Assembly (NCBI GenBank): GCA_038063895.1
Contig: JBBTUG010000006.1
Span: 6,701 to 70,700, forward strand
Length of the DNA: 64,000 bases
Origin: Patescibacteria group bacterium
GTDB lineage: Bacteria; Patescibacteriota; WWE3; JAMCXX01; JBBTUG01
Reading direction: 5' to 3'
The translations under genes and the position numbers were made by a program. Under the pieces are notes generated by a model. That model saw only the letters and a program-made list of their open reading frames with translations, made no database searches and was not told the DNA's origin. Numbering within the stretch: position 1 is the first letter of the stretch; every line of letters begins with the position of its first letter. This document shows, piece after piece, positions 1 to 64,000 of this stretch.

Positions 1-33
1 GCCTTAAAACGCGGTTGGTTAATTCTCCTCATT

Positions 34-1470
34 TTGGGCGCCGTTTATTTCCTGACTTTTTCGGCGCTCTCAGTCCTGAAACACCGTTCTTTCCATTCGA
101 CCTATCTTGATTTGGGATTGGAAGCTCAATCGGTTTGGAATACGAGCCAAGGGCGGCCTTTACGGGTTTCGTTCGGTGAAAATGGAGAGGAAATATCCGC
201 GCTTTCGTACCATGTCAGCCCCGTTGTTGCTTTCCTGGCGCCTTTATACCGAGTTTGGCCGACTGTTGAGTTGCTGTTAATTATTCAGACCTTAATCCTT
301 ACTTTGGGCGCCGTTCCTCTGTATCTGCTGGCTAAGGACCTTTTGAAATCCCGGTTATTGCCCCTCATTGTGGTGATTTCCTATTTTCTTAGTCCGTCTC
401 TGCAGTGGTCGAACCTAAATGATTTCCACCCCCAAACTCTGGCCACTACCCCACTCCTGTTTCTTTTTTGGTTTTACTACAGAAAAAAATGGTTCTGGTT
501 CTTTCTGATGTTAGTTTTGTCGCTTCTCATCAAAGAAAATATCGCCTTAGTCACGGCCGTTTTCGGACTGTTGATTATATTTTCGAAAATTAAGCCATCC
601 TTTGAGAAACGGGAAACGCTTATTGGTCTGGCAGTTTTTATCCTCTCTTTATTCTGGTTCCTTAGCGCCGTTTATTTAATTATGCCGTTTTTTTCCGGCG
701 GAGCGATGGGGGCTTTGGGACGGTACGAATACTTGGGCCGCACCCCGGGGGAAATTATTTTCCGTCTGGCGACTGACTGGAATTTGGATTTAAAAATTCT
801 ACTGGTGCCGGCTAAAATTAAATATCTGTTTCATCTCCTCGTCTCCGCCGGCTTTTTTTCCCTACTAAGTCCTTTTTATCTGTTGCCCGCCGCGACTGAG
901 CTTATTCTGAACCTCTTTTCCGCCTATAATCCTCAATGGCAGGTAAAGTTCCATTACACGGCCGCGATTACCCCTTTTATCTATATTTCCGCCATTTATG
1001 GGATGAAACGATGCCGAACGTTTCTGGCAAAGAAATCTTTTGTAGCGCCCGTTTCCGAGATCATTATTGCATTTTATCTGGTAGCTATTTCGCTGTTGTG
1101 GAACTACGCGCACAGCCCCTCGCCCCTCGCGAAAGATTTTGATTCCTCTATCTACAAGGTTGCAGACAACGATGTGCAGCGGGAACGGGTTTTGCGAAGT
1201 CTACCGGTTTCGGCTTCCGTCTCCGCGATGAACAATCTTGGGGCGCACCTGGCCAACCGCCGTTACCTTTGGCGGTTCCCGATCGGGATTGAAAAGTCTG
1301 ATTTCATCGTCGTTGATCCGACCCTTCCCGGAACAAACTTTGATCTTTCCCAAATAGGTGCGGGCGAGTTTGATAAGATCTGGGGTCCACTGTTGACCGA
1401 CCAAAGATACGAAATATTTTTCCAGTCAAAGAACCTGTTTATCTTAAAAAGAAACTCTTTGCTAAACTAA
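34..1470 (+). CDS. Polytopic integral membrane protein, DUF2079-like (putative glycosyltransferase-associated); reading frame is open to the window start, so the 5' end may be truncated
   Basis: 478-aa ORF with many hydrophobic helices and an N-terminal 'HRSFHSTYLDLGLEAQSVWN' motif. It sits next to GT4 and GT2 genes. There is no stop codon between position 1 and the first candidate start (TTG at 34). Confidence 0.45.
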   Translation: MGAVYFLTFSALSVLKHRSFHSTYLDLGLEAQSVWNTSQGRPLRVSFGENGEEISALSYHVSPVVAFLAPLYRVWPTVELLLIIQTLILTLGAVPLYLLAKDLLKSRLLPLIVVISYFLSPSLQWSNLNDFHPQTLATTPLLFLFWFYYRKKWFWFFLMLVLSLLIKENIALVTAVFGLLIIFSKIKPSFEKRETLIGLAVFILSLFWFLSAVYLIMPFFSGGAMGALGRYEYLGRTPGEIIFRLATDWNLDLKILLVPAKIKYLFHLLVSAGFFSLLSPFYLLPAATELILNLFSAYNPQWQVKFHYTAAITPFIYISAIYGMKRCRTFLAKKSFVAPVSEIIIAFYLVAISLLWNYAHSPSPLAKDFDSSIYKVADNDVQRERVLRSLPVSASVSAMNNLGAHLANRRYLWRFPIGIEKSDFIVVDPTLPGTNFDLSQIGAGEFDKIWGPLLTDQRYEIFFQSKNLFILKRNSLLN

Positions 1471-1480
1471 GAGACGAAAA

Positions 1481-2683
1481 ATGAAAATAATTTTTATAAC
1501 TTACGATCTGCCTTATCCGTTATCCTCCGGGGGGAAGATTAGGGCTTTCCAGATGCTCAAAGCCCTGTCTGCCCGGTATGAGATTACCCTTTATTCCTAC
1601 GTACGGACGGATCCCGACCCCGGACACCTGACGGAATTGCGGAAATACTGTCGGGAGATTCGGCTTTATCAACGGCAAAAAGTCTGGTCATTGGGCCATT
1701 TTCTCCGGGCAGGTTTCTCGGCGTTGCCGGGAACTATCGCTCACTACGTTTGTCCTAAACTTAAGCAGGATTTACTGACGGAGTTGACTACCGGAGGCTA
1801 CCTGGCAGTTCATTTCGAATCCTATTATTCGAGTCTGTATTTACCGGAGGTAAAGGCGCTTGGGATAAATACCATCCTTGGAACGGAAAATATCGAATAT
1901 GATCTTTATCGTAAATTTGTCCTTAGCCTTCCGTTTATAGCCTTGCCGCTCAAGGCCTTCCTTTATTTTGATCTTGGCAAGATGCGCCGTTTTGAAGAGA
2001 ACTCGTGGCGGTTGGCGGACTCCGTTCTCGCCGTTTCGGAGGAAGAGGCTGCCGTTATCTCAAAGGCGGCCGGAAGAGAGGTTCAAGTAGTCGCCAATGG
2101 GGTGGACATACGCCAGTTTGCCGCTGTTGCCAGAAAAGCCTCCGGGCCCCCGACGGTTATTTTTGTCGGTAACCTAAAATACCTCCAAAACGACCGGGGG
2201 ATTAAAAAATTTCTCTCCGTGACTTTGCCGATAATAAGAAAAGAATGTCCGGACTTAGTAGTTAAAATCGTCAGCAGCCACCGGCCCGCCTGGATTAACG
2301 ATTATCTGTCCGGGATTGAACTGATTATCGATAGTCAAACGCCTTTTTCCGAATTTGCGCCCCGAGCCGACGTGCTGATTAATCCGGTCGAAGTCAAAGG
2401 GGGCACCCGGATAAAATTGCTGGAAGGATTAGCCGCCGGGTTGCCGGTTGTTACTTATAGCTCAAGTCTTTCGGGGTTTGACCGGCTGGTACCGGGACGA
2501 GATTTACTGGTCGCGGAAACGCCGGAAAGTTTTGCGGCCTCGGTTGTCCGGCTTTTGGGTGACGCCGCCTTGCGTGATAAGATAGGCGCGGGTGGCCGGG
2601 AAGTGGCGGTCGGGAATTACAGTTGGGATAAAAGCATGGCTCGCCTTTTGAATATTTACCAAAAACTGATTATCGATGAATAA
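1481..2683 (+). CDS. Glycosyltransferase family 4 (GT-B, 'group 1')
   Basis: 400 aa. C-terminal 'RADVLINPVEVKGGTRIKLLEGLAAGLPVVT' matches the GT4 EX7E/nucleotide-sugar binding region. Embedded in a polysaccharide locus. Confidence 0.7.
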   Translation: MKIIFITYDLPYPLSSGGKIRAFQMLKALSARYEITLYSYVRTDPDPGHLTELRKYCREIRLYQRQKVWSLGHFLRAGFSALPGTIAHYVCPKLKQDLLTELTTGGYLAVHFESYYSSLYLPEVKALGINTILGTENIEYDLYRKFVLSLPFIALPLKAFLYFDLGKMRRFEENSWRLADSVLAVSEEEAAVISKAAGREVQVVANGVDIRQFAAVARKASGPPTVIFVGNLKYLQNDRGIKKFLSVTLPIIRKECPDLVVKIVSSHRPAWINDYLSGIELIIDSQTPFSEFAPRADVLINPVEVKGGTRIKLLEGLAAGLPVVTYSSSLSGFDRLVPGRDLLVAETPESFAASVVRLLGDAALRDKIGAGGREVAVGNYSWDKSMARLLNIYQKLIIDE

Positions 2684-5237
2684 AATATTCTTTAAAATAT
2701 ATCAGTTCGGTTTGGTTATTCTGGTGTTGCTTTTTCCTCTCGCCAACAGCGATCTTTATTATTTTGTTAATCCCAAGCTCTATCCTGCCCGGGCTTTTCT
2801 GGTAGTTTTAATATTATTTTCCGGGTTGGCGCTTATGGCTAATTTACTTAGGAAGAAGAGCGCCGGTTTTATCATCAACGAAATAAAATCCGACCAGTTC
2901 TTAAAGATAGTTTTGGCGCTTTTTGTCGTCCGGGCGGTATCGATTAACATGAGCCGAAATTACCAGGCTAGTTTTCTTCTTCTGGCATTTTTTGCCTCAA
3001 TGATCGCCCTTTATCTGATGCTAAAATATGTTTTTTCACGGGATGGTAAATTTCTATTTAATCTTTATTTAGTTCATCTCCTTGCCGTCGCCCTGATCGG
3101 TTTTTACGGAATAGCCCAAGCCTTGCTTCTGCTCATAGATATTAAACTGCCGGGAGTTTTGCTGGGGGGAACATTCCTCCGAGTCCCGGCGACTTTTTAC
3201 GATGCCAACCATCTGCCGGCTTACTTACTGACTGGTCTGCCGTTTATCCTGGTTTTTGGATGGATGCAGAGAAATAAGATTCTCGGAAGGCTCCTATTGG
3301 GGCTGACCGGACTTTTAGGGGTTGTCGTCCTCTTATCTTTTTCCCGGAGCGGGTTTGCCGGATTTTTTCTCAGTTTTGTCATTATATTCCTGAGTATTGT
3401 CCGTTTCGGTTACTGGCAAAAAGCCGCCCAGTTATTTTCCATCGTTGTGATTATCGCTTTCGTTATCTTTCTCTCCGGCCGGACTCAGTTTTCTTTGGTC
3501 AACCGACTTTTCGGTTCCTTCACTTCGGCAGAGAAGTCAACGGTCGCCCACGTGGCGCTGCTTTACGGCGAGTTTAAAATATTCCTCGACCATCCGGTTT
3601 TGGGTGTCGGGTACGGCAGTTTCAGTGAGTATTTCCGCAGCTCGGAAATCGGGCGGGAGCACGCCGTTGTCGATCCGGCGACCCAGGTTAGGATTCCGCC
3701 GCACAGTCTTTGGCTGGAGGCACTCAGCGAGACGGGGATCGTCGGCTTTTCGCTGTACTTATCACTTTTGCTGCTTATTTTTGAGTCATTGGTGAAAGCG
3801 TTGAGAAAGGTTAGTGGCAAAAAAGACCGCCTATATCTGACGGGATTACTGGCCGGATTTTTAGGTCTGAACCTGGCCAGCATCTTTTATTCTTTCAATC
3901 TCGAATTCTTTTGGTTCTATCTGATTTATTGCTATCTTTACAGCCGGAAAGTTTATCAGACGAAAGAGGCGCTACCGACACCGGCCGCTTTGGAGGAGAG
4001 CGAAAAACTGCCGTGGCGGGAAATCGGCGCAATGTTATTCACCGCGTTATTTTCCGGAATATTTATTTTTTGGGGTTTGGGTTGGGGACACCTACTCAGC
4101 GAGGAAGAGGGGTTAAATGCTTATCTCTCGAAATGGATGTTGCGCCGCTACGAAATGGGCTGGCCAGATTTTTGGATAACGCAGCTTCAGGCTTCCGGCT
4201 GGTTCCAAAAGACGCCGTTTGCCTATTGGCTGGGAACGGTAATGATGTTTCTCTACTACATCACGACTTTTTCGGCTAAATTCTTTCCCGCCTTTTTTGG
4301 CTGGCTGGCAACATTACTGGTTTACCTGCTCGGACGGCGTTTCTTCGGCCGAGGGGTGGCGATTCTTGCCGGGATGATCCTTGTGGCGCTGCCTCTCTTT
4401 TTGTTAAATGTCCGCACAGGCGCGGTTTATCCGATCCTGCTCTTCTACCTGTTGACCTTAGTATTAGCCGCTTCCCGGCTGCGGACTCAACCGACATTGT
4501 GGCTGGCGGCGGGAATCATCCAACTGCTGTTTTTCTTTACCGACCAGCAATTGGCGTGGTGGCCGTTTACGATTTTGAGCCTTTACGGAATCTTTCTTCT
4601 TTTCCGGGCCGGGAAAGCCATTCGCAAACGGGCCTATTTTCCGCTGCTTTGTTTTCTAAGTTACTTAGTCCTGGCGATAGTACCTTTTAGTTTTTGGTAC
4701 CAATCGATGGCCGCCAAATTCGGGGAAGCATTTATCCAAGGATTTCCCCTGACACCGGTGTTAATTTATAGTCCGTTGCTTCTTTTAGTTTTATTATCTT
4801 TAAGTTCCCTCATTCTGGCTTATTGGCTTACGCGCCGTCTCCATTTGTTTAACAGCGTCCGCTCCCGGCTGGTACTCGTTGTTTTCTTAGCCATTTTGGC
4901 TGGAACCGGGAATCTTCAAACGCGGCAGATTTCGCCGGACTACCGGCAACTAAAGCTGGCGGCCGCCAGATATAATGATAATGGCGACGGGAACATGCCC
5001 TTATTGGTGGATCATACCCCTTCCTGGGTCCTTACTTACTACAGCGAAATTCCGATTTGGTGGCGGACCGGACGGACGGACATGGAAAAATCTTTTCTTG
5101 ATGGTAAACTGAATAGCTTCTACGCGATTTTGCCGGGAGCCGACTTCCGGGTAATCCGGCGGCAGTTGGTCGGTCGTCAGATTGGGATTAAGATTGTTGC
5201 CGCGGCCGAAGACTGGGTTTTGGTCAAAAAGTGGTAA
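2676..5237 (+). CDS. Large polytopic membrane protein: N-terminal O-antigen ligase/Wzy_C-like domain fused to a C-terminal GT39/ArnT/PMT-like glycosyltransferase-like domain
   Basis: 853 aa with about 20 predicted TM segments. The central region 'HVALLYGEFKIFLDHPVLGVGYGSF...HSLWLEALSETGIVGF' is typical of the Wzy_C/O-antigen ligase family. The C-terminal half 'FFGRGVAILAGMILVALPLFLL' resembles GT39/GT83. Confidence 0.5.
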   Translation: MNKIFFKIYQFGLVILVLLFPLANSDLYYFVNPKLYPARAFLVVLILFSGLALMANLLRKKSAGFIINEIKSDQFLKIVLALFVVRAVSINMSRNYQASFLLLAFFASMIALYLMLKYVFSRDGKFLFNLYLVHLLAVALIGFYGIAQALLLLIDIKLPGVLLGGTFLRVPATFYDANHLPAYLLTGLPFILVFGWMQRNKILGRLLLGLTGLLGVVVLLSFSRSGFAGFFLSFVIIFLSIVRFGYWQKAAQLFSIVVIIAFVIFLSGRTQFSLVNRLFGSFTSAEKSTVAHVALLYGEFKIFLDHPVLGVGYGSFSEYFRSSEIGREHAVVDPATQVRIPPHSLWLEALSETGIVGFSLYLSLLLLIFESLVKALRKVSGKKDRLYLTGLLAGFLGLNLASIFYSFNLEFFWFYLIYCYLYSRKVYQTKEALPTPAALEESEKLPWREIGAMLFTALFSGIFIFWGLGWGHLLSEEEGLNAYLSKWMLRRYEMGWPDFWITQLQASGWFQKTPFAYWLGTVMMFLYYITTFSAKFFPAFFGWLATLLVYLLGRRFFGRGVAILAGMILVALPLFLLNVRTGAVYPILLFYLLTLVLAASRLRTQPTLWLAAGIIQLLFFFTDQQLAWWPFTILSLYGIFLLFRAGKAIRKRAYFPLLCFLSYLVLAIVPFSFWYQSMAAKFGEAFIQGFPLTPVLIYSPLLLLVLLSLSSLILAYWLTRRLHLFNSVRSRLVLVVFLAILAGTGNLQTRQISPDYRQLKLAAARYNDNGDGNMPLLVDHTPSWVLTYYSEIPIWWRTGRTDMEKSFLDGKLNSFYAILPGADFRVIRRQLVGRQIGIKIVAAAEDWVLVKKW

Positions 5238-5239
5238 GT

Positions 5240-5941
5240 ATGAATAAACTGAAAGAACTATCTGTCTTTTTCCCGATATATAACGAGGAGAAAAATATCC
5301 GTACGACATTCGCGAAAACGTTAGCGGTTTTGCCGACTGTCGCCGAGAAGTTTGAAATTCTCCTGGTTAATGACGGTTCCAGTGACCGGACCGGTAAAGT
5401 TCTCGAAGAACTCGCGGCGGGCAACCCCCTTGTCAGAGTTATTACCCATCCCGTTAACCGCGGCTACGGCGCGGCTTTAAAAAGCGGTTTGTACGGAGCG
5501 GCCTACGAGTGGGTGGCCTTTACCGATTCGGACGGGCAGTTTGATTTTTCGGAAATCACCCGCTTTATCGAAACCCAGGCTAAAACCGGCGCCGATATGG
5601 TTATTGGCTATTATCTTCACCGGGCCGTTCCTTTCTACCGGAAAGTTAATTCTTTCCTTTGGCAATTTACCGTGCTCCTTTTTTTCGGCCTTTCCGTCCG
5701 GGACATTGATTGCGGTTTTAAGCTCTTCCGAAAAAAAGTAATTGAAACCATTCCACCCTTGGAGTCGGAACGCGGAGCGTTTATCAGCACCGAGTTCCTA
5801 ATTAAAGCGAAGAAATCAGGGTTTAAAATGGTCGAAATCGGTGTCCACCATTATCCCGCCACCCGGCCGGGGACAGGGGCGAATCTGAACGTGATTCTCA
5901 AAAGCTTTTCCGACCTGTTCAAACTTCGGCGGCGTTTATGA
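5240..5941 (+). CDS. GT2 polyprenyl-phosphate glycosyltransferase (DPM1/GtrB-like)
   Basis: 'SVFFPIYNEEKNI...LLVNDGSSDRT...AFTDSDGQFD' are GT-A DxD-type motifs. The length (about 233 aa) matches dolichol/undecaprenyl-phosphate sugar synthases. Confidence 0.7.
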   Translation: MNKLKELSVFFPIYNEEKNIRTTFAKTLAVLPTVAEKFEILLVNDGSSDRTGKVLEELAAGNPLVRVITHPVNRGYGAALKSGLYGAAYEWVAFTDSDGQFDFSEITRFIETQAKTGADMVIGYYLHRAVPFYRKVNSFLWQFTVLLFFGLSVRDIDCGFKLFRKKVIETIPPLESERGAFISTEFLIKAKKSGFKMVEIGVHHYPATRPGTGANLNVILKSFSDLFKLRRRL

Positions 5942-7206
5942 ATATCGGGATTATTGGCGGGGGATTAACGGGGCTGACGGCAGCCCTAAGACTGGCGCAG
6001 AAAGGCGAATCCGTAACCGTTTTCGAAAGCTCGGATAGTTGGGGCGGCCTGGCCTCGGCTTATGAAATTATTCCCGGCGTTTTAATCGAGCGTTTTTACC
6101 ACCATATTTTTACCAATGATCGGGATATTCTCTCTCTCTGCGCGGAGCTTAAGATTTCCGGGAAACTGAAAGTTCTTGACGGGAAAACCTCGCATCTTTA
6201 TCAAGGCAAAATTTATCCCCTCGATACTCCGTTGACGGTTTTAAAATTTTCGCCCTTAAGTTTTTTCGACCGGATCCGTTTTGGCCTTGTTACCCTTTAC
6301 CTAAAATTAAAAACCAGTCCGGGATACTTCGACCGGGTAACCGCCGTGGCTTGGCTTGAAAAATGGTACGGGAAAAGGGCCTACGGGATTGTCTGGCAGC
6401 CTTTGCTGCGGGGAAAGTTTGCCGCGGACTACGACAAAATCTCGATGACCTGGTTTTGGGCCCGGGTGAAAAAAAGAACATCGAAGCTGATATATCCGGA
6501 CGGCAGCTTTCAGGTGTTAATTACTGCCTTAACCGAGGAGATTCTCCGGCTTCGCGGAAGTCTCCGGCTGGGGGTTAATTTGGAGAGTGTGATGCCCGAA
6601 GGAAACGGCTGGAAAGTTACTGTAGGGGGTTTTCCCCTGTATTTCGATAAATTGATTACCACGACTTCCCTGCCGACTTTTTTGCGGATGTTTCCGGCCC
6701 TGCCCGTGCTTTACCGGAGTCAGCTCGCTTCGATCAAATATCTGACGGCCCAGGTAATGGTTTTGGTTTTAAAAAACCGTTTAAGCGCCAACTACTGGAT
6801 GAACGTTGGGGAGACGGATTTTCCGTTTCTGGTGGTCGGGGAGCAAAGCAACCTGTTCGGGACGGAGTATTATAAGGGCCGCTCCGTGGTGTATTTAGGC
6901 AACTATCTGATGGATACCGAGGCGCGACTGAAAATGGATGAAAAAGAATTACTGGCTCTTTACGAACCATACTTAAAGAAGATTAATCCGCGATTTGAAA
7001 CAGACTGGGTCGAGAAAGTAGCAAATTTCGTCGGACCTTTCGCCCAGCCGGTCGTTGATTTAGCTTATCGTGATAAGATCCCACCGCTTCCGGTTCCGGG
7101 CTACAGTAACTTATTTCTGGCGACAATGGCTCAAGTTTATCCTTGGGACCGGGGAACCAATTACAGCGTGAAGCTCGCTAATGAGCTGGTCGCGCAATTT
7201 TTTTAA
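5938..7206 (+). CDS. FAD/NAD(P)-binding oxidoreductase (UDP-galactopyranose mutase / protoporphyrinogen-oxidase-like fold)
   Basis: N-terminal dinucleotide-binding motif 'IGIIGGGLTGLTAALRLAQKGESVTVFE' followed by 'GGLASAYE' and 'RFYHHIFTNDRDI'. These resemble UGM/amine-oxidase superfamily motifs. The gene sits between glycosyltransferases. Confidence 0.5.
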   Translation: MNIGIIGGGLTGLTAALRLAQKGESVTVFESSDSWGGLASAYEIIPGVLIERFYHHIFTNDRDILSLCAELKISGKLKVLDGKTSHLYQGKIYPLDTPLTVLKFSPLSFFDRIRFGLVTLYLKLKTSPGYFDRVTAVAWLEKWYGKRAYGIVWQPLLRGKFAADYDKISMTWFWARVKKRTSKLIYPDGSFQVLITALTEEILRLRGSLRLGVNLESVMPEGNGWKVTVGGFPLYFDKLITTTSLPTFLRMFPALPVLYRSQLASIKYLTAQVMVLVLKNRLSANYWMNVGETDFPFLVVGEQSNLFGTEYYKGRSVVYLGNYLMDTEARLKMDEKELLALYEPYLKKINPRFETDWVEKVANFVGPFAQPVVDLAYRDKIPPLPVPGYSNLFLATMAQVYPWDRGTNYSVKLANELVAQFF

Positions 7207-7210
7207 ACAG

Positions 7211-8344
7211 ATGAAAATCGGAATTGATGCCCGTTTTTACAATGAGGCCGGACCGGGCCGTTATGTTAAGAACTTAATTTCCGAACTGGAAAAAATTGAT
7301 TCCGATAATACTTATTTTATTTTTTTAAAAAAATCCAATTACGACAGCTATATTCCGATTAACCCTAAGTTTAAAAAAATCTCCGCCCCCTACCAGTGGT
7401 ATAGCCTCAGTGAGCAGCTTTTGTTTCCTTTTAAAATTCTTTTGAGCGGAGTTGACCTGATGCACTTTACCCAATTCAATATTCCGGTCTTTTGGCCCGG
7501 CCCCTTTATCGTGACCATCCACGACATGATTATGCACGAATACTCCACCGAGAGGGACACCACCCGTTTTCCTTTTATCTATTGTCTGAAAAAAACTATC
7601 TACCTTATTGTTTTCCGGCTTGCCTGTTCCCGGGCCCGGCATATCCTGGTTCCCAGCCTTGCCACCCGCGACGATTTGGTGAATAAACTGAAAATACATA
7701 AAGAGAAAATTACCGTGACTTACGAAGGCGTGGGGGTGGAACCGGTTCAAGCTGAGGATGAGCCCGGAATCTTAGAAAAGTATGGAGTCCGCAGCCCGTA
7801 TCTACTGTACGTCGGGAGCATGTATCCGCACAAAAACTTAGAGCGGCTGATTTCCGCTTTTCAGTTGCTCTTGGGTAAGTTTCATTATCCCGGGAAGTTG
7901 GTGATTATCGGGAAGGAGAGCGATTTTTCCCGGCGTCTGCGCAGTTTAGTGGTCGGATTGGGTTTGGAAAAAGACGTGATCTTTCCCGGGGCGCAGTCTT
8001 CCGATGGTTACCTATCCGACCGGGAAGTTGCCGCTTTTTACCGGCAGGCGCAGTTGTATGTCTTCCCATCGTTAAAAGAAGGTTTCGGTTTGCCGACTCT
8101 GGAAGCGATGCGTTTTGGAATTCCAGTCGCGGCTTCGCGGGTCAGTTGCATTCCGGAGATTTGCGCACAGGCAGCGGTTTACTTCGACCCGGGTTCTCCC
8201 GAAGATATGGCGGAGAAAATCAACGGATTACTTACTGATGAAGATTTACGGAAAAGGCTGATTACGGCCGGCTATTCCCGGGCTGCTGAATTTTCCTGGA
8301 AAACGATGGCGGAGATGACTTTGTCGGCTTACCTCCGTTTGTGA
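7211..8344 (+). CDS. Glycosyltransferase family 4
   Basis: 'MKIGIDARF...' N-terminus and C-terminal 'FPSLKEGFGLPTLEAMRFGIPVAASRVSCIPEI' (the GT4 E-x7-E region). A likely real start at 7211 lies inside the ORF-track ORF 7181..8344. Confidence 0.7.
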   Translation: MKIGIDARFYNEAGPGRYVKNLISELEKIDSDNTYFIFLKKSNYDSYIPINPKFKKISAPYQWYSLSEQLLFPFKILLSGVDLMHFTQFNIPVFWPGPFIVTIHDMIMHEYSTERDTTRFPFIYCLKKTIYLIVFRLACSRARHILVPSLATRDDLVNKLKIHKEKITVTYEGVGVEPVQAEDEPGILEKYGVRSPYLLYVGSMYPHKNLERLISAFQLLLGKFHYPGKLVIIGKESDFSRRLRSLVVGLGLEKDVIFPGAQSSDGYLSDREVAAFYRQAQLYVFPSLKEGFGLPTLEAMRFGIPVAASRVSCIPEICAQAAVYFDPGSPEDMAEKINGLLTDEDLRKRLITAGYSRAAEFSWKTMAEMTLSAYLRL

Positions 8345-8369
8345 TATCCTTCTGTCAGTTGCTTCAACG

Positions 8370-9002
8370 ATGCTTATGATCGGGCGTAGTTACGAAATTG
8401 CTAAGCGGGTGACGGACATTATTATTTCTTTAATATGTTTTCTGTTACTTTCTCCGCTGTTCCTGGTTGTTAGTGTTTTAATTAAGCTGGACGACGGCGG
8501 TAAAGTGATTTATTTCCACGACCGCTGCGGCCGGGGACGGAAAACTTTCCGTCTTTATAAATTCCGTTCAATGGTTGAAAATGCCGATGATCTTCTTTTT
8601 TCGGATCCGAAGTTTCTGGAGCAGCTCCGTAGCGGGGTCCACAAAATTCCGAACGATCCGCGGATTACCCGGATCGGTAAGTTCATCCGGAAATACAGTA
8701 TTGATGAGCTGCCGCAGTTCATCAACGTTTTAAAGGGGGATATGAGCGTGGTCGGACCCCGGGCCTATCGGCCGGACGAGATGCAGAAGTTCGAGCAGGA
8801 CTGCCCCCAGATGGCGGGGGAAATTAACGATATTATGTCAGTCAAGCCGGGGATTACCGGTCTGTGGCAGGTCAGCGGCCGTTCAAAAATACCTTTCGAA
8901 AAGCGGGTCGTAATGGAAGCTTTCTACGCCCGGAAGAAATCGTTGGTCTTAGATTGGATTATAATGTTGAGAACGCCCCTGGCGATTATTGAAGGAGTCT
9001 AG
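8370..9002 (+). CDS. Small monotopic phosphoglycosyl transferase (bacterial sugar transferase, PglC/WbaP C-terminal-domain type); initiating enzyme
   Basis: 'KRVTDIIISLICFLLLSPLFLVVSVLIKLDDGGKVIYFHDRCGRGRKTFRLYKFRSM...DELPQFINVLKGDMSVVGPR' are hallmark motifs of polyprenyl-phosphate hexose-1-P transferases. Confidence 0.7.
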   Translation: MLMIGRSYEIAKRVTDIIISLICFLLLSPLFLVVSVLIKLDDGGKVIYFHDRCGRGRKTFRLYKFRSMVENADDLLFSDPKFLEQLRSGVHKIPNDPRITRIGKFIRKYSIDELPQFINVLKGDMSVVGPRAYRPDEMQKFEQDCPQMAGEINDIMSVKPGITGLWQVSGRSKIPFEKRVVMEAFYARKKSLVLDWIIMLRTPLAIIEGV

Positions 9003-9004
9003 CG

Positions 9005-10849
9005 ATGATTTTAACGGAAACAAAAAAGGGAAACAAAGTAAACAAAAGGAAACTGAAAATGGTATCGGTTATCATAGGTCTCTTGGCCGTTTTCGGCTAT
9101 TTTTTCGCTCTCAGTCCGGTTTTGGCAACGTTACATACCGCAAAACTGCTAACAGCCGATTTCAAATACTTTAAGGACGGAATTATTCTGCAAAATCTTC
9201 CCCAAATGAAAAATGCCATCACCGCCGCCGAAAAAGATGCGAAATCTCTAAAAAATAACTCCCAGCTGCTGGTGTGGCTAAATGTCGTTCCGGTGCTTAA
9301 CGGTTACTACAGTGACCTGGTCAACGGGTCGGAGGCACTTCTGCACGGGGTCCGCGCAGTGGGGTTGGTTCTGGATGCGGCTACGCCTGAGGCCGCCAGT
9401 TTGGGTTTTTCCCCTTCGGGGGCTAAGATTCCGATTTCCGGCCAGGATAGAATTTCCGGCTTGGTTAAAATCGCCCCCCTGCTTAGCGGTCAGTATGAAG
9501 AAATCGCGGCGGAGCTTACGCAAATTCAGAATAGTTTTAACCGGATTGACCCGAATAGATACCCGGAAACCTATTCCGGAAAGCCCCTTCGGGGAATTCT
9601 TACAAGCGTTAGGGATGCTTTGGAAACCGTTGGCGGAAACTCTACCGATCTGAAGGCTTTTCTTGACGCTGTCCCCGAAGTCCTCGGCGCCACCGAGGCT
9701 AAGACTTACTTGGTTCTTTTCCAGAATGATAAGGAGTTGCGTCCGACCGGCGGCTTTTGGACAGCTTACGCGCTCCTTCGGATGGAAAAAGGAAAGATTG
9801 TCAGTATTCAGGCCGGTGATATTTATTTTTTGGATATCGACAACCGTGTGGCTTTTTACCCGACCCCGCCGGCGGTTATCCAAAAATACTTAAAGCTTGA
9901 TAAGTGGTATATCCGAGATACAAATATGTCCCCCGATTTCCGGAAATCGATTGAGCTGTTTAACGAGTTTTGGGCCCGGGTTCCGGGGGTTCCGAAAACG
10001 GACGGCATTTTCGCTATTGATACCGCCTTTGTTCAGGGACTGTTAACGGTTTTAGGAGATATTAAAATACCGAATTACGAAACGTTTACCAGCGAGAATG
10101 TGGTTTATCAGTTGGAGCTGGTGGCAAACGTTTTGGGCAGTCGGGAGGAGAAACGCGGAGGCCGCAAGGATATCATCGGGGTTTTGATGCGGGAGATGAT
10201 GTCGAAAGCTTTCGCCCTCCCGTCCAATCAATACGATAAGATTATCGGGAAAGTAATGGATATGGCCGTGAAGAAACACCTGCTTTTGTATTTTAATAAT
10301 CCTGAAGCCCAGGCGCTGGCGGAGAAATATAATCTGGCCGGGCGGATTAATGATTTCGACGGCGATTATCTTCACGTGAACGATGCGAATTTAGGCGGAC
10401 GGAAAGCGAATATGTATATGAAGGAAGATATAAGCAAAGAGATAAAAATGTTGGGCGGCGGCAAAGAGGTTTTAAGCACGGTGACCGTTGATTATGAAAA
10501 TACCGGCAGTTACAACGCCGATTGGAATACCGGCTATCGGGATTACGTCCGGGTTTATGTTCCGAAAGGCTCCGAGCTGATTTCCGGTTCGGGTTCTTTG
10601 GAAACGATTACCAGCGGCGAAGACTTAGGCCGAACCTACTTCGATGCCTATATGGCCGTCAATCCGTTACAAAAAGCAAAGCTGACTTTAACTTACCGGT
10701 TGCCTTCGGGTCTGATAAAGAACGGACAGCCGTACCAATTGCTTATCCAGAAGCAGCCCGGAACCGACGGGCAGAACTACACGGTTTCTGTTGGAAACAA
10801 GAAAGAAAGTTTTGTTTTAGAGACCGACCGGATTGTGGAAATTAAATAG
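9005..10849 (+). CDS. DUF4012 domain membrane-anchored protein
   Basis: One N-terminal TM helix plus 'FQNDKELRPTGGFWTAYALL', the characteristic DUF4012 E(L)RPTGGF motif. The gene typically neighbours a priming sugar transferase, as it does here. Confidence 0.55.
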   Translation: MILTETKKGNKVNKRKLKMVSVIIGLLAVFGYFFALSPVLATLHTAKLLTADFKYFKDGIILQNLPQMKNAITAAEKDAKSLKNNSQLLVWLNVVPVLNGYYSDLVNGSEALLHGVRAVGLVLDAATPEAASLGFSPSGAKIPISGQDRISGLVKIAPLLSGQYEEIAAELTQIQNSFNRIDPNRYPETYSGKPLRGILTSVRDALETVGGNSTDLKAFLDAVPEVLGATEAKTYLVLFQNDKELRPTGGFWTAYALLRMEKGKIVSIQAGDIYFLDIDNRVAFYPTPPAVIQKYLKLDKWYIRDTNMSPDFRKSIELFNEFWARVPGVPKTDGIFAIDTAFVQGLLTVLGDIKIPNYETFTSENVVYQLELVANVLGSREEKRGGRKDIIGVLMREMMSKAFALPSNQYDKIIGKVMDMAVKKHLLLYFNNPEAQALAEKYNLAGRINDFDGDYLHVNDANLGGRKANMYMKEDISKEIKMLGGGKEVLSTVTVDYENTGSYNADWNTGYRDYVRVYVPKGSELISGSGSLETITSGEDLGRTYFDAYMAVNPLQKAKLTLTYRLPSGLIKNGQPYQLLIQKQPGTDGQNYTVSVGNKKESFVLETDRIVEIK

Positions 10850-10893
10850 TTACCCCGTTTCCGTTTTCTTCCCGCTGTTATACTTAGTTTATT

Positions 10894-11445
10894 ATGCCCT
10901 CATTTCAAGCTGACGGAATCATCGTGAAAAGAATTAATTTCGGCGAGAAAGATAAGATTCTCACTGTGATTACGCGCGATAGTGGAAAAATAAAGACGTT
11001 GGCTAAAGGAATCAGGCGGATTAACAGCCGCCGGGCGGGTAACGTCGAGCTATTTAATTTTGCCCGGCTGCATCTGGCTGTCGGGCGGACTTTTAATATT
11101 TTAACCGAAGCCAAGTTGCTGGAGACTTTCCCGTCGTTTCGGAGTGACCTTAAGAAATCAGCGGCAGCTTTTTATTTTTCCGAATTAGCCGACCGCTTTG
11201 TTCCGGAAGATCAGGAAAACCGGGAGTTATTTTTCATCCTGCTTGCCGCATTCCGGAAGTTAGAGAGCACCCAAAGTATCCAGATGGAGTTTATCCGTGA
11301 GTTTGAGGGCCGATTGCTGGAGCACACCGGTTTTGGCCATGACCGGGAATTTGAGCCCGAAAAACCCTATTTGATGCTGGAGAAAGTGCTGGGAAGGAAC
11401 CTACCTTCCCGCCTTTTTCTAGACCGGGTCTGGGGTATGGAATAA
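10894..11445 (+). CDS. recO: DNA repair protein RecO (short form)
   Basis: N-terminal OB-fold motif 'GIIVKRINFGEKDKILTVITRDSGKIKTLAKGIRR'. 183 aa. Confidence 0.6.
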   Translation: MPSFQADGIIVKRINFGEKDKILTVITRDSGKIKTLAKGIRRINSRRAGNVELFNFARLHLAVGRTFNILTEAKLLETFPSFRSDLKKSAAAFYFSELADRFVPEDQENRELFFILLAAFRKLESTQSIQMEFIREFEGRLLEHTGFGHDREFEPEKPYLMLEKVLGRNLPSRLFLDRVWGME

Positions 11446-11493
11446 ATGGATTAAATAAGCCTGTGCGTATCTTTAACGAATAGCAAACGATCG

Positions 11494-11522
11494 TTGAAAA
11501 AAGTTTAAAGATTAATTATACT
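11494..11522 (+). promoter_or_regulatory. Candidate sigma70-type promoter (TTGAAA-17-TATACT) upstream of the PaaX-like gene
   Basis: 'ttgaaa' at 11494-11499, a 17-nt spacer, then 'tatact' at 11517-11522. Confidence 0.35.
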
Positions 11523-11570
11523 GAGAGCGTAGCAAAGTTATCTTGCGAGAGCAAAGATACTTTAATTGAG

Positions 11571-12167
11571 ATGCCACACTCCATTCTACTAAGTAACTTA
11601 CCGCCTAGCGGCGGGTCTTTAACCCTTCGGGACAAAATTCTTTTGAGTCTTTTGTGTGTTGGGGCGATGGTTGAGACTACTTTAGCTGAAGCGTCTACGC
11701 CACAGACTATTGAATATGCTCTAAGTTCCTTGGAGCGGAAGGAGTTTATTCGAAAGAAGCGAGGTTCGATTAAGAGTACAATTTCTTACCTACTGGCCGA
11801 AAAACTTCTTCGGGCCAGCGGGTCGTATCGCAAGAGATCATTTCAGCTGACCGAGGAAGGGTTGAATACTCTTTTTTCCAAGTTTCCCACCCTTAAGTAT
11901 CGGAAGTTTAATTGGGACGGTCGTTGGCGTGTTGTGATTTATGATATCCGTGAACAGGATCACCGTCTCAGAGACCGGTTAAGAACAAGGCTTAAATCCC
12001 TCGGTTTTAAGTTTATGCAAAAAAGTGTTTGGATCTCGCCATATCCGATGGAAGCGGATCTGGAGGATTTTCTCCGAAAAGAAAATCTTTGGGGAAGAAT
12101 CTTCGTCTTTTCGGCGACTTTGCCGAAAAAGGAAAATCTAAAAATAATCCGATTATTTAATCTTTAA
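11571..12167 (+). CDS. PaaX-like family protein (winged-helix plus PaaX_C-like domain), paralog 1
   Basis: 'WDGRWRVVIYDIREQDHRLRDRLRTRLKSLGFKFMQKSVWISPYP' matches the PaaX C-terminal domain signature (W.G.W..V.Y.IPE..R..R..L...GFG.LQ...WISP). Confidence 0.5.
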   Translation: MPHSILLSNLPPSGGSLTLRDKILLSLLCVGAMVETTLAEASTPQTIEYALSSLERKEFIRKKRGSIKSTISYLLAEKLLRASGSYRKRSFQLTEEGLNTLFSKFPTLKYRKFNWDGRWRVVIYDIREQDHRLRDRLRTRLKSLGFKFMQKSVWISPYPMEADLEDFLRKENLWGRIFVFSATLPKKENLKIIRLFNL

Positions 12168-12249
12168 GGAAACACATACGATCGTGCGGCAAATATTAAG
12201 GGTTAAGAGTGGGAATTAAGGTAGTTAAGTATTGAGTGAAACAAATCAG

Positions 12250-12279
12250 TTGACAGTCGAGAGCCCCTCAGCCTATTAT
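12250..12279 (+). promoter_or_regulatory. Candidate promoter (TTGACA-18-TATTAT) driving the T-box leader
   Basis: 'ttgaca' at 12250-12255 and 'tattat' at 12274-12279. Confidence 0.35.
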
Positions 12280-12284
12280 GTCTT

Positions 12285-12425
12285 TGAAACTTAATATCGG
12301 TGATGAGGGGGTTGGCAGCCCGGAGCCGGAACGATAAAGAGTCTCGCTTCGGTCAGATGAGGCGGGGAACTAGGGTGGAACCGCCCAAGGATGGGTCCCT
12401 ATGCGTAAAAGCATGGGGTTTTTCG
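12285..12425 (+). promoter_or_regulatory. T-box riboswitch leader, glycine-type (T-box sequence plus intrinsic terminator)
   Basis: A canonical T-box motif 'AACTAGGGTGGAACCGCC' lies at 12368-12385. The 'UGGA' bulge fits discriminator U73 of tRNA-Gly. A candidate GGC specifier sits at 12313-12315 in 'uuGGCa'. A terminator hairpin 'ccctatgc/gcatgggg' followed by TTTTT lies at 12397-12423. glyS is downstream. Confidence 0.6.
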
Positions 12426-12469
12426 TTTTGGGGTGGACACTTAAAATTGGAAAGGAGGTGAGAAAAATG

Positions 12470-12688
12470 GGTAATCAAGCGGGTAACCAAGTTGGTGGTC
12501 CATTGGGTGATCGCTGGCTGAATTTCTTCTGGTACCTGGTTATGATTCTGGGGGTTGGTTCTTTAGTGGTATCTGGGTTTAACCAGGAGTTGGGCATGGT
12601 TGGTGTTGGGCTGACCTGTCTTAGCGTTGTTGTCTTCGCCGTCGTAGCTGCAGTCGGACTGGCAACAATAGGACCAATTGAGAAGTAA
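12470..12688 (+). CDS. Small (73 aa) two-TM membrane peptide with a strong SD, located between the T-box terminator and glyS
   Basis: 'ggaaAGGAGGTGagaaaaATG' is a near-perfect RBS. The product has two hydrophobic helices. The ORF-track version (12401..12688) begins inside the T-box terminator, so the start is trimmed to 12470. Confidence 0.4.
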   Translation, partial: GNQAGNQVGGPLGDRWLNFFWYLVMILGVGSLVVSGFNQELGMVGVGLTCLSVVVFAVVAAVGLATIGPIEK

Positions 12689-12707
12689 GAGGTTGAGAGA
12701 CAGCGAG

Positions 12708-12755
12708 GGGATGAAAGGATCTTGTGAAATCGTATGTCATCCCCTCGCTAGAAAC
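12708..12755 (+). other. 13-bp-stem perfect hairpin ('agcgaggggatga'...'tcatcccctcgct') immediately 5' of glyS
   Basis: Inverted repeat seen directly, with a 22-nt loop. It lies between the small ORF stop (12688) and the glyS start. Confidence 0.5.
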
Positions 12756-12792
12756 TATATCATTGGGTTTTTTTAGTGTAAAATTTAACTGT

Positions 12793-14115
12793 ATGGACGA
12801 ACAGACTGATTTAATGAAAAAAATTATTAGCCTGTGTAAACGCCGGGGATTTATCTATCCCGGCAGTGAAATTTACGGGGGGTTGGCCGGGACGTGGGAT
12901 TACGGGCCGCTGGGCACGGAGCTGAAACGCAATATTAAAAATGTGTGGTGGGAAGACGTGGTCCAAAAGCGGGAGGATATGGTAGGGCTCGATGCCGCAA
13001 TTATGATGAACCCGAAAGCCTGGGAGGCTTCAGGGCATGTCGAGGCCTTTACCGACCCGCTCGTCGAATGCAAGGTGTGCAATCAGCGTTTCCGGTCCGA
13101 TAAGCCGAAAGAAATTGAGGCGCACCAGACCGGTCACGAAAAGAAAAAGGAAAAGGTCGACTGGACGCAGCCGCAAAAGTTTAATCTTTTGGTTAAGGCG
13201 TATTTAGGCGTTATTGAAGGTAAGCAGTCCGAGATTTTCCTGCGCGGGGAGATTACCAACGGGGTTCAGGTTAATTTTAAAAATGTTGTTGATTCCACCC
13301 GCGTGAAAATACCTTTCGGCGTGGCCCAGATTGGGAAAGCTTTCCGGAACGAAATTACCCCCGGCAACTTTACCTTCCGCTCCCGGGAATTTGAACAGAT
13401 GGAAACCCAGTTTTACATTAAACCGGAAGCCGGGGAAGCGGAAAAGTGGTTTAACTATTGGAAAGAAGAACGAATGGGCTGGTATCAGCGGCTCGGAATT
13501 AATAAAGATAACCTCCGTTTCCGAGATCACGAACCGGACGAGCGGGCCCATTACGCGACGATGGCCACGGATGTAGAATACAAAGCGCCTTGGGGGTGGG
13601 ACGAGTTTATGGGAATCCACTACCGGGGGGAGTGGGATTTGTCCCGTCACCAGAAGTATTCCGGAGTGAGTTTGACTTATCGGGACCAGGAAACCGGGCA
13701 GACTTTTATTCCGCATGACGTTGAAACCTCCGCCGGGATTGACCGCTCCCTGCTTTTTTTCCTTCTTGACGCTTTTACGGAGGAGGAGAAACGGGTGGTC
13801 CTTAAACTCCATCCCAAACTGGCGCCTTTTAAAGCCGCGGTTTTTCCTCTAGTGGCGAACAAGGAAGACTTGGTTGCCAAAGCCAAAGACGTTTACCACG
13901 CCCTGCAAAGGAAATTTATGGTCGCCTGGGATGCCCGGGGCAATATCGGCAAACGGTACTTTTCCCAGGATGAGATCGGAACCCCCTGGTGTATTACGGT
14001 GGACTATCAGACCTTGCAGGATAACAGTGTAACCATCCGCGACCGGGATACTACCGGACAGGAAAGAGTGAACGCGGACGAATTAAGTACCCTTATCGGT
14101 TCCCGCCTTGAGTAA
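12793..14115 (+). CDS. glyS: Glycine--tRNA ligase (alpha2, single-chain type)
   Basis: 'KRRGFIYPGSEIYGGLAGTWDYGPLGTELKRNIKNVWW' is the class II GlyRS N-terminal signature. Likely start at 12793 or 12814. The ORF-track start at 12724 falls inside the hairpin. Confidence 0.85.
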   Translation: MDEQTDLMKKIISLCKRRGFIYPGSEIYGGLAGTWDYGPLGTELKRNIKNVWWEDVVQKREDMVGLDAAIMMNPKAWEASGHVEAFTDPLVECKVCNQRFRSDKPKEIEAHQTGHEKKKEKVDWTQPQKFNLLVKAYLGVIEGKQSEIFLRGEITNGVQVNFKNVVDSTRVKIPFGVAQIGKAFRNEITPGNFTFRSREFEQMETQFYIKPEAGEAEKWFNYWKEERMGWYQRLGINKDNLRFRDHEPDERAHYATMATDVEYKAPWGWDEFMGIHYRGEWDLSRHQKYSGVSLTYRDQETGQTFIPHDVETSAGIDRSLLFFLLDAFTEEEKRVVLKLHPKLAPFKAAVFPLVANKEDLVAKAKDVYHALQRKFMVAWDARGNIGKRYFSQDEIGTPWCITVDYQTLQDNSVTIRDRDTTGQERVNADELSTLIGSRLE

Positions 14116-14197
14116 CAGGCCATCACCTTAAAATCAGGCTTTTTCCAATATTCAGGTCAGAGTATAAAAGTCCATTTTCATATGGGCTAAATCCCTA

Positions 14198-14226
14198 TTG
14201 ACATCCGGCAATCGTAGGTTTTAAAT
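14198..14226 (+). promoter_or_regulatory. Candidate mraZ (Pmra) promoter TTGACA-17-TTAAAT
   Basis: 'ttgaca' at 14198-14203, a 17-nt spacer, then 'ttaaat'. Confidence 0.3.
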
Positions 14227-14257
14227 GGTAAAGAAGGGTGTAAAAAGGTGAAAAACG

Positions 14258-14680
14258 ATGAAAATGCTTTTGGGGGAGTACCGCCACAGTTTAGTCGAAG
14301 GTAAAAGGATTTCTTTGCCCAAAAAGATCCGGGAAAAGATCGCGGGTGACGCGGTAATCCTATCGAAGGGTTTCGAAAGTTACGTAGCGGGATTTGATTC
14401 TGAACAATGGGAAAAAACGGCGGAAGCCCCTTTAAACATTCCGCTTTATGATGAGCGGGGGCGGACATTGCGACGGCAGTTTTTCGCTTCGGCGGTGTCC
14501 TCCGAAATAGACGAACAGGGGCGGATCCTTCTTCCGGAGAGTCTATTATCTGCGGCTAATATAAAAGGCGGAGAGGTTATAGTCATCGGCGCGGGGGACC
14601 ACTTTGAAATTTGGGATCCGGCGTTGTGGCAGGAACAATCGGAAAAAGTCAGTAAAGAAGTTGTGAGCGGGAATCGGTAA
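14258..14680 (+). CDS. mraZ: Transcriptional regulator MraZ
   Basis: 'MLLGEYRHSLVEGKRISLPKKIREKI' is the MraZ signature. It is the first gene of the dcw cluster. Confidence 0.85.
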   Translation: MKMLLGEYRHSLVEGKRISLPKKIREKIAGDAVILSKGFESYVAGFDSEQWEKTAEAPLNIPLYDERGRTLRRQFFASAVSSEIDEQGRILLPESLLSAANIKGGEVIVIGAGDHFEIWDPALWQEQSEKVSKEVVSGNR

Positions 14681-15564
14681 TGGCCGGGACGTACCACACC
14701 CCAGTTCTTTTAAATGAGGTGCTGAATTTTTTCCGGCCTGGCTTGGAGAAAAAATATATCGATGCCACCTTCGGCTTTGGCGGACATAGTAACGCAATTG
14801 CGGAAAAGGGCGGAACGGTTCTTGGGATTGAAGCCGACGGCGCGGAGATGGGTGTGGTCGGAAAAACCACCGCGGTTAATCCGTCGGTTACCCTGGCCGA
14901 GGGAAATTTTAGAGATATCGGTAGGATTGCGAAAGAGAACGGATTTTTGAGCGTGGCGGGAATTCTTTTCGATCTGGGGCTATCGAGTTGGCAGTTGGAA
15001 ATGTCGGAGCGGGGATTTTCTTTTCAAAGGAATGAGCCTTTAGATATGCGGTTAAATGGTAAGTCGGGGGTTACCGCCGCCGATTTAGTTAACGGTCTGT
15101 ATGAAAATGAGCTTGCAGAACTTTTTAATAAATTTGGGCAGGAGCCTCGAGCTCGACGATTTGCTCGTGTTATTGCTCAGCGACGCCAGATAGAGCCTTT
15201 TAGAAGTGCCGTGGATTTGGCGGGGGTCGTTGAAAAGGCGTCGGGAACAGGAAGAGGAAGGATTCATCCGGCTACCCGGGTGTTTCAAGCGCTTCGGATT
15301 GCGGTTAATCAGGAACTGGAGAATATTTCAACCGCGCTGCCCCAGGCACTTGAACTCTTGGGTAGCGGTGGACGACTGGCTGTTATCAGCTTCCACTCGC
15401 TGGAGGACCGGATTGTTAAGCTTGCCTTTAAAGAGTGGTCTGGCCGGTTTGGGGATGGTGTCCGGATATTGACGCCAAAGCCAATTGTGCCCGGCAGTGC
15501 TGAAATTAGCCGGAACCCGAGATCCCGGAGCGCGAAACTCAGAGTTATGGAGCGAATAATATGA
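14680..15564 (+). CDS. rsmH: 16S rRNA (cytosine1402-N4)-methyltransferase RsmH/MraW
   Basis: 'YHTPVLLNEVLNFF...DATFGFGGHS' and 'FHSLEDRIVK'. Confidence 0.85.
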   Translation: MAGTYHTPVLLNEVLNFFRPGLEKKYIDATFGFGGHSNAIAEKGGTVLGIEADGAEMGVVGKTTAVNPSVTLAEGNFRDIGRIAKENGFLSVAGILFDLGLSSWQLEMSERGFSFQRNEPLDMRLNGKSGVTAADLVNGLYENELAELFNKFGQEPRARRFARVIAQRRQIEPFRSAVDLAGVVEKASGTGRGRIHPATRVFQALRIAVNQELENISTALPQALELLGSGGRLAVISFHSLEDRIVKLAFKEWSGRFGDGVRILTPKPIVPGSAEISRNPRSRSAKLRVMERII

Positions 15565-15944
15565 GCCGACAAAAACGCGAACTGCTACCTTATCAGAAAA
15601 GGGAAAAAATCGCTCCCGGTTCGTCCGGGAGAAACGGGCAGTTTATCACCGTCGGTCTCGTCGTTATATTTATCTGTCTCCAGGTGGTAATTACAAATCT
15701 ATTTTCGGGGAACGGGAGCGAGCTCCGGGATTTGGAGTCAAAAAAATTGAGCCTGGAAAAAACAAATGAGCAGTTTCGGGGGGAGTTGGCGGCGCTTGGC
15801 TCCTTAACTCGGATTCAATCCGCGGCTGTTAACAATTTAAAGATGACTACCAGTACCGACAGATTAGATTACCTCGTTCCTTCGCAATATAGCGCCGCGT
15901 CCGGAAAGGTGCCAACTCCGGCGACGATCGCCGTCCGTCAGTAA
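15561..15944 (+). CDS. ftsL: FtsL/DivIC-like cell-division protein
   Basis: Small bitopic protein with one TM helix followed by a coiled coil, positioned between rsmH and ftsI. Confidence 0.5.
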   Translation: MSRQKRELLPYQKREKIAPGSSGRNGQFITVGLVVIFICLQVVITNLFSGNGSELRDLESKKLSLEKTNEQFRGELAALGSLTRIQSAAVNNLKMTTSTDRLDYLVPSQYSAASGKVPTPATIAVRQ

Positions 15945-15959
15945 GGTCCTACTTCAACC

Positions 15960-17720
15960 GTGTCCAGCTTCCGCTACCAACTATTTAAACTCCTTTTAAC
16001 TGCCGGCGCCTTATTCGTTATTTCCCGGCTTTTTTACATCCAGGTCGCCAGAAACCAATACTACCGTGCGATGGCTGAGAGGGAACATAGTACGACGACA
16101 GAAATTGCTAACCGCCGCGGCCCGGTCTTTACCAGTGATAATTTTCCCTTAGTTCTTGACCGTCCTTCCTACGTCCTTTTTGCTGAACCAAAAAAAGTCA
16201 TCGAAAAAAGAAAAACTGCAGTTTTATTAGCGGAAGTTCTTTCTTTACCGGAGAGCAGTCAAAGCAGCCAAGGCAGCCAAGGCAGCCGGAGTATTGACCC
16301 GAAAGCGCTTGAGGCTACTCTTGAGTTAGATCTGGATTGGGTGGCTTTGGCGAAACGGTTGTCACTGCTGACGAAGGCGGCGATAAATAAACTTGCCCTT
16401 CCCGGGATCGGTTTTGACGAGGAGTACATCCGTTATTATCCGGAAGGGGTAATGGCCTCGTATGTTTTAGGTTTCTCCGGCTTTAATGACCGGGGCGAAC
16501 AGCAGGGTTACTACGGTCTTGAGGGTTACTATAACGGTGAGTTAAGGGGCCGGGTCGGGCGGGTGACTGAGGAAACAGCCGCTTCAGGCCGTCCAATCGT
16601 GATTGGGGACTACCGGTGGACTTCCGCCCAAGACGGGGCCACTCTTCAACTGACGGTGAGCCGGGGACTGCAATTTTTATTGGAAACGAAGATGGCTGAA
16701 GGTGTAGCCAGATACGGAGCCCGGTCGGCTACGGCGATCTTACTTGATTCCGGCAGCGGCGCCGTACTGGGAATGGCTTCAGCCCCTAATTACAATCCGG
16801 ATAACTACGGAGATGTTTTTAAAAAATCGGCCGAAACTCCGGAGGGGTCTATTTCCGATCCAATAGGTTTCCATAATCCGGCGATTGCGGAAACTTACGA
16901 GCCCGGCTCGGTCATTAAGGGTTTAACGATGTCGGCGGCGATTGAAACGGAAACGGTAAAGCCGAGTACTACTTTTGAGGACAAAGGGCCGGTTTTGGTG
17001 GCGGGGCACTCCGTTAACAATTGGGACGGAAAACATCACGGAACGCAGACAATGATCGAGTTGCTCCAAAAGTCGAATAATATCGGCGCAGCCACGGTCG
17101 GGCAGTGGTTAGGAACCAAAGTGCTACGCGAATATTTTCTTAAATTCGGCCTTGGGGCATTGACCGGAATCGATCTCGAAGGAGAAGCCCTCGGTATTTT
17201 AAAAGAAGAAAAAGATTGGGGAGAAATTGACCTGGTCACGGCGGCTTTCGGTCAGGGATTATCGGCAACTCCTTTGCAGGTAGTTAATGCCTACGCGGCC
17301 ATCGCCAACGGGGGCAGCCTGCTCAAACCGTTTATCGTTTCCCGGATTAGTGACAAGGAAGGGGTTCACACGTTAAAATCTACAAAGATACGGCGGGTGT
17401 TAAGTACGGAAACGGCGGTGACGATGCGGGAGATGCTGACCGCGGCGGCGGAAGGTGGGGAAGCCAAGTTCGCAATCCTGAAGAAATATAAAGTGGCCGG
17501 AAAAACCGGCACGGCGCAAATTCCTGTTCAAGGCCGTTACGACGCTAACCGGACTAACGCCACTTTTGTCGGCTTTTTAACCAACAGCCCGCAATACGTT
17601 CTTTTGGTTAAAATTACCGAGCCGACCACTTCTGTTTACGCCGCGGAAACCGCCGCGCCGCTTTGGATGGAGGTCATGCGGGATCTGGCTGTGATTGAGA
17701 AGATCCCGCCGGACAGGTAA
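15960..17720 (+). CDS. ftsI: Peptidoglycan D,D-transpeptidase (class B PBP, FtsI-like)
   Basis: SXXK 'GSVIKG', SXN 'KSNNIGA' and KTG 'KTGTAQ' motifs. Confidence 0.85.
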   Translation: MSSFRYQLFKLLLTAGALFVISRLFYIQVARNQYYRAMAEREHSTTTEIANRRGPVFTSDNFPLVLDRPSYVLFAEPKKVIEKRKTAVLLAEVLSLPESSQSSQGSQGSRSIDPKALEATLELDLDWVALAKRLSLLTKAAINKLALPGIGFDEEYIRYYPEGVMASYVLGFSGFNDRGEQQGYYGLEGYYNGELRGRVGRVTEETAASGRPIVIGDYRWTSAQDGATLQLTVSRGLQFLLETKMAEGVARYGARSATAILLDSGSGAVLGMASAPNYNPDNYGDVFKKSAETPEGSISDPIGFHNPAIAETYEPGSVIKGLTMSAAIETETVKPSTTFEDKGPVLVAGHSVNNWDGKHHGTQTMIELLQKSNNIGAATVGQWLGTKVLREYFLKFGLGALTGIDLEGEALGILKEEKDWGEIDLVTAAFGQGLSATPLQVVNAYAAIANGGSLLKPFIVSRISDKEGVHTLKSTKIRRVLSTETAVTMREMLTAAAEGGEAKFAILKKYKVAGKTGTAQIPVQGRYDANRTNATFVGFLTNSPQYVLLVKITEPTTSVYAAETAAPLWMEVMRDLAVIEKIPPDR

Positions 17721-17729
17721 AGAATAGAT

Positions 17730-19061
17730 ATGAAATTCATTGCTGAAGGCGGTCTCCCGCTTAAAGGAAATATTTCAATTTCCGGATCGAAAAATGCCGT
17801 GATCAAGATGATCGCAGCGTCTTTGCTGACGGAGGAGGAAGTCGTATTAAACAATGTCCCGGAGATCAAAGACGTTGATTTAATAAAAACTATTGCCGCC
17901 AATTTAGGGGTAAAAATCGACAACTCCGCTCCCCACCGGTTGAAACTCAGAGCGGATAATATTCCGACGACCGTCGTTCCCCAAACTTTGGGTTTACCCT
18001 CCCGGTCAAGTGTTATATTCCTCGGTCCTCTTTTGGCCCGTTTCGGGAAAGTGACATTTCCGGAGCCCGGCGGAGACCTCATCGGAAAACGGCCGATCAA
18101 TTGGCACTTATCCTCTCTTTCCCAACTCGGAGCCAAAGTCTCGTATGAAAACGGTATCTACCAGGCCGAAGCCGCGAAATTAACCGGAAGTACAATTGTT
18201 TTTAAGCGGAATACGGTGATGGGAACGGAAAATTGCCTTTTAGGCGCAACCCTGGCTGAAGGCGAGACTATTCTTTCTAATGCCGCCCAGGAACCGGAAG
18301 TGGACGATTTAATTGATTTGCTGAATAAGATGGGCGCGAAGATTACCCGGGTTGAAGACCGGACCATCAAAATTGTGGGAGTGCCCCGCCTTTCCGGCGC
18401 TAATCACGAAGTCCTTCCCGACCGCAACGAGACCGTAACTTACGCGGTAGCGGCGGTGGCTACCGCCGGAGATTTAACTTTAGAGAATGTCCGGCCGGGA
18501 AATCTGACCGCTTTTTTGGCCAAATTGGAAAAAATGGGCGCACATTTTGAAGCCGGGAAAGACACCCTCCGGGTTTGGCGCGATCCCGGCGTGGTCTTAA
18601 ATCCCGTCAGCGTGGAAACGTCGCCGCACCCCGGATTTATGACCGACTGGCAGCAGCCGTTTTGTATTTTGCTGACCCAGTGTAACGGCGAAAGTTATAT
18701 TTACGAGACGATTTACGCTAACCGCTTCGAATACGTTAAGGAGCTGAACCGGATGGGCGCCCAGGTCCGGCTGATGACTCCCGAGCAGCTCGGTCTCCCG
18801 TTTAAATTGGATGATGAAAGTTACGACGTGGCCGCCAACGGCCAGCCACCGATTGTGGCTAAGATAACCGGGCCGACCGCTCTCCAGGGAAAACGGGTGA
18901 GCATCAGCGATTTAAGAGCCGGAGCGACATTGGTAATTGCCGCTTTAACCGCGACCGGAAAAAGCGAGATTTTGGGAATCGACCACATCGACCGCGGTTA
19001 CGAATTTTTCGATGAAAAAATGCGCTCTATCGGTGCGAAACTGGAACGGGTTGAGGATTAG
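17730..19061 (+). CDS. murA: UDP-N-acetylglucosamine 1-carboxyvinyltransferase
   Basis: 'MKFIAEGGLPLKGNISISGSKNAVIKMIAASLL' is the MurA N-terminus. About 443 aa. Confidence 0.9.
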   Translation: MKFIAEGGLPLKGNISISGSKNAVIKMIAASLLTEEEVVLNNVPEIKDVDLIKTIAANLGVKIDNSAPHRLKLRADNIPTTVVPQTLGLPSRSSVIFLGPLLARFGKVTFPEPGGDLIGKRPINWHLSSLSQLGAKVSYENGIYQAEAAKLTGSTIVFKRNTVMGTENCLLGATLAEGETILSNAAQEPEVDDLIDLLNKMGAKITRVEDRTIKIVGVPRLSGANHEVLPDRNETVTYAVAAVATAGDLTLENVRPGNLTAFLAKLEKMGAHFEAGKDTLRVWRDPGVVLNPVSVETSPHPGFMTDWQQPFCILLTQCNGESYIYETIYANRFEYVKELNRMGAQVRLMTPEQLGLPFKLDDESYDVAANGQPPIVAKITGPTALQGKRVSISDLRAGATLVIAALTATGKSEILGIDHIDRGYEFFDEKMRSIGAKLERVED

Positions 19062-19624
19062 TTGCCGGAAAAGGCCATCAACTCCCGCAGTTTGGCGATT
19101 GACCGGTAGACGATTGTGGAGACATTGGTTTCGGAAAGACCCAACTGCGCGGCGATAGTTTTGTTCGTTTGTCCCTCGTAAAATTTTAAGTAGATAATTT
19201 CTTTTTCTCTTGCCGGAAGAGTGGCCAAGATTTCATCGATGTCGTTTTTTAGATCCATCTCCAGATAGCTTTCCTCAGGATCCTTAGTTTTATCCGGGAC
19301 AGTTTCCGCCTCCTGAAAAGGAAGCTTCCGGTTTACTTCCCGCGTGTACTGGCGGTAATAATCGATAAGAGTATTGCCGGCGATCCGGTAAAGCCAGGCC
19401 GAGAAGGAAACGCCCTGCCATTTATAATTGTCGAGGCCGGTGAAAGCCTTTTCGAAAACTTTAGCGGTCAGTTCATCCGCCGTTTCCGCCGGGACGTGGC
19501 GGAGAAAATAACTTTTTATATAGGGATAGTAATGCTCAAAGAGGGGTGCGAAATACTTTTTATCCCGGCGGCATTTTTTAATAAGGTCTTCTTCGAGTGC
19601 CGGATTTAAGGAAATTTTTGACAT
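19058..19624 (-). CDS. ECF-type RNA polymerase sigma factor (sigma-70 regions 2 and 4)
   Basis: Region 2 'FSAWLYRIAGNTLIDYYRQ' and region 4 'LSETNVSTIVYRSIAKLRE'. 188 aa. Confidence 0.8.
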   Translation of the reverse strand: MSKISLNPALEEDLIKKCRRDKKYFAPLFEHYYPYIKSYFLRHVPAETADELTAKVFEKAFTGLDNYKWQGVSFSAWLYRIAGNTLIDYYRQYTREVNRKLPFQEAETVPDKTKDPEESYLEMDLKNDIDEILATLPAREKEIIYLKFYEGQTNKTIAAQLGLSETNVSTIVYRSIAKLRELMAFSGN

Positions 19625-19629
19625 CAGAG

Positions 19630-20481
19630 TTATTCCAAAAAAGTCTGTAGCTTTGTCCGGGGACCACGGATAACGATAGTTTTATATTTTTCCAGTACAG
19701 GCTTTGGTTCTGGGGCGAATACCGGATCCTTAATTTGCGGGCCCTCTTTTTTTAGTAGACTCCGCTCAAGTACATAGGCTCGAGGCTCCGGCAAAGCTTC
19801 CGCTACTTCCTGAACTGCCCGGAGTGGGCAAGGGTAGTAATAATAGGAGGCGTCAAGGATAAATTGTTTGCGGAGGTTACGGCGGACGGAAATCCGGCTT
19901 TGGGGTAGCGCGACCATCTTTGGGACATTATTAATATATTCCTCCGGTATCCGGTAGTAGCGGCCCAGTCCGGCAATGGCCGAGGTATAGAGGTCCTGAG
20001 CGTCAAAAGAAACGGCGGGACATTGAATTACGGTTGTCTTTTCGGTGTTAATAATTTTTGGCAGGACGTTTTCCCCACTCAGGATTAGGAATTTCGGTTT
20101 TGTGATTTCCAGCCAGTATGTCAGGCTCTCGAGATTTCCGATGCCCATTTCCAGGATTAGGATATGGAAATAGGCTTTAGTGGTCAGCCATTGGCGGATA
20201 ATTTTGAAAAGCAGAGGCAGCCATTGCCAGTCGGCCGTCGGGTAGGACGGGCTTCCTAGGATGGTTAACGGAACGGAAAATTCGGATTCGGGTGACTCCA
20301 GGTTCCGCCGGGCCGGATATTTTTCGTGCAGGAGAGTATATACGGCTTCCCGGATAATGCCGGTTGGGCCGGTGCCGAGTACCGCAATCACGTCCGGCCG
20401 ATGTTTACTGATTACGGCACGGCTAAGGAATCTCAAGGCAATTCGCAGGGAACGCCGGGCGAACCGATGAATAACATTCAT
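19630..20481 (-). CDS. Mur-ligase-like protein with a degenerate P-loop (putative pseudoenzyme), co-oriented upstream of the ECF sigma factor
   Basis: 'VIAVLGTGPTGIIRE' aligns to the Mur ligase 'VIGVTGTNGKTTTKE' motif, with GKT replaced by PTG (codons at 20359-20376). 'ILEMGIGNLESLTYWLEITKPKFLILSGEN' aligns to 'vlEvg..l...l....kPdiavitNi..dH' but lacks the His. There is no Mur_ligase_C domain. Confidence 0.45.
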   Translation of the reverse strand: MNVIHRFARRSLRIALRFLSRAVISKHRPDVIAVLGTGPTGIIREAVYTLLHEKYPARRNLESPESEFSVPLTILGSPSYPTADWQWLPLLFKIIRQWLTTKAYFHILILEMGIGNLESLTYWLEITKPKFLILSGENVLPKIINTEKTTVIQCPAVSFDAQDLYTSAIAGLGRYYRIPEEYINNVPKMVALPQSRISVRRNLRKQFILDASYYYYPCPLRAVQEVAEALPEPRAYVLERSLLKKEGPQIKDPVFAPEPKPVLEKYKTIVIRGPRTKLQTFLE

Positions 20482-20558
20482 TCTGTAATTATATAACGTT
20501 TCGCCTCCGTTTTTCTGACAGTGGGGATAAGTGACGGGTCGGAGAGTGGTGCGTTACA

Positions 20559-21977
20559 ATGGTTAACATGCCTGAAACTCTTCCCCGAAATCTAAAACAC
20601 ATTCATTTTGTCGGCATTAAGGGCGTCGGATTAGCTAACCTGGCTCTTTACGCCAAGCAACAGGGAATAAAAGTCACCGGGTCGGACGTGGCGGAAGTTT
20701 TCGTAACCGACTCGGTTCTGGCCGAAAACGGAATAGGTTGGAGCGTGGGCTTTTCCAGAGCGAATATTCCTGGAAACCCTGATTTAGTGATAGCCACGGC
20801 CGGTCACGGCGGTATGACTAATCCGGAAGTCGAAGGCGCAAAAGAAGCGGGTCTGAAGGTCTTAACATACGCTCAGGCGTTAGGCCTATTTATGGAAGGA
20901 AGTTACGGCATCTCGGTTTGCGGCGTCGGGGGAAAAGGTTCGACTTCTTCTCTTTTGGCTGAGGTACTGGTTAGTGCCGGGACGGACCCCAGTTACATTA
21001 TTGGCGTGGCCCGGATTAACCCTCTCGGTTTTGGCGCCCACTACGGGTTGGGGCCGCATTTTGTGGCCGAGGCGGATGATTACGTTGCCTGCCCGTTAAC
21101 GGACCGCCAGCCGAAATTTAATTACCAAAAACCCAAGATGATTATTGTGACTAATATTGAGTACGATCATCCCGACGTCTACCCGAATTTTAAAGCCACG
21201 AAAATAGCGTTCGCCAAGTTTTTTAACGCTCTTCCCGAAGACGGGCTACTGGTGGCCAATATTGATAATGCCGGAGTGAGAGAGGTTTTAAAGCAGTATC
21301 ACGGATGTCTGGCGACGTATGGTTTTTCTCCGGAGGCCGAATATCGAATTACCGGCGACAAACTTTCTCCCAATGAGCAGGACTTTAATGTGGCAGGAAT
21401 CGGTAATTTTCAGCTCCATATTCCCGGCCGCTACAACGTCCTGAATGCTGCTGCGGCGGCCGTGGCCGCCAGTAAACTCGGGCTTAGCCCGGAGAAGATT
21501 AAGGCCGGAATCGGCCAATTTCAAGGAATGTCTCGCCGGTTTGAATTCGTTGCCAAGATCAACTCAATCGATCTCTACGATGACTACGCCCACCATCCCC
21601 AAGAAATTGCCGGTCTGATTGACGCCTCCCGGGAATGGTTTCCGAACCGCCGGCTGATCATAATTTTTCAACCGCATACCTTCAGTCGGACCCGCGCGCT
21701 TTTTGAGGAGTTTGCGGCTGCTTTGGGGAAAGCTGATTTAATTCTTCTGCTCGATATCTACGCCTCCGCCCGCGAGCAGCCGGACCCCGGGGTCAGCAGC
21801 GAAACACTTTCCGGGGCAGTTAAAAAATATAATCAGAATGTTCACTACCTCCCGAAGACGGCGGATCTCACCGATTTCTTAAAAAAGAATAAAAAGTCCG
21901 GGGACGTGGTAATTACGGTCGGGGCGGGAGATATATTCCTGTCGCATCCGGTAATAATTAAGGCTTTAGAAAGATGA
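20559..21977 (+). CDS. murC: UDP-N-acetylmuramate--L-alanine ligase
   Basis: N-terminal Rossmann 'IHFVGIKGVGLANLA', a P-loop variant 'GVGGKGSTSS', and 'IIVTNIEYDHPDVY'. Confidence 0.8.
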   Translation: MVNMPETLPRNLKHIHFVGIKGVGLANLALYAKQQGIKVTGSDVAEVFVTDSVLAENGIGWSVGFSRANIPGNPDLVIATAGHGGMTNPEVEGAKEAGLKVLTYAQALGLFMEGSYGISVCGVGGKGSTSSLLAEVLVSAGTDPSYIIGVARINPLGFGAHYGLGPHFVAEADDYVACPLTDRQPKFNYQKPKMIIVTNIEYDHPDVYPNFKATKIAFAKFFNALPEDGLLVANIDNAGVREVLKQYHGCLATYGFSPEAEYRITGDKLSPNEQDFNVAGIGNFQLHIPGRYNVLNAAAAAVAASKLGLSPEKIKAGIGQFQGMSRRFEFVAKINSIDLYDDYAHHPQEIAGLIDASREWFPNRRLIIIFQPHTFSRTRALFEEFAAALGKADLILLLDIYASAREQPDPGVSSETLSGAVKKYNQNVHYLPKTADLTDFLKKNKKSGDVVITVGAGDIFLSHPVIIKALER

Positions 21978-23026
21978 AAACAGAAATGATTAAACAGCAA
22001 TTAGAAAACTTGTTAGGGCTCGGGAGGGTGGAGATAAATGTGCCGATGGCGGGGAAAACTTATTTCCGTCTCGGTGGGAAAGCCGATTTTTATTTCGAAG
22101 CCCGCAGCCGAGAGGACCTGGAAAAGGCCGTCGGGTGGGCGGAAAATGCCGGAATTACTTATTGTGTTTTCGGTCTGGGCGCGAATTTATTGGTCGGGGA
22201 TCGGGGAATAAGGGGAATAGCAATCAAGGTGGCCAATAATGATTTTGAAATTATCGGTCCTTACGAAAGTAGAGAAGTGGGAGGGGTAGCCGGAAGTTCC
22301 CATTATCAATCCTTTGACACCGCGAAATATTTAAAGTTTGATGATCTCGATACTCCCGAGCCGGCGCCGGATACGCTCGTCAGGGTTGGGGCCGGGGTTT
22401 CTCTTTCTCATCTGATTGGCCTCACACTCAAGCTAGGTTTGACCGGATTGCAGTATTTTTCGGGAATCCCTTCGACAGTTGGTGGTTGTGTTTATAATAA
22501 CGTCCATGGCGGTACAAAACTGTTTGAGCAATTTGTTGACCGGGTGGTTCTTTTAAACAAAAACGGCCAGGTAGAGGAGGTCCCGGGAAAAGAGATGGCG
22601 TTCTCTTACGATTACAGCCGGGTGCAAAAAACGGGTGAGATTGTGGTCGAGGTGTATTTAAAACTTAGCCATGGGGATACGGCCCGGGCAAAAGTTGTCC
22701 GAGAAGAATGGCTGAAAAGAAAGCTTAAGGTTCAACCGCAAATTAATTGTTCCGGCTGCATTTTTAAAAATCTGACCCCGCAGGAGGCGACGCGGATTGG
22801 CGCCCCGACGGTCTCGGCGGGTTGGGTGCTGGATATTGGTTTAGGGATGAAGGGAACCCGGATTGGAGGAGTAGCAATCTCCGAAAAACATGCTAACTTT
22901 TTCGTGAATACCGGTACCGGCACCGCCGCCGACGTTTTGGCTTTAATTAACTTAGCCAAGAAAAAAACAAAGGAAAAGTTTAATTTGGATCTCCAGGAAG
23001 AAATCCAGAAAGTTGGGGAATTTTAA
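21974..23026 (+). CDS. murB: UDP-N-acetylenolpyruvoylglucosamine reductase
   Basis: FAD-binding PCMH N-terminus 'GGKADFYFEARSREDL' and C-terminus 'RIGGVAISEKHANFFVNTGTGTAADVLALI'. Confidence 0.8.
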   Translation: MKTEMIKQQLENLLGLGRVEINVPMAGKTYFRLGGKADFYFEARSREDLEKAVGWAENAGITYCVFGLGANLLVGDRGIRGIAIKVANNDFEIIGPYESREVGGVAGSSHYQSFDTAKYLKFDDLDTPEPAPDTLVRVGAGVSLSHLIGLTLKLGLTGLQYFSGIPSTVGGCVYNNVHGGTKLFEQFVDRVVLLNKNGQVEEVPGKEMAFSYDYSRVQKTGEIVVEVYLKLSHGDTARAKVVREEWLKRKLKVQPQINCSGCIFKNLTPQEATRIGAPTVSAGWVLDIGLGMKGTRIGGVAISEKHANFFVNTGTGTAADVLALINLAKKKTKEKFNLDLQEEIQKVGEF

Positions 23027-23028
23027 TT

Positions 23029-23871
23029 ATGGAAAAGAGGCAACCGATAATCTGGTACTTAGAAAACAAATTTATCCATTCCACGGATGCGAAAATTCCA
23101 ATCACCGATTTAGGCTTACAGCGGGGGTGGGGAGTCTTTGATTTTTTGCGGACCTACTCTGGTCAGCCTTTCCAGCTATCGGTGCACGTTGCGCGTTTTT
23201 TGCGTTCAACCAAAGGATCCTTGATTAATCTCAACAAATCCGCCGAGGAACTTACTCAATTGGTCAACCGATTGATTGCCCGTAACTCGGTGGTTGGGAG
23301 TGTCGGGATAAAGCTATTCGCCACGGCTGGGAATAGCCGTGATGGGCTGACAGGCGGGAAAAAGCCGACCTTTGGGATTATGCTTTTACCTCTCCATCGC
23401 TACCCCCGGGCAACGTATACTCGGGGAATTAAACTTGGTATTTATCGGGAGTTAAGGACAAATCCGGAGGTTAAATCCACCAACTACGCCGCGGTTCTCG
23501 TTAAAATGGCGGTGGAAAAACGCCGGGGTTTTGATGATATTCTTTACGTCGGGACGAATAATGTTGTTTATGAATCCGCCCGCAGTAATTTTTTTGCGTT
23601 GATTAACGGAACTTGGATAACGCCGAAGGAAGGGGTCTTGCCCGGAATTACCCGGAAGCTGGTGATTGGGTTGTCCCGAAAACGTTATCCGGTGAGGGAA
23701 GGGGTGCTGACTTTGGCGCAACTTAAAAAGGCCGGCGAGGCTTTTATCACTTCAACAGAGCGGGAGGTTATGCCGGTGGTGAAGGTGGGCAGCTTTCGCA
23801 TCGGAAACGGCAGGGTTGGGGATAAGACGAAACAACTAATGGCTGATTTTCACCGGTTTACTCTTCAATAA
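23029..23871 (+). CDS. Class IV (fold-type IV) aminotransferase, likely D-amino-acid transaminase supplying D-Glu
   Basis: 'GLQRGWGVFDFLRTYSGQPFQLSVHVARFLRS' is a Dat/IlvE family signature. The gene sits between murB and murD. Confidence 0.65.
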   Translation: MEKRQPIIWYLENKFIHSTDAKIPITDLGLQRGWGVFDFLRTYSGQPFQLSVHVARFLRSTKGSLINLNKSAEELTQLVNRLIARNSVVGSVGIKLFATAGNSRDGLTGGKKPTFGIMLLPLHRYPRATYTRGIKLGIYRELRTNPEVKSTNYAAVLVKMAVEKRRGFDDILYVGTNNVVYESARSNFFALINGTWITPKEGVLPGITRKLVIGLSRKRYPVREGVLTLAQLKKAGEAFITSTEREVMPVVKVGSFRIGNGRVGDKTKQLMADFHRFTLQ

Positions 23872-25283
23872 TGACCCTCCAGGAACTGAAGGATAAAAAA
23901 ATTGCGATTCTCGGATGCTCGATTGAGGGCCTATCCTCAGCTAGGTTTCTTTTAACTCACGGAATCAGTTTTACGGTTTTGGATAAACAGTGTTTGTCTG
24001 AATTAGGAGAAGAAGCCTTACAGTTATCTGGTAACCAATTAATTAATTGGGAACTTGGCGAAAATCATTTAGACCGCCTCGAAGATTTTGAGGTTATCTT
24101 CCGCACTCCCGGTTTTCCTTTGTGGAATCAACGTTTGCAGGCGGCCCTTGCCGCCGGGGCCGAGGTTACTTCCCAGACTAAATTATTCTTTAGTCTCTGT
24201 CCGTGTCCGGTGATCGGAGTTACCGGAACTAAAGGGAAAGGAACAACAGCCACCCTCATTTCTCTGATGCTTAAAAAATCCGGCCGAGATGTTTACCTGG
24301 GCGGGAATATCGGGACTCCTCCGCTTGATTTTCTAGATAAGTTAAATCCCAGTTCCTTTGCGGTTTTAGAATTAAGTTCGTTTCAGCTCGAGGATCTTAA
24401 GGTCAGTCCAAAAATCGCCGTAGTTTTATTGATCACGGCGGATCACCTAGTCTCGCAGTCTTCGGAAAGTCCCAACTATCACAAGACGGTAAAGGAGTAT
24501 GTCACGGCCAAAAAGAAACTGGTTCAGTTTCAAACAATTTCGGATACGGCGGTTATTAGCGCAGATTGGGAAACCAGTTTAGCGATGGAAAAGGAAACAG
24601 CGGCGGAGGCGTATTTTTTCAGCCGACAGCGCGAGGTTAAGCGGGGAACCTTCGTCCAGGATAAAACGATTATTTTTGTTGAACAAGGCAGGAAGGAAGA
24701 TATTATCTCTGTTTCGGAGTTGCTTCTGCGCGGAGAGCACAACTGGGAGAACGTTTGCGCGGCCGTGACCGTCGCAAAATTGTGCAAGGTGGAAAATACG
24801 GCAATTAGCTCGGTGCTTCGGACTTTTAGAGGTTTAGCGAACCGCCTGGAGTTTGTTGCTAGTGCGGGTGGAGTTAATTATTACAATGACTCTTTTTCCA
24901 CGACTCCGGAAACGGCCGTTGCCGCCCTGCGCGCATTTTCTGAGCCGCTGATTATTATTCTCGGCGGATCGGAAAAAGGGTCTGATTATACAGAGCTTGG
25001 CCGGGAACTTCACGAGGCGAAAAACTTAAAAGCCGTTATTCTGATCGGAAATACGGCCGGTAAAATTGAGTCAGCGGTGGTCCGCGCGGGAGGTTTCCCT
25101 CCGAAAATTGAAGTTATAAAAAATCTGCCGGATATGCCGTCAATTGTTTCCGCGGCAGCGAAAATTTCAGCACCCGGAGATGTTGTTCTTCTCTCGCCCG
25201 CCTGCGCCTCTTTCGATATGTTTAAAAATTATAAGGAACGCGGAAATCAATTTACACTGGGGGCTAAAAAAATATGCGCCTAG
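23871..25283 (+). CDS. murD: UDP-N-acetylmuramoylalanine--D-glutamate ligase
   Basis: 'IAILGCSIEGLSSARFL' and a 'GVTGTKGKGTTATLI' P-loop. Confidence 0.85.
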   Translation: MTLQELKDKKIAILGCSIEGLSSARFLLTHGISFTVLDKQCLSELGEEALQLSGNQLINWELGENHLDRLEDFEVIFRTPGFPLWNQRLQAALAAGAEVTSQTKLFFSLCPCPVIGVTGTKGKGTTATLISLMLKKSGRDVYLGGNIGTPPLDFLDKLNPSSFAVLELSSFQLEDLKVSPKIAVVLLITADHLVSQSSESPNYHKTVKEYVTAKKKLVQFQTISDTAVISADWETSLAMEKETAAEAYFFSRQREVKRGTFVQDKTIIFVEQGRKEDIISVSELLLRGEHNWENVCAAVTVAKLCKVENTAISSVLRTFRGLANRLEFVASAGGVNYYNDSFSTTPETAVAALRAFSEPLIIILGGSEKGSDYTELGRELHEAKNLKAVILIGNTAGKIESAVVRAGGFPPKIEVIKNLPDMPSIVSAAAKISAPGDVVLLSPACASFDMFKNYKERGNQFTLGAKKICA

Positions 25284-26827
25284 ATAAACTTCTTGCCGAC
25301 TTCGGAATTACCGAAACAGATGGCGGACCGGAAATTATCGGGATTACTGACGACTCCCGAAAAGTAAAACCAGGATATTTGTTCGTAGCAGTAAAAGGGT
25401 TGGAGCATGATGGGCACAAATACATCGAACAGGCAATTATGGCGGGAGCGTGTGCGGTTGTGTTCGATGTAAAGTCAAAAGTTTCCGCCCAAGGCGGATC
25501 CGCCGAGGGAGGAAAAAGTCAAAAGTCAAAATTTTCAGGCACTATTTTCGTGGGTGTGAGAGGTTCAAGAAAGGCCCTAGGGCTTCTTTGGGCGGCGTGG
25601 TACGGGTATCCGGCCAAATCGTTAAGAGTCATCGGTGTGACCGGGACGGACGGAAAAACAACGACAGCTAACCTTATCTACCACCTGTTGAAATCGGCCG
25701 GAAAAAAAGTTGGCCTAATCTCGACGATCAACGCTCAAATCGGGAACGATAGTTTTGAGACCGGTTTCCACGTGACCAACCCGGAGCCGGAGTTGCTCCA
25801 AAAGTTTTTAAGATTAATGGTTGATCGGGGCACGGAGTTTGCGGTTTTGGAAGTAACCTCGCACGGAATTGATCAGGAACGGATTGCCGGAATCGGTTTT
25901 GAGATTGCCGTGGTTACGAACGTGGCGCGGGAGCATCTCGATTACCACAAAACGTATGAAAATTATCTAAATACAAAAGGGCGTCTACTCGCTTCCGACA
26001 AGGTAAGTATTCTCAATCGGGACGACAGCTCCTTCTCTTATTTAAAGAGTGTTTCCGGAGGCGAGGTGCTCAGCTACGGCATTCACCAAAAAGCTGATTT
26101 TCAAGCCACCAAGGTTACGCTACTTGGGGAATCCGCCGTATTTACCTTGGAGCCCGGTTCCGTTGAAGTAAAAATTAATCTGCCCGGAGAATACAATATC
26201 GCTAACGCTCTTGCGGCGGCGGCCGCGGCCTTCACTGTTGGGCTGAGTGGGAAGCAAGTCGCTGCAGGGCTTCAAAGTTTCCAGACGCTTCCGGGGAGGT
26301 TTGAGGAGATAAAGACCGGACGGGATTTCCGGGTCGTGGTGGATTTCGCGCATACGCCCAACGCGCTTGAGAGTGTCCTGTCTATTAGCCGTAAAATCCT
26401 GATCATACCCACACCCTTAGGGTCAAGGCTTCCCGACCCTAAGGACGAGAAACCGCAAGAGCCAAAATTAATTGTAGTTTTCGGGTGCGCGGGGGAACGG
26501 GACAGTGGGAAGCGGCCGCTGATGGGTGAGATTGCAGGCCGGTTGGCGGATATCTCGATCCTGACCGCGGAGGATCCCCGGCGCGAGGATGTTAACGGAA
26601 TTATTGAGCAAATTGCTGCGGGATGCCAAAAATCGGGTGAGCATATATTTATTAAAGAACCTGACCGGCGGAAGGCGATCGAATTGGCAATAAATATGGC
26701 CAAGGCCGGCGACTTAATTATTATCACCGGCAAGGGGCACGAGAAATCAATGTGCTTCGGGACAACAGAGTATCCGTGGAGTGATCAGGAAGTAGCAAAG
26801 GGTATTTTAGAAAGGAATAACAAATAA
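25274..26827 (+). CDS. murE: UDP-N-acetylmuramoyl-L-alanyl-D-glutamate--2,6-diaminopimelate (or L-Lys) ligase; carries in-frame repeat insertions
   Basis: 'VIGVTGTDGKTTTANLI' P-loop and 'VTNVAREHLDYH'. An 'EDPRRED' motif retains the Arg typical of DAP-type enzymes. Confidence 0.85.
   Translation: MRLDKLLADFGITETDGGPEIIGITDDSRKVKPGYLFVAVKGLEHDGHKYIEQAIMAGACAVVFDVKSKVSAQGGSAEGGKSQKSKFSGTIFVGVRGSRKALGLLWAAWYGYPAKSLRVIGVTGTDGKTTTANLIYHLLKSAGKKVGLISTINAQIGNDSFETGFHVTNPEPELLQKFLRLMVDRGTEFAVLEVTSHGIDQERIAGIGFEIAVVTNVAREHLDYHKTYENYLNTKGRLLASDKVSILNRDDSSFSYLKSVSGGEVLSYGIHQKADFQATKVTLLGESAVFTLEPGSVEVKINLPGEYNIANALAAAAAAFTVGLSGKQVAAGLQSFQTLPGRFEEIKTGRDFRVVVDFAHTPNALESVLSISRKILIIPTPLGSRLPDPKDEKPQEPKLIVVFGCAGERDSGKRPLMGEIAGRLADISILTAEDPRREDVNGIIEQIAAGCQKSGEHIFIKEPDRRKAIELAINMAKAGDLIIITGKGHEKSMCFGTTEYPWSDQEVAKGILERNNK
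26412..26447 (+). repeat. 36-bp palindromic element, copy A (in-frame inside murE)
   Basis: Arms 'ccttagggtc'/'gaccctaagg' with loop 'aaggcttccc'. It encodes PTPLGSRLPDPK. Confidence 0.8.
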
Positions 26828-26829
26828 TT

Positions 26830-28593
26830 ATGTGCGGAATATTTGGTTACATCGGAAATAGAAAACAAGCCGGACCACTCGTACTTGCGGGTTTGAAAAC
26901 ACTCGAATACCGCGGCTACGATAGTTGGGGAATTGCCTGGCTGGACAACGGTTCAATTAAAGTCATTAAAAAGGTCGGAAAAATCGGTCTGGCAGCGCCG
27001 AAATTCCCCCCGTCCTTTCTGGCCTTGGGCCAAACTCGGTGGGCGACACACGGGGGGGTAACGGTGGCAAACGCTCACCCTCATTTTGACTGTCACCGAC
27101 GGGTGGCGATTGTCCATAACGGGATCGTGGAGAATTACCAGGAGATTACAAAGAGCTTTAAAAAAACCCATCTTATCCGTTCCCAGACGGATACCGAAAT
27201 TATCAGTCATCTAATTGAGGAGGAGTTAGTGATTCGGAATAATTTTACGGTGGCAGTGAGAGCGGCTTTCTTACGCTTAAAAGGGCTTAATGCGGTGGTA
27301 GCTTTGGATAAGGATAACCGGCAGTTGGTCGCCGTTAAAAACGGGTCCCCTTTAGCAGTCGGTTTAGGCAAAGAGGAAAATTATCTGGCCTCCGACGCGC
27401 TGGGGATTGCGGAACACACTAAAAAAATAATTTATCTGGGAGATAACGAGTTGGCTGAAATTAGCGGCAAACGGGTTTCCCTTTACGATGTAAAAACCGG
27501 AAAACCGAAAAAAATAAAGATCAGTAAAATTGACTGGCAGCAAAAGGATGAAGGCTTGGGAAAATATCCCCATTACTTAATTAAGGAGGTTTATGACCAG
27601 CCCCGGGTGCTGGCGCGGATTAATAAAGAAGCGGGTGGCGACATCTCTTACTTGTCCCGGTTAATTGCCCGGAGTTTCGGGACCTATCTAATCGGTTGCG
27701 GTTCGGCCGCTTACGCCGCTTTAACCGGAACCTACTTTTTCAGTGAGATCGCGAAAAAGCACGTGAATTTTTCTATCGGGAGCGAATTTACTTTCCAGGA
27801 GCATTTTATTACGCCGAAAAGTCTGATCATCGCCCTTTCCCAAAGTGGTGAGACGGCGGATATCCTCGAAGCGGTAAAAAAAGCCAAAGCTCGGGGAGGC
27901 AAAATTGGCGCTTTAGTTAATGTTCCGGGCTCTTCTCTTTTCCGTCTGGCCGATTATAAAATTCTCATCGGAGCCGGACAGGAACACGCAGTTCTTTCGA
28001 CCAAAGCCTTCACCGGCCAAATCGCGCTTTTATTGCTAACAGCATACAGTTTAGCCGGTCAGGCGGAGTCGGGCCGCAAGGTACTGGCTCGCGCGGTCCG
28101 CTCGTTAAAAATTGTGTTAAATAACCATACTCAGCGTAGGGTTAAAAAATTAGCCGTTATGCTTAAGAATAAGGACCATGTCTACGTTATCGGGCGGGGT
28201 GTTTCTTATCCGGCGGCGCTCGAGGGCGCTTTAAAAATTAAAGAAGACAGTTATATCCACGCCGAAGGTTTTGCCGCGGGTGAGCTAAAACACGGGGTAA
28301 TTGCGCTGATTGAATCGGGAACACCTTGTTTTGTTATAGCCCCACCTGATGAGACTTTCCCTGCAGCGCTGGCGGGGGCGATGGAGATGAAAGCGCGGGG
28401 CGGAATAATAATCGGCCTGGCCGCTAGGAACAACGAAATCTTTGATTATTTTATTGAAGTGCCCGATTGCGGACAGGCGTCGATTATTCCCAATGTAGCC
28501 GTTTTCCAGACTTTAAGTTATTATTTGGCAGTGCTTCGGGGGGCGGATCCGGATAAGCCGAGAAATCTGGCTAAAAGCGTCACCGTGAAGTAA
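26830..28593 (+). CDS. glmS: Glutamine--fructose-6-phosphate aminotransferase
   Basis: 'MCGIFGYIG' N-terminal Cys and two SIS domains. 587 aa. Confidence 0.9.
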   Translation: MCGIFGYIGNRKQAGPLVLAGLKTLEYRGYDSWGIAWLDNGSIKVIKKVGKIGLAAPKFPPSFLALGQTRWATHGGVTVANAHPHFDCHRRVAIVHNGIVENYQEITKSFKKTHLIRSQTDTEIISHLIEEELVIRNNFTVAVRAAFLRLKGLNAVVALDKDNRQLVAVKNGSPLAVGLGKEENYLASDALGIAEHTKKIIYLGDNELAEISGKRVSLYDVKTGKPKKIKISKIDWQQKDEGLGKYPHYLIKEVYDQPRVLARINKEAGGDISYLSRLIARSFGTYLIGCGSAAYAALTGTYFFSEIAKKHVNFSIGSEFTFQEHFITPKSLIIALSQSGETADILEAVKKAKARGGKIGALVNVPGSSLFRLADYKILIGAGQEHAVLSTKAFTGQIALLLLTAYSLAGQAESGRKVLARAVRSLKIVLNNHTQRRVKKLAVMLKNKDHVYVIGRGVSYPAALEGALKIKEDSYIHAEGFAAGELKHGVIALIESGTPCFVIAPPDETFPAALAGAMEMKARGGIIIGLAARNNEIFDYFIEVPDCGQASIIPNVAVFQTLSYYLAVLRGADPDKPRNLAKSVTVK

Positions 28594-28695
28594 GGTAGTA
28601 ATGCCACTAATCTTCTCCACGAATTAACCACGAATGGGAAGATTATTTGTGGACTATTCGTGAAGGGAATTCGTGGCGTTAATTCCAAAAAAACT

Positions 28696-29679
28696 ATGAA
28701 GAATTTTAAAATTACCGTCATTGGTGGGGGCACCGGAACGTTTGTGGTGCTGCGCGGATTAAAAAATTATCCGGTCGACTTAACGGCTATTATTACCGTA
28801 ACCGACAGCGGCGGTTCGACCGGCCGTCTTCGGTCTGAGTTCGGATTTTTACCGGTGGGGGATTTGCGCCAATGCTTAGCGGCTCTGGCCGACGACGACA
28901 ATGAAGCCTTAATAAAGCTTTTAACCTACCGCTTCAATAAGGGAAGGGGAATTAAAGGGCATAATCTCGGCAATCTTATTTTAACAGGGCTGCGCGATAT
29001 TTTCGGCTCAGAGCCGAAAGCGCTGGAGCACGCCGCTTCTCTTTTCCGGATAAACGGAAATGTTCTACCGGTCTCTCTGTCCCAAGCAACGCTTGGCGCT
29101 GTTTATGAAAATGGGAAAAAGCTTATCGGCGAGCACGAGATTGATCAGCCGAGTTTTGGCGGAGGGCTGCGGGTCCGCCGGATTTTTCTCAGACCGGAAA
29201 TAAGCCTTTACGCTAAGGCGGCCAAAGCGATTGAGGATTCGGATTTGATAGTTCTCGGCCCCGGAGATATTTACACCAGTACCTCCCCCTGCCTTCTCGT
29301 CAACGGGATGAGAGAAGCGTTAAATAAATCCCGGGGACAGTTGGTTTACATCGTAAATTTAATGAACCGATATTCCCAAACCCACAATTTTAAAGTTTCC
29401 GATTATATTAGCGAAATTGAAAAGTACGCCTGTCGGCCGGTAGATGTTGCCGTTGTGAATACCGGAAAAATCCCGGCAAAATTTCTTAAGTTTTACCTTA
29501 AAGAACGGGCAACGATACCTCTTGATGATTTAGCGGAGAACGAAAAGGTGCACGTCATCCGTGGGGATTTCGCCCGCCGGCAGTTAATTGAAAAGGTGGC
29601 GGGGGATAAACTTCAGCGGAGTTACTTGCGTCACGACGAGGATAAACTGGCGCGGGCGCTGATTAAGATACTGCTGTAA
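28696..29679 (+). CDS. YvcK/GlmR-like (UPF0052/CofD family) gluconeogenesis factor-like protein
   Basis: 'MKNFKITVIGGGTGTFVVLRGLK' and 'TVTDSGGSTGRLRSEFG' are family signatures. A likely real start at 28696 lies inside the ORF-track ORF 28660..29679. Confidence 0.7.
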   Translation: MKNFKITVIGGGTGTFVVLRGLKNYPVDLTAIITVTDSGGSTGRLRSEFGFLPVGDLRQCLAALADDDNEALIKLLTYRFNKGRGIKGHNLGNLILTGLRDIFGSEPKALEHAASLFRINGNVLPVSLSQATLGAVYENGKKLIGEHEIDQPSFGGGLRVRRIFLRPEISLYAKAAKAIEDSDLIVLGPGDIYTSTSPCLLVNGMREALNKSRGQLVYIVNLMNRYSQTHNFKVSDYISEIEKYACRPVDVAVVNTGKIPAKFLKFYLKERATIPLDDLAENEKVHVIRGDFARRQLIEKVAGDKLQRSYLRHDEDKLARALIKILL

Positions 29680-29680
29680 A

Positions 29681-30835
29681 ATGAAAGAAATGGAAAACGA
29701 AAAGAAAAACATCGGAGTAATATTTGGCGGAATGAGCGCCGAATGCGAGGTATCTTTAGCAACGGGGAGATACGTTTACTCGCTGCTAAATAATAAAAAA
29801 TTTACCGGAACGCCATTTTATTTGGATAAAAAAGGCACTCTTTGGCAGGTTCCAGACAAACTGGTAATCCAAAATACGACGACGGATATCGAGCAGCGCC
29901 TGGAGAAGGACGCGAGCCGGGTAAATTTCGAGGACCTTCCCGGGAAAGTCAGCTGTGTTTTTAATGCGCTGTTGGGCAAGTACGGCGAGGATGGCTGTTT
30001 TCAGGCGATCTTGGAATTGTTGAAAATTCCTTACACCGGTTCAGGAATTCTCGCTTCCGCGTTGGGGATGGATAAAAAAGTCCACAAGAAAATGCTCTCC
30101 GGGGCGGGGTTTTTAGTGGCCAAAGATCTATTAATTCGTAATTCGGAATTCGATATTCGGAAAGTTACGGAAAAAGTTTCCAGGGAAATCGGTTTCCCCT
30201 GCGTTGTGAAGCCGACCCGGGAAGGTTCAAGTATGGGAGTGTCGGTGGTTAAAGAAGAAAAGGGTTTGGAAACAGCGTTCGAGTACGCCTTTAAGTATGA
30301 TCAGGAGGTTCTTGTCGAAGAGTATCTGAAAGGGATGGAGTTTACCTGCGTGGTTTGGGGCAACGACGATCCGAAAGCTATGCTCCCTACCGAAGTCGTG
30401 TTCGAGGGCGATTTTTTTACGTATGAAGGTAAATACATGCCGGGAAAAACCCAGACGATTACGCCCGCCCGGCTTTCGGAAGAGGGCTTGGCCGAGATAC
30501 AGCGCCAATCCGTGGCGATTTATCAGCTGATTGGTTGCCAGGGCTATGGCCGGGTTGACGGCTTTGTCGTTCCTAAGACCCTAAAGGTCGGGGAGCCCAG
30601 ACCTTTAGGGTCTTTGAGTTTGTCTGATATCTCAATTTACATCGCTGAGCCGCACACGGGAACAATTATGGTTCCTTCGTCTTTCGTTTTTCAACAGGCG
30701 GCGAAGTTCCGGATTGATCTGTCCACAGAATTCCATGGAAAAAAAGGTTCGATTCCGATGACCCCGCGCATTTTGGTAACAAAAATTATTGAGTTAGCCT
30801 TCGAAGCGTTTAGCAATAAGAAAGGATTATTATGA
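29681..30835 (+). CDS. ddl: D-alanine--D-alanine ligase (paralog 1; Lys-Tyr retained at the K215/Y216-equivalent position)
   Basis: ATP-grasp motifs 'FPCVVKPTREGSSMGVS' and 'FFTYEGKYMPG' (K at 30431-33, Y at 30434-36). The C-terminus is extended by a repeat insertion. Confidence 0.8.
   Translation: MKEMENEKKNIGVIFGGMSAECEVSLATGRYVYSLLNNKKFTGTPFYLDKKGTLWQVPDKLVIQNTTTDIEQRLEKDASRVNFEDLPGKVSCVFNALLGKYGEDGCFQAILELLKIPYTGSGILASALGMDKKVHKKMLSGAGFLVAKDLLIRNSEFDIRKVTEKVSREIGFPCVVKPTREGSSMGVSVVKEEKGLETAFEYAFKYDQEVLVEEYLKGMEFTCVVWGNDDPKAMLPTEVVFEGDFFTYEGKYMPGKTQTITPARLSEEGLAEIQRQSVAIYQLIGCQGYGRVDGFVVPKTLKVGEPRPLGSLSLSDISIYIAEPHTGTIMVPSSFVFQQAAKFRIDLSTEFHGKKGSIPMTPRILVTKIIELAFEAFSNKKGLL
30577..30612 (+). 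repeat. 36-bp palindromic element, copy B (in-frame inside ddl paralog 1)
   Basis: Perfect 13-bp arms 'gaccctaaaggtc'/'gacctttagggtc' with loop 'ggggagccca'. It encodes KTLKVGEPRPLG. Confidence 0.85.
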
Positions 30836-31884
30836 GCGGCATATTAAGAATTGGTTTATTTATCGGCGGGCTGTCTTCGGAAAAGGAAATCTCTTTGGAA
30901 TCAGGGCGTCACGTCTACAACAGTCTTGACCGGGAAAAGTATGAAGTTCTTCCGATCTTTGTCGATAATGAAGCCCATCTTTGGGAGATTGAGGAGGGGT
31001 TGCTGTGGAAAAATACCACCACAGATCTTAAAGATGCCCTCGGTAGCGGGGGAAGCCGGGTTTACTACGAAGATTTAAGAAATAAGATTGATTTTGCTTT
31101 TATTTGCCTCCACGGAAAATACGGCGAGGACGCCTTCCCGGGACTTTTTGAGATACTGGGAATTCCCAACAACGGCGCCTCCGTTTTGGGAGGAGCATTG
31201 TCAATGGACAAATACCGCCAAAGGATGGTTTTGCAGGCGGCTGGGATCGATACTCCAAAGTATTTTCCAATCGAAAATTCCAAGTTCCAAATTCCAAATT
31301 CCAAAATATTTGATGAAGTAGAAGCTGTGTTAAGTTACCCGGTAATGGTGAAGCCGTCGCGGGAGGGAAGTTCAACCGCACTGCATAAGGTGAATAACCG
31401 GGGAGAACTTGAAGCCGCACTTTCCGATGCCTTTATTTACGATAAAGTCGCCTTGGTCGAGGAAGTTTTGGTCGGAACGGAGTTAACGACATTGGTTTAT
31501 GGCGAAGGCGAAAATATTAAAGCCCTGCCGCCATCGGAACTTCTCCGGGGAGGGGATTTCCTTACCGCCCAGGAAAAATTTCTGCCGGGTGGGGCGCAGA
31601 TGATAACCCCGCCGCGGCTACCTGTGGAAGTAGTTGAGGAGGTAAAGAGAGCAGCGGTGAATACGTTTCAGGCGTTAAGTCTTAAGGTCTATAGCCGGAT
31701 CGATTCATTTTACGTTCCGGGTCGGGGAGTGGTAATTTTGGAGCCGAATAACCCGCCGGCGATGACGCCCTCGACGGCTTTGTGGCTTGAGGCTGCCGAA
31801 GAAAACCTTAACGCTTCCCAATTGTTAGATGATCTGATCCGTATCTCCCTTGTCCTCCACGCCGCCAAACTCGGCCCACTTTAA
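30832..31884 (+). CDS. D-alanine--D-X ligase (Ddl paralog 2; Phe replaces Tyr at the Y216-equivalent position)
   Basis: 'YPVMVKPSREGSSTA' and 'FLTAQEKFLPG' (F codon at 31579-31581). About 350 aa. Confidence 0.75.
   Translation: MSGILRIGLFIGGLSSEKEISLESGRHVYNSLDREKYEVLPIFVDNEAHLWEIEEGLLWKNTTTDLKDALGSGGSRVYYEDLRNKIDFAFICLHGKYGEDAFPGLFEILGIPNNGASVLGGALSMDKYRQRMVLQAAGIDTPKYFPIENSKFQIPNSKIFDEVEAVLSYPVMVKPSREGSSTALHKVNNRGELEAALSDAFIYDKVALVEEVLVGTELTTLVYGEGENIKALPPSELLRGGDFLTAQEKFLPGGAQMITPPRLPVEVVEEVKRAAVNTFQALSLKVYSRIDSFYVPGRGVVILEPNNPPAMTPSTALWLEAAEENLNASQLLDDLIRISLVLHAAKLGPL
31278..31306 (+). repeat. Heptanucleotide tandem repeat (ttccaag/ttccaaa x4) inside the ddl paralog 2 coding sequence
   Basis: Seen directly. 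It encodes 'KFQIPNSKIF'. The unit length is not a multiple of 3. Confidence 0.7.
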
Positions 31885-31885
31885 G

Positions 31886-31914
31886 TTGACAAATTGCCTA
31901 TAGTGTGGTATAAT
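31886..31914 (+). promoter_or_regulatory. Perfect consensus sigma70 promoter: TTGACA - 17 nt - TG-n-TATAAT
   Basis: 'ttgaca' at 31886-31891, the 17-nt spacer 'aattgcctatagtgtgg', and 'tataat' at 31909-31914 with an upstream TGg extended -10. Confidence 0.6.
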
Positions 31915-31919
31915 AAACT

Positions 31920-32420
31920 CAGAGTCTTGAAAAAAGATTCCAAATCCCGAAAGGAGGTGCCATTCGATTATCTTTTTGGCGCTTTATTTGGGAATCCCCA
32001 ATCGGCAAGGGGATTTTGGGAGGTAAGTAACTCCCTAAGACGACGGCCACATTGATGGAACGCCCGTCGCCGAGACAGAAGGAAGCTGCCTTTACGGTCC
32101 GAACTGACTATCAGAGGCATCTGGTGGTTGGTTTGGGAGCACAGAGTTACGAGGATAACTCTGCGGTTAACCGGAAAGGATGGGTCGGATGAGGAAAGCA
32201 TCCCACCTGCTTCTGTCTTGAAGGAAATGGAGAAAGTTCCCGGCTAACAACCCCGTCTCCTAGCCAAGGTTGTTGTTCATTCTAACGTTGGAGAGCCTAG
32301 CGTCCTCGCGCAAAGCTCTATGCACCTTGTATGTTGCCACGATGAATACCGGTAAGGGAGAGAACCGAACGTTGGTCCCAACCCGTGATCCCACAGGGAT
32401 CACCATTCGCAATCGAGGAG
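31920..32420 (+). ncRNA. Candidate about 500-nt structured non-coding RNA or long leader (family unidentified), GC-rich
   Basis: There is no + strand ORF of 60 aa or more between the consensus promoter and the small ORF at 32427. GC content is elevated. Long-range complementary segments are present, for example 'agacagaag' at about 32073 with 'cttctgtct' at about 32207, plus local hairpins such as 'ggaatcccc/ggggatttt'. Confidence 0.35.
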
Positions 32421-32426
32421 GTTGCA

Positions 32427-32768
32427 ATGGGTAACAATTTCGTGGCACGGATCGCCTGGCGTCTGACCAAGGAGCTCGGGCTGACGCTCGAGATTCTTGA
32501 GACAGAAGTCATGCGGTCAGGCGAAGGCCCGGTTTGGAACGCGATTTACGTCCGGGTGAAGCGTATGAATCCCAGTACGTTGGGAATCATCGTTGCCACC
32601 GGTCGTGAGTTCGGTTCCAAATACCCGACCCTTTATCACGTACACTGCGGTACGTACGTGAATAAGTACTGGTCGGGGCGTCATACTCTGCGGGTTCTCG
32701 CCACCACAGCGCTCATATGCAAGATGTATGAGTTGCTGAAGGAGGAGGAGCTGCAGGCGCTGACGTAA
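32427..32768 (+). CDS. Hypothetical 113-aa protein with a strong SD ('gaggagg'), within the GC-rich module
   Basis: 'atcGAGGAGGttgcaATGggt'. The ORF is GC-rich and is followed by an intrinsic terminator. Confidence 0.4.
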   Translation: MGNNFVARIAWRLTKELGLTLEILETEVMRSGEGPVWNAIYVRVKRMNPSTLGIIVATGREFGSKYPTLYHVHCGTYVNKYWSGRHTLRVLATTALICKMYELLKEEELQALT

Positions 32769-32785
32769 CCGTGCTCGCGCCAAAG

Positions 32786-32827
32786 TGCCATGTTGGGGTA
32801 ACCTAACGTGGCATTTTCTTTTTTTAA
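32786..32827 (+). terminator. Rho-independent terminator
   Basis: Stem 'tgccatgttgggg'/'cctaacgtggca' followed by 'ttttcttttttt'. Confidence 0.55.
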
Positions 32828-32958
32828 TAGTAAATTTTCAATCGATTCATCTCATTTATTTTTGTTCGGTACTACTGATCTATTTTCCCCGGTTTTATAA
32901 ACATTTATCTACCAATATATACTTGCTATAGCAGTATGTTTTCGTCATAATCAAAGGG

Positions 32959-33840
32959 ATGAAGATAAGAAAGTGTAAATTAGAAGGTGACTCTAGGGAG
33001 TCCTGCCGCGAGCTCTTCTTAGTTGCCGGCTGGGATATAAAGACTACCAACTCCTTTTCCCGGTTTCTGGCCGAATTGGATGCAACCCCGGCCTCCAAGA
33101 TATTCATCGATTCAATGATCAAGTTTAAAGAAATGTATCCGCCGCTTCGAACCGGTCCCCGTCAGGTTGACTATTTAGGGCTCCTTCGCGGCGAAAATGA
33201 GTATAGGGCAATGAAACGGGCTCAATTTTACCTCAATAAGAAAGACCTTGTGAAGGTTTCCGGTGGACTAGGCGGCAAAAGATTAGTTTTGACAACCCGG
33301 GCCCACCGTATTTTTTACGAAGACTACCCTTTGGCCAAACTACGTCGGGAAAAGTGGAATGGGCTGTGGACAATAGTGATGTATGACTTACCGGAGAAAG
33401 AAAAAAGCTTTCGGGAGTATTTAAGACTAAAGTTAAAAGGACTTGGTTTCGGCAGTCCGCAGGAAAGTGTTCTAATTTCGCCATTGCCAATTGCCGCTCC
33501 GACCCAGGCGTTAATAGAGGGGGAGCAAGCTGAAAGATACGTTTGGGTGGTTTCGGCTCAACGGGTTTTAGGTTTGGACAATCGCGAGGTGGCGGAGAGA
33601 GCGTGGAAACTTGATGAACTTAACATGCTTTATAAATGTCTCTTAAAAGTTTCTCCGGTCGTTAAGGGGAAGAATGATAAGAGTCTTCTCGATGCGTGGC
33701 GCCGCTGCTTTTTAGCGCTGGACAATGTTGACCCGTATCTGCCGCTTGAACTTCTTCCTAAAGATTGGCAAGGAGAGAACTGCCGAAAAGTGGCTGAATC
33801 GTCAGGGTTCGCCGGGTTAATAAAGTCAATTTTTCAGTAA
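32959..33840 (+). CDS. PaaX-like family protein, paralog 2
   Basis: 'WNGLWTIVMYDLPEKEKSFREYLRLKLKGLGFGSPQESVLISPLP' is the same PaaX_C-like signature as the gene at 11571. Confidence 0.5.
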   Translation: MKIRKCKLEGDSRESCRELFLVAGWDIKTTNSFSRFLAELDATPASKIFIDSMIKFKEMYPPLRTGPRQVDYLGLLRGENEYRAMKRAQFYLNKKDLVKVSGGLGGKRLVLTTRAHRIFYEDYPLAKLRREKWNGLWTIVMYDLPEKEKSFREYLRLKLKGLGFGSPQESVLISPLPIAAPTQALIEGEQAERYVWVVSAQRVLGLDNREVAERAWKLDELNMLYKCLLKVSPVVKGKNDKSLLDAWRRCFLALDNVDPYLPLELLPKDWQGENCRKVAESSGFAGLIKSIFQ

Positions 33841-33913
33841 ACCCCATTTTTTTCTACTGCGAATTACTACAATTTCACCTTGCTATAGCTAGTAATATTT
33901 GTAGTAGATATAT

Positions 33914-35383
33914 TTATCTATAAATATCAGGGAGGTCGTTTTCGAAGAGGATCAGAGAGTTGGGTTTGACTAATTGCGGGATTATCTCTTTGGTTGCCTG
34001 ATCGAGGGAGTCAGTGATGAATAATCTCTGACCTATTGTTCCGTTGTTCCATTGTTTCATTGCTGTGGCGTTGCTCCAGCCGCCTTCTCTAATTCCTTGC
34101 AGAAGGGCTGCACGGTTGGTTTTGTTGACGATCACGGCGTAATCAAAATTTTCGGCAATCAGTTCTCCTAACTTTTTATTCTCTTCGAACTGCTGTTTTC
34201 CCAATTCCACTATTCCCGGAGTCACTATTATTTTTGGGTAGTTGGGTAAACGGGTAATCAGTTTTATTGCGGCCCGGGCGCCCTCCGGGTTGCTGCTGTA
34301 GGCGTCATCAATTATTAACGAGTTTTCGGGGCCGTGGATTAGTTGTAAGCGGTGTTCCGGTGGGCTGACCTTGAATAGGCCGTGCCTTATTTCCTCTTCA
34401 GTTAAGCCTAAATATGTTCCTACAGCAATAGCCGCCAGGGCATTGCTGACGTTGTGGTCTGCCGGGAGGTTGAGGGTGTAAGTGTCTTGTTTTACCCTGA
34501 ACTCGGAGGATTCGGGAGAGGATGAAATAATTTCCGCCTGAAGATCGGCTTCAACTCCGTGCGGTTTGCTAATCCGGGAGTAACCTACTTTATTTATTAT
34601 AGTTTTTAGATAGAGTTCTACGCATGGTTGGGAGTACAGATTGAAAACCGCCAAGCCCTCCTCCGGAAGGGATTGAATCAATTCCGATTTAGCTTCCACG
34701 ATATTTTCCAAACTCCCGAACCGCTCCAGGTGCTGATTAGTTATTCCGGTGATAATCCCGATTTTAGGTCGAACCATCCGGCAGAGTTCCGCAATCTCGC
34801 CTTTTTTGTAGGCGCCCATTTCGACGATAAAGACTTCGTGCTCCGGCTTTAATTTCATATTGATGATACCGGCTATGCCGAAAAGCGTATTGTAGCTTTT
34901 TGGAGTCGCCAAAACTTCGTACTTCGTTGCGAGAACAGTTGCTAGGATTTCCTTCACCGTGGTTTTGCCGTAACTGCCGGTAATTCCGATGACCAATAGG
35001 TTTTTGTGTTCCGTGATAATTTTTTGGGCACGGAGAACCGTCCGGCGGCGGTTGATGATTTCGTATGGCCGGAGAACTAGTAAAGATATTAGAAGTAACG
35101 GCTGGGGGAACAGCTGAAGAAGAATAACGATAATTACACCCTTAAGGTCAAGGCTCCCCGACCTTAAGGGTGTGGCCCAGGGCTGAAATAGAAATATGGG
35201 AGCTAGGCTGAGGGCAGTGGCGCATATGAAAAGAAACCTGGCCTTCGAAGTCCACACCAGCGCCTTTTTCTTTTCCAGTCCTAAACGGAACAAATTTTGA
35301 ACGGTCCATTTAATGAAGCGGACTAGGTCGTATTCCAAAACCTGCAGGGCGTAAAGCTGGTTGTAAAGCGGGATGTACCTCAT
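33914..35383 (-). CDS. murF: UDP-N-acetylmuramoyl-tripeptide--D-alanyl-D-alanine ligase, with an N-terminal hydrophobic extension containing a repeat insert
   Basis: 'LLVIGITGSYGKTTVKEIL' P-loop and 'IGIITGITNQHLERFGS'. The start is set at Met 'MRYIPLYNQL' (35383) because the longer ORF overlaps the upstream hydrolase gene. The two genes overlap in an ATGA arrangement. Confidence 0.85.
   Translation of the reverse strand: MRYIPLYNQLYALQVLEYDLVRFIKWTVQNLFRLGLEKKKALVWTSKARFLFICATALSLAPIFLFQPWATPLRSGSLDLKGVIIVILLQLFPQPLLLISLLVLRPYEIINRRRTVLRAQKIITEHKNLLVIGITGSYGKTTVKEILATVLATKYEVLATPKSYNTLFGIAGIINMKLKPEHEVFIVEMGAYKKGEIAELCRMVRPKIGIITGITNQHLERFGSLENIVEAKSELIQSLPEEGLAVFNLYSQPCVELYLKTIINKVGYSRISKPHGVEADLQAEIISSSPESSEFRVKQDTYTLNLPADHNVSNALAAIAVGTYLGLTEEEIRHGLFKVSPPEHRLQLIHGPENSLIIDDAYSSNPEGARAAIKLITRLPNYPKIIVTPGIVELGKQQFEENKKLGELIAENFDYAVIVNKTNRAALLQGIREGGWSNATAMKQWNNGTIGQRLFITDSLDQATKEIIPQLVKPNSLILFENDLPDIYR
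35137..35172 (+). repeat. 36-bp palindromic element, copy C (in-frame inside the murF N-terminal region)
   Basis: Perfect arms 'cacccttaaggtc'/'gaccttaagggtg' with loop 'aaggctcccc'. It encodes PLRSGSLDLKGV in murF. Confidence 0.85.
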
Positions 35384-36105
35384 AAAATAAATTCCGAGAT
35401 TAATTTTGCGACCAGAGCCGGTTGTTCTATAAACGGGAAATGGCCGCACTGCGGGATAATTTTTAAGACCGAGTTTTTTATTCCCCTTTTCATAATCGCC
35501 GCGTCGCGGATGGGAGTTTCGGGATCTTCCTCGCCCCAAATAAGTAACGTTGGAGCCGCAATATTGCTCAACTTAGTCCGAAGGTCCTCTTCCACAATTA
35601 TAGCCATTGTCGCCTTCATCGGACCGGCGGCGCGGTAATCTTCCGATTGGAAGGATTTTGCCAGAGGTTTTTTAATAAATTCGGGAGAATTCGAAAAAGC
35701 TTTCGACATTAGAAGTTTCGTTTGGGTGAGGATGTCGCGGCGGCGGATTCCCGCGCTGTCAATCAAAATCATTTTCTTTACTCCGTTATATTCCAGCGCG
35801 TAGGCGAGTGCAATTTTCCCGCCAACCGAGTGTCCCAATAAAATGGGTGATTCGATTTCCAGTTCCTTAAAAAATTGATTTAATAAGGCGGCGTAATCGC
35901 GGCTGGAAAAAGGGGTTGCCGGAACCGAGCTTTCTCCGAAACCGGGCAGGTCCAAAAAGATCATTTGGAAAGGGAGCGCCGCGAGGTAAGGTTTTAAACT
36001 TTCCCAAATCTGCAGATTAGCTCCCCACCCGTGCAAAAAAACAATTTGTTCTCCGCGCCCGTAAACCTCGAAGTTGATATTCAGTCCCTTGATTGAGATG
36101 TTCAT
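35380..36105 (-). CDS. Alpha/beta-hydrolase fold protein
   Basis: 'VFLHGWGANLQIWE' and the nucleophile elbow 'GHSVGG'. 241 aa. Confidence 0.7.
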   Translation of the reverse strand: MNISIKGLNINFEVYGRGEQIVFLHGWGANLQIWESLKPYLAALPFQMIFLDLPGFGESSVPATPFSSRDYAALLNQFFKELEIESPILLGHSVGGKIALAYALEYNGVKKMILIDSAGIRRRDILTQTKLLMSKAFSNSPEFIKKPLAKSFQSEDYRAAGPMKATMAIIVEEDLRTKLSNIAAPTLLIWGEEDPETPIRDAAIMKRGIKNSVLKIIPQCGHFPFIEQPALVAKLISEFIL

Positions 36106-36119
36106 GAGTCGTCGCCGCT

Positions 36120-36155
36120 CACCTTAAAGATCATGGCTCTTCGACCTTTAAGGTG
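36120..36155 (+). repeat. 36-bp palindromic element, copy D (intergenic, in the 5' UTR of the hydrolase-murF operon)
   Basis: Arms 'caccttaaagatc'/'gacctttaaggtg' with one mismatch, and loop 'atggctcttc'. Confidence 0.8.
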
Positions 36156-36314
36156 TACGTATCTATTCTACCGTTTCCGCCGCCCTTCTGTCACAACGGT
36201 ACGTTTAGGGGAAGAGGTATAAACACGTCGAGGAATCACGTGACGCAATAAGTTAAAAATAAACTCTACAAATTTAACCGCTGATCGGCTGAATATTTTG
36301 TAGAGTCGATGCTC

Positions 36315-36764
36315 CTATAAAGGCATGTTTTTATTACGCCACTTTTCGGCCTGTTCTAAAATCTCGGGAAGATTAATAATTGTTCCCGCCTGAGCCTCTA
36401 ATATGTCGAGTCTTTCCTTAGTTACGAAAGTTTCGGGGTTTGGGCTTTCGATCGTCTCTTGAGTTTGGACATCCACAATTGACCAATGAAGAAGTTGTGC
36501 CAGGCGGGCGATATTGCGCAAGATTCTTTGATAAATCTCTTTATCATAGTCGTAGACATTGATGATGTATTCGCCGTTTTTCAGAAGCGTAAATTCCAGC
36601 GGATCTCTTTCATCACCATGCTTTAGAGAAAACGAACTGATTTCTCCTTTATCTTCCTGGTGTTGAAGGATCTCAAATTCGGGGGAAAGAGCAGCTTGGA
36701 GGTTGCTGTAGGTTAGTCTTCCGCTTGTTTTATCTTTAGTTTGAAGACAATAATCAAGACTCAT
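36315..36764 (-). CDS. Hypothetical cytoplasmic protein (149 aa)
   Basis: ORF with a downstream hairpin-plus-T-run terminator on the minus strand ('actctacaaa'/'tttgtagagt'). No recognisable family. Confidence 0.4.
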   Translation of the reverse strand: MSLDYCLQTKDKTSGRLTYSNLQAALSPEFEILQHQEDKGEISSFSLKHGDERDPLEFTLLKNGEYIINVYDYDKEIYQRILRNIARLAQLLHWSIVDVQTQETIESPNPETFVTKERLDILEAQAGTIINLPEILEQAEKWRNKNMPL

Positions 36765-36850
36765 ACGCCTAAACTAGCTTCTCAAATATTTATTAAAAAA
36801 ACAAGGTGGCAAAAGCTGTAAGCTGTTGCCACCTCGCTAAGACGAACTAT

Positions 36851-37465
36851 TCAATTGTCAAAAACGTCGCACCGAAGGGGATCGGCGTTGGGACGAAGGT
36901 TTTTGTCGAGACTCCAGATCCCTATCAAGAACGAACCACCAGCCTCGCCCTGCAAATCCTGCACCACGAATCTCGATCCGGCACCGTTCTTGGCGAGGTA
37001 TTGTCTAATTTCTTTTTGGCACCCCGCTGATGTCGTTTCATACGACCGAATCGCCGCAAATCCCGTTTGATCTTGCTGGCCGGCATAGAAACGTCCCTTC
37101 AGGACGATTTCCGTGCCGTTGTCATTCGCAAACACCTGCTCCACCAACCAGTAGTCATAGAAAGCGTTCAGGCCACTTTCGATCACTGGCTTGGTAGGTC
37201 GCGACTCGCGGTTCAAATTCACGACGAGTCCTGTTCCTTTGGTGCTCTTCAACTCGGGTTTAGTGGTACTCGTACCAGTGGTCTCTCCTTGAGACTCAGC
37301 TGGCAAAAGCGATGAATAGATCATCGCGACTTCCCTCTTGACCACAACGAGGTCCCAGTCGCCGGTCTTCCAACCGTAGACGGGAAGCGCGATCAGAGTT
37401 GCTACCACTAAAATCGCGAGCCAGATCATGAACACCGTTCCGAGTACGTTCAGAAACTTTTTCAC
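36851..37465 (-). CDS. Hypothetical membrane-anchored extracytoplasmic protein (204 aa)
   Basis: N-terminal signal-anchor 'MKKFLNVLGTVFMIWLAILVVATLIALPV'. No recognisable family. Confidence 0.4.
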   Translation of the reverse strand: MKKFLNVLGTVFMIWLAILVVATLIALPVYGWKTGDWDLVVVKREVAMIYSSLLPAESQGETTGTSTTKPELKSTKGTGLVVNLNRESRPTKPVIESGLNAFYDYWLVEQVFANDNGTEIVLKGRFYAGQQDQTGFAAIRSYETTSAGCQKEIRQYLAKNGAGSRFVVQDLQGEAGGSFLIGIWSLDKNLRPNADPLRCDVFDN

Positions 37466-37731
37466 TTTGCCTCCTCAGGCGTATTCCGTTCTTTGGGCGG
37501 AACACATTTGAATTTGGTTTGTGCGATAAACAATAAAGCCGTTGTTTCAGACTTTGGAGAGGGGCAATTCTTCAGAACCTTGTAACAGCGGCCATTGTTT
37601 CTCTCTCCTCTTATTCGGTTATTAATTTGCTTACCATTATATCATTATACCATAAATAAGGCTTATAGTCAATTGGTAGTTTTAGCTAATAAGTCGGTGA
37701 AGCATGGGGCTGTGAGCTTTTGGGTTGAAGA

Positions 37732-38847
37732 ATGTTATACTTTCCTGGAATGATTCAATTTATCGCCCTCACCCTGTTTTCCTTTATTACCGCGTTTTTA
37801 ATGGCCGGAAAAATTATCGATACCCTTTACCGGTTTAATGTCCGGAAACGTTTAAAAATAGATCTCGATACAATATTGGAAACCCATAAAGCAAAAGTCG
37901 GGGTGCCGTTGATGGGCGGAATTATCGTTATTTTACCGGTTTTGATGATCAACCCGGTTTTTAATTCTGACCGGAACGTCCTGATTCTTTTGACCCTAAT
38001 CTTATTTGCGGGCATTATCGGACTGACTGACGATTTACTGACGGTCTTCGGACACGAGCGGTTGACATTTAGAGTCCGGGAGACCGTAAATCCTCTGGTT
38101 TCTTTTTCGGAATTAAGCTGGCTTTTTTACCGATTGCTTTTAAAACCCTGGCGGATGATAAAAGAATTTTTTCTGGGAATGGGCAGCCAGGCGAGCGGGC
38201 TCCGGGCGCATGAGAAATTTATTTTGGAATTAATAATTGCCGGATCGGCCGCCGCTTTTCTGTACTTTCGGATGGGTTTGAGTTCCGTCTGGCTTCCGGG
38301 CCTCGGTCCAATTAATATCGGAATCGTCTACATTTTATGGGCAACTCTGTTGATGGTCGGTTACGCCAGTGCTTTTGGTTTAACTGACGGGCTGGACGGG
38401 CTTTCCGCCGGAACGCATACCCTAGCTTTTCTGGCATTCGGTATTATTGCCTTCGCCTCCGGTTTATTCCCTTTGGCCTTCTTTTGCGCGACGGTGGTCG
38501 GGGCGGAGCTGGCTTTTTTGTATTTTAATATTTACCCGGCCCGGGTGGAGATGTCTGATGTCGGCACGGTGCCATTAGGGATGGCTTTCGCGCTAGTCGG
38601 TATATTAACCGGCCGGGAAATCCTTTTGCCCGTAATCGGCCTGGTTTTCACGCTGGAGATTCTTTCTAGTTTTTTGCAGGTCGTAGGGGTTAAACATTTT
38701 AAAAGAAAACTGTTTTTAATGGCCCCTCTGCACCACCACTTCGAAAAGTTGGGTTGGCCGGAGACGAAAGTGACAATGCGGCTTTGGTGGCTGGGTGCAA
38801 TCTCTGGCTTAACGGGAATAGTGCTGGCTTTCGCATTTAACCGATGA
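37732..38847 (+). CDS. mraY: Phospho-N-acetylmuramoyl-pentapeptide transferase
   Basis: 'GLTDDL' and 'MAPLHHHFEKLGWPETKVTMRLW'. The start may be at 37750 (MIQFIAL), and the mRNA may be leaderless. Confidence 0.8.
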   Translation: MLYFPGMIQFIALTLFSFITAFLMAGKIIDTLYRFNVRKRLKIDLDTILETHKAKVGVPLMGGIIVILPVLMINPVFNSDRNVLILLTLILFAGIIGLTDDLLTVFGHERLTFRVRETVNPLVSFSELSWLFYRLLLKPWRMIKEFFLGMGSQASGLRAHEKFILELIIAGSAAAFLYFRMGLSSVWLPGLGPINIGIVYILWATLLMVGYASAFGLTDGLDGLSAGTHTLAFLAFGIIAFASGLFPLAFFCATVVGAELAFLYFNIYPARVEMSDVGTVPLGMAFALVGILTGREILLPVIGLVFTLEILSSFLQVVGVKHFKRKLFLMAPLHHHFEKLGWPETKVTMRLWWLGAISGLTGIVLAFAFNR

Positions 38848-40103
38848 CGCTAAAAAAGATTAAGTCCTACCCGAAAAATAATTCGCGCCCGGATTATCCG
38901 CTGTTTTTTCTCCTTTGCCTCCTGCTCATCTTCGGGGTTTTAATGGTTTATAACGCCTCCGTCGTTTACAGCACTAACGTTTTCGGCGGAAAGTACTATT
39001 TTTTGCTTCTCCAGGGACTTTGGGTTTTGCTGGGACTGGTGGCTTTAACGGTCGCGGCGAACTTTGATTATCACCACTATCTTTCCCTCGCGAAGCCTCT
39101 AGCTATCCTGACTTTTATTCTGCTTATTTTTTTAGCTTGGCCAAATTTCCCGGTATTAAACCGGTTCGCGCCTACTCCGCTTTATCATTTATTAACGCCG
39201 CAAACCACGGAATTGCGGGTTTACCGCTGGATTATTGTTAATCCCTCCCCGTTGCCGCCGTTGCCCTTTCTCGGCCGCTTTAATTTTCAACCGACCGATA
39301 TGGCGAAGATTACACTGGTTATTTTCCTGGCGGCCTGGTTGTCACGATTGAAGGGTGATTTGCAATACCGGCGGGGAAAAAGAGACTGGCATACCTTTAA
39401 AATCTTTCTGAAGTTTTTTATTTTTTTTGGAGTCACGGCGCTGCTGACGGTGCTGGAACCGGATTTCGGCACGGCGGTTATTCTTTCGTCCTGTCTATTG
39501 CTGGTTTACTTTTTCGCTGAGTCGCCCCTGTGGTCGTTATTCCTCACTGTCGGTCTTTCCTTCCTTTCCGGAATATTTTTTATTTTAACCTCCGAGTACC
39601 GCCGGGAAAGACTAATGACTTATCTCAGTCACAGCGGTTCGGATCCGCTCTCAACCGGCTATCACCTGCAGCAAGTTCTCATCGCCCTGGGATCCGGCGG
39701 CTTGACCGGGTTGGGGCTTGGCCAGTCACGTCAGAAGTATGAGTATTTGCCGGAAGTCGCGACGGATTCTATTTTTGCGGTGGTTGGGGAAGAGCTGGGG
39801 CTGCTCGGGACCGTCGCCGTAATTCTTATTTTTGTCGGTTTAATCTACCGGTGCATTGATGTTTCTAAAAAAGCTCCGGATGAGTTCGGCCGTCTGCTGT
39901 CAGGCGGTCTGACTGCTTGGCTGGCAATTCAGTTTTTTGTGAATATCGCGGCAATGACCGGCATTTTACCCTTGACCGGAGTCCCGCTACCGTTTATCAG
40001 TTACGGCGGTTCCTCGATGGTGACCAGTTTAATCTCGGTCGGTATTATCCTGAATATCAGTCGCCAGGCCGTCCGTCCAACTTCCCCGGACATCCGGCGC
40101 TAA
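38844..40103 (+). CDS. ftsW: SEDS-family peptidoglycan glycosyltransferase FtsW
   Basis: 'PDFGTAVIL' and 'GLGQSRQKYEYLPEVATDSIFAVVGEELG'. Positioned between mraY and murG. Confidence 0.75.
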   Translation: MTLKKIKSYPKNNSRPDYPLFFLLCLLLIFGVLMVYNASVVYSTNVFGGKYYFLLLQGLWVLLGLVALTVAANFDYHHYLSLAKPLAILTFILLIFLAWPNFPVLNRFAPTPLYHLLTPQTTELRVYRWIIVNPSPLPPLPFLGRFNFQPTDMAKITLVIFLAAWLSRLKGDLQYRRGKRDWHTFKIFLKFFIFFGVTALLTVLEPDFGTAVILSSCLLLVYFFAESPLWSLFLTVGLSFLSGIFFILTSEYRRERLMTYLSHSGSDPLSTGYHLQQVLIALGSGGLTGLGLGQSRQKYEYLPEVATDSIFAVVGEELGLLGTVAVILIFVGLIYRCIDVSKKAPDEFGRLLSGGLTAWLAIQFFVNIAAMTGILPLTGVPLPFISYGGSSMVTSLISVGIILNISRQAVRPTSPDIRR

Positions 40104-40107
40104 TAAT

Positions 40108-41247
40108 ATGGATGACTTAAAAAATCCCCTTAAAATAGTTTTCGTCGGCGGCCACCACACGCCGGCTTTGGCGGTGATGGCCAGTCTTGCGGCGAAACTA
40201 AAGACCGCCGGAAAACCATATAAATTTTATTGGATAGGTCACAAGTATTCGATGTGGGGTGATAAAAAAGAAAGCGCCGAATACCGGGAGGTCACCGCGC
40301 TAAATATTCCTTTCTACGATTTAAAAGCCGGCAAACTTTACCGGACCTACCACCCATTAAAATTACTGCGTCTGCCTTTAGGTTTTCTTCAGGCGCTCCT
40401 TTATATCCGCCGTCTCAGTCCGCAACTAACCGTTTCTTTCGGGGGGTACTTGGCGGTTCCGGTGGCGCTGGTTTCCTGGTTTCGGCGGATTCCGGTATTT
40501 ACCCACGAACAGGCAGTGTCGCCCGGCTTAGCCAACCGTATAATTGCGCACTTTGCCAGAAAAGTCCTGATTTCCTTTCCCGAAAGCCAACAATATTTTC
40601 CGAAAAATAAATCCGTCCTGACGGGCAACCCGCTTCGCAAAGAGATATTTGAAGTTAACCAGCCCATTTCGTTCCCGCTTGATCGGGAAAAATATCCGAC
40701 AATTTATATCACGGGGGGAAAACAGGGGGGACACACAATCAACAGGACCGTCGGCGAAATTCTGCCGGAGCTGCTGAGCCATTTTAATATTATTCACCAA
40801 TGCGGCAGCTCCACCGTGTACGGCGATTTCCAATATTTGGAACTGGAGGCGGGAAAACTTCCCGATTCTTTAAGCGACGGATATATCCTAAAGGATTATT
40901 TTGCTGCTAGTCAAGTCGGATCCGTTTTCGCCAAGGCTGATTTTGTACTCTCCCGGTCCGGGGCAAATATCGTTTCAGAATTGGCGGCACTGGGCAAACC
41001 GGCGGTCTTAATTCCGATTCCGTGGTCCTCTGGCAACGAGCAGGAAAACAATGCAAAGGTTTTGGTTAAAGCCGGCTTGGCCGTTATCCTCCCGCAGACG
41101 GAATTATCCGGAGAGAGACTTTTGAAAACCTGTTTGGAGTTCTCCGGGAGACTAAAGGAATTCATCCCGGAGCGCGCAACGCGGGCACCGGTTGAGCTAA
41201 GCGCGGCCGAAATTATCGCAACCGAGCTTTTTATGGCTATCCGTTAA
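40108..41247 (+). CDS. murG: Undecaprenyldiphospho-muramoylpentapeptide beta-N-acetylglucosaminyltransferase
   Basis: GT28 family; 'IVFVGGHHTPALAV' and C-terminal 'SRSGANIVSELAALGKPAVLIP'. Confidence 0.8.
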   Translation: MDDLKNPLKIVFVGGHHTPALAVMASLAAKLKTAGKPYKFYWIGHKYSMWGDKKESAEYREVTALNIPFYDLKAGKLYRTYHPLKLLRLPLGFLQALLYIRRLSPQLTVSFGGYLAVPVALVSWFRRIPVFTHEQAVSPGLANRIIAHFARKVLISFPESQQYFPKNKSVLTGNPLRKEIFEVNQPISFPLDREKYPTIYITGGKQGGHTINRTVGEILPELLSHFNIIHQCGSSTVYGDFQYLELEAGKLPDSLSDGYILKDYFAASQVGSVFAKADFVLSRSGANIVSELAALGKPAVLIPIPWSSGNEQENNAKVLVKAGLAVILPQTELSGERLLKTCLEFSGRLKEFIPERATRAPVELSAAEIIATELFMAIR

Positions 41248-41255
41248 TTGTCTCT

Positions 41256-42098
41256 ATGACCAAAGCGCTTTTAAATGCCGGAAAACTCTCCCCGCGTTTT
41301 TCTCCCCGACGCCGTTTTGCGCGGCGGGCAGGGCCGGGAAAAGGCCGTAACCGAATAAAATATTTGCTGCTTGGTATTATCGTTCTGGTTCTCTTAATCG
41401 GTGCTTTGATTATTTTAGTCAGCACAAAAAACTTATTGCCGGTCGGAAAAGTAAACTGTAGAGGGGGTTGGGAAGTTACGGAAGCGCAACGCGGAGAGTG
41501 GTGCGCTTTTATTGAAGAAAATATTATTGGCAGGAGCCTGATTTTTTTGGATGAAGCCAAACTTAGAAGCTTAATGAAAACCGCTTTTCCGGCTGTCTCG
41601 AAAATCAGTTTCGAAAAGAACTTCCCGGCGGCGGTTTCTGTAATGATCGCTAAGAGGTTACCGGTATTTTCCGTTTTTGCCGAAGGGGAAGCGACCACCT
41701 CCGCAACAGCGTCCGGTTTCTTTTGGGTTGACGAGACCGGGGCTTTATTTTCGGAAGTGGAGAATCCGGAAATAGTTCCCGCTCTTTATTTCCCCGAGGC
41801 CACAGGATCATCAAACTTCAAGGTGGGCGGGACATTGGATTCCGGATTCTTACGCTTTACCGCTGAAGTGCTCTCAAAACTTAAAGCTGAAGGACTGGAA
41901 AGCGTATTATTGCGTCAAGGCACGGACAATTATTTAAACGTCACTTTGGTCGGCGGGGTAGTGGTTCAATTCAGTCCCCGCAAGCCGGTGGATCCGCAGG
42001 TTACAATCTTGCAATTAATGATTGAGAAATATAGAATGGAAGGGAGGGCGCTTAAGAGAGTTGACTTGCGTTTTCAAGACCCGGTAGTTGAGTACTAA
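41256..42098 (+). CDS. ftsQ: FtsQ/DivIB-like cell-division protein (POTRA)
   Basis: Basic N-terminus, one TM helix and a POTRA-like 'IIGRSLIFLDEAKLRSLM...VSVMIAKRLPV'. Confidence 0.6.
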   Translation: MTKALLNAGKLSPRFSPRRRFARRAGPGKGRNRIKYLLLGIIVLVLLIGALIILVSTKNLLPVGKVNCRGGWEVTEAQRGEWCAFIEENIIGRSLIFLDEAKLRSLMKTAFPAVSKISFEKNFPAAVSVMIAKRLPVFSVFAEGEATTSATASGFFWVDETGALFSEVENPEIVPALYFPEATGSSNFKVGGTLDSGFLRFTAEVLSKLKAEGLESVLLRQGTDNYLNVTLVGGVVVQFSPRKPVDPQVTILQLMIEKYRMEGRALKRVDLRFQDPVVEY

Positions 42099-42135
42099 AA
42101 CTACTCTAAAAGGGTCGAGTTAGGTTTACCTGACC

Positions 42136-43440
42136 ATGTCTAGAGAACGAATAATAACCGGTATCGATATTGGCTCTTCAAAGATCTGCACCGTTATTGC
42201 GCAGCTTTCCGGCGAAGATAAAGTTTCCGTCATTGGCGTCTCTTCTACCCCTTCCCGGGGGATAAAGAAAGGCGTTGTTGTCGGTATCGACGAAGCAGTG
42301 GAAGCGATTGCTAAAAGTTTAGAAGCGGCTGAGCGGATGGCCGGTTACGCTGTCAATGGCGCCTTTGTTTTAGTTGACGGTAGCCATATAGCCTCAATGA
42401 ATTCCAAAGGAGTCGTCGCGGTCGCCCATCAGGATACGGAAATTACGCCCGTTGATGTCTCGCGGGCAACCGAAGCCGCCCAGGCGGTCTCCATCCCCTC
42501 CAGTCAGGAAATGATTCACGTTATTCCCCGCGGTTACATCGTTGATTCCCAGGAAGGGATTAAGGATCCACTGGGGATGAGCGGAATACGTCTCGAGGTT
42601 GAAACCAATATTATTTACGGAGCCGCAGCGGTGATGCGGAATCTCGTCCGCTGTGTCCAGCAGGTCGGGGTTGATGTTGAGGATCTGGTTTACTCAGGCA
42701 TCGCCGGAGCCGAATCGGTTCTTAACGACACCGAAAAAGAATTGGGCACGATTTTAGCGGACATCGGCGGCGGTACTGCTTCGGTGACGATTTTCTTAGC
42801 CGGTAGTCCTATTTATTCGTCAGTGCTTCCGATCGGTGGGCAGAATATTACCAACGATTTAGCCATTGGCCTTCGGACCTCGATTGATAATGCCGAAAAA
42901 ATTAAAATCCGTCTTTCCCAGGAAACCGCGCAACACAACTTAATGACGGGAATTAACAGTGATACTGATTTCACCCCCGTGCTGGCTAAACTGGTTTCCC
43001 AGGAAACAGTCCGGAACGATTTATTGGACGTATCCGATTTGGGTTTGGAAACCGGAAAAGTGGAAAAAAGAATTTTAAATGAAATTATTAGAGCCCGTCT
43101 GAATGAAATATTTTCCCTGATTGCGTTGGAGATAAAAAAGAGCGGACTGGCCGGCAGACTGCCTGGGGGAATCGTAATTACCGGCGGGGCAGCGGAAACC
43201 GTGGGAGTGACGGAAGCGGCTAGGAGCATTTTGAAAATGCCGGTACGAATCGGATATCCGAATGGGGCGACGGGATTGATTGAGGAAGTTCGGGGTCCGG
43301 CCTACGCGGCGTCGATCGGGTTAGTTTTGTACGGGGTGAAAAACGTGACCTCCGGCGGCGGACTTTCCGGGTTGTCTAAAGGAAAGTTCGGTAGTGTGCT
43401 TAAAAAAATAATCGGATTCGTTAAATCCTTATTGCCCTAA
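42136..43440 (+). CDS. ftsA: Cell-division protein FtsA
   Basis: Actin-like ATPase; '[18 protein letters not shown]' and '[15 protein letters not shown]'. Confidence 0.85.
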
Positions 43441-43445
43441 ATCCA

Positions 43446-44510
43446 ATGTTTATTAAACCGGAAATCGAAAAATTCGCGAAAATTAAAGTAGTTGGAGTCG
43501 GCGGCGGGGGTGGAAATGCCGTTGCTTCAATGATTAATACCGGTCTCATTCAGGGGGTTGAGTTCGTTACGGTGAATACCGATAAACAGGCGCTGGCGGG
43601 AAATCCCGCCTTGGCAAAGGTTCAGATTGGCGAGGCGTTAACAAAAGGACTGGGGAGCGGCGGACAGCCGGATATCGGGCGAAAAGCGGCCGAGGAGAGC
43701 GCGGAGAAGTTGCAGGAAGTCCTTAAGGGCTGCGATATGGTTTTTATTACCGGCGGGATGGGCGGGGGAACGTGTACCGGGGCGGCCCCGGTTGTCGCCC
43801 GGATTGCGAAAGAGCAAGGAGCACTGACTGTCGGAGTCGTGACTCGTCCGTTTAATTTTGAAATGTCAAAGCGGGCTTCCCAAGCCGAGGAGGGAATTAA
43901 CCAACTGCGGGAAAAAGTCGATGCTTTAATTACAATTCCGAACCAAAAACTCCTGGATTTAGTTGACAAAAAAATGTCGATTATTGAAGCCTTCCGGATG
44001 GCTGATTCGGTTCTTGGCCAGGGAGTGCAGGGGATTTCCGATCTGATTGTTACGCCCGGACTAATAAACGTCGATTTTGCCGATGTCCGGACGATTATGA
44101 CGAATGCCGGCTCCGCATTAATGGGAATTGGAGAGGCCACCGGTGAAAACCGCGCGACTCTAGCCGCTAAAGCTGCTGTTTCTTCCCCGCTGCTGGAAGT
44201 TTCGATTGACGGAGCAACGGGGCTGTTGATAAATATCTTCGGAGGCAAGGATCTGACAATGCACGAAGTCGACGCCGCGGCCCGGATTATTTCCGAAGCC
44301 GCCGATCCGGAGGCGAACGTTATCTTCGGGGCGACGATCGACGAGAGTTTATCGGAAACGATGCGGGTGACCGTCATCGCGACGGGGTTTTCACTCGGAG
44401 CCGCGAAGGCGATTGAAAAGGCCGCACAGGAATCCTCCGACTCTCTGAAGAAAGAAAAAGAAGAAGATGACTTTTTTGAGATCCCGACATTTATCCGGCA
44501 GAAAAGATGA
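43446..44510 (+). CDS. ftsZ: Cell-division GTPase FtsZ
   Basis: '[14 protein letters not shown]' and the tubulin signature '[16 protein letters not shown]'. Confidence 0.9.
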
Positions 44511-45007
44511 ACAGTAAAAGCAGCGAAAAAATAATTTATCTCGGCATCGGCATCCTGTCCCTTTTTGGAATCCTCTTAACCGCTTTTCTAATTTTTAAAG
44601 CCAGCCGCCTTTCCGGTAATTCCGTCCCCGTCGTCGATTTTTCGAGTGAGCGGGTTTCCACGACTTCAGCCGACTCTCTGCAGGAGGCGTCCCTGAGCGC
44701 CCTCCTCACGCTTGATTTCGGGACCGCTTCAAAGGAAGCGGAAAGGCTGTCGACTTACAGCGGGATAATTGACAATAAGACGACGGCTCTGGACTTTTTA
44801 GCGCAGATTGCGAAAGAAAATAATTTTACTCTGGAGTGGATTGATCAGCCTTTCGGGGCATTTGTGAAGGCAATTTCCGGGATCGTGAATAAGCGGAGTT
44901 TACTTTGGATTTTTTACTATAACGGCCGCTCTGCCCCCATTTCCCCGGATAAACAAGTTCTCCGGGCGGGCGACAGTGTCGAGTTCCGCTACTCTCCGGC
45001 GAATTAA
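44507..45007 (+). CDS. Signal-anchored hypothetical protein (possible DUF4430-like C-terminal domain)
   Basis: N-terminal TM helix and C-terminal '[46 protein letters not shown]'. Confidence 0.35.
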
Positions 45008-45072
45008 TTACCCTCTGCCTTTTTGTTTTTTCCCGTGCACGTCGGGTTAAGTTTTGTTAATATTAGTCTGTT

Positions 45073-47952
45073 ATGAGCAAAATTGAAGCCGTTCCCGATT
45101 TTCCCCTGAATGAAAGAGAAACTCTTGCGGGTTGGAAAAAAGACGGAGTGGAAAAGAAATATTTAGCCAGAAATGAGTCTTCCCCGAAGCGGTTCCGGTT
45201 TATCGATGGCCCAATTACGGCTAATAACCCGATGGGGGTTCACCACGCCTGGGGCCGGACCTACAAAGATTTTTTCCAGCGTTATAAAAATATGCAGGGC
45301 TTTGCCCAGAGGTTCCAGAACGGTTTTGACTGCCAAGGTCTTTGGCTCGAGGTTGAAGAGGAAAAGAGCCGGGGCTTTAATTCGAAGAAAGACATTGAAA
45401 ATTTCGGCTTGGCTAACTTCAGCCATGCCTGCCGGGCCCGGGTCGAGAAATATTCCGCCATTCAAACTGAACAATCGCAGCGGCTGGGGATGTTTATGGA
45501 TTGGGGAAATTCGTATTATACGATGTCCGAGACGAACAACCTTTATATCTGGCACTTTTTAAAAAAATGCAATGAAAAAGGCTGGTTGTATAAAGGCGTG
45601 AACTCGATGCCCTGGTGCGTCCGCTGCGGCACGGCGATTTCCGCTCACGAACTCTCCGACGAAGGTTATAAAATAGTGGAACACGAATCAGTTTACGTGA
45701 AGTTTCCGTTAGTTTCGGACGATTCCAAATCCACGGCAACAAGTCTTCTAATTTGGACAACGACGCCTTGGACGCTTCTCGCCAATGTGGCCGTGGCCGT
45801 GAATCCCGATTATTCCTACGTTAAAATCAGAACGGAAAGCCGGCCGGAAGAGTTATTAATCGTAGCCGAAAACCGTCTTTCCGTAATCCCGGACGGCTAC
45901 CAGGTGCTTGAAAAAATCGCGGGGAAAGACCTGGTTGGGAAGACTTACCGTGGGCCTTTTGATGAACTAGGGGCGCAAAAAGAAGTGCAGCACCGGGTAA
46001 TTGACTGGCCGGAAGTTTCGGAAACGGAGGGAACGGGACTGGTGCACATCGCTCCCGGCGCCGGCGAGGAGGACTTTATATTAGGGAAAAAATTTAAACT
46101 CCCGGTTTTGGCGCCGCTTGATGAGTTTGGGATTTACTTGCCCGGTTACGGCGAATTTACCGGTAAGGATGCCCGCCGGATTAATGCCGAAGTGTTTGCT
46201 TCTCTGGAAGCGAAAAAATTCCTTTTTAAAACCGAAAAAATAAAACACAGTTATCCGCATTGCTGGCGGTGTAAGGAGCCGTTGGTTTTCCGGGTGACGG
46301 AGGAGTGGTTTATTAAGGTTGACCCGATTCGTCCTCTGCTAAAGCAGCTAACTGAAAAGATTGACTGGCGGCCGGATTACGTCGGGAAAAGGATGCAGGA
46401 TTGGTTGTTGAATATGAACGACTGGCCGATCTCCCGCCGGCGATATTGGGGGCTGGCGCTGCCGTTTTATGAATGTCCGAATAATCACTTAACTGTCGTC
46501 GGTTCGAAAGAAGAACTAAGACAGTTGGCGGTGGAGCCGGAAAAGGTTGACCACTTGCCGGAACTGCACCGGCCGTGGATTGATGAGATAAAAATTAAAT
46601 GTCCGCAGTGCGGGACGACAGTGGCCCGGGTGAGTTACGTCGGTGACTGCTGGCTGGACGCGGGGATCGTTTCCTTTTCGACTTTAAAGTACCTCGAGGA
46701 TAAAAGTTATTGGGAGAAATGGTTTCCGGCGGAAATGGTGACGGAATACGTGGCCCAGGTGAAACTTTGGTTTTACTCCCTACTTTTTATGGCCGCGACT
46801 CTTGAAGAAAGAGCGCCTTTTGAGAAAGTTTTTACCGACGGGTATGTGGTGGATGAAAAAGGGGAAGTGATGCATAAATCGAAAGGGAATGCGATCTGGT
46901 TTGACGAGGCGGTGGAGAAGATGGGGGCGGATATTATGCGCTGGGTTTATATGCGCGCCGATAATGCTAAGGATATAAGGTTCGGTTACGGCATTGGTGA
47001 CGAGGCCCGCCGGCGTTTTTTCCTGATTTTATGGAATAGCCTGAAGTTCGTGCTGGATAACCGGGAGGTTGACGGAGTGCCGGTAGGGAAGTTATCGCAG
47101 GGGGTTGGAAAATCACTGCCGGTCCTCGACCGCTGGATTCTATCCCGCCTCAACAGCACGCTAAAGCTGGTGACAGAGGCGAATGATGATTATCACCCCC
47201 AGCCCGGGGCGTTGGCGATTGAAGGTCTGGTAAATGACTTATCCACCTGGTATATAAGGCGCAGCCGCAACCGGGTCGGACCGGCGGCGGAAAATCAGGA
47301 GGATAAAGAGTCTTTTTACCAAACCGCTAATTCCGTTTTTTCGGTTCTGGTCAGGATGCTCTCTCCGTATACGCCTTTCTGGGTCGAGCGGATTTATAAA
47401 TACTTGGGCGGGGAAAAGCTCTCGGTTCATCTTGAAGACTGGCCGGTTGTAGAGGAACTACGGATTGATGCTGAGCTTGAAAAGGAAATGGCGTTAGTCC
47501 GGCAGATTTGCGAGGCGGGTCACGCGGCGCGGAAAGCCGCTAAAATTAAAGTCCGACAGCCACTTGCTTCGCTCGATGTCAAAGTTTCCACCAAAGGTGG
47601 ATCCGCCTTGGGCGGACAAAATTCAAGATTAATAATTTCTGAAGATATAAAAAAACTTGTACTGGCGGAGCTTAACGTGAAACAGCTGAAGTTTACCGAA
47701 GAGGCGGGTCTGAAAGAGATGACGGTGGAATATGATTTGAATATCACTCCTGAACTGAAAGCTGAGGGCGAGGCGCGGGAGCTGATCCGTTCTATTCAGG
47801 AGCTGCGGAAAGAAAAAGGCTGCCGGCTGACGGACAAGATTGTGGTTTCGGCGTCGGCCTGGCCGGAGGCTTTTGAAGCCCTAATTAAGCGGGAAACTTT
47901 AACGGCAGAACTAAAACAGTCCTCCGATCCTCTTTCCATCACAGTTTTATAA
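45073..47952 (+). CDS. ileS: Isoleucine--tRNA ligase (type 2-like; atypical HIGH region 'GVHHAWG', KMSKS as 'MHKSKGN')
   Basis: 'KDFFQRYKNMQGF', 'FDCQGLWLEVE', 'DWPISRRRYWGLALPFYEC' and a zinc-binding 'CPQCG'. 959 aa. Confidence 0.75.
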   Translation: MSKIEAVPDFPLNERETLAGWKKDGVEKKYLARNESSPKRFRFIDGPITANNPMGVHHAWGRTYKDFFQRYKNMQGFAQRFQNGFDCQGLWLEVEEEKSRGFNSKKDIENFGLANFSHACRARVEKYSAIQTEQSQRLGMFMDWGNSYYTMSETNNLYIWHFLKKCNEKGWLYKGVNSMPWCVRCGTAISAHELSDEGYKIVEHESVYVKFPLVSDDSKSTATSLLIWTTTPWTLLANVAVAVNPDYSYVKIRTESRPEELLIVAENRLSVIPDGYQVLEKIAGKDLVGKTYRGPFDELGAQKEVQHRVIDWPEVSETEGTGLVHIAPGAGEEDFILGKKFKLPVLAPLDEFGIYLPGYGEFTGKDARRINAEVFASLEAKKFLFKTEKIKHSYPHCWRCKEPLVFRVTEEWFIKVDPIRPLLKQLTEKIDWRPDYVGKRMQDWLLNMNDWPISRRRYWGLALPFYECPNNHLTVVGSKEELRQLAVEPEKVDHLPELHRPWIDEIKIKCPQCGTTVARVSYVGDCWLDAGIVSFSTLKYLEDKSYWEKWFPAEMVTEYVAQVKLWFYSLLFMAATLEERAPFEKVFTDGYVVDEKGEVMHKSKGNAIWFDEAVEKMGADIMRWVYMRADNAKDIRFGYGIGDEARRRFFLILWNSLKFVLDNREVDGVPVGKLSQGVGKSLPVLDRWILSRLNSTLKLVTEANDDYHPQPGALAIEGLVNDLSTWYIRRSRNRVGPAAENQEDKESFYQTANSVFSVLVRMLSPYTPFWVERIYKYLGGEKLSVHLEDWPVVEELRIDAELEKEMALVRQICEAGHAARKAAKIKVRQPLASLDVKVSTKGGSALGGQNSRLIISEDIKKLVLAELNVKQLKFTEEAGLKEMTVEYDLNITPELKAEGEARELIRSIQELRKEKGCRLTDKIVVSASAWPEAFEALIKRETLTAELKQSSDPLSITVL

Positions 47953-48213
47953 GCACACACATTTATATAGAGGAAACACTCTCGATTAGACTTACGCTTC
48001 GAGCCGAGGGCGAGAAGTTCTCGGCCTGACGGCCTCGAACGGTAACTTTTGGTCCAATCCAAGCGTGTTATGTGAGTAAGCGTGTTTGTCTTATTAATAT
48101 CAATACCAAAAACACCTTGCTATCGCGTGCGTATTTTGTATTGAACAAAAAAAGAAACGCGCACCTTTTTCGGGGTACGCGTTTGTAGAGATACTGATTC
48201 CCTGTTCACCATG

Positions 48214-48849
48214 TTACGTGGAAAACGGATTGGTGATGTTGAACCAGCCGTCAAAGGGATCATCAAAATCCGCAATGAGTACCGCCAAGCCACCAAATAG
48301 TACATTCCATCCGATTAAAACCACCACTGTGGTAATCGGGGTGAATTGCACCATCGCCACCAGTAGTGACGAAAAAAAATTGGTGGAAAATAAAGCTATC
48401 CACAGTGCGGTCGGAAGGCGCGTCGTCGCGATTGCGACCAGTTTTCGCCACCGGTCGACTAGCTCAAGACGCAACTCCGTCGGAGCATACCGGAAAGCTT
48501 CTTCAAAGCCCAATTCGGCTTCTCTCCGCCGGCCATAGAAAGCCTCGCCGAGGTTCGAAAGGCTCCTGCGCAGAGAGTTATCGTTTTTGACCCAACCCCC
48601 CTTGTCCGGAAGAATCATCGTTATAGCGTAGAACTCTTCCAGCTTTTCTCTCGTCCCCGCATGTTGGGAAAGGACGAGAAAAAGTAGGAGGCCGATGACA
48701 ATGCCGATGGGCGTAGCGACGATCGAAAAGAATCCGACCAGCGCTCCGGTATCGGAGCTAATGTCTACCATCGCCCGTAAAACTAATCCGGCCGCAGTTC
48801 CTCCTACCGTGGAAGCTACCGCCAGGACCTTAAGAGGAATGTCTCTCAT
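48214..48849 (-). CDS. Hypothetical 4-TM membrane protein (possibly DUF4239-like)
   Basis: Two N-terminal and two C-terminal hydrophobic helices with a central soluble region. Confidence 0.35.
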   Translation of the reverse strand: MRDIPLKVLAVASTVGGTAAGLVLRAMVDISSDTGALVGFFSIVATPIGIVIGLLLFLVLSQHAGTREKLEEFYAITMILPDKGGWVKNDNSLRRSLSNLGEAFYGRRREAELGFEEAFRYAPTELRLELVDRWRKLVAIATTRLPTALWIALFSTNFFSSLLVAMVQFTPITTVVVLIGWNVLFGGLAVLIADFDDPFDGWFNITNPFST

Positions 48850-48861
48850 TATTGTGCCTCC

Positions 48862-49146
48862 TTAGGACGGGGTGAAAATAAGCAAGCAGAGAGTGACTGT
48901 ACCGACGATGAGCAGCAGCCACTGCGCCCAGCGTCGACCTTTAATTCGGCTACGTTCCGACAGCCAAAAAGTTCCGGCTGTTATCAACCCGCAAGCAAGC
49001 CGGAAAGTCCAGTCACCCTTAAGTCCGATTGCCTGGATTACCCGTGCCGCAAAAACAGGGAACACAAACCCGGCGGCGACGAAAGCGATAACAAAAATAA
49101 CAGGTGCCACGAGTTCCCCAGCAACGCTCCACATCGATTTGCCCAT
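48862..49146 (-). CDS. Small hypothetical membrane protein (94 aa, 3 TM)
   Basis: Hydrophobic ORF immediately upstream of and co-oriented with 48214..48849. Confidence 0.3.
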   Translation of the reverse strand: MGKSMWSVAGELVAPVIFVIAFVAAGFVFPVFAARVIQAIGLKGDWTFRLACGLITAGTFWLSERSRIKGRRWAQWLLLIVGTVTLCLLIFTPS

Positions 49147-49254
49147 AATGCCTCCTTTAGTTGTTTGGTGCCTCTAATATTAAAACTGTATACATTATAG
49201 GACACTAGGTTCCTTTTGTCAAATGGCGGCTTCCTGTAGAATATATAGAGACAT

Positions 49255-50319
49255 ATGTTTAGTTTTTTAAAACGTTTCGATTGGGGATTATTTTTGGCCG
49301 GGGTGCTGTTGTCGGCTTTTGGTCTATTAGTGATATATTCCCTGTCTCCGGCTACGGCCAAGGAGCAGCTGATCTTTTTCGGAATCGGAATTGTTCTTTA
49401 CTTTTTCGCCGCCCTGCTCGATTACCACTACTTCACCAGTTTTTCCTTAATCCTCTATATTCTGATTTTGATCCTTGTCTCGGCCACTCATTTTTTAGGG
49501 GTTACCGTCTTCGGATCCTCCCGATGGCTTTCTGTAAGTGGAATAAATCTTCAGCCCTCAGAGTTATCAAAGTTAGCGGTGATCTTAGCCCTGGCCTCAT
49601 TTCTTTCCTCAGCCCGTTACCAAGCAAACTCCCTCGTTGCTTACCTTTCCTCCGCGCTAATAGTCCTTTTACCGGCGGCCGTCGTCTTTTTTCAGCCCGA
49701 TTTAGGGACGGCCCTAGTTATTCTGGCGATTTGGGTTGGGATGGTCTTTACCGCCGGCGTCAATTTTAAGTTTATTATGACTTCTCTCGGGTCGTTAGTT
49801 ATCCTCGCCATTCCTTTTTGGCTGGTCCTAAAAGACTATCAACGCAGCCGTTTTTTAACTTTTTTCAGTCCGACTTCCGATCCACTGGGAGCGGGCTATA
49901 ATGTGATTCAATCGATTATTGCTGTCGGGTCGGGGGGAATCTTCGGTCGAGGTTTCGGGCGTGGGACGCAGTCGCACCTTAAATTCCTGCCCGCTAGGCA
50001 CACCGATTTTATTTTCGCCAGCCTGTCGGAAGAGTGGGGTTTAATTGGCGGCTTGATTCTTCTTATCCTGTTTTTATTTTTAGCCTACCGGATAATTAAG
50101 ATTTTAGGCCAGGCGCCGGATAATTTAGGCCTGCTGATCGCCGCTGGGGTTCTCACGATGCTTTTTTTCCAAACGACAGTGAATATCGGGATGAACTTAG
50201 GCTTAATGCCGATTACCGGTATTCCTCTGCCACTTATCTCGTCGGGGGGCAGTTCCTTGGTTATGACCCTTTTTTGCCTGGGCTTAGTGCAGTCTATTGC
50301 TCTCCGAAGAAAGATATAG
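49255..50319 (+). CDS. rodA: SEDS-family protein RodA-like (second SEDS paralog)
   Basis: 'PDLGTALVILAIW' and 'GFGRGTQSHLKFLPARHTDFIFASLSEEWGLIGG'. A candidate promoter TTGTCA...TAGAAT lies at 49216-49242. Confidence 0.7.
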   Translation: MFSFLKRFDWGLFLAGVLLSAFGLLVIYSLSPATAKEQLIFFGIGIVLYFFAALLDYHYFTSFSLILYILILILVSATHFLGVTVFGSSRWLSVSGINLQPSELSKLAVILALASFLSSARYQANSLVAYLSSALIVLLPAAVVFFQPDLGTALVILAIWVGMVFTAGVNFKFIMTSLGSLVILAIPFWLVLKDYQRSRFLTFFSPTSDPLGAGYNVIQSIIAVGSGGIFGRGFGRGTQSHLKFLPARHTDFIFASLSEEWGLIGGLILLILFLFLAYRIIKILGQAPDNLGLLIAAGVLTMLFFQTTVNIGMNLGLMPITGIPLPLISSGGSSLVMTLFCLGLVQSIALRRKI

Positions 50320-50336
50320 TACTATAGCAAGAGCCT

Positions 50337-50741
50337 ATGGTTAAAAAAGCCGTAAAAACAACTAAAACAGTTAAAAAAGAGGTAAGAAAGGCCGTGGTCA
50401 AACTGGTTAAAAAGGCGCCGGCAAAGTCCGCCTGGGCAGTGGTTCCTCTTTCCGGGACGCAATTACGGGTTCACGAGGGCGATGTTTTCACCATCGACCG
50501 GGTCGGCCCGGAAGTTGGAAAGAGCTTTGAAGTAACTAAGGTTTACCTGGTCAACAACGGCACAGAGTTGAAAATCGGCCAGCCGGAAGTTGCGGGAGCG
50601 AAAGTCGTCTTTGAGGTTCTTGGAGACGAGCGGGGTGAAAAAATTGACGTTTTTAAATTTAAAGCCAAGGCTCGATACCGTAAACGCCACGGCCACCGTT
50701 CCGCTCTATCAAAAGTTAAAGTGATTAGTATTAGTGGCTGA
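50337..50741 (+). CDS. rplU: 50S ribosomal protein L21 (with a possible Lys-rich N-terminal extension)
   Basis: Core 'AVVPLSGTQLRVHEGDVFTIDRV...KFKAKARYRKRHGHR'. If the core starts at GTG (about 50430) the extension is absent. Confidence 0.8.
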   Translation: MVKKAVKTTKTVKKEVRKAVVKLVKKAPAKSAWAVVPLSGTQLRVHEGDVFTIDRVGPEVGKSFEVTKVYLVNNGTELKIGQPEVAGAKVVFEVLGDERGEKIDVFKFKAKARYRKRHGHRSALSKVKVISISG

Positions 50742-50754
50742 TTATTTTTAAACT

Positions 50755-51006
50755 ATGGCCCACAAAAAAGCCGGCGGGAGTAAAGCCCGACAAAAAAGTA
50801 ATAAAGAAGGAAAACGTTTAGGCGTAAAGCTTTTCGGCGGTCAGGTGATTAAGACCGGCCAGATAATTTTGCGCCAACACAGTGCGGTTTTTAAAGCCGG
50901 GGAGAATGTTGGGGTCGGCCGCGATTACACCATTTACGCTTTAAAAGACGGTGTTGTTAAGTTTACCCAAATCGCCGATAACCACAGCCGAGTCTCCGTA
51001 GTCTAA
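50755..51006 (+). CDS. rpmA: 50S ribosomal protein L27
   Basis: '[30 protein letters not shown]'. Confidence 0.9.
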
Positions 51007-51032
51007 TTTATCCTTAACATCCGATAAAAAAA

Positions 51033-51068
51033 CACCCTAAAGGTCGGTGGAGGTTGACCTTCAGGGTG
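51033..51068 (+). repeat. 36-bp palindromic element, copy E (intergenic, at the rpmA 3' end; terminator-like)
   Basis: Arms 'caccctaaaggtc'/'gaccttcagggtg' with one mismatch and loop 'ggtggaggtt'. It is followed by 'taaatgttttt'. Confidence 0.75.
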
Positions 51069-51080
51069 TAAATGTTTTTC

Positions 51081-52406
51081 TCAACGATCCTCTCTCGGGC
51101 AGTCATCGAACGCAGGGTTCGAGCATACCGTCATCCGCCTTCCCATCTTCATTGGTGCGTGGCAGAACGGACACTGTCCAAGTCCCGTATTAACTTTCGG
51201 CGTCTTAATTCGTTGGCTGCCGACCGGAACGTAAGGAACCCCAAGATTCCACATCCCCGGCTGTGCAACTGACTTCGGACACAGGTGGTTCGCGAAAGCA
51301 AAGTCGCAGCCAGGGCATTGCCACTCTGAGGGGCGGGCAGGAAAGCCTTCCCGTTGATATTTCTGGTAAGTCGCAATCGCCAATTTCAGGCTGACCAGCG
51401 TTTCTTTCCAGAGCCGTGAATCGAAGGGAATGGGTATCTTTTCGAGGCGCATCGGATTGAGGGTTAGTCGGTGGACCCACAACGAAACGTTCTCCGCTTT
51501 AATCCCAAGTCCGGAAAAAGCCTGCATTGCCCAGCTGGCATACAGCGCTAATTGGAGCTGACAGTCCTGATGGTCCAGCTCGGAGTGGATATCGATGCCG
51601 GTCACTTTGTGGTCGATGATCCGGACCGAATACTGGCCGTCGTGCTCAGTGAGAATAACGAGATCAACGGCTCCGTTTAATCCCCATTTTTCTCCCTCAG
51701 TCATCGTGAGGCCGGTACCGGAAAGCAGCCAGTTGAGGTCAATAACCGGGAGACGCATCTCCGCGTCCCACCAGACCAGCTTCGTACCGCTGCGGGCTAA
51801 GGCTTCTCCGTAGGCTTTGACAGACACCATCTGGTGATGATGCCAAAGGAAACGGATAACCTGCTCCAGGTAGTAACGCATCGTCGGAATTTCCCAATCG
51901 TTTTGGGTGCCTATTCTGTGCCGGAAAAACTTTTCATCCGTAAACTTTCCTAAGATGTTGCTCAACCCCCACCGCGTCCGAAAAAATCCGACTTCGCTTA
52001 GTGACTTTTGTTCGGACAGCTGACGGGCGAGGTGGTAAACGGTACCGAAAGCGTTGCCCGGAGAGCTGGGTTGGCATGGATGTTCTTTCCGCAGCTGGTA
52101 GGCAAGCGGACAACCAAATCCCAGCATCTGAACCGCGAGCGTCGGGGTCATCCGGTTTGCCGGCCGGTGTTTTAATATCACCTCGCTGGTCGGTATGCAG
52201 TTTTCGCAAAGCCGTGATTTCGGCGCTTTCTTCCGAGGCAAGCCCGGTAAACTTTTTCCGGGTAAATAAAGGCGGCCGGTTCGTAAAGAGAAATTCCCAC
52301 AGCGGGCGCAAACCGCCGGGTGGTTCCAATTCCGGGATCTGACTAAAGCCGGCTTACGCATCGCTAAATGCGGCTGCATAAGCACCAGTTGTGTCGCTAA
52401 AGTCAT
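51081..52406 (-). CDS. PD-(D/E)xK (RecB/Cas4-like) nuclease family protein with Fe-S-type cysteine cluster
   Basis: 'GAVDLVILTEHDGQYSVRIIDHKVTG' supplies nuclease motifs II and III. 'QLQLALYA' is the RecB-family QhxxY motif. The N-terminus has 'CARCG' and the C-terminus 'CPGCDFAFANHLC'. Confidence 0.5.
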   Translation of the reverse strand: MTLATQLVLMQPHLAMRKPALVRSRNWNHPAVCARCGNFSLRTGRLYLPGKSLPGLPRKKAPKSRLCENCIPTSEVILKHRPANRMTPTLAVQMLGFGCPLAYQLRKEHPCQPSSPGNAFGTVYHLARQLSEQKSLSEVGFFRTRWGLSNILGKFTDEKFFRHRIGTQNDWEIPTMRYYLEQVIRFLWHHHQMVSVKAYGEALARSGTKLVWWDAEMRLPVIDLNWLLSGTGLTMTEGEKWGLNGAVDLVILTEHDGQYSVRIIDHKVTGIDIHSELDHQDCQLQLALYASWAMQAFSGLGIKAENVSLWVHRLTLNPMRLEKIPIPFDSRLWKETLVSLKLAIATYQKYQREGFPARPSEWQCPGCDFAFANHLCPKSVAQPGMWNLGVPYVPVGSQRIKTPKVNTGLGQCPFCHAPMKMGRRMTVCSNPAFDDCPREDR

Positions 52407-52437
52407 CTCACCTCCTTAACCCTTAAATTGTCGGGTG

Positions 52438-53016
52438 CTAATATTTTGCGTGAGCGATAAATGAAAAACTGTTTGGCGGCCAAAGGCGAACAAGACTGCG
52501 GCCGATAATTTCGCTTTTGGTTACCGCGCCCCATGTTCGGGAATCGGAGCTAACCGCGCGGTTATCACCGAAGACGACGTAGGAGTCCGCCGGGACCGTG
52601 TATTTCGTTTGATTTGGCATTGCGGTTTTACCTTCGGTGACCATTCCTGGTTCGAGATAGTCCTCTTTCAACTGGTAGCCTTGGGGATGGGTGGCATTAT
52701 AGATATAGACTTTTCCGTCACTAATCGTGACGCTCTCTCCCGGCAGACCGATCACTCTTTTAATGTAGTCGCGGTGTGGCGGCTCGGGAGATTTGAAAAT
52801 AATAACGTCGCCGCGTTGCGGATTTCTAAAGCGGTAAGTAACTTTATCGGTCAGGAGATATTCGCCATTTTTAAAATCCGGCAACATCGAGTTGCCGTAG
52901 ACCTCGTGCAACTGGGCAACAAAGACGTTCACGACGATAAAGAGCGCGAACGCCAAAACGACGGTTTCGAGGATATCGCTGATAAAGAGATAAAGGTCGT
53001 GAAATATTTTTTTCAT
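52438..53016 (-). CDS. lepB: Signal peptidase I
   Basis: 'YGNSMLPDF', 'RGDVIIFKSP', 'KRVIGLPGE' and 'VFGDNRAVSSDSR'. The start is trimmed to MKKIF to avoid the tRNA. Confidence 0.8.
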   Translation of the reverse strand: MKKIFHDLYLFISDILETVVLAFALFIVVNVFVAQLHEVYGNSMLPDFKNGEYLLTDKVTYRFRNPQRGDVIIFKSPEPPHRDYIKRVIGLPGESVTISDGKVYIYNATHPQGYQLKEDYLEPGMVTEGKTAMPNQTKYTVPADSYVVFGDNRAVSSDSRTWGAVTKSEIIGRSLVRLWPPNSFSFIAHAKY

Positions 53017-53020
53017 AGGC

Positions 53021-53097
53021 TTGGTGCGCATGCCTGGAATCGAACCAGGGACCTCTACGATGTGAACGTAGCGCTCTAACCATCTGAGCTACATGCG
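53021..53097 (-). tRNA. tRNA-Val (anticodon CAC), CCA encoded
   Basis: Reverse complement folds as a cloverleaf: acceptor GCGCATG/CATGCGC, D-arm GCTC-AGATGGTTA-GAGC, anticodon stem CTACG with loop TTCACAT, T-arm CCTGG-TTCGATT-CCAGG, discriminator A, then CCA. Confidence 0.85.
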
Positions 53098-53117
53098 CTT
53101 AAGAATAAATGGTGTCA

Positions 53118-53140
53118 ATGAAACAATGAAACGATGAAAC
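53118..53140 (+). repeat. Tandem 'ATGAAAC' octamer-spaced repeat (x3) forming overlapping mini-ORFs (MKQ, MKR, MKP...)
   Basis: 'atgaaacaatgaaacgatgaaacc'. Each TGA stop overlaps the next ATG (ATGA). Confidence 0.6.
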
Positions 53141-53224
53141 CATTCTCCCCTGTAGAATTATAATTCCCCTTCCGTATTAACTCAACCCGAAAATCGGCGG
53201 ATTTTGCTATAATTTTGAAGAATA

Positions 53225-54514
53225 ATGAACCTTCGCGTTAAAAAAGTGGCCGGGAATACGTTGTTCCAATTAGCTGGAAAGGCGGTTTCAATCACCTGTT
53301 CGCTGCTGGCGACGGCGTTAATTACCCGCCGGTTTGGTGAGAATGGCTACGGCCTGTTTGCCCTAATGACGACTTTCGCCGCCTATTTCTACCTGGTGGT
53401 GGATTTCGGCATTAATGCCATCGTGATCCGGGCGGTGACGGAAAATAAGGAAAAGATCGCCGATTACTTCCGCAACCTCTACACTTTCCGTTTTTTGTTC
53501 TCTTTAGTTATCTTTTTAGTTGTTCTTTGCCTTCTGCCCCGGATTAATTTTAAAACCTCCGAACTCAGTCTTGTCCGGTGGGGGATTGCGATCAGTTTAT
53601 TTACGGTTATTTCCCAATCCCTTTATATCTCCGCCAACGCGATCTTCCAAAAAATATCCCGCTACGATCTTTCCAACCTCGCCTTAACCGCCGGAAATAT
53701 TCTGGCCCTACTGCTGACCCTTCTCTTCCTTTTCCTAGGCAAAGATTTGCTGTGGATGGTAGGGGCGACGGTAGTGGGAGCCTTTTTGTCCGTGGCTTTT
53801 TCCTTTGCGCTGATCCGGCCTTTCGTGCACTCCCTTCGGCCGTCGTTCGAGACGAAAGTGTGGAAAGAAATATTACTGCCGTCCTTGCCGGTAGGACTGG
53901 GGCTAATCACGATGGTGATTATGGCCAAGACGGATATGTTTTTGCTCTCAACAATTACTTTGCCCTCAGCTTTGGGCTATACTAACGGCCAGGCTTTAGG
54001 CTTCTACGGTCTGGCCTACAAAGTTTTTGAGACCGCCCTGGTTTTCCCGACCTTCTTTATCAACGCCCTCTACCCGTTACTCTTGGAGGATCATTTTTCC
54101 GACCGGGAGAAACTTAAAAACACCGTGAAGAAATCGGCTCTGTTTCTCTTTCTCATCGGGCTGGTGGCAGCTATTGTAGGCATTATTTTCGCCCCCTTTG
54201 CTATTACGGTTCTGGGTGGGAGCCGTTTCTTACCCGCCGTCGCGCCGCTGCAAATTCTCCTGCTGTCGCTGCCGATCTTCTTTCCTTCGGCTCTGTTTGT
54301 CTGGCTGTTAGTTACGCTAGGGCGGGAAAAATATCTGCCCTTAATTTACGCGTTCGGATCCGTATTTAATATCGCCGGCAATCTGTATTTTATTCCCCGT
54401 TACGGTTTTCTCGCTTCCGCGTGGCTGACCGGAATTACGGAAGTAATTGTTACCGTTTTGACGGCCTATTTATCTTTAAAAATACTTTTTGCCAAGGAAG
54501 GTTCCCGTGCTTAA
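53225..54514 (+). CDS. wzx: Polysaccharide flippase (Wzx/MOP superfamily)
   Basis: 429 aa with about 12 TM segments. The N-terminus 'LRVKKVAGNTLFQLAGKAVSITCSLLATALITRRFGENGYGLFAL' is a polysaccharide_synt signature. An extended -10 'TGcTATAAT' at 53205-53213 suggests a leaderless transcript. Confidence 0.7.
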   Translation: MNLRVKKVAGNTLFQLAGKAVSITCSLLATALITRRFGENGYGLFALMTTFAAYFYLVVDFGINAIVIRAVTENKEKIADYFRNLYTFRFLFSLVIFLVVLCLLPRINFKTSELSLVRWGIAISLFTVISQSLYISANAIFQKISRYDLSNLALTAGNILALLLTLLFLFLGKDLLWMVGATVVGAFLSVAFSFALIRPFVHSLRPSFETKVWKEILLPSLPVGLGLITMVIMAKTDMFLLSTITLPSALGYTNGQALGFYGLAYKVFETALVFPTFFINALYPLLLEDHFSDREKLKNTVKKSALFLFLIGLVAAIVGIIFAPFAITVLGGSRFLPAVAPLQILLLSLPIFFPSALFVWLLVTLGREKYLPLIYAFGSVFNIAGNLYFIPRYGFLASAWLTGITEVIVTVLTAYLSLKILFAKEGSRA

Positions 54515-55427
54515 TCCCCTGATATCCATTGTTATTGCCTCAAGCCGAAAAGATAGGAATAAGCTTTCGGCGTGTTTGGATTCCATTTACAAGGGATCTT
54601 TTCCGGCTGCTTCTTTTGAAGTTATTGTTGTCGACAGCGGGGCGGGGGACGAGGCAAAAGATTATCTTTTGGAGACAGCGAAAAGTCGCCCCAACCTTGT
54701 GCCTGCCTTTCCCGGCTTTGGTAATATCGGTCCGGCGCGGGCGCGAAATATTGGGATTAAGCTGGCCAAGTCGTCCTTGGTGGCTTTCACAGATGATGAT
54801 ATTTCGGTTGATCCGCAATGGCTGGAAAAGATTACTAAGGCTTTTCTTGAGCATCCCGAAGTGGCCGCTGTTGGCGGAATGACTTTGCCCCCGGACTCCT
54901 TGAGGCGAAATCCGTTTGCCGAATACGAATCGTCTATCTACCAACGCTATCTGAAAAATGGTTGCGCGGGCAGTTACTTATCAACGACGCGGGACGAGCA
55001 CCCGGTATTTACCGGCAATATTGCTTATCGGAAGGAGGTTTTAGAAAAAGCCGGGGGTTTCAGCGAAAATTTTCCGCCTTTTGTCTATGGGGAAGATGGG
55101 GATTTAAAGGAACGGGTGCTAAAAATGGGCGGCCGGTTTTTGTACATCGACTCGGTAAATTACCACAATACGGAGTACAGTCTCGCCAGCTTTTGGCAAA
55201 AAGAGGAGAAACGGGGGGCGGGGATTTTGCGCTATCGGAAAGACCACTACGGGACGTCTAGGCTTACACCTTTAAGATCGGGGAGCCGTGACCTTAAAGG
55301 TGTTTTGCATATGGTTATGAACTTAATACACCTTAAAGGTGTAAAAAATATTATGGGTATGTTTATTCTGGGTTTGGCGGTTGTCGCCCGACAAGTGGGG
55401 AAAATTCGTTACTATGGAAAAGTCTAA
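54489..55427 (+). CDS. GT2 family glycosyltransferase (3' end altered by palindromic-element insertions)
   Basis: 'ISIVIASSRKDRNKLSACLDSI...FEVIVVDSGAGDE...AFTDDDISVDPQW'. The C-terminal roughly 50 aa are encoded by repeat copies F and G. Confidence 0.6.
   Translation: MPRKVPVLNPLISIVIASSRKDRNKLSACLDSIYKGSFPAASFEVIVVDSGAGDEAKDYLLETAKSRPNLVPAFPGFGNIGPARARNIGIKLAKSSLVAFTDDDISVDPQWLEKITKAFLEHPEVAAVGGMTLPPDSLRRNPFAEYESSIYQRYLKNGCAGSYLSTTRDEHPVFTGNIAYRKEVLEKAGGFSENFPPFVYGEDGDLKERVLKMGGRFLYIDSVNYHNTEYSLASFWQKEEKRGAGILRYRKDHYGTSRLTPLRSGSRDLKGVLHMVMNLIHLKGVKNIMGMFILGLAVVARQVGKIRYYGKV
55267..55342 (+). repeat. 36-bp palindromic element copy F (55267-55302) plus a solo arm G (55329-55341), in the 3' end of the GT2 ORF
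   Basis: Arms 'cacctttaagatc'/'gaccttaaaggtg' with loop 'ggggagccgt'. A solo 'caccttaaaggtg' follows. Together they encode TPLRSGSRDLKGV...HLKGV. Confidence 0.8.
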
Positions 55428-56538
55428 AATTCTTTTTACCGACCATACTCCTTTCGTCGGTGGGGCGCAGCTGGCGCTTCTCCGTCACCTCCGGCACCTG
55501 TCTCGGGATCGGTATACCCCTTTCGTTGCCTGTTCCGACGCGGTTCCTCTGTTTGTTGAAAAGTTACGGGCGGCTGAAACTGCAACCACGATTTTAGCCT
55601 TTCCCAAATTGAAGTTACTCGGTCTCCCGTCAGTAGCTAACCTCATTAAAATCACTTGGGAGCTTTGTATAATAATCCGGAAGGAAAAGATTGACGTTAT
55701 CGTAGCCAATACTGAGCGGGCGGCCTATCCGTCTCTTTTGGCGGCGAAACTAACTGGCCGGCCGTTTATTTTGTGGGTTCGGGATTTTGAGTACGGGCAG
55801 AAGATGTTTGCCTTCTTGGCATTTTTTAGTTCGGACGTGGTTTTCGTTTCCCGGGCCCTGAAAAATTATTATCACAGTGATAAGGGACACGTTGTTTATG
55901 TCGGCACCGAAGTACCGCAATCCACTACAACCGCTGATACAACCCATTACCCCCTGATTCACATCGGCTTCGCTGGTCGGCTGGTCGCCTGGAAAGGCGC
56001 GCAAGTCCTAATTGAGGCGGCCCGGTTGCTGAAAGAGGAGAACTTTCTTCCCGGTGGCTGGCAGATAGTTATTGCCGGCTCGGGGGAAAATCAGGCGGGG
56101 TCGAATGAGATGGAGCTTCACCAAATGGTGGAAAGAGGGGGTTTGCAGACTGTTATTAAATTTTCCGGTTTTAGAGAACAGATGACTGAGTTTTACGAAT
56201 CACTGGACATTTTTGTCCACCCGTCAATTAAGCCCGAACCATTCGCTACGGTAGTCGTGGAGGCGATGGCCTTGGGGCTTCCGGTTGTAGCGAGTAACGC
56301 CGGGGGAACGCCGGAAATAATAAAGGACGGGGAAAACGGCTTCCTCTTTCCGAGCGGAGACGCCCAATCTCTCACGGGACAGCTGAAAATATTATTATTG
56401 GATAAGGAGTTACGGAAAAGAATTGGGGAGAATGCGCGCGAAACTGTGCACTCGGAATTTACGGAAGAGAAGGTGACCGGGCAGATGGAAACTATATATG
56501 GAGAGGTTCTCCCCGCCGGGTGGCGGATCGAACGGTAA
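55414..56538 (+). CDS. Glycosyltransferase family 4
   Basis: 'HPSIKPEPFATVVVEAMALGLPVVASNAGGTPEIIKDGENGFLF' is the GT4 E-x7-E region. The start is set at MEKSKILF. Confidence 0.7.
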   Translation: MEKSKILFTDHTPFVGGAQLALLRHLRHLSRDRYTPFVACSDAVPLFVEKLRAAETATTILAFPKLKLLGLPSVANLIKITWELCIIIRKEKIDVIVANTERAAYPSLLAAKLTGRPFILWVRDFEYGQKMFAFLAFFSSDVVFVSRALKNYYHSDKGHVVYVGTEVPQSTTTADTTHYPLIHIGFAGRLVAWKGAQVLIEAARLLKEENFLPGGWQIVIAGSGENQAGSNEMELHQMVERGGLQTVIKFSGFREQMTEFYESLDIFVHPSIKPEPFATVVVEAMALGLPVVASNAGGTPEIIKDGENGFLFPSGDAQSLTGQLKILLLDKELRKRIGENARETVHSEFTEEKVTGQMETIYGEVLPAGWRIER

Positions 56539-56547
56539 TTAGTGGCT

Positions 56548-56575
56548 ATGAAACAATGAAACAATGAAACCATGA
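56548..56575 (+). repeat. Tandem 'ATGAAAC' repeat (x3) forming three overlapping mini-ORFs (MKQ*, MKQ*, MKP*) whose last TGA overlaps the ATG of the downstream gene
   Basis: 'atgaaacaatgaaacaatgaaaccATGAgaatt'. ATGs at 56548, 56556, 56564 and 56572, with a TGA overlapping each next ATG. Confidence 0.6.
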
Positions 56576-57750
56576 GAATTACTAAGGCATTTCTCTACAT
56601 TTTTATTTTATCGCTGACCCTTGGACAACTGGGCAGTTACCGGTTTGGGGAGGGTGTGGTTTATATCTCGGATTTACTGCTGGCGGCTTTAATCGTCATC
56701 TGGCTGCTGGAAAGTTTTTTGGTTATCCGTTCCTTAAGACTTGAGCGTAAGGGGATTTTTATCTTTTTGTTCGGGGTGGTTTCCCTCCTAACCCTTCTTA
56801 ATGCCACCAGGTTTTTCAGCTCCGCCGAAATTATTACTGGCAGTTTGTACTGGTTCCGTTGGGTCGCTTATGCGCTTGTTTATTTCCTGGTTCGGGATTT
56901 AATCACCAAAGGAGAAAAGATTCGTGAGCCGATCATATTTCTTTTAATTGTTGACGGCCTTTTTCTGGCTCTGTCTGGTTTTATCCAATTGGCGGTTATT
57001 CCGGATTTCCGCCTCCAGGCGGTGGAATCAGGCTGGGACCCACACAAAAACCGTCTGCTTTCGACCTTTTTCGACCCGAATTTTACCGGGGCTTTTTTGT
57101 CTTTAACTTTGAGTTTAGTCATCAGCCGGCTTTTTTCGCCGGGGCGAAAATTGCTCTACGTTGTGGCTTTACCAGTTCTTCTATTAGCCCTTCTCCTAAC
57201 CTTCTCCCGCAGTGCCTGGCTGATGTTCGGCGTGATTATCCTGGTCTTCGGCCTTCTCCGTTCCCGTTGGCTCTTATTGCTCGCCGTTTTTCTCGCTTTC
57301 TCCGCCTACTTTTTCGTGCCCCGGGTGCAGACCCGACTTTCGGGGGTAACGGATCCGGCCGATTCCGCTCACTTTCGGCTCATCTCGTGGAATAATACTT
57401 TGAAAATCGCCGGCGACTATCCGCTCAGTGGCGTCGGGTTTAATCTTTTCCGCTACGCCCAGGCTGATTACGGCTTCTTCGGTTTTCGCGATCCCTCGGG
57501 AGGGCACGCCGGGGCCGGTTCCGATTCCAGCTGGCTTTTGGTTCTCGCTACCACCGGTGTTTTCGGGTTTCTAATTTTCAGTCTGCTATATTTACGTCTT
57601 TTATTGGAAAGCTGGAAGGCTCGAGGCACTGTCGTTGGTTTGGCGCTTCTGGCGGCTTTAGCGGGATTAGTAGTCGAAACCAACTTCATCAATGCTCTTT
57701 TTTATGTGCCCATAATGTCATGGGTCTGGCTTGTGGCAGCGCTTCTATAA
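56572..57750 (+). CDS. O-antigen ligase/polymerase-like (Wzy_C family) membrane protein
   Basis: 392 aa and polytopic. 'LTFSRSAWLMFGVIILVFGLL' and 'YPLSGVGFNLFRYAQADYGFFGFRDPSGGHAGAGSDSSWL' are Wzy_C-like. Confidence 0.6.
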   Translation: MRITKAFLYIFILSLTLGQLGSYRFGEGVVYISDLLLAALIVIWLLESFLVIRSLRLERKGIFIFLFGVVSLLTLLNATRFFSSAEIITGSLYWFRWVAYALVYFLVRDLITKGEKIREPIIFLLIVDGLFLALSGFIQLAVIPDFRLQAVESGWDPHKNRLLSTFFDPNFTGAFLSLTLSLVISRLFSPGRKLLYVVALPVLLLALLLTFSRSAWLMFGVIILVFGLLRSRWLLLLAVFLAFSAYFFVPRVQTRLSGVTDPADSAHFRLISWNNTLKIAGDYPLSGVGFNLFRYAQADYGFFGFRDPSGGHAGAGSDSSWLLVLATTGVFGFLIFSLLYLRLLLESWKARGTVVGLALLAALAGLVVETNFINALFYVPIMSWVWLVAALL

Positions 57751-58233
57751 GTCAAAATTCAAAAATGTCTCCTGTCATCCTGAGGAGTCAACGACGAAGG
57801 ATCTCTGACCTTGTGTCAGGCTTTCAACTGATTCCAATCTCAATAAAATCCGGGTTAGTTTCTTGAATTAGTCTCATCTTTTTTTGTCTGGTCCATCCTT
57901 TTAGTTCTTTCTCTCGCGCTATGGCTTCAAGCGGGTTGTTGTAATTTTCAACGTATATCAGTTTGTTAATGTTGTATCTCTTTGTAAATCCATCAACCTT
58001 TTTATTTTTGTGCTCCCAAATTCTTCGGCTAAGATTACTTGTTATTCCGATGTAAAGTGTTGCGGATAGGTTGGTGAGGATATAGACATAGAACGTTTTG
58101 TCCATTTAGTTAAGTTTAAGCACTAGGACGCCCATTCGGGCGAGATCCTTCCCTTCCTTCGGCCCTTGGCGAAGTCCGGTCAGGATGACTTAAAGTCACT
58201 TTTTAATTTTGAATTGAACTTTTGAATTTTGAC
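57751..58233 (+). mobile_element. Candidate small inserted unit: GIY-YIG gene bounded by compound inverted repeats (14-bp outer 'GTCAAAATTCAAAA', 10-bp inner 'GTCATCCTGA')
   Basis: The outer inverted repeat lies at 57751-57764 and 58220-58233 as its reverse complement. The inner repeat lies at 57774-57783 and 58180-58189. 'TTTTGAC' tandem repeats occur at the right end. Confidence 0.3.
57824..58105 (-). CDS. GIY-YIG nuclease domain protein (93 aa)
   Basis: 'FYVYILTNLSATLYIGITSNLSRRIWEHK' contains the GIY...YIG motif and the conserved Arg/Glu. Confidence 0.7.
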   Translation of the reverse strand: MDKTFYVYILTNLSATLYIGITSNLSRRIWEHKNKKVDGFTKRYNINKLIYVENYNNPLEAIAREKELKGWTRQKKMRLIQETNPDFIEIGIS

Positions 58234-58253
58234 TTTTGACTTTTGAATTAGTC

Positions 58254-59012
58254 TTAAAATGTGCGACTGAAGTACACCGTCCGATACACGTCCGTCTTAT
58301 TGCCGGCGATGTCTTCCGCCTCAATGGTTAACTTATTTTCCCCGTCCTTCAGCGAGTAAAGAATCTTAAAGTTGCCCAGCTCGTCCACCACCGCCTGCAA
58401 CTCGTTAACCCGGATCGTCGTATTCGGATCGGTCTTGCCGGCGACCTTGATCTCGCTTTCTTTCTGGTTAAAGGTTGCCCGGTCGGCGGGTTCCAGCAGG
58501 CTTAAAACCGGGGCCTTCTTCTTGTAAATCACCGTGACTACCCGGGACGGCCTACTCTCCGCCCCGCCTTCAATGGAGGCTTTGACGTAAAACTTATTTT
58601 CCCCGTCGGAAAGCGAAATGCTTTCGAAGGAGAAAGTGCCCTCCTTATCAACAACTCGCTTTTCCAATTGTAGGTCATTCACGAAAAGAGTGACGGTCAC
58701 ACCCGGATCGGCGTAACCGGAAATATTTATCGATTCGGCTTTGGTGGCCGTCGGGAGGCTGGTTAGGCGGGGCGAGGCCGGGGTTATTATTCTACTGCGA
58801 GCCGGTGTTGAGGCGTTGCCGGAGAAGCTGATGGTTTTCCAAAAAGTGTCGATGTTGGAGATTATGGCGAGGCCCCAAAAATACATAGCGGCTAAAACGG
58901 CCAGAACAATTAGGAAGCGGAGGCCGATTTTCCGGAACAGCTCCATTTCGGTCGAGATTTCTTTCTTGGCCGGACTGCTGGGGCGATGGAGGTGATAATT
59001 TCCCGCTTTCAT
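58254..59012 (-). CDS. Membrane-anchored extracellular protein with two Ig-like (Big-like) repeats
   Basis: One TM helix, then the repeated units 'ISGYADPGVTVTLFVNDLQLEKRVVDKEGTFSFE' and 'VAGKTDPNTTIRVNELQAVVDELGNFKI'. Confidence 0.45.
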   Translation of the reverse strand: MKAGNYHLHRPSSPAKKEISTEMELFRKIGLRFLIVLAVLAAMYFWGLAIISNIDTFWKTISFSGNASTPARSRIITPASPRLTSLPTATKAESINISGYADPGVTVTLFVNDLQLEKRVVDKEGTFSFESISLSDGENKFYVKASIEGGAESRPSRVVTVIYKKKAPVLSLLEPADRATFNQKESEIKVAGKTDPNTTIRVNELQAVVDELGNFKILYSLKDGENKLTIEAEDIAGNKTDVYRTVYFSRTF

Positions 59013-59090
59013 TTACACTCTAACTCTACCAAACTCCTCCCCCAACTTCCACAACTTGACATTTATGGCTTAATTCAGTAACATGACAAT

Positions 59091-59690
59091 ATGGTCAAAT
59101 TAGTGAATCAGACAATATTTACTGCTCTATTAAAGGAGAAACAGCTCCTAACCTTTACGGCGGCGGACATCTGCGCTCTTTTCGGAGTCAGCGCGGTGGC
59201 AACAGCAGGGTTACTCAACCGCTACACAAAAAGAGGACTTATTCTCCGGATAAAACGGGGGTTTTACGTGTTGGCCGAGGCTTTACCGCCCGATGTTTAC
59301 CTCGCAAATAAAATTTACAGCCCTTCATATATCTCGCTCGAATTTGCATTGTCGTATCACGGGGTTATTCCCGAGACCGTTTACGAAATTACTTCGGTTA
59401 CGACGAAGGCCACCCGTCGGCTGGAAACCCTGGGAAAGGTATTTTCTTATCGGAGAATTAAGAAGTCTGCGTATACCGGGTATGGGACCGAGAAACAAGG
59501 TACAGCCAGTTTTTTTATCGCCGACGCCGAGAAAGCTTTCGTGGATACAAATTACTTCCGGATAATAAACGCGCAGGAACCCTTATCCCGGTTTCATAAG
59601 GATAAAATCAACCCCGAAAAAGCCTTATACTACGCAAAACTGTTTAATAACCTGAAATTGACCAGCATTATTAAAACAACCCTTCAATGA
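59091..59690 (+). CDS. abiEi: Type IV toxin-antitoxin / abortive-infection AbiEi-family antitoxin (transcriptional regulator)
   Basis: 'RGLILRIKRGFYVL...SPSYISLEFALSYHGVIPE' is an AbiEi_4 signature. The gene overlaps the downstream AbiEii. Confidence 0.7.
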   Translation: MVKLVNQTIFTALLKEKQLLTFTAADICALFGVSAVATAGLLNRYTKRGLILRIKRGFYVLAEALPPDVYLANKIYSPSYISLEFALSYHGVIPETVYEITSVTTKATRRLETLGKVFSYRRIKKSAYTGYGTEKQGTASFFIADAEKAFVDTNYFRIINAQEPLSRFHKDKINPEKALYYAKLFNNLKLTSIIKTTLQ

Positions 59691-60451
59691 TTAATATTGA
59701 AACACTTGAAAAATTAGCGCGGCAGACTCAGACTAGTGTGTTTCCGAACGTTGTTCGTGAGTATTTTCAGCACGTATTTTTGGCCGAGCTTTACAGGTTA
59801 CCGGAGGCGGGGCGAATCCTTTTTAAAGGTGGTACGGCGCTTCGCGTGGTTTATAACAGTCCGCGTTTTTCGGAGGATTTGGATTTTTCCCTTTTTAGTA
59901 CTCCTTTAAAAAAGGTTACCTCTTTCGTTGAGGACTTATTTGTCCAAGTATTAACTGAGATGGAAAATGCCGGAATAAGGGTTGAACTCGGCGATAAACT
60001 CGGATCGACCAGTGGGGGATATTTTGGTCTGGCCACTTTCCGTATGTTTGAATACCCATTGATCAGTGTGGAATTGAATGTATCGGCGCGAAATATCAGG
60101 GACGTAATTGGGGAAATTGACAGCGTAGCGAACAACTTTGTACCCACCTATACAATTATGCATCTGCCGCAAAAAGAGATCGTTGAAGAAAAAGTTTTTG
60201 GGGCGCTTCGGGATCGTAAAAAACCCCGGGATTTCTACGATTTATATTTTATTATGCGCAGTAACCTTCTTTCCCACGACCAAAAAAAACGATTATCCGG
60301 ACTAAAAGAGCAGATAGTTAGGGATGCAAAAGCTATTAATTTTCGCACCGAGCTTGGGGTATTTTTACCGGCGGATCAGCAGGCGATTATCCGTGATTTT
60401 CCCGCAACACTTGCGCGCGAGCTCAATCGACAGTTAAGCACTTTGAGTTGA
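59687..60451 (+). CDS. abiEii: AbiEii/AbiGii-family nucleotidyltransferase toxin (DUF1814)
   Basis: 'LFKGGTALRVVYNSPRFSEDLDFS' is the NTase motif. Confidence 0.75.
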   Translation: MINIETLEKLARQTQTSVFPNVVREYFQHVFLAELYRLPEAGRILFKGGTALRVVYNSPRFSEDLDFSLFSTPLKKVTSFVEDLFVQVLTEMENAGIRVELGDKLGSTSGGYFGLATFRMFEYPLISVELNVSARNIRDVIGEIDSVANNFVPTYTIMHLPQKEIVEEKVFGALRDRKKPRDFYDLYFIMRSNLLSHDQKKRLSGLKEQIVRDAKAINFRTELGVFLPADQQAIIRDFPATLARELNRQLSTLS

Positions 60452-60502
60452 TAATGGCTGTAAATTATTGACAATATATAATAAGTACGTTATAATGTAC
60501 GT

Positions 60503-60865
60503 ATGGATACTAAAACCACCCTCTCGATCTCCCAAGCCCGCAAAGTCATTTTTTCAATCGCCGAAAAAGTCCAAAGGCCTGGCGCTTACTACACTCTGAC
60601 TGAAAAAGGCCGACCGAAGGCTGTCGTTATGTCGGCGCAGGAATTCGAAAATTGGCAAGAGACTCTAGAGGTAATGCAGGAATTTCCGGATTTAAAAAAG
60701 GATATTGTCGAAACGGAATCGGCTGTTAAAAGCGGTGAATACAAAAGCTGGACGACTTTGACGACCCTTTTGGGCCGGGAAGGCTTCGTTGTCGCCGAGA
60801 ATACTCCGAAAAGGTATGCAGTTCCAACTACGACTAAAACCAAGCGCGCAAAAAGAGTTAGATAA
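60503..60865 (+). CDS. Phd/YefM-family type II antitoxin
   Basis: 'ISQARKVIFSIAEKVQRPGAYYTLTEKGRPKAVVMSAQEFENWQETLEVM'. Confidence 0.65.
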   Translation: MDTKTTLSISQARKVIFSIAEKVQRPGAYYTLTEKGRPKAVVMSAQEFENWQETLEVMQEFPDLKKDIVETESAVKSGEYKSWTTLTTLLGREGFVVAENTPKRYAVPTTTKTKRAKRVR

Positions 60866-61067
60866 ACTGGAGAAAACAGCCCGTTATAAGGTTCTGGCGG
60901 CTTTTTCGGAAATCGCTAAGGACCCTTTTGTCGGGAAGAAATTGGAAGGGGAGTTTCGCGGCTGCTACTCTTACCGGGTTTGGCCTTTTAGGATTATTTA
61001 CCTCATCTACAAAAAAGAGCTCCTCGTTCTCGTTATCCGCATCGGTCACCGCCAAGGCGTTTATTGA
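60816..61067 (+). CDS. RelE/ParE-family type II toxin
   Basis: 'FRGCYSYRVWPFRIIYLIYKKELLVLVIRIGHRQ'. The start is set at MQFQ and overlaps the antitoxin 3' end. Confidence 0.65.
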   Translation: MQFQLRLKPSAQKELDKLEKTARYKVLAAFSEIAKDPFVGKKLEGEFRGCYSYRVWPFRIIYLIYKKELLVLVIRIGHRQGVY

Positions 61068-61107
61068 TATATTTTCAGGTCATGCGGTAATATTTAAGAA
61101 CGGAGGT

Positions 61108-61911
61108 ATGACGGAGAACATCTTTGAGAAAATCAAGAATATTAATGAATACGGGCAGGAATTTTGGAGCGCCCGTGATTTGTATAAATTACTTGGTTAC
61201 ACCGAATACGGGAAGTTTCTTCCGGCTATAGAGCGGGCAAAGGAAGCCTGCAAAAACAGTGGGCAGGGTGTAGAGGTGCATTTCGCTCACCTGAGCGATA
61301 TGGTTCCCATTGGCTCCGGAGCCGAAAGGTCTGTTGAAAATTTCTCTCTTTCCCGCTATGCCTGTTACCTTATCGCCCAAAACGGTGATCCGCGGAAAGA
61401 AGAGATTGCCAGGGCGCAGACTTATTTTGCGATCCAAACTAGGCGCCAGGAGGTGCAGGAACTGCAAATTGAGGACAGCAAACGCGTATTTCTGCGGGAT
61501 GAGATGAAGGAACACAATAAGGAATTGGCCCAGGCGGCCAAATCCGCTGGTGTTATTAACCATGCCAATTTTCAGGACTTCGGATACATGGGACTTTACG
61601 GGGGTTTAAGGCAAAAAGACATTCATTCCAAGAAGAAACTTAATAAAACTGATGCAATTTTAGACCATATGGGAAGTGAAGAACTCGCGGCTAATCTATT
61701 CCGGGCCACGCAAGCCGCGGCTAAACTTAAGCGGGAAAATATTTTCGGCCAGAGAAATGCCAGCCTGGCCCACTTTAATGTTGGGAAGAAGGTCCGTCAG
61801 ACAATTAGAGAATTGGGCGGCACGATGCCGGAGCATTTACCAACCCCGGAAAACGTAAAAGAATCTAGAAAGCGCCTTAAAAAATCCCCAGGAAAGTTAT
61901 TGTCAACTTAG
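61108..61911 (+). CDS. DinD-like DNA-damage-inducible protein (BRO-N/KilA-N-type N-terminal domain)
   Basis: 'YGQEFWSARDLYKLLGYTEY...SRYACYLIAQNGDPRKEEIARAQTYFAIQTRRQE' matches the DinD family. A strong RBS 'aacggaggt' precedes the ATG at 61108. Confidence 0.5.
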   Translation: MTENIFEKIKNINEYGQEFWSARDLYKLLGYTEYGKFLPAIERAKEACKNSGQGVEVHFAHLSDMVPIGSGAERSVENFSLSRYACYLIAQNGDPRKEEIARAQTYFAIQTRRQEVQELQIEDSKRVFLRDEMKEHNKELAQAAKSAGVINHANFQDFGYMGLYGGLRQKDIHSKKKLNKTDAILDHMGSEELAANLFRATQAAAKLKRENIFGQRNASLAHFNVGKKVRQTIRELGGTMPEHLPTPENVKESRKRLKKSPGKLLST

Positions 61912-62116
61912 TTAATCTCCCAGCCAATTACCCTAGCAAAGAAACAACCTGCCTCGCTGGTCATCGACTCTGAGGCTCAGACTCGAAGAGCAGGCGGGTG
62001 AAGCAATTCTGCAACCCAACTCGAAATATGAGGGGGAAAGGGGTAGAATTATAATAGGCTTAGGAATTCAAAATCATTTTCAAATGAGGTTGGTATTGTT
62101 AGCATGGTCAACTATA

Positions 62117-64000
62117 TGAATACAATATTTGAACAACTTACAGATTTATTAAAAAAAGACGAGCGCCTTGTTTCGCAAGACGACGTATTGTTGAAAAATC
62201 AAACACAGGAATTGGCGCGCAAGAATGATCCGGCGCTCTTAAAACTTTTACTTTCCGACAAAACGATAAAACAGCACTTCCTTTTTGAGGTAGAAAAAAC
62301 GCTGATTTTTGATAAAGAAAAGTTTGTCCGCTTTATCTCCAACAAACAATTTTTGCCGGATTCTTATACTGCTTTCAAAAACAAAATTGGTTTAACTGCT
62401 GGTGATGAGTATGTGAGCGAAAACAAAGAAGTGGTTTTGGTATGGCCTTACAAAGACTGTGTTTTGGAAGGCGGAATGACAAAAGAAGATCAAAAAAGAG
62501 ATGAGATTTTTTATAACGAAACATTAGCGCCGGACGACATCAATCGCTTGCTTGACGCCAAAGTTTTTACCAATTTTAAGCGGTTAGACAAAAAAGGCGA
62601 ACACAAGCTGGACGGTTTCAAGCGCGATGAAAAAGGCACGATTAAAGATAATTTGATTATTAAAGGCAATAACCTACTCGCGCTCGCTTCGCTCAAAAAA
62701 GAATTCGCCGGAAAAGTTAAACTGATTTATATTGATCCGCCGTATTATTTTTCTGAAAAGAAAGATGGAGATACCTTTGCGTATAATTCAAATTTCATAC
62801 TTTCTACCTGGCTAGTTTTTATGAAAAATCGGTTAGAAATTGCCAAAAAACTTCTAGACAAGGAAGGTTCAATATTCGTGCAGATCTCTGATGATGGGGC
62901 TTCTTATTTAAAATTACTAATGGATCAGGTTTTTGGCGTAGAAAATTTTGTAAATGTTATTAGTGTCAGAATGAAAAATATTGCTGGCGCGAGTGGTGGT
63001 GGTGAAGATAAAAAATTAAAGAAAAACATTGAGTTTATATATATTTATTCTTGCAATGAATCTTATTTCAAACCTTTTAATAATATTTACGATTACAAAG
63101 AATTATATGAAGTGGTACAAGAATACAAAGAAAATGAAGTGAGTTGGAAGTACACCTCTGTTTTGTATGACGAGGGTTCAAAGAAATATATAGCACTAGC
63201 AAAAGATGGCGATGGGAATGATATTAAGATATATAAAAGAGTAAATCCTATTTTTAAATCAGTAAATCAAATATCAAAAGAAGAGAAAATATCAGAAAAG
63301 GATGCATATTATAAGTATTCGGATAAAATATATACAACAGCAATGCCGCAGAGTTCTATTAGATTAAGAGTCATGGATGTTCTAGGAGAAAGGGTTAATG
63401 ATGCTGATTTATTTTCAATTGAATATGTCCCGAGGAGTGGAAGAAATAAAGGTAGACCTTACGAACAATTTTATAAAGGTGAAAAACTCAGACTTTTTTC
63501 TTGGCTACGAGATGTTTCTGTGAAAAAAGATGGATTAATTCTTAAAAAAGAATTACAGGGTACATATTGGGACGGATTTAATTTAAACAATCTATCAAAA
63601 GAAGGGAGAGTCCAATTAGAGAATGGGAAAAAACCAGAAGCTTTGCTCCGGAGAATAATTGATATGGCGACAGAAGAAGGCGAAACTGTTTTGGATTACC
63701 ATATTGGTTCGGGGACAACTTGTGCTGTGGCGCACAAAATGGGAAGAAAATACATTGGAATGGAGCAAATTGACGATCAAATGAATAAATCCATAGAAAG
63801 ACTTCATAATGTAATAAACGGAGATGATAGTGGTATATCAAAATCAGTGGATTGGAAGGGAGGAGGAGATTTTGTATATATGGAACTTGCCAAGTGGAAT
63901 GAAGAGTGGATTGAAAAAATTGAAAAAGCTAAGACCGGAAAAGAACTTGCCAAACTTTGGGATGAGATGAAAGAAACCGCCTTTTTAAGCTACAAAGTAG
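62117..64000 (+). CDS. Beta-class DNA N6-adenine/N4-cytosine methyltransferase (Type III Mod-like), 3' truncated by the window end; AT-rich (horizontally acquired)
   Basis: Motif IV 'KLIYIDPPY' lies upstream of motif I 'VLDYHIGSGTTCAVAHKMGRKYIGME'. The frame is still open at 64000. GC content is markedly lower than in the rest of the window. Confidence 0.65.

Follow-up and report, generated by a model that had tools for sequence, protein, structure and literature searches.

Two overlapping genes of the Ddl family, par1 and par2, lie within a cell wall and division cluster in a MAG of the Patescibacteria (CPR). The pair most plausibly encodes a conserved two-unit Ddl that provides the D-Ala-D-Ala used by MurF, with par2 as the likely main catalyst and par1 as a functional partner, a reading to which we assign a probability of approximately 0.55. 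Both genes appear to be members of an ancient and conserved D-alanine ligase module, located in a peptidoglycan and division cluster, in which a KY-type gene precedes a KF-type gene. The module would make the C-terminal dipeptide, most probably D-Ala-D-Ala, and MurF would add this dipeptide to UDP-MurNAc-tripeptide.

Within the window (the whole 64-kb stretch of DNA analyzed), the KY-type (“GKY”) gene par1 occupies positions 29681 to 30835 of the forward strand and encodes 384 aa in the open reading frame (ORF) list, or 381 aa from the start at 29690 used in public gene calls. The KF-type (“EKF”) gene par2 (350 aa) follows on the same strand at 30832 to 31884. The par1 stop and the par2 start share the 4-bp sequence ATGA (30832 to 30835, forward strand), which suggests translational coupling, and the two proteins are 38% identical (E value of 1e-76 in a pairwise comparison). 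Both Dala_Dala_lig_N (PF01820) and Dala_Dala_lig_C (PF07478) are matched above their gathering scores by par1 (82.4 and 140.1 bits) and par2 (71.1 and 131.5 bits). The ORFs, domains, and motifs are as described in a sequence-only reading of this DNA, which had noted tandem Ddl paralogs differing in KY versus KF. With the NCBIfam Ddl models TIGR01205, NF002378, and NF002528 (cutoffs of 245.65, 243, and 262, respectively), scores are below the cutoffs for par1 (242.2, 241.3, and 241.1) and par2 (212.8, 203.8, and 217.3), which accounts for the GenBank names “ATP-grasp domain-containing protein” and “hypothetical protein.”

Profile matches and gene calls delimit the surrounding cluster (14258 to 44510, forward strand), in which the gene order is mraZ, a gene at 14680 to 15564, a PBP gene, murA, murC, murB, a class IV aminotransferase gene, murD, murE, glmS, yvcK, par1, par2, a PaaX-like gene, murF, mraY, ftsW, murG, ftsA, and ftsZ. 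The slot held here by the gene at 14680 to 15564 is usually occupied by rsmH. The gene for the consumer of the Ddl product, murF (33914 to 35383; 489 aa; Mur_ligase_M and Mur_ligase_C domains), is located 2 kb downstream of the pair on the opposite strand, and its score on TIGR01143 (237.8 bits) is below the cutoff of 288.6. An Rfam search of the window and of the noncoding stretch 3′ of par2 returned one tRNA and nothing else.

Residues were mapped in DdlB numbering through a MAFFT alignment with Escherichia coli DdlB (from NC_000913.3), VanA, and VanB. In this alignment, Phe250 of par2 (TTT codon at 31579 to 31581, forward strand; motif FLTAQEKFLPG) lies under Tyr216 of DdlB, beside the conserved Lys215, and a HMMER alignment of par2 with VanG (4fu0) has the same register, with “eKF” under “eKY.” The placement of this Phe codon at the Tyr216 equivalent, proposed from the sequence-only reading, is therefore upheld by both alignments. 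par2 retains E15, H63, and S150/S151 and has a complete ATP, Mg, and substrate set (K97, K144, E180, E187, K215, R255, D257, E270, and N272); possession of every such binding residue of a working Ddl makes it the likely main catalyst in the CPR lineage. Its changes relative to DdlB are Y210 to L, Y216 to F, G276 to A, S281 to T, and L282 to A. The E15-S150-Y216 triad is complete in par1 (E, S, and Y) and incomplete in par2 (E, S, and F).

L210, F216, and T281 are present in 120 of the 120 closest par2 homologues, at identities from 100% to approximately 46%. The KF-unit signature, consisting of L210, F216, T281, a small residue at position 282, and canonical E270 and N272, fits par2 (L, F, T, A, E, and N). 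The occurrence of Phe in all of these homologues and in all 57 C-terminal units of the fused enzymes described below points to a hallmark of the clade rather than a local switch. Phe216, like Leu210, Thr281, and a small side chain at position 282, is a fixed feature of the KF family and reflects no recent change of specificity. The AAATTCC heptamer repeat reported in par2 was recovered by a repeat search (4.4 copies; 31275 to 31305, forward strand) and lies in the protein segment “...NSKFQIPNSKIF”.

Ligases of the DdlB/DdlA type (EC 6.3.2.4; PDB entries 2dln, 1iov, and 3i12) share with the pair the two Pfam domains, the ATP-grasp Ddl fold, and a location among mur and fts genes. All of their catalytic residues are present in par2, whose AlphaFold model (pLDDT of 90.2; three-domain Ddl fold) has TM-scores of ~0.8 to 0.9 with structures of this type. 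The top PDB matches of the par1 and par2 models in Foldseek are all Ddl or Van ligases (E value of ~1e-31), with no leaning toward D-Ala-D-Lac ligase structures, and the prediction and search serve as a check of fold, substrate specificity being beyond their discrimination. Departures from the DdlB/DdlA type are Phe for Tyr216, Leu for Tyr210, Thr281, and Ala282 in par2 and Leu63, His272, Ile276, and two insertions in par1. Furthermore, the DdlB/DdlA type is encoded by a single gene, whereas par1 and par2 are an ordered heterotypic pair.

The same order recurs across bacteria. At least 60 of 79 species-representative loci, retrieved with patterns specific to KF, have the KY-then-KF arrangement, either as neighboring genes (59 loci, with KY immediately upstream on the same strand) or as a fusion (1 single fused ORF), as counted by a BLAST-anchored method that misses a few pairs, e.g., L012 and L069. 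Most loci without a scored pair are interrupted by contig ends; in four loci from Chloroflexaceae, no KY gene lies within 6 kb of the KF gene, and a NUDIX gene separates the KY and KF genes of the relative L090. The loci range over Patescibacteria, Chloroflexota, Melainabacteria, Syntrophales, Bipolaricaulia, and Dependentiae. KY genes of the canonical “D-x-N” flavor are hosted by Chloroflexota and Syntrophales, and those of the “EPH” flavor, to which par1 belongs, by Patescibacteria, Melainabacteria, Bipolaricaulia, and three MAGs labeled Gammaproteobacteria or Bdellovibrionales. All 16 EPH-flavor genes seen immediately precede a KF gene.

A search of 1.84 billion representatives also recovered many double Ddls of 650 to 950 aa. 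Those of ~900 aa are from Bacteroidota, e.g., Hymenobacter and Rhodocytophaga, and others are from one Verrucomicrobia MAG, one Rickettsiales MAG, and Babeliales (L084). In every double Ddl that could be split (57 of 57), the N-terminal unit is KY and the C-terminal unit is KF with its hallmark residues, which is the gene order of par1 and par2. Unlike these fused enzymes, par1 and par2 are separate overlapping genes, and the fused KY unit has D270, N272, and G276 where par1 has E270, H272, and I276. The KF and KY units each form one clade in a neighbor-joining tree, with VanA and VanB outside the KF clade. The second-substrate pocket also differs between the types, with S281 and F/Y282 (bulkier than Leu) in KY units and T281 and C/V/A282 (smaller) in KF units. 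Full catalytic sets are found in both units in most lineages, a situation that fits separate activities as well as a heterodimer. Literature searches for bacterial Ddl genes in pairs, tandems, or fusions and for Ddl of the CPR yielded no relevant report.

The KY-type partner in the CPR genome is altered. Tyr252 of par1 (TAC codon at 30434 to 30436, forward strand; motif FFTYEGKYMPG) lies under Tyr216 of DdlB in the MAFFT alignment, and all listed ATP, Mg, and substrate residues are canonical except N272, which is His. The KY signature shared by the fused units and those of Chloroflexota and Syntrophales comprises H63, D270, N272, G276, S281, and F282, from which par1 departs in having L63, E270, H272, and I276 while retaining S281 and F282, as a separate “EPH” flavor. 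Leu98 (TTG codon at 29972 to 29974, forward strand) replaces His63 of DdlB and is conserved as Leu in 98 of the 120 closest homologues. The EPHTGTI motif (30647 to 30667, forward strand) contains E323, equivalent to E270, H325 in place of the Mg ligand N272, and I329 in place of G276. H272 and I276 are found in 99 and 97, respectively, of these 120 homologues, at identities down to ~47%; K97, K215, R255, and D257 are present in all 120, K144 is present in 118, and position 270 is acidic (Glu in 98 and Asp in 21).

Retention of L63, H272, and I276 in 97 to 99 of 120 homologues, together with invariant catalytic residues, indicates purifying selection on a new motif. This strongly conserved motif, “EPHTGTIMVPSS”, extends to “EPHTGTIMVPSS[FY]VFQQA”, which is almost invariant from phylum to phylum. 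In the CPR and Melainabacteria partner, the Mg-binding Asn is replaced by a conserved His, which marks a remodeled ATP-grasp site, and par1 belongs to a remodeled sub-branch of KY units (His63 to Leu, Asn272 to His, Gly276 to Ile, and extra loops). Because the ATP-grasp lysines, Arg255, Asp257, and Glu270 are kept, par1 is likely a functional partner and not a decaying pseudogene. It may act as the second subunit of a heterodimer modeled on the Ddl homodimer, a par1-par2 heteromer that we infer by analogy, or as an enzyme with altered chemistry. The sequence-only reading had missed that the altered catalytic residues of the pair sit in par1 and not in par2.

Two loops are inserted in par1. The first (aa 298 to 316; 30572 to 30628, forward strand) is absent from par2 and canonical Ddl, shows up as a gap of 17 aa when par1 and par2 are aligned, and has a pLDDT of 67. 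Most of it is encoded by a palindrome at 30575 to 30614 with 19-nt arms that are 95% complementary, in agreement with the palindromic insertion noted earlier, and the relatives L090 and L091 have hairpin-forming inserts at the same site. The second (aa 344 to 361; 30710 to 30763, forward strand), identified in the homologue alignment, is a hairpin rich in K and G that follows the S281/L282 segment and is typical of the EPH flavor (pLDDT of 58 to 61; AlphaFold strands at 344 to 347 and 356 to 359). The Pfam C-domain match of par1 stops at profile position 162 of 204. The AlphaFold model as a whole has the three-domain Ddl fold (pLDDT of 85.6 and pTM of 0.87).

A comparable architecture is found in plants. 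Plant DDL is described, like the KY-KF fusions, as two complete DDL enzymes fused in one chain (PMC9954125), and representatives are PpDDL (BAE45860), AtDDL, and OsDDL (BAF22630). In moss, no Ddl homologue other than the two-unit DDL is listed, and knockout of this gene abolishes D-Ala dimerization; the precursor ends in Ala-Ala, the ordinary pentapeptide is the only one detected, and vancomycin acts on plastid division. The nearest homologues of the moss Ddl are in the Fibrobacteres-Chlorobi-Bacteroidetes group. This reported affinity and the two-unit architecture suggest that the C-terminal unit of plant DDL is of the KF type, and par1 and par2 may be orthologous to the plant DDL halves at the residue level.

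The sequence-only reading had proposed par2 as a candidate D-Ala-D-Lac ligase, in which case par2 would be a dedicated depsipeptide enzyme beside an ordinary D-Ala-D-Ala ligase, par1, precursors would carry a terminal D-Lac, and insensitivity to glycopeptides would be intrinsic to the organism. Its premise is sound: DdlB Y216F acquires depsipeptide activity, F261Y in Leuconostoc and F258Y in Lactobacillus reuteri reverse specificity, and lactic acid bacteria with either replacement regain dipeptide synthesis and susceptibility to vancomycin (PMC3378904, PMC5996685). Leuconostoc LmDdl2 (PDB entry 1ehi) and Phe-type Ddl of lactobacilli resemble par2 in having Phe at the Tyr216 equivalent beside the catalytic Lys, the equivalence of F258 and F261 being taken from these two papers and from bit scores, with LmDdl2 outside the alignment. 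The Phe of par2 also makes the hydrogen-bonded E15-S150-Y216 triad impossible, and the residues at pocket positions 276 and 282 are smaller. The step from Phe to a D-Ala-D-Lac ligase is nevertheless unsupported on several grounds, and this proposal is improbable. Phe is universal in a very large and old clade that includes the fused enzymes, and moss, whose DDL is a fusion of two units, putatively KY and KF, has Ala-Ala-ended precursors and a vancomycin response. LmDdl2 is more distant from par2 (101.7 bits) than are ordinary D-Ala-D-Ala ligases at 122 to 148 bits (147.9 for 4fu0, 146.3 for 3r23, 128.8 for 3q1k, and 122.9 for 1iow), and the Phe of LmDdl2-like enzymes and that of par2 appear to have independent origins. 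Scores of par2 are far below the cutoffs of every NCBIfam D-Ala-D-Lac model (140.5 bits versus 550 for D_ala_D_lac, NF000206, and 103 to 124 bits versus 650 to 775 for Van models, with cutoffs of 700 to 775 for VanA, VanB, VanD, VanF, VanM, and VanO). VanA and VanB share superfamily and fold with par2, but par2 is outside their branch, and their omega loop is 4 residues longer, with E/V or E/N at positions 215/216, whereas par2 has a loop of DdlB length with K-F. The key residue of VanA and VanB is His244. No VanH-like 2-hydroxyacid (D-lactate) dehydrogenase, VanX-type D-Ala-D-Ala dipeptidase, or Alr was recognized among the genes annotated in the 64-kb window, cell wall cluster included, with a real van operon for comparison and with a few genes lacking a family match and a few ORFs outside the scan; the first two had been suggested as companions of a depsipeptide ligase. 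Either of these two, or a third, canonical Ddl, could be encoded elsewhere in the genome. In addition, the supposed ordinary ligase, par1, lacks the canonical Mg ligand Asn272 and His63. Since the same Tyr/Phe site predicts D-Ala-D-Lac synthesis in lactic acid bacteria, and in view of Y216F, a Phe enzyme may be permissive for D-lactate, and a secondary depsipeptide activity of par2 is possible.

The two proteins could instead be independent enzymes, one making D-Ala-D-Ala and the other, e.g., D-Ala-D-Ser, D-Ala-Gly, or a further D-aminoacyl dipeptide destined for a variant stem peptide or cross bridge, and would then travel together as both products feed wall synthesis. The full catalytic sets in both units of most lineages imply that both active sites are used, and the systematic pocket difference at positions 281 and 282, the conserved and remodeled rather than degraded EPH-flavor site, the KF genes without KY in some genomes, and the NUDIX gene that splits the pair in L090 are all in keeping with this. 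However, repeated independent fusion in the same order and the stop/start overlap are more typical of subunits or tightly coupled steps, the moss knockout of a two-unit DDL cannot dimerize D-Ala and the ordinary pentapeptide alone was detected in moss, and no second Mur-type ligase for another dipeptide is evident beside the pair, so that independence is unlikely, if the least unlikely of the alternatives. A division of labor, in which par2 takes D-lactate or another D-residue as the second substrate and par1, with EPHTGTIM and a His-ligated metal, performs a different ligation, is more doubtful still; it would mean that Patescibacteria, Melainabacteria, and their relatives build precursors with a terminus other than plain D-Ala-D-Ala. 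Least probable is a par1 that is a dead pseudoenzyme or decaying duplicate, with its palindromic insertion and lost Mg ligand, and a par2 that is the sole Ddl. The N272-to-H, H63-to-L, and G276-to-I changes, the 17-aa palindrome-encoded and second insertions, the truncated Pfam C-domain match, and low model confidence at residues 321 to 360 would suit decay. Against it are the intact reading frame, the nearly invariant extended motif, the invariant K97, K215, R255, and D257 with K144 in 118 of 120 and an acidic position 270, and the confident overall model. His is also capable of metal ligation. Useless genes seldom persist in reduced CPR genomes, yet each of the 16 EPH-flavor genes seen is followed directly by a KF gene. 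Conservation of the altered motif from phylum to phylum led us to reject a pseudogene as the main reading.

Ddl has long served as an antibiotic target, and vancomycin resistance is commonly predicted from the Tyr/Phe position. The existence of an entire, old subfamily of Ddl in which Phe is constant suggests that the Tyr/Phe rule of lactic acid bacteria is not transferable to other phyla, and Phe at the Tyr216 site alone is no evidence of a D-Ala-D-lactate enzyme of the vancomycin resistance type. As the Phe subfamily almost always has a Tyr-type partner, as a neighbor or in a fusion, the working enzyme may be a heterotypic double Ddl, possibly in many uncultured phyla and Bacteroidota and probably in plant chloroplasts. 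The bacterial two-gene pairs may thus provide simple models for the role of each half of plant DDL.

Two adjacent genes on the forward strand of this Patescibacteria (CPR) MAG, par1 (29681-30835, 384 aa) and par2 (30832-31884, 350 aa), encode proteins that share 38% identity, and each contains the Pfam Dala_Dala_lig_N and Dala_Dala_lig_C domains. The stop codon of par1 overlaps the start codon of par2 (ATGA). Both proteins miss the NCBIfam Ddl cut-offs, some narrowly and others by a wide margin, which explains their GenBank names, “ATP-grasp domain-containing protein” or “hypothetical protein.” In a joint alignment with Escherichia coli DdlB (NC_000913.3) and with VanA and VanB from enterococcal plasmids, DdlB Y216 aligns to Y252 of par1 (FFTYEGKYMPG) and, with the conserved K215 alongside, to F250 of par2 (FLTAQEKFLPG; TTT codon, 31579-31581). 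HMMER alignments to solved structures give an identical register. The sequence-only reading was thus right about both the tandem Ddl paralogues, one with Lys-Tyr (KY) and one with Lys-Phe (KF), and the equivalence of the par2 Phe to Tyr216.

The 120 closest par2 homologues, which range from 100% down to ~46% identity, all carry F216, L210, S280, and T281 (DdlB numbering) and keep every catalytic residue; position 282 is occupied by C, A, or M. When 1.84 billion cluster representatives were searched with HMMER, many proteins of 650 to 950 aa with two complete Ddl units were also recovered, and the two units differ systematically in 57/57 fused proteins that could be split. The N-terminal unit is of the KY type (Y216, S150, D270, N272, G276, S281, and F282), and the C-terminal unit is of the KF type (F216, L210, C150, T281, C/V/A282, E270, and N272). 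Neighbour-joining analysis of 205 units groups the KF sequences in a single clade, joined by only three single-domain proteins that also bear Phe; KY sequences form a separate clade, and VanA and VanB fall outside the KF clade. Judged by these comparisons, the constant Phe is a family hallmark and not a local switch.

The pairing is itself conserved. KF-specific peptide patterns, applied to one genome per GTDB species, identified 79 loci; 59 of them have a KY gene immediately before the KF gene in the same orientation, mostly separated by a few to about 50 bp. At one Babeliales locus (L084), KY and KF form a single 766-aa open reading frame (ORF), and most of the remaining loci are cut by contig ends. 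KF occurs alone in four loci from Chloroflexaceae MAGs (L057, L059, L062, and L068) and in a few more. In these four, the 6 kb upstream of KF contain no KY partner, which almost every other carrier has; the partner may be encoded in another place, or KF may function by itself. Among the carriers are Patescibacteria (Gottesmanbacteria, WWE3, Dojkabacteria, and CPR3), Chloroflexota, Melainabacteria, Syntrophales, and Bipolaricaulia, with Anaerolinea thermophila and Syntrophus aciditrophicus as cultured examples, and the lists of par1 and par2 homologues, with many contigs in common, give the same picture. In the closest different species (L090; par1 80% identical), a NUDIX hydrolase gene (L090:4152-4619) lies between the KY and KF genes.

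Fusions of ~900 aa are found largely in Bacteroidota, including cultured Hymenobacter and Rhodocytophaga, and others occur in a Verrucomicrobia MAG and a Rickettsiales MAG. Plant DDL is likewise described as two putative complete DDL enzymes joined in one chain (AtDDL, PpDDL BAE45860, and OsDDL BAF22630) (PMC9954125). Knockout of moss ddl abolishes D-Ala dimerisation and leads to macrochloroplasts, and moss Ddl is reported to be closest to FCB-group bacteria, the group in which the ~900-aa KY-KF fusions were found. By analogy, the C-terminal unit of plant DDL may be of the KF type. Ddl and the double plant enzyme are already known; a literature search covering few subscription journals found no paper describing the bacterial KY-KF gene pair, the KF hallmark residues, or the type of KY partner represented by par1.

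Relative to DdlB, par1 is remodelled: H63 is replaced by L, N272, a Mg ligand in DdlB, by H, and G276 by I. Insertions follow the D257 strand (17 aa) and the S281 segment (K/G rich), and as a result of these changes and insertions the Pfam C-domain match ends at profile position 162/204. Among the 120 closest par1 homologues, L63 is found in 98, H272 in 99, and I276 in 97, in the context of a nearly invariant EPHTGTIMVPSS[FY]VFQQA motif. K97, K215, R255, and D257 are invariant, K144 is kept in 118, and position 270 is acidic (98 Glu and 21 Asp). The structural model has good overall confidence (pLDDT, 85.6; pTM, 0.87), which becomes low only across the omega loop and in segments that are inserted or remodelled. 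The conserved motif, retained catalytic residues, and confident model indicate that the changes are not decay. Residue conservation and the pair loci therefore define two flavours of KY partner. The canonical flavour (HGKYGDDG ... DPN[ST]SSGM) occurs in Chloroflexota, Syntrophales, and fusions, and the EPH flavour, named for the EPHTGTI motif of par1 and carrying L63, H272, and I276, occurs in Patescibacteria, Melainabacteria, Bipolaricaulia, and three MAGs labelled Gammaproteobacteria or Bdellovibrionales.

The DNA for the 17-aa loop insertion of par1 is a near-perfect palindrome with 19-nt arms (30575-30614), as had been noticed from the sequence. Relatives at 80% and 71% identity (L090:3001-4155 and L091:189-1343) carry inserts of similar size at the same site that are different in sequence and also hairpin forming, and in more distant homologues the insert is absent or reaches about 50 aa. 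In the intergenic space between convergent genes, a copy of the palindrome arm with a single mismatch folds into a hairpin (51031-51070), and the palindromes may represent a small element family able to land in frame in a surface loop. Lineage-specific insertions of 10 to about 45 aa occupy the same loop in KF-family members (P0016-P0024, P0018, P0019, and P0040), and in both families this loop, which follows the D257 strand, appears prone to insertion. The heptamer repeat already recognised in par2 (AAATTCC, 4.4 copies, 31275-31305) has a counterpart in par1 (TAATTCG, 3 copies, 30132-30162) at the equivalent place in the protein, in the linker that leads to the central domain. Gain or loss of copies would alter the reading frame, and contigs encoding the identical protein showed no such variation.

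The pair lies inside a complete wall and division cluster. This begins with mraZ, a gene (14680-15564) in the usual position of rsmH, a PBP gene, murA, a sigma factor gene (minus strand), murC, and murB; continues with a class IV aminotransferase gene, murD, murE, glmS, yvcK, par1, and par2; and ends with a PaaX-like gene, murF (minus strand), a hydrolase gene, mraY, ftsW, murG, ftsA, and ftsZ. The aminotransferase (Pfam Aminotran_4; 23029-23871), encoded between murB and murD, is plausibly a D-amino-acid transaminase supplying D-Ala and D-Glu; no racemase was seen in the window. Two PaaX-like genes (PaaX_M and Cas2-like domain) are present (11571-12167 and 32959-33840), one of them immediately downstream of the Ddl pair and adjoining murF. 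A perfect extended sigma-70 promoter (TTGACA-17-TATAAT with TG; 31886-31914) starts 2 bases past the par2 stop codon. No convincing ORF is present in the next 500 nt or so, after which come a 113-aa ORF (32427-32768) and a strong terminator (32782-32817). This stretch (31886-32426) folds much better than shuffled sequences (z = -4.3), matches no Rfam family even at E <= 1, and may be a structured RNA or a long leader. Towards the window end, an AbiEi/AbiEii toxin-antitoxin pair, a Phd/YefM antitoxin gene, and a Bro-N domain gene precede a fall in GC to 0.345, and this segment (59091-61911 and 62001-64000) is possibly mobile or foreign.

Par2 had been proposed as a D-Ala-D-Lac-type ligase, on the premise that such ligases carry Phe at this position and that swaps switch specificity. 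The premise is correct: DdlB Y216F gains depsipeptide activity, F258Y in Lactobacillus reuteri and F261Y in Leuconostoc switch the enzymes to dipeptide synthesis, and Tyr/Phe predicts the vancomycin phenotype of lactic acid bacteria (PMC3378904, PMC5996685). Par2, however, resembles neither kind of D-Ala-D-Lac ligase. Its match to Leuconostoc LmDdl2 (PDB 1ehi; 101.7 bits) is weaker than those to ordinary D-Ala-D-Ala ligases (122 to 148 bits); it scores 140.5 on NCBIfam D_ala_D_lac (cut-off, 550) and 103 to 124 on individual Van models, and lacks the VanA-type loop, and its structural model has no preference for 1ehi or VanA. A search for VanH-like and D,D-dipeptidase genes had also been suggested; none of the genes annotated in the 64-kb window was recognised as encoding a 2-hydroxyacid dehydrogenase, a VanX-type dipeptidase, or an alanine racemase, in a scan that covered all but a few ORFs and gave no family match for a few genes. 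A dedicated D-Ala-D-Lac ligase is thus improbable.

The overlapping stop and start codons, constant gene order, and repeated fusion in the same order fit a single two-subunit enzyme, the Ddl homodimer in heterotypic form. Full catalytic sets are kept by both units in most lineages and would equally allow two distinct ligations; independent products seem rather unlikely. Residues, conservation, synteny, fusions, and fold are observed here, whereas the product, complex formation, and the connection to plant DDL are inferred. That par1 is dead is very doubtful, given its conserved substitutions and invariant catalytic residues. The favoured reading, with a probability of roughly 55%, is that par1 would be a conserved partner whose metal and first-substrate site is remodelled and that par2, with its complete catalytic set, is probably the main D-Ala-D-Ala ligase. 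The Phe common to the whole KF family may allow hydroxy acids; nothing in the context of par2 suggests a D-lactate supply. The KY-KF module would thereby supply MurF with its dipeptide.

Follow-up and report, generated by a model that had tools for sequence, protein, structure and literature searches.

A putative horizontally acquired cassette with a long structured leader and an uncharacterised all-alpha protein family downstream of ddlB in Patescibacteria

Among described systems, those closest to the locus reported here are prophage morons, type I toxin-antitoxin mRNAs, dual-function RNAs and long structured 5' untranslated regions. Morons are single small genes with their own strong promoter and terminator and a composition unlike that of their flanks; they lie between conserved genes, are patchily distributed and have mosaic alleles suggesting recombination. 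The cassette that we describe, at positions 31886-32827 of the window (the whole stretch of patescibacterial DNA that was analysed, 64,000 nucleotides), shares these traits. However, it is located in no recognisable prophage, no phage or plasmid homologue of it was found, and morons are not known for hyper-structured mRNAs.

Similarly, type I toxin-antitoxin mRNAs (hok/sok, aapA1/IsoA1, tisB/istR) are produced from stand-alone intergenic cassettes and have a long folded leader, a start codon buried by long-range pairing and mRNA structure that continues into the ORF. Their toxins are membrane peptides of 30-60 amino acid residues, whereas the product of the cassette is a soluble, basic, all-alpha protein of 113 residues with a confident globular model. 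There is no convincing antisense promoter at this locus either (the best sites on the minus strand score 9/12) and no PADLOC match, and a type I toxin-antitoxin locus was rejected on these grounds. Dual-function RNAs (SgrS/SgrT, RNAIII/hld, SR1/SR1P) also combine a small protein and excess RNA structure in one promoter-to-terminator transcript, but their peptides of 26-43 residues are encoded outside the main structured part, whereas here the 113-aa ORF is the structured part. Finally, long structured 5' untranslated regions (cspA, the ompA 5' stabiliser hairpin, r-protein leaders, riboswitches) resemble the cassette in having a 5'-terminal stem-loop near the predicted start, a Shine-Dalgarno (SD) sequence and AUG within a conserved junction, and a single cis transcription unit. 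Unlike them, the window leader matches no curated cis-regulatory RNA family.

A sequence-only reading of the window had offered three candidates for the region between the promoter and the small ORF: a novel large non-coding RNA, a long cis-regulatory leader of the small gene, or a foreign cassette. The reading that we favour, with a probability of roughly 0.55, combines the latter two: 31915-32426 would form the 5' untranslated leader of a self-contained cassette gained by horizontal transfer, and would carry a species-specific, autonomously folding 5' extension. The cassette, comprising promoter, leader, 113-aa ORF and terminator, would have entered one small clade of Patescibacteria at the site between ddlB and murF, two convergent genes. 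While the proposed conserved non-coding RNA of housekeeping size shrinks, following it up exposed a protein family without annotation or fold relative. The second outcome is a stereotyped, self-contained expression cassette with a patchy spread, and the third is a family-wide excess of sense-strand mRNA structure (z down to -9.5) that is lacking in ordinary genes of the window.

Organisation and distribution of the cassette

The left border of the insertion site is formed by ddlB (D-Ala-D-Ala ligase; 30832-31884, plus strand), which was identified by Pfam matches and whose stop codon is followed after 2 nt by the start of the promoter. This sigma-70-type promoter (31886-31914, plus strand) had been described as a perfect consensus, and it does score 12/12: the -35 element TTGACA (31886-31891) and the extended -10 element TGgTATAAT (31906-31914, with TG at 31906-31907) are separated by a 17-nt spacer. 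Transcription is predicted to start near 31921. A pattern search of the 64-kb window allowing at most one mismatch found four promoter sites, against 0.12 expected, and three of the four are perfect; perfect promoters are rare in the window, yet the site at 31886 is not unique. The promoter and terminator scan of the plus strand showed no promoter-like site between 31914 and 32894 and no terminator-like site between 31731 and 32782; thus, the ORF is predicted to depend on the promoter at 31886. The region under study is therefore placed as a cis-acting 5' leader should be, between the sole usable promoter and the ORF. This predicted reliance of the ORF on one promoter, along with the conservation of the last 91 nt around the start codon, supports the option of a long cis-regulatory leader.

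The cassette ends with an intrinsic terminator (32782-32827, plus strand), which is present after the ORF as previously noted and consists of a 16-bp stem (32782-32817) followed by a T run. It is kept with compensatory changes in three related loci (L001, L003 and L004), and in L001 it lies directly against the stop codon of murF, which is convergent. The earlier description of the downstream region is also accurate: an AT-rich spacer with a GC content of 0.39-0.43 is followed by a PaaX-like gene. The window lineage gained both of these on the other side of the ORF, and the locus is therefore rearrangement-prone. The statement that the module is richer in GC than its flanks holds clearly for the ORF (0.55-0.56) and weakly for the leader (0.51 vs 0.49 upstream and 0.45 downstream).

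Comparison of the region after ddlB revealed the cassette in four relatives and its absence from a more distant one, L031. In the four relatives, promoter, 91-nt leader, ORF and terminator directly follow ddlB, and the promoter scores 12/12 in L001, L003, L004 and L030 as well. L031 (DdlB 67% identical) has an empty site, in which the ddlB stop codon is followed by 18 nt and the murF stop codon. Both this empty site and the homologous cassettes in unrelated contexts support a foreign origin. At each of the 12 family loci, the gene forms a unit of its own, and the surroundings are unrelated; it has a structured leader, a strong SD sequence and usually a GC content above that of the flanks, as well as an extended -10 promoter wherever the upstream sequence is available. 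The same stand-alone architecture, again in unrelated contexts, is found at the eight remote loci; upstream sequence is included for seven of them, all with a TG-extended promoter (9-11/12). Leaders of the remote loci are 104-206 nt long, with z values of -2.4 to -3.7. Only one family member has an assigned taxon, and it comes from a Patescibacteria MAG.

The conserved leader and its long 5' extension

An alignment of five clade members and its RNAalifold consensus define a conserved leader of 91 nt (32336-32426, plus strand), in which the start codon is enclosed in a multi-helix junction. A three-hairpin junction is closed by pairing of GCCACGA (32336-32342) with UCGUGGC, which lies in codons 5-7 (32440-32446). 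The strong SD sequence reported for the ORF is present (GAGGAGG at 32415-32421, with the ATG at 32427); the predicted structure has its core in the loop of a hairpin and the AUG paired. The probability of being unpaired is 0.71-0.74 for the SD in all five clade members; for the AUG it is 0.02-0.08 in four of the five and 0.37 in L003. The conserved leader is more stable than dinucleotide shuffles (z = -3.6) and 92.6% identical to that of L030, as compared with 81.9% for ddlB; L030 has a disruptive change in one leader hairpin. Structure conserved together with the gene and the ribosome-binding region was found for 32336-32426 only, and control of the translation initiation rate is the most likely role of this segment.

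The bulk of the proposed non-coding RNA is a species-specific leader domain of about 420 nt (31915-32335, plus strand) that is absent from relatives. As stated previously, the approximately 510 nt at 31915-32426 contain no sense-strand ORF of at least 60 aa (the longest are 53, 46 and 54 aa), and the complementary blocks picked out by eye, GAGACAGAAGG (32072) and CUUCUGUCU (32208), pair with each other in the minimum free energy (MFE) fold. When folds of 31921-32427 are compared with dinucleotide shuffles, z is -5.4 for the plus strand and -2.9 for the minus strand. The 420-nt domain alone has an MFE of -156.4 kcal/mol and a z-score of -4.5, with none of 100 dinucleotide shuffles being as stable, although a z-score by itself is no proof of function. 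Its predicted fold is autonomous and multi-branched, 23 of the 134 MFE pairs are G-U, and 177 of the 178 pairs outside the domain are unchanged in the fold of the full transcript.

Six further assemblies of the strain from which the window comes contain the domain with 100% identity; samples holding this strain include ERR3858137/8 and SRR32696709. The seven copies represent one sequence (the single SNP among them is outside the domain), and therefore no covariation test is possible. L001/L002, L003, L004 and L030 lack the 420 nt; their leaders have 32-40 nt at this place, including a small hairpin (GCCCAGAYGGGC) as well as a U-rich tract. The closest non-identical relative, with DdlB 89% identical, is already without about 420 of the 510 nt. 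The window leader (about 506 nt) is four times the length of those in the nearest relatives (about 120 nt), so that the cassette can do without the extension. Searches with the domain found no similarity in the 64-kb window, 31 loci, phages or plasmids. Of two short insert patterns compared with viral contigs, one gave no matches and the other only chance matches of 17-18 nt. Thus, a novel large non-coding RNA, understood as a conserved entity, finds no support: most of it is missing from the closest relative, and no homologue was found.

This distribution also bears on a narrower version of the same idea, in which the 420-nt domain would be an RNA in its own right, perhaps acting in trans, that is transcribed together with the mRNA of the small gene and released from it by processing. 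We find this rather unlikely, since no relative has the domain, not even the one whose DdlB is 89% identical, since it has neither a homologue in the window, fetched loci, phages or plasmids nor its own terminator or 3' end signal before the conserved leader, and since structural selection cannot be shown from a single-species sequence. Such an RNA would be consistent with the strong strand-specific structure predicted (z = -4.5, with the plus strand better than the minus) and with an autonomous folding module containing this proportion of G-U pairs, and it would be new because no Rfam family was matched.

In searches with cmscan, the window gave nothing at the Rfam gathering score, and neither 31700-33000 nor 31915-32430, the segment singled out by the sequence-only reading, matched any known RNA even at E<=10. 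No tmRNA was detected by ARAGORN, and 13 related or family loci had no match at the Rfam gathering score. The earlier comparison by eye had found nothing convincing for RNase P, tmRNA, SRP, 6S or the T-box. A housekeeping RNA (RNase P RNA, tmRNA, SRP RNA, 6S RNA) was rejected in view of the lack of any model match and the absence of the 420 nt from relatives, and a known riboswitch, T-box or other cis-regulatory leader family in view of the lack of Rfam matches in the window leader and the 13 loci.

A presence/absence difference between close relatives at one precise site is what one would expect if a mobile insertion, such as a group I intron, a MITE or a similar small element, had entered the leader. 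PMC13011429 reports that Patescibacteria frequently carry group I introns, and the size and degree of structure of the domain suit an ORF-less intron. Nevertheless, the 516-nt query had no match to Intron_gpI or to group II domain V/VI at E<=10, and the flanks are not those of a clean interruption: the 32-40 nt of the relatives, including the GCCCAGAYGGGC hairpin, are replaced, not split. An intron of either group was rejected for these reasons. Similarly, no terminal inverted repeats, direct repeats or target-site duplications were found, nor was a second copy in the 64-kb window, any fetched locus or elsewhere searched, and MITE or IS-type DNA was rejected accordingly. Overall, a mobile insertion seems highly improbable to us.

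It is also conceivable, if unlikely, that the 420 nt are non-functional filler, namely a decayed gene fragment or debris of illegitimate recombination whose structure is incidental. The domain occurs in a single species, is dispensable in relatives and has a GC content of 0.50, close to the coding average of the genome, and it lies at a rearrangement-prone locus. However, none of 100 dinucleotide shuffles fold as well as the domain, and its fold is better in sense than in antisense. Random debris would not be expected to leave the conserved structure unperturbed, as the domain does. No protein remnant was detected, as tblastx against all loci was not significant and six-frame hmmsearch scores were negative. 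More specifically, the idea that a paralogue of the family gene has decayed here, or that the domain is another pseudogene, was rejected because hmmsearch of six frames with the family profile gave negative scores and tblastx and nhmmer were null. In the reading that we prefer, that of a leader with a species-specific extension, the approximately 420 nt would take the place of the small 5'-terminal hairpin seen in relatives and would most likely act in cis, as a 5' stabiliser or a regulatory add-on.

The protein family and the structure of its mRNA

The 113-aa ORF is present as described (32427-32768, plus strand) and is a true protein-coding gene of an uncharacterised all-alpha family, as shown by its homologues, its fold and its synonymous-biased divergence. 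Remote homologues comprise 81 cluster representatives at E<=1e-3, and the family motif is P.TLGIIAA.G ... LY.VHCGTY..KY.SG..L..LATTA; the conserved residues include His73 and Cys74. An AF2 model based on a 56-sequence alignment has a pLDDT of 95.4 and a pTM of 0.89. Differences between the window and L003 ORFs are distributed 10/8/21 over the three codon positions, and the window and L030 ORFs differ by 16 synonymous and 10 non-synonymous changes. The protein has no match in Pfam, PHROG, PADLOC, NCBIfam or PDB sequences and no known fold; family searches of species-representative genomes and of viral contigs gave no match, and word searches of the literature turned up no account of the family or its motif. 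The alternative that the ORF is spurious and the whole unit a non-coding RNA is ruled out by the 81 protein homologues, the pLDDT-95 model and the synonymous divergence in L030.

The structure that had been recognised in the leader is supported, but the sequence-only reading missed that strong structure runs on through the ORF and does so throughout the family. The RNA of the window ORF has an MFE of -161.3 vs -121.2 for synonymous shuffles (z = -7.95). All 12 family ORFs give an RNA more stable than synonymous-codon shuffles (z between -2.7 and -9.5), and all 12 are more structured on the sense than on the antisense strand. Controls consisting of 16 chunks of neighbouring genes have a mean z of about -0.2 (range -3.15 to +1.39). 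Structure in such excess over an entire coding region is better known from RNA phage genomes and type I toxin mRNAs than from ordinary bacterial genes.

One element of this structure is a long hairpin of about 31 bp in codons 6-32 (32444-32523, plus strand), of which two alleles exist in the clade. With 24 of 80 nt different, the alleles of the window and of L001 still have the same architecture and nearly the same MFE (-40.5 and -40.8); the differences preserve pairing, and six of seven double changes keep the pair. Across the family, codon-aligned RNAalifold gave a weak consensus (-19 kcal/mol) with few positionally conserved helices, which rules out one conserved RNA fold for the whole family; the only recurring elements are short hairpins at the P.TLG and HCG codons. 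The structure of the coding RNA is thus lineage-specific.

The whole transcript, including its coding part, would accordingly be a target of selection for unusually strong sense-strand structure. Such a family-wide excess suggests that mRNA stability or nuclease resistance is under selection, or that there is a second role at the RNA level. The family provides a testable handle on the question of whether selection in ultra-small bacteria can act on the mRNA structure of a whole gene family, on its stability or on a second RNA-level role. A bolder proposal, which we regard as doubtful, is that the cassette family constitutes an unrecognised class of mobile, hyper-structured coding RNAs and that this species has recently gained the 420-nt domain as a functional RNA module. 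If so, the hyper-structured coding RNAs could serve nuclease-resistant persistence, act as a sponge or scaffold, or bind their own basic protein, and the domain would be a novel large structured RNA fused to an mRNA.

Codons 37-85 show no synonymous change among four relatives, as might be expected of a spurious ORF. In codons 37-62, however, synonymous divergence is normal in L030 (11 synonymous and 8 non-synonymous changes), and recent recombination with mosaic alleles is the better explanation for the identity in codons 37-85. The gene call of one relative (P0003, 156 aa) reads through the leader, an annotation trap at this locus.

The ddlB-adjacent cassette and its leader

The perfect promoter described in the sequence-only reading (TTGACA-17-TATAAT with the extended -10 TG, 31886-31914) begins 2 bases past the ddlB stop; allowing up to one mismatch, this pattern occurs at four sites in the window versus 0.12 expected. 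No plus-strand ORF of at least 60 aa is found in the 512 nt after the promoter. Then follow a strong SD (GAGGAGG, 32415-32421), an ATG at 32427 opening a 113-aa ORF (32427-32768), and a terminator with a 16-bp stem and T run (32782-32827), matching that reading, as does the downstream succession of AT-rich spacer and PaaX-like gene. The unit had also been called GC-rich, which holds clearly for the ORF only (0.55-0.56); leader GC is 0.51, and the flanks have 0.49 and 0.45.

One proposal in that reading was that the leader is a novel structured non-coding RNA of about 500 nt. Structure is indeed predicted: the plus strand of 31921-32427 has a z-score of -5.4 against dinucleotide shuffles (-2.9 for the minus strand), and the noted pairing of complementary blocks GAGACAGAAG and CUUCUGUCU is present in the minimum free energy (MFE) fold. 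The leader matches no known RNA in Rfam, either at the gathering score or at E<=10, ARAGORN finds no tmRNA, and no conserved reading frame spans 31920-32420; neither of the two corresponding refuting outcomes set out in that reading was seen. Synteny with relatives, another check it suggested, mostly deflated the proposal, showing that conservation does not extend to the long RNA portion of the module.

The protein encoded by the ORF also occurs, without a difference, as a hypothetical protein in a Patescibacteria MAG; three close homologues share 84-88% identity with it. Comparison loci were obtained from the protein homologues (L001/L002, L003 and L004) and via DdlB (L030). In each of them, the 12/12 promoter recurs immediately behind ddlB, and the ORF and terminator come after a leader of about 120 nt. 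Homology with the window extends from the promoter through TATAATAAA and picks up again at TTGCCACGA (32334). The stretch that separates these two points, 416-421 nt long, is absent from every relative with the cassette; they have 32-40 nt at this position, including a U-rich tract as well as a small hairpin (GCCCAGAYGGGC). L030, which has the closest non-identical DdlB (89% amino acid identity), likewise lacks the insert. Six further assemblies that bear it represent the same strain: across up to 6.3 kb they differ by one SNP at most, and none falls within the insert. The supposed 500-nt RNA thus resolves into two parts: 91 nt of conserved leader (32336-32426), and about 420 nt found in this species alone (31915-32335). 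In the distant relative L031 (DdlB 67% identical) there is no cassette, and the ddlB stop is separated by 18 nt from a convergent murF stop. Given this empty site, the whole promoter-to-terminator unit is an insertion that one small clade carries in its dcw cluster.

Several features of the neighborhood were also recorded. Upstream lie tandem D-Ala-D-Ala ligase paralogues (29681-30835, 384 aa, and 30832-31884, 350 aa; 4-nt overlap), a pair kept in relatives. A NUDIX gene is found directly upstream of ddlB in L001, L002 and L031, in L001 and L002 between both ddl genes. After the terminator comes murF directly in L001 and a NUDIX gene in L003; the spacer and PaaX-like gene (32830-33900) separate cassette and murF in this species only. 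The latter gene encodes PaaX_M, a middle domain resembling Cas2, as well as PaaX_C; PADLOC and NCBIfam give weak Cas2 matches. A public orthologue call, P0003 (156 aa, L001 6001-6471, GCA_041643115.1), begins 123 nt before the conserved SD-ATG (ATG at L001 6124) and its frame traverses the structured leader; its start is probably mis-annotated.

The species-specific insert

As a single sequence, the insert folds with a z-score of -4.5 (none of 100 shuffles was as stable), and 23 of its 134 MFE pairs are G-U. When the 906-nt whole transcript is folded, 177 of 178 pairs outside the insert remain unchanged, which makes it, in these predictions, a modular 5' addition. Its stability, together with the lack of any Rfam resemblance at E<=10, would suit a novel RNA that is co-transcribed and processed from the transcript; the insert has neither terminator nor promoter on the plus strand, and we regard this alternative as unlikely. 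Restriction to one species could reflect a mobile element or intron, yet we find no terminal repeats and no homologues in the window, fetched loci, phages, plasmids or, by short patterns, viral contigs, making such an origin very improbable. The same patchiness would fit tolerated non-functional filler, an unlikely reading for a sequence that has no protein remnant and folds more stably than all its shuffles.

The model best supported, to which we give a probability of roughly 55%, holds that this is the 5' leader of an acquired cassette for a small gene and acts in cis. Under this model the conserved 91 nt would gate translation initiation, while the 420 nt, a large domain that folds on its own, would take the place of the small 5' hairpin found in relatives and plausibly serve as a 5' stabiliser or an extra regulatory module.

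The stretch 31951-32032 of the insert contains an SD-like AAGGAGG (31951-31957) and, 5 nt further on, ATT with an open frame of 22 codons (IRLSFWRFIWESPIGKGILGGK*). The motif sits in a stem of the MFE fold, and the frame is probably not a uORF, since it lacks a canonical start codon. GAGACAGAAG, a 10-mer of the insert (32072-32081), is found again at 32499-32508, on the 3' arm of the codon 6-32 hairpin described below, so that CUUCUGUCU (32208) could pair with either copy in an alternative long-range arrangement; with about 0.14 shared 10-mers expected by chance, the repeat is not significant.

RNA structure of the leader and coding region

In the clade, GCCACGA (32336-32342) is predicted to pair with UCGUGGC of codons 5-7 (32440-32446), forming a junction that encloses three hairpins, with the SD core in a 5-nt loop and AUG paired with CAU. 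The probability of being unpaired is 0.71-0.74 for the SD in all five clade members and 0.02-0.08 for AUG in four of them (0.37 in L003). A hairpin of about 31 bp spans codons 6-32 and occurs in two allelic forms, which differ at 24 of 80 nt but share their architecture and have MFEs of -40.5 and -40.8 kcal/mol; six of seven double changes keep the pair.

Against shuffles permuting synonymous codons, the ORF alone is far more stable than expected (MFE -161.3 versus -121.2 +/- 5.0 kcal/mol, z = -7.95). This test gave z-scores from -2.7 to -9.5 for eleven further family members, of which eight are remote and sit in unrelated contexts, whereas 16 control chunks of 342 nt from six neighboring genes averaged about -0.2 (range -3.15 to +1.39). 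In 12 of 12 ORFs the sense strand is more stable and further from its own null than the antisense strand, an asymmetry that speaks for hairpins in RNA, not DNA. Structure extends to remote leaders of 104-206 nt (z -2.4 to -3.7) but, by the same shuffle test, not to the 50-nt one of L011. These results indicate selection on RNA structure. The codon-aligned family consensus is weak, and recurrence is limited to short hairpins over the P.TLG and HCG codons; being folded seems to be what is selected, solved differently per lineage and not as one fold. By eye and in the family consensus fold, the short hairpin over the invariant H-C-G codons (32634-32657) appears to recur at the equivalent codons of L014, L018 and L019 with different arms. 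The window clade has CACGUAC/GUACGUG, L014 has CCAAGU/ACUUGG, and L018 and L019 share CCAGGU/ACCUGG; the adjacent amino acids seem to co-vary (H..V vs Q..L/W).

Protein family, remote cassettes and alleles

An exhaustive phmmer search collected 81 cluster representatives (83-250 aa, E<=1e-3, 30-50% identity) with the motif P.TLGIIAA.G ... LY.VHCGTY..KY.SG..L..LATTA; an additional match to a 1757-aa HYR-repeat protein was spurious. AF2 with a 56-sequence alignment predicts a six-helix protein (pLDDT 95.4, pTM 0.89), compared with a pLDDT of just 49 from four near-identical sequences. The protein has no match in Pfam, PHROG, PADLOC, NCBIfam or PDB sequences, tblastn against phages and plasmids gave none, and pattern scans of species-representative genomes and viral contigs found nothing. 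Window and L003 ORFs differ by codon position as 10/8/21, and window and L030 by 16 synonymous and 10 non-synonymous codon changes. Homologues, fold model and coding-like divergence together mark the ORF as a genuine gene from an uncharacterised family.

Among window, L001, L003 and L004, codons 37-85 show no synonymous change, while ddlB third positions are 40-50% different. Nucleotide-level constraint, or a non-coding RNA here, is refuted by L030, which differs from the window in codons 37-62 by 11 synonymous and 8 non-synonymous changes; the better explanation is that cassette alleles recently recombined or moved by gene flow. The hairpin allele unites window, L003 and L030, codons 86-87 unite window and L004, and the combination of both in L004 is unlike L001 and the window alike. 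Such mosaics suggest recombination between cassette alleles of related species. L030 1438-1623, aligned to window 32427-32612, hardly differs from the window/L003 allele as far as codon 36 and is much more diverged thereafter.

At seven remote loci (L011, L014, L015, L016, L017, L019, L021) the family gene stands alone among unrelated neighbors, including capsule genes, groEL, TPR proteins, ferredoxin and an epimerase. All seven with upstream sequence (the L018 contig does not reach that far) have a promoter matching at 9-11 of 12 positions, always with TG, leaders of 47-205 nt and an AGGAGG-like SD; L014, L016, L017 and L021 have a terminator-like hairpin with a T run 3' of the ORF. ORF GC mostly exceeds that of the flanks (0.51 versus 0.28-0.30 in L021; 0.64 versus 0.38 downstream in L016), with no clear excess over the downstream flank in L015 and L018. 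The architecture is general, and the 506-nt leader of the window is the extreme of a variable trait.

In its architecture, its composition and its patchy distribution the cassette is reminiscent of prophage morons, but it lies outside any recognisable prophage. A buried start and hyper-structured message are shared with type I toxin mRNAs and dual-function RNAs; however, it has no small hydrophobic peptide or antisense RNA like the former and no known RNA-level target like the latter. We class it as a structured-leader small-gene cassette, an unusual and directly testable replacement for the non-coding RNA claim. Two elements are new: an unannotated protein family without a fold relative, and excess mRNA structure throughout that family.

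Two more perfect 12/12 promoters occur in the window, in the stretches 60468-61067 (plus strand) and 49222-48214 (minus strand). One precedes a 120-aa and an overlapping 92-aa ORF, by eye Phd/YefM-like and RelE/ParE-like and likely an antitoxin/toxin pair; the other precedes two small ORFs (94 and 211 aa) resembling membrane proteins. Perfect consensus promoters seem to mark accessory cassettes in this genome.

Follow-up and report, generated by a model that had tools for sequence, protein, structure and literature searches.

We found that the 38-bp palindrome in the MurF-like gene of this Patescibacteria contig (copy c3) is probably a member of a lineage-specific palindromic repeat family that behaves like REPs or Rickettsia palindromic elements (RPEs). 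The element encodes 13 residues in frame, and in the structural model these form a short loop between two helices of a conserved N-terminal membrane anchor. Sister copies are likewise in frame: MurE and Ddl carry theirs in loops, and a GT2 enzyme has one in its C-terminal tail. c3 predates the divergence of a small clade of groundwater Patescibacteria, whose common ancestor already carried it at the MurF site. In some lineages of this clade the nucleotide sequence, not the peptide alone, is conserved far above the gene background, and in others the element has decayed or collapsed by deletion. The best reading of these observations is that of a REP/RPE-like repeat that is tolerated in protein loops and held by nucleotide-level constraint.

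In-frame palindromic repeats are best known from Rickettsia, and scattered intragenic REPs are known in Proteobacteria. Our finding would place the same phenomenon in an ultra-small, uncultivated lineage of groundwater Patescibacteria. The element is near-minimal (a 38-bp hairpin, 13 codons) and lies in essential peptidoglycan genes (MurE, Ddl, and MurF-like).

We studied a window of 64 kb, which is the whole stretch of DNA analysed. The earlier note had placed a palindrome in the MurF-like gene at 35137-35172. This palindrome is real and perfect, but its true limits are one base wider on each side (Table 1). The plus strand reads ACACCCTTAAGGTC-AAGGCTCCCC-GACCTTAAGGGTGT, with a perfect 14-bp stem and a 10-nt loop, and the coding (minus) strand reads ACACCCTTAAGGTC GGGGAGCCTT GACCTTAAGGGTGT. 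The sequence is identical to the consensus of the hairpin family. The claim that the palindrome is coding and encodes PLRSGSLDLKGV was confirmed; it lies in frame in the minus-strand ORF of the MurF-like protein and codes for T71-PLRSGSLDLKG-V83 (TPLRSGSLDLKGV), 13 residues at aa 71-83. The exact 38-mer occurred once (0 expected by chance), and perfect hairpins with a 12-bp stem were found only at the sites of c3 and c2, against a mean of 0.13 in first-order Markov resamples. The RNA of the coding strand folded with -28.5 kcal/mol (z = -5.5 vs shuffles).

Table 1. Hairpin copies and neighbouring features in the window
Feature	Position	Strand	Evidence
Copy c3 (38-bp hairpin element)	35136..35173	-	covariance model 65.7 bits, E = 3e-18
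MurF-like ligase CDS, 489 aa	33914..35383	-	domain matches, homologues, Foldseek
Predicted helix/TM1, aa 46-65, directly upstream of c3	35189..35248	-	hydropathy peak 1.69; AlphaFold2 helix 46-65
Predicted TM2, aa ~83-104, directly downstream of c3	35072..35137	-	hydropathy peak 2.32; AlphaFold2 helices 80-91, 94-124
ATGA start/stop overlap, hydrolase gene / MurF-like gene	35380..35383	-	ATG 35383-35381, TGA 35382-35380
Alpha/beta-hydrolase CDS, 241 aa, first of hydrolase-murF pair	35380..36105	-	Abhydrolase_1, 3.4e-32
Copy c1, in MurE (25274..26827 +), encodes TPLGSRLPDPKD	26411..26448	-	in-frame translation; covariance model
Copy c2, in first of two tandem Ddl paralogues (29681..30835 +), encodes KTLKVGEPRPLGS	30576..30613	+	covariance model
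Copy c4, intergenic, 13 nt upstream of hydrolase ATG	36119..36156	-	fold -21.7 kcal/mol; covariance model
Promoter-like block GTGACA-18-TAGAAT (function inferred)	36165..36194	-	consensus match and conservation
Copy c5, intergenic	51032..51069	+	covariance model; minus-strand fold -23.4 kcal/mol
Copy c6, in C-terminal tail of GT2 glycosyltransferase (54507..55427 +), encodes TPLRSGSRDLKGV	55266..55303	+	covariance model
c7, 15-nt palindrome ACACCTTAAAGGTGT (c6 minus its centre), encodes HLKGV	55328..55342	.	alignment

The host protein of c3 consists of an N-terminal membrane region (aa 1-133), Mur_ligase_M (aa 134-321; PF08245, 2.1e-38), and Mur_ligase_C (aa 344-480; PF02875, 9.6e-09), and its gene sits in a division/cell-wall cluster. 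As in canonical MurF (UDP-MurNAc-tripeptide--D-Ala-D-Ala ligase; 4qf5, 1gg4), a central ATP-binding domain with a GxxGKT P-loop (here GITGSYGKT) is followed by a C-terminal domain. Canonical MurF was both the best sequence family (TIGR01143, murF of NCBIfam) and the best structural match; the top 10 matches of the model to the PDB by Foldseek were all MurF (E = 1e-29 to 3e-22). Unlike in canonical MurF, the N-terminal domain is swapped for about 133 conserved residues with two hydrophobic helices, the NCBIfam score is under the cutoff, and the substrate is putative. The earlier note described a hydrophobic N-terminal segment of about 100 aa that typical MurF lacks. The hydrophobic region is present and canonical MurF does lack it, but the size and the word extension need refining. 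The region has about 133 aa, and the two hydrophobic helices account for only about 45 aa of it. It replaces the canonical N-terminal domain and is not added to a normal MurF, because the Pfam scan of the protein gave no match to PF01225, the canonical N-terminal Mur-ligase domain, and because TIGR01143 scored 238.1 bits, below its cutoff of 288.6, and was aligned only from profile position 66 onward.

Hydropathy and the AlphaFold2 model (pLDDT 87) both predicted two membrane helices that flank c3. The hydropathy minimum lies exactly over aa 64-82, with peaks at about 49-67 and 85-103 on either side, and the model has a low-confidence coil between helices 46-65 and 80-124.

If translation of murF started downstream of c3, the element would be a REP-like hairpin in a 5'-UTR or an intergenic region, and the hydrophobic segment would be an annotation artefact. 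REPs annotated in the 5' ends of ORFs are often truly extragenic (PMC3733652), and a terminator scanner marked c3 as terminator-like on the minus strand. We consider a downstream start highly improbable and largely refuted already. The first 133 residues are conserved among homologues in Patescibacteria, Clostridia, Poribacteria, and Anaerolineae; this conservation across phyla includes residues 1-69, upstream of the hairpin, where L10, Q14, Y18, and K39 are invariant, and c3 is therefore coding and not part of a 5'-UTR. NCBI annotates the gene as this same protein of 489 aa (P0001). The murF start codon overlaps the stop codon of the upstream alpha/beta-hydrolase gene in an ATGA arrangement, as the earlier note had stated, and the same 4-nt overlap is called in the orthologous contigs L001, L003, L004, L005, and L143. 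According to the codon alignment and the sequence, the sole in-frame ATG, GTG, or TTG between c3 and the P-loop is a TTG five codons before GITGSYGKT, and a start there would delete the entire region ahead of the P-loop. AlphaFold2 also gave confident helices on both sides of c3.

The predicted membrane-anchored MurF-like proteins, in which the conserved anchor replaces the canonical N-terminal domain, form a widespread subfamily that reaches Clostridia, Poribacteria, and Anaerolineae. Our literature search for a membrane-anchored MurF found nothing relevant.

The name Copy C in the earlier note implied a family, and we found one in the window: six full hairpin copies and one collapsed remnant. 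The covariance model recovered exactly six full copies (E = 3e-18 to 2.6e-13). The 11-mer core CCCTTAAGGTC with at most one mismatch occurred 10 times against 1.09 expected, and none of 100 shuffles reached 10. The family consensus is ACACCYTWAAGGTC-GGGGAGCCNT-GACCTTWARGGTGT, the ends are ACAC and GTGT, and the loop has 10 nt in every copy. In the stems, 94.4% of cells pair, compared with 16-54% in slid controls. Both-sided changes were found at four stem positions (nine cells), which 0 of 500 shuffles reached; the paired changes between copies are CG to UA, UA to AU, and CG to GC. All copies fold with z = -3.6 to -6.8.

More important than c3 itself is that four of the six full copies are in frame in genes, namely MurE, Ddl, MurF-like, and GT2. 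In the MurE copy (c1), which has a degenerate outer left arm (11 of 14 pairs), the loop orientation is opposite to that of the gene. At this site the Mur_ligase_C match is split, and the start of domain 3 is 16-19 residues longer than in solved MurE structures. The alignments of Ddl to solved structures all end at aa 293-310, most of them at 296-299; the element (c2) occupies 299-311, and thus the ends fall at the element or just inside it. This also matters for annotation, since an element of this kind can lead to wrong start-site calls and broken-up domain matches, as is seen in the Pfam and NCBIfam matches of MurE and Ddl.

Sequences of the c3 and c6 type are open in frame 0 only, and both copies use this frame. 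c2 uses frame 2 instead, where it escapes TAA or TGA because it differs at precisely the bases that would have produced them. The intergenic copies c4 and c5 contain stops in frame 0. c6 has the same frame and orientation as c3. Since the two peptides are nearly the same, a peptide motif selected at the protein level, or a chance palindrome, might be proposed. This similarity is its sole support, and we regard the proposal as already refuted: the copies reach E <= 1e-13, Ddl reads the same DNA in another frame and MurE in the opposite orientation, two copies are non-coding, and synonymous positions are conserved.

The intergenic copies may have acquired roles as RNA. c4 lies at the presumed 5' end of the hydrolase-murF mRNA, because it is 8 nt downstream of a conserved -10-like box. 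The promoter-like block that contains this box is conserved in L003 and can also be recognised in L001, L004, and L143. L003 has no c4 at the same place, though the block is kept, and the place is thus an empty site. On the minus strand, c5 begins 11 nt past the TGA stop of an ORF (51081..52406, minus strand) and has a 14-bp stem followed by TTTTTT (51026-51031). This is the layout of an intrinsic terminator, and c5 is a putative, terminator-like element judged by its sequence. The consensus terminator scanner accepts loops of at most 8 nt and therefore did not report it.

The position of c4 beside the promoter-like block could also suggest that the palindromes are double-stranded DNA operators for a dimeric regulator of the cell envelope, such as one of two PaaX-like proteins encoded in the window (11571..12167 and 32959..33840), one of which adjoins murF. 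The half-sites are palindromic, each arm is itself nearly palindromic, and the copies cluster in or near the division/cell-wall cluster. We consider operators very unlikely. The arms change together between copies and keep their base pairing, as is expected for a folded strand and not for base-specific readout of a fixed half-site. Moreover, four of the six sites are deep within coding sequence, far from promoters.

Comparison with orthologous sites in related genomes carries the evidence for constraint on the nucleotide sequence. Between the window and L001, the element at the MurF site is identical at 38 of 38 positions, whereas the gene is 70% identical and its third codon positions 47.5%; the flanks are identical at 36 of 78 and 56 of 90 positions (P ~1e-6 to 1e-10). 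The site in L002 is identical at 33 of 38 positions, with changes in both arms; 9 nt of the element are deleted in L003; and only a remnant of the right arm is left in L006. In L004 the site keeps 24 of 38, yet the L004 gene is 82.7% identical to that of L001 (P = 0.003). The copy at the Ddl site is 35 of 36 identical in L003 and has decayed at equal length in L004. The more distant L142 and L143 (MurF 52-54% identical) carry no element. Between its hydrolase and MurF genes, L142 has a short hairpin of another kind. This orthologous series, from intact through compensated, 9-nt deleted, and collapsed to decayed, provides a natural time course of the entry of an element into proteins and its exit from them.

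The three orthologues at the GT2 site share a length of exactly 921 nt. L144 has kept the left arm (13 of 14), and the loop and right arm are identical at 7 of 24 positions, which is chance level (Fisher P = 1.7e-4). Simple insertion followed by uniform decay does not account for this pattern. We also considered hairpin-mediated inversion at this site and rejected it, as the L144 interior contains no arm-like sequence. c7 is 15/15 identical in two orthologues (three genomes including the window).

Perfect nucleotide conservation over about 30% divergence exceeds the prediction for neutral selfish DNA and fits a functional hairpin equally well. The hairpins might thus be functional cis-acting structures that are selected site by site and are not passengers, with their repetition reflecting a shared trans-acting reader. 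They could act, for example, in ribosome pausing between membrane helices or domains, as points of RNase processing or stability in cell-envelope operons, or in transcription termination. We regard this as unlikely. It would account for the contrast between the intact element and the third codon positions in L001, the compensatory stem changes, the terminator-like c5, and the location of c4 at a presumed mRNA 5' end. The 15-nt remnant c7, conserved in three genomes, and the count of four of six copies in mur/ddl genes (the in-frame hosts being MurE, Ddl, MurF-like, and GT2) point in the same direction. However, the same sites are decayed or partly deleted in L003, L004, L006, L144, and L145 with the genes still intact, and L142 and L143 are entirely without the element. 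The loop orientation is inconsistent with respect to transcription (c1 is antisense, and so is c5 if it is a terminator), the copies occupy unrelated positions of unrelated proteins, and there is no Rfam match.

A more specific proposal, to which we give a low probability, is that the hairpins form a maintained signal system in a small Patescibacteria clade, in which a 38-nt stem-loop with a conserved GGGGAGCC loop marks cell-envelope genes. Coding sequences, a 5' UTR, and a terminator would carry the stem-loops, and a lineage-specific hairpin-binding protein or a domesticated HUH enzyme would read them or keep them intact. Loss of this factor in sister lineages would then explain the joint decay of all copies there. 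The perfect conservation in some lineages and the fast decay in others make the choice between a selfish passenger and a maintained hairpin directly testable.

Under our preferred reading, a REP/RPE-like repeat family, the elements would have spread as small non-autonomous repeat DNA that was copied as a hairpin. Coding copies would survive only where a tolerant loop and a stop-free frame coincide, and intact copies may be held by constraint on the folded nucleic acid. Possible sources of this constraint are trans-acting recognition, for example by a hairpin-specific (HUH/RAYT-like) enzyme, and conversion between copies. At the RNA level some copies may since have gained a function: c5 would serve as an intrinsic terminator, and c4 would form the 5'-terminal stem-loop of the hydrolase-murF mRNA.

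The family appears to be narrowly distributed. A search of the GTDB representative genomes with a stem-based IUPAC pattern found no family member; the 14 loci that matched the pattern, from Anaerolineae, Moraniibacteriota, and Bacteroidota, were rejected as other palindromes because their loops are unrelated and they lack the ACAC/GTGT ends. With a permissive loop-anchored pattern, no true member was left after filtering among the listed matches in metagenome contigs, and viral contigs gave no pattern match. In the same genome, there were no further copies in 8.5 kb upstream or 7 kb downstream of the window. The 6-7 known copies all lie between 26.4 and 55.3 kb, and four of them are within 10 kb of the mur/ddl cluster; a prolific transposon would be expected to scatter its copies evenly, which is not seen. 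Also against mobility, Pfam searches with the ORFs and the gene tables of the flanks revealed no transposase, RAYT, or integrase gene in the window and about 15 kb of flanks. Around the copies we recognised neither target-site duplication nor conserved flanks, and a clean empty site was found for c4 only and for none of the coding copies. The inserted unit is not exactly defined, because 38 bp is not a multiple of three. An Rfam search over the window gave tRNA-Val as the sole match and nothing at the hairpins. We also rejected the idea of a DNA-uptake sequence, because the copies, at about 1 per 10 kb, are much too rare for it and are insertions, not motifs made by point mutation.

In-frame palindromic repeats have precedents in RPEs and intragenic REPs (PMC10969869, PMC3733652). 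As described in PMC10969869, RPEs are palindromic repeats of reduced genomes that lie in frame in unrelated housekeeping genes and are translated as extra, fold-compatible segments, and orthologous copies are common to related species and decay over time. In our case, the copies appear to be read through without stops in the unrelated ORFs of MurE, Ddl, the MurF-like protein, and GT2, whose frames are open, and the positions are compatible with the folds (the interhelix loop of the MurF-like protein, the inserted loop of MurE, and the alignment ends of Ddl). In contrast to RPEs, which comprise ten families of about 100-150 bp and are restricted to Rickettsia (Ogata et al. 2000, 2002, as cited in PMC10969869), the present hairpin has 38 bp (13 codons), an unrelated sequence, and a Patescibacteria host, and it matches RPEs in neither size nor family. 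Perfect conservation of a copy over about 30% gene divergence, as seen in MurF, is not described for RPEs in PMC10969869 or PMC3733652.

REPs and REPINs are imperfect palindromes of 20-40 bp that are repeated in a genome and differ in abundance between lineages; many are situated directly behind genes and form hairpins in the transcript, and a minority lie in ORFs and are read through (PMC3733652). The 38-bp element, with six copies per 64 kb, resembles them in these respects. It lacks the GTAG/CGTC tag of REPs (PMC3733652), apart from a coincidental TCGTC in the degenerate arm of c1. REPs are mainly extragenic, whereas four of the six copies here are intragenic and c5 alone has the classical 3' position. 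Unlike REPINs, the copies are singletons and not inverted dimers, and the copy number is so far low. In addition, no RAYT (HUH/Y1) gene, as in the REP/REPIN-RAYT system, was seen in about 79 kb.

MITEs (Correia/NEMIS, ERIC, and BOX) are also small non-autonomous repeats with terminal inverted repeats; they can be fused to an ORF in frame, act as terminators or promoters, and fold when transcribed (PMC10969869). However, they typically have 50-500 bp, with inverted repeats around an internal region and a target-site duplication (PMC10969869). Here the whole 38-bp element is a single hairpin with no visible duplication, and it does not have the structure of a MITE. By eye only, the arms of the element resemble SD and anti-SD sequences, and the loop resembles helix 45 of 16S.

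Copy C (c3), which the earlier note had described as a palindrome, is a perfect 14-bp inverted repeat with a 10-nt loop. Its exact sequence occurs once in the window (0 expected by chance), and c3 and one sister copy are the only perfect 12-bp-stem hairpins there, against a mean of 0.13 in Markov resamples. The coding strand reads ACA CCC TTA AGG TCG GGG AGC CTT GAC CTT AAG GGT GT and, as had been proposed, is in frame in the MurF-like gene (T71-PLRSGSLDLKG-V83). All factual points of the earlier note thus hold.

Features of the window in order of position
Feature	Position	Strand	Description
PaaX-like regulator	11571-12167		Cas2-like middle domain
c1	26411-26448		in MurE; encodes TPLGSRLPDPKD; loop antisense to gene
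Tandem Ddl paralogues	29681-31884
c2	30576-30613		in first of the two Ddl genes; other frame; encodes KTLKVGEPRPLGS
PaaX-like regulator	32959-33840		Cas2-like middle domain
MurF-like ORF	33914..35383	-	ATG start, MRYIPL...
c3 (copy C)	35136-35173	+	ACACCCTTAAGGTC-AAGGCTCCCC-GACCTTAAGGGTGT
Alpha/beta-hydrolase gene	35380..36105	-	TGA overlaps MurF-like ATG as ATGA
Lineage-specific segment	36106-37731		~1.5 kb, between mraY and hydrolase promoter
c4	36119-36156		intergenic
Hypothetical ORF	36315..36764	-
Unrelated palindrome	36804-36834		14 bp, AGGTGGCAAAAGCT/AGCTGTTGCCACCT
Hypothetical ORF	36851..37465	-
c5	51032-51069		intergenic
c6	55266-55303		in tail of GT2 (glycosyltransferase gene); encodes TPLRSGSRDLKGV
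c7	55328-55342		15-nt palindrome ACACCTTAAAGGTGT, c6 without its centre; 24 nt downstream
Window-end stretch	59687-64000		defence- or mobile-looking (gene table of L141)

The NCBI gene call is the identical 489-aa protein (P0001, labelled Patescibacteria group bacterium), and full-length homologues (92-100% coverage) were found as far as Caloramator, Gottschalkia, Thermoanaerobacterium, Poribacteria, and Anaerolineae. In an alignment of 29 sequences, L10, Q14, Y18, and K39, each upstream of the hairpin, are invariant. The ATGA overlap with the hydrolase gene, also seen in the earlier reading, recurs as a called 4-nt overlap in the orthologous contigs L001, L003, L004, L005, and L143. These observations place the translation start upstream of the hairpin and make the copy a coding one; the N-terminus is genuine, and a start downstream of the hairpin, which would place copy C in a 5'-UTR, is essentially excluded. 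One of the two PaaX-like genes and the MurF-like gene are convergent, and the related contigs L006 and L143 have this neighbour too.

Pfam matched Mur_ligase_M and Mur_ligase_C in the protein and gave no match to the N-terminal Mur_ligase domain. The best family was NCBIfam murF (238 bits, versus a cutoff of 288.6), with an alignment that begins only at profile position 66, and the ten best PDB matches of the AlphaFold2 model (pLDDT 87, pTM 0.85) were all MurF enzymes over ~380 columns. The protein is MurF-like, not canonical. The hydrophobic N-terminal segment that the earlier note had found foreign to typical MurF was recovered by hydropathy as two segments (~aa 48-69 and 83-104), and the lowest values fall on the hairpin-encoded element; the model places a helix at 46-65, a low-confidence coil at 66-79, and helices at 80-91 and 94-124. 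In this arrangement, copy C codes for the turn of a predicted helical hairpin that belongs to a conserved membrane anchor. The ligase is a member of a widespread MurF-like subfamily, scoring below the NCBIfam murF cutoff, in which a conserved ~130-aa region (motif QLYALQ.LEY ... KK.LVWT.KA), containing at least two hydrophobic helices, stands in place of the canonical N-terminal domain. Its members come from Patescibacteria, Clostridia, Poribacteria, and Anaerolineae (homologues P0002-P0120); we found no literature on such a subfamily.

A covariance model built on the intact copies and run on the window detected exactly six full copies (50-66 bits, E = 2.6e-13 to 3e-18). The loop is 10 nt in every copy, mostly GGGGAGCCNN. 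Paired cells make up 94.4% of the stems (16-54% in slid controls), and both-sided changes occur at four positions (CG/UA, UA/AU, CG/GC, AU/GC; 9 cells), a level reached in 0/500 shuffles; all copies fold at -18 to -30 kcal/mol (z = -3.6 to -6.8). Each arm is itself near-palindromic (core CCTTAAGG), so that both arms share short direct repeats; in c3, however, the arms are complementary at 13/13 positions and similar as direct repeats at only 8/13, and a long hairpin is therefore the right description. Rfam had no match to the family, and the sole RNA gene of the window is a tRNA-Val.

Among the proteins with coding copies, MurE has 16-19 residues more at the c1 point than its solved structures, and the Pfam match to its C-domain is split. 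For Ddl, the Pfam hit and alignments with solved structures break off at residues 293-310, in most cases 296-299, which is at the c2 element (residues 299-311) or slightly within it. The c3- and c6-type sequences are open in frame 0 alone, in either orientation, and this is the frame used. Copy c2 is read in frame 2 and departs from c3 (CTAAAG stems; loop CCCAGACC rather than CCTTGACC) at exactly the bases that would otherwise give TAA or TGA there, and the intergenic c4 and c5 have stops in frame 0. The copies in coding sequence thus form a filtered or adapted subset. The first Ddl paralogue (384 aa) carries c2, and its C-terminal domain match ends at profile position 162 of 204; the second, of 350 aa, has the canonical form. 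L004 and L005 carry this pair as well.

On the minus strand, c5 comes 11 nt past the stop codon of ORF 51081..52406, with TTTTTT after it. This layout is that of an intrinsic terminator, as which c5 may function. Copy c4 starts 8 nt after a GTGACA-18-TAGAAT block and at this position would give the hydrolase-murF transcript a stem-loop at its 5' end. The block is conserved without the hairpin in L003 (an empty site) and recognisable in L001, L004, and L143. Pfam gave no match for the two hypothetical ORFs of the lineage-specific segment, between which the unrelated palindrome lies; in L003, mraY and the hydrolase promoter are adjacent (junction ...AAAAGCTCACAG|GATGTGACAG...).

At the MurF site, the window and L001 share the element at 38/38 positions, whereas the remaining gene is 70% identical (third positions 47.5%) and the 90-nt flanks are identical at 36/78 and 56/90 (P ~1e-6 to 1e-10). 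L002 retains 33/38 with both arms changed, L003 has lost 9 nt (AGG TCG GGG), L004 retains 24/38 including TCGGGGAG, although its gene is 82.7% identical to that of L001 (P = 0.003), and GAT TAT AAA GGT is the sole remnant in L006. Intact copies are present in three deep branches, which makes the insertion ancestral to the clade. At the Ddl site, the window and L003 are identical at 35/36, and L004 has equal length without the palindrome; at the MurE site, all that is left in L004 is a short, decayed right half, decayed versions occur at the GT2 site in the proteins P0122 and P0123, and the element is absent in the more distant L142 and L143. The element thus appears to be held at the nucleotide level or lost, by lineage. 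The peptide cannot explain this pattern, because synonymous sites are conserved and other copies lie in other frames or are unread. L142 has a different hairpin, GGGTTAGACCCTAAAAGGGTCTAACCC, between the hydrolase stop and the MurF start (9941-9967), with a core like the c2 outer stem.

The three GT2 orthologues are all exactly 921 nt. In L144, the left arm is kept (13/14), and the loop and right arm match c6 at the chance level (7/24; Fisher P = 1.7e-4). The collapsed copy c7 is 15/15 identical in three genomes (the window; L144 2229-2243; L145 1116-1130) whose GT2 genes are ~76% identical, and pairing between the solitary left arm and c7 in L144 spans 49 nt (covariance model score 31.6 bits). 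Together, the equal gene length, the L144 arm pattern, and the conserved c7 suggest an equal-length replacement (conversion from another copy) or a history more complex than an insertion that then decayed.

The evidence best supports a REP/RPE-like family of palindromic repeats, whose copies may be tolerated in frame where they land in loops, some perhaps co-opted as RNA hairpins, with a nucleotide-level constraint that in some lineages would keep them intact. The main rival, in which the hairpins act as functional signals in their own right, we consider improbable and rank below the repeat family. In-frame palindromic repeats as such are already known, namely Rickettsia palindromic elements (RPEs) and intragenic GTAG/CGTC REPs (PMC10969869, PMC3733652); the present family departs from each of these in its defining tags, size, or location and is therefore not a member of either.

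Neither the window nor ~15 kb of additional flank encodes a transposase, a RAYT (REP transposase), or an integrase; that flank holds no further copies, and around the copies there is no visible target duplication and no conservation of the flanks. A stem-pattern scan of GTDB representative genomes gave unrelated palindromes only, a loop-pattern scan of metagenome contigs gave no true member among the matches listed, and viral contigs gave zero matches; the family is therefore narrow. Encoded in the window-end stretch are AbiEii, a PhdYeFM antitoxin, a Bro-N protein, and a Type III restriction-modification methylase; past the window edge come another methyltransferase, a helicase, and a PD-(D/E)XK protein. 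Other palindromes, built on ACCCTTAGGGTC...GACCCTAAGGGT with unrelated loops (e.g. TCGCGAAGCG), occur in the GTDB genomes L007-L020; they recur in the Anaerolineales MAG CAYSIV01 (six matches, four contigs) and in a Moraniibacteriota MAG, where they may represent separate repeat families.
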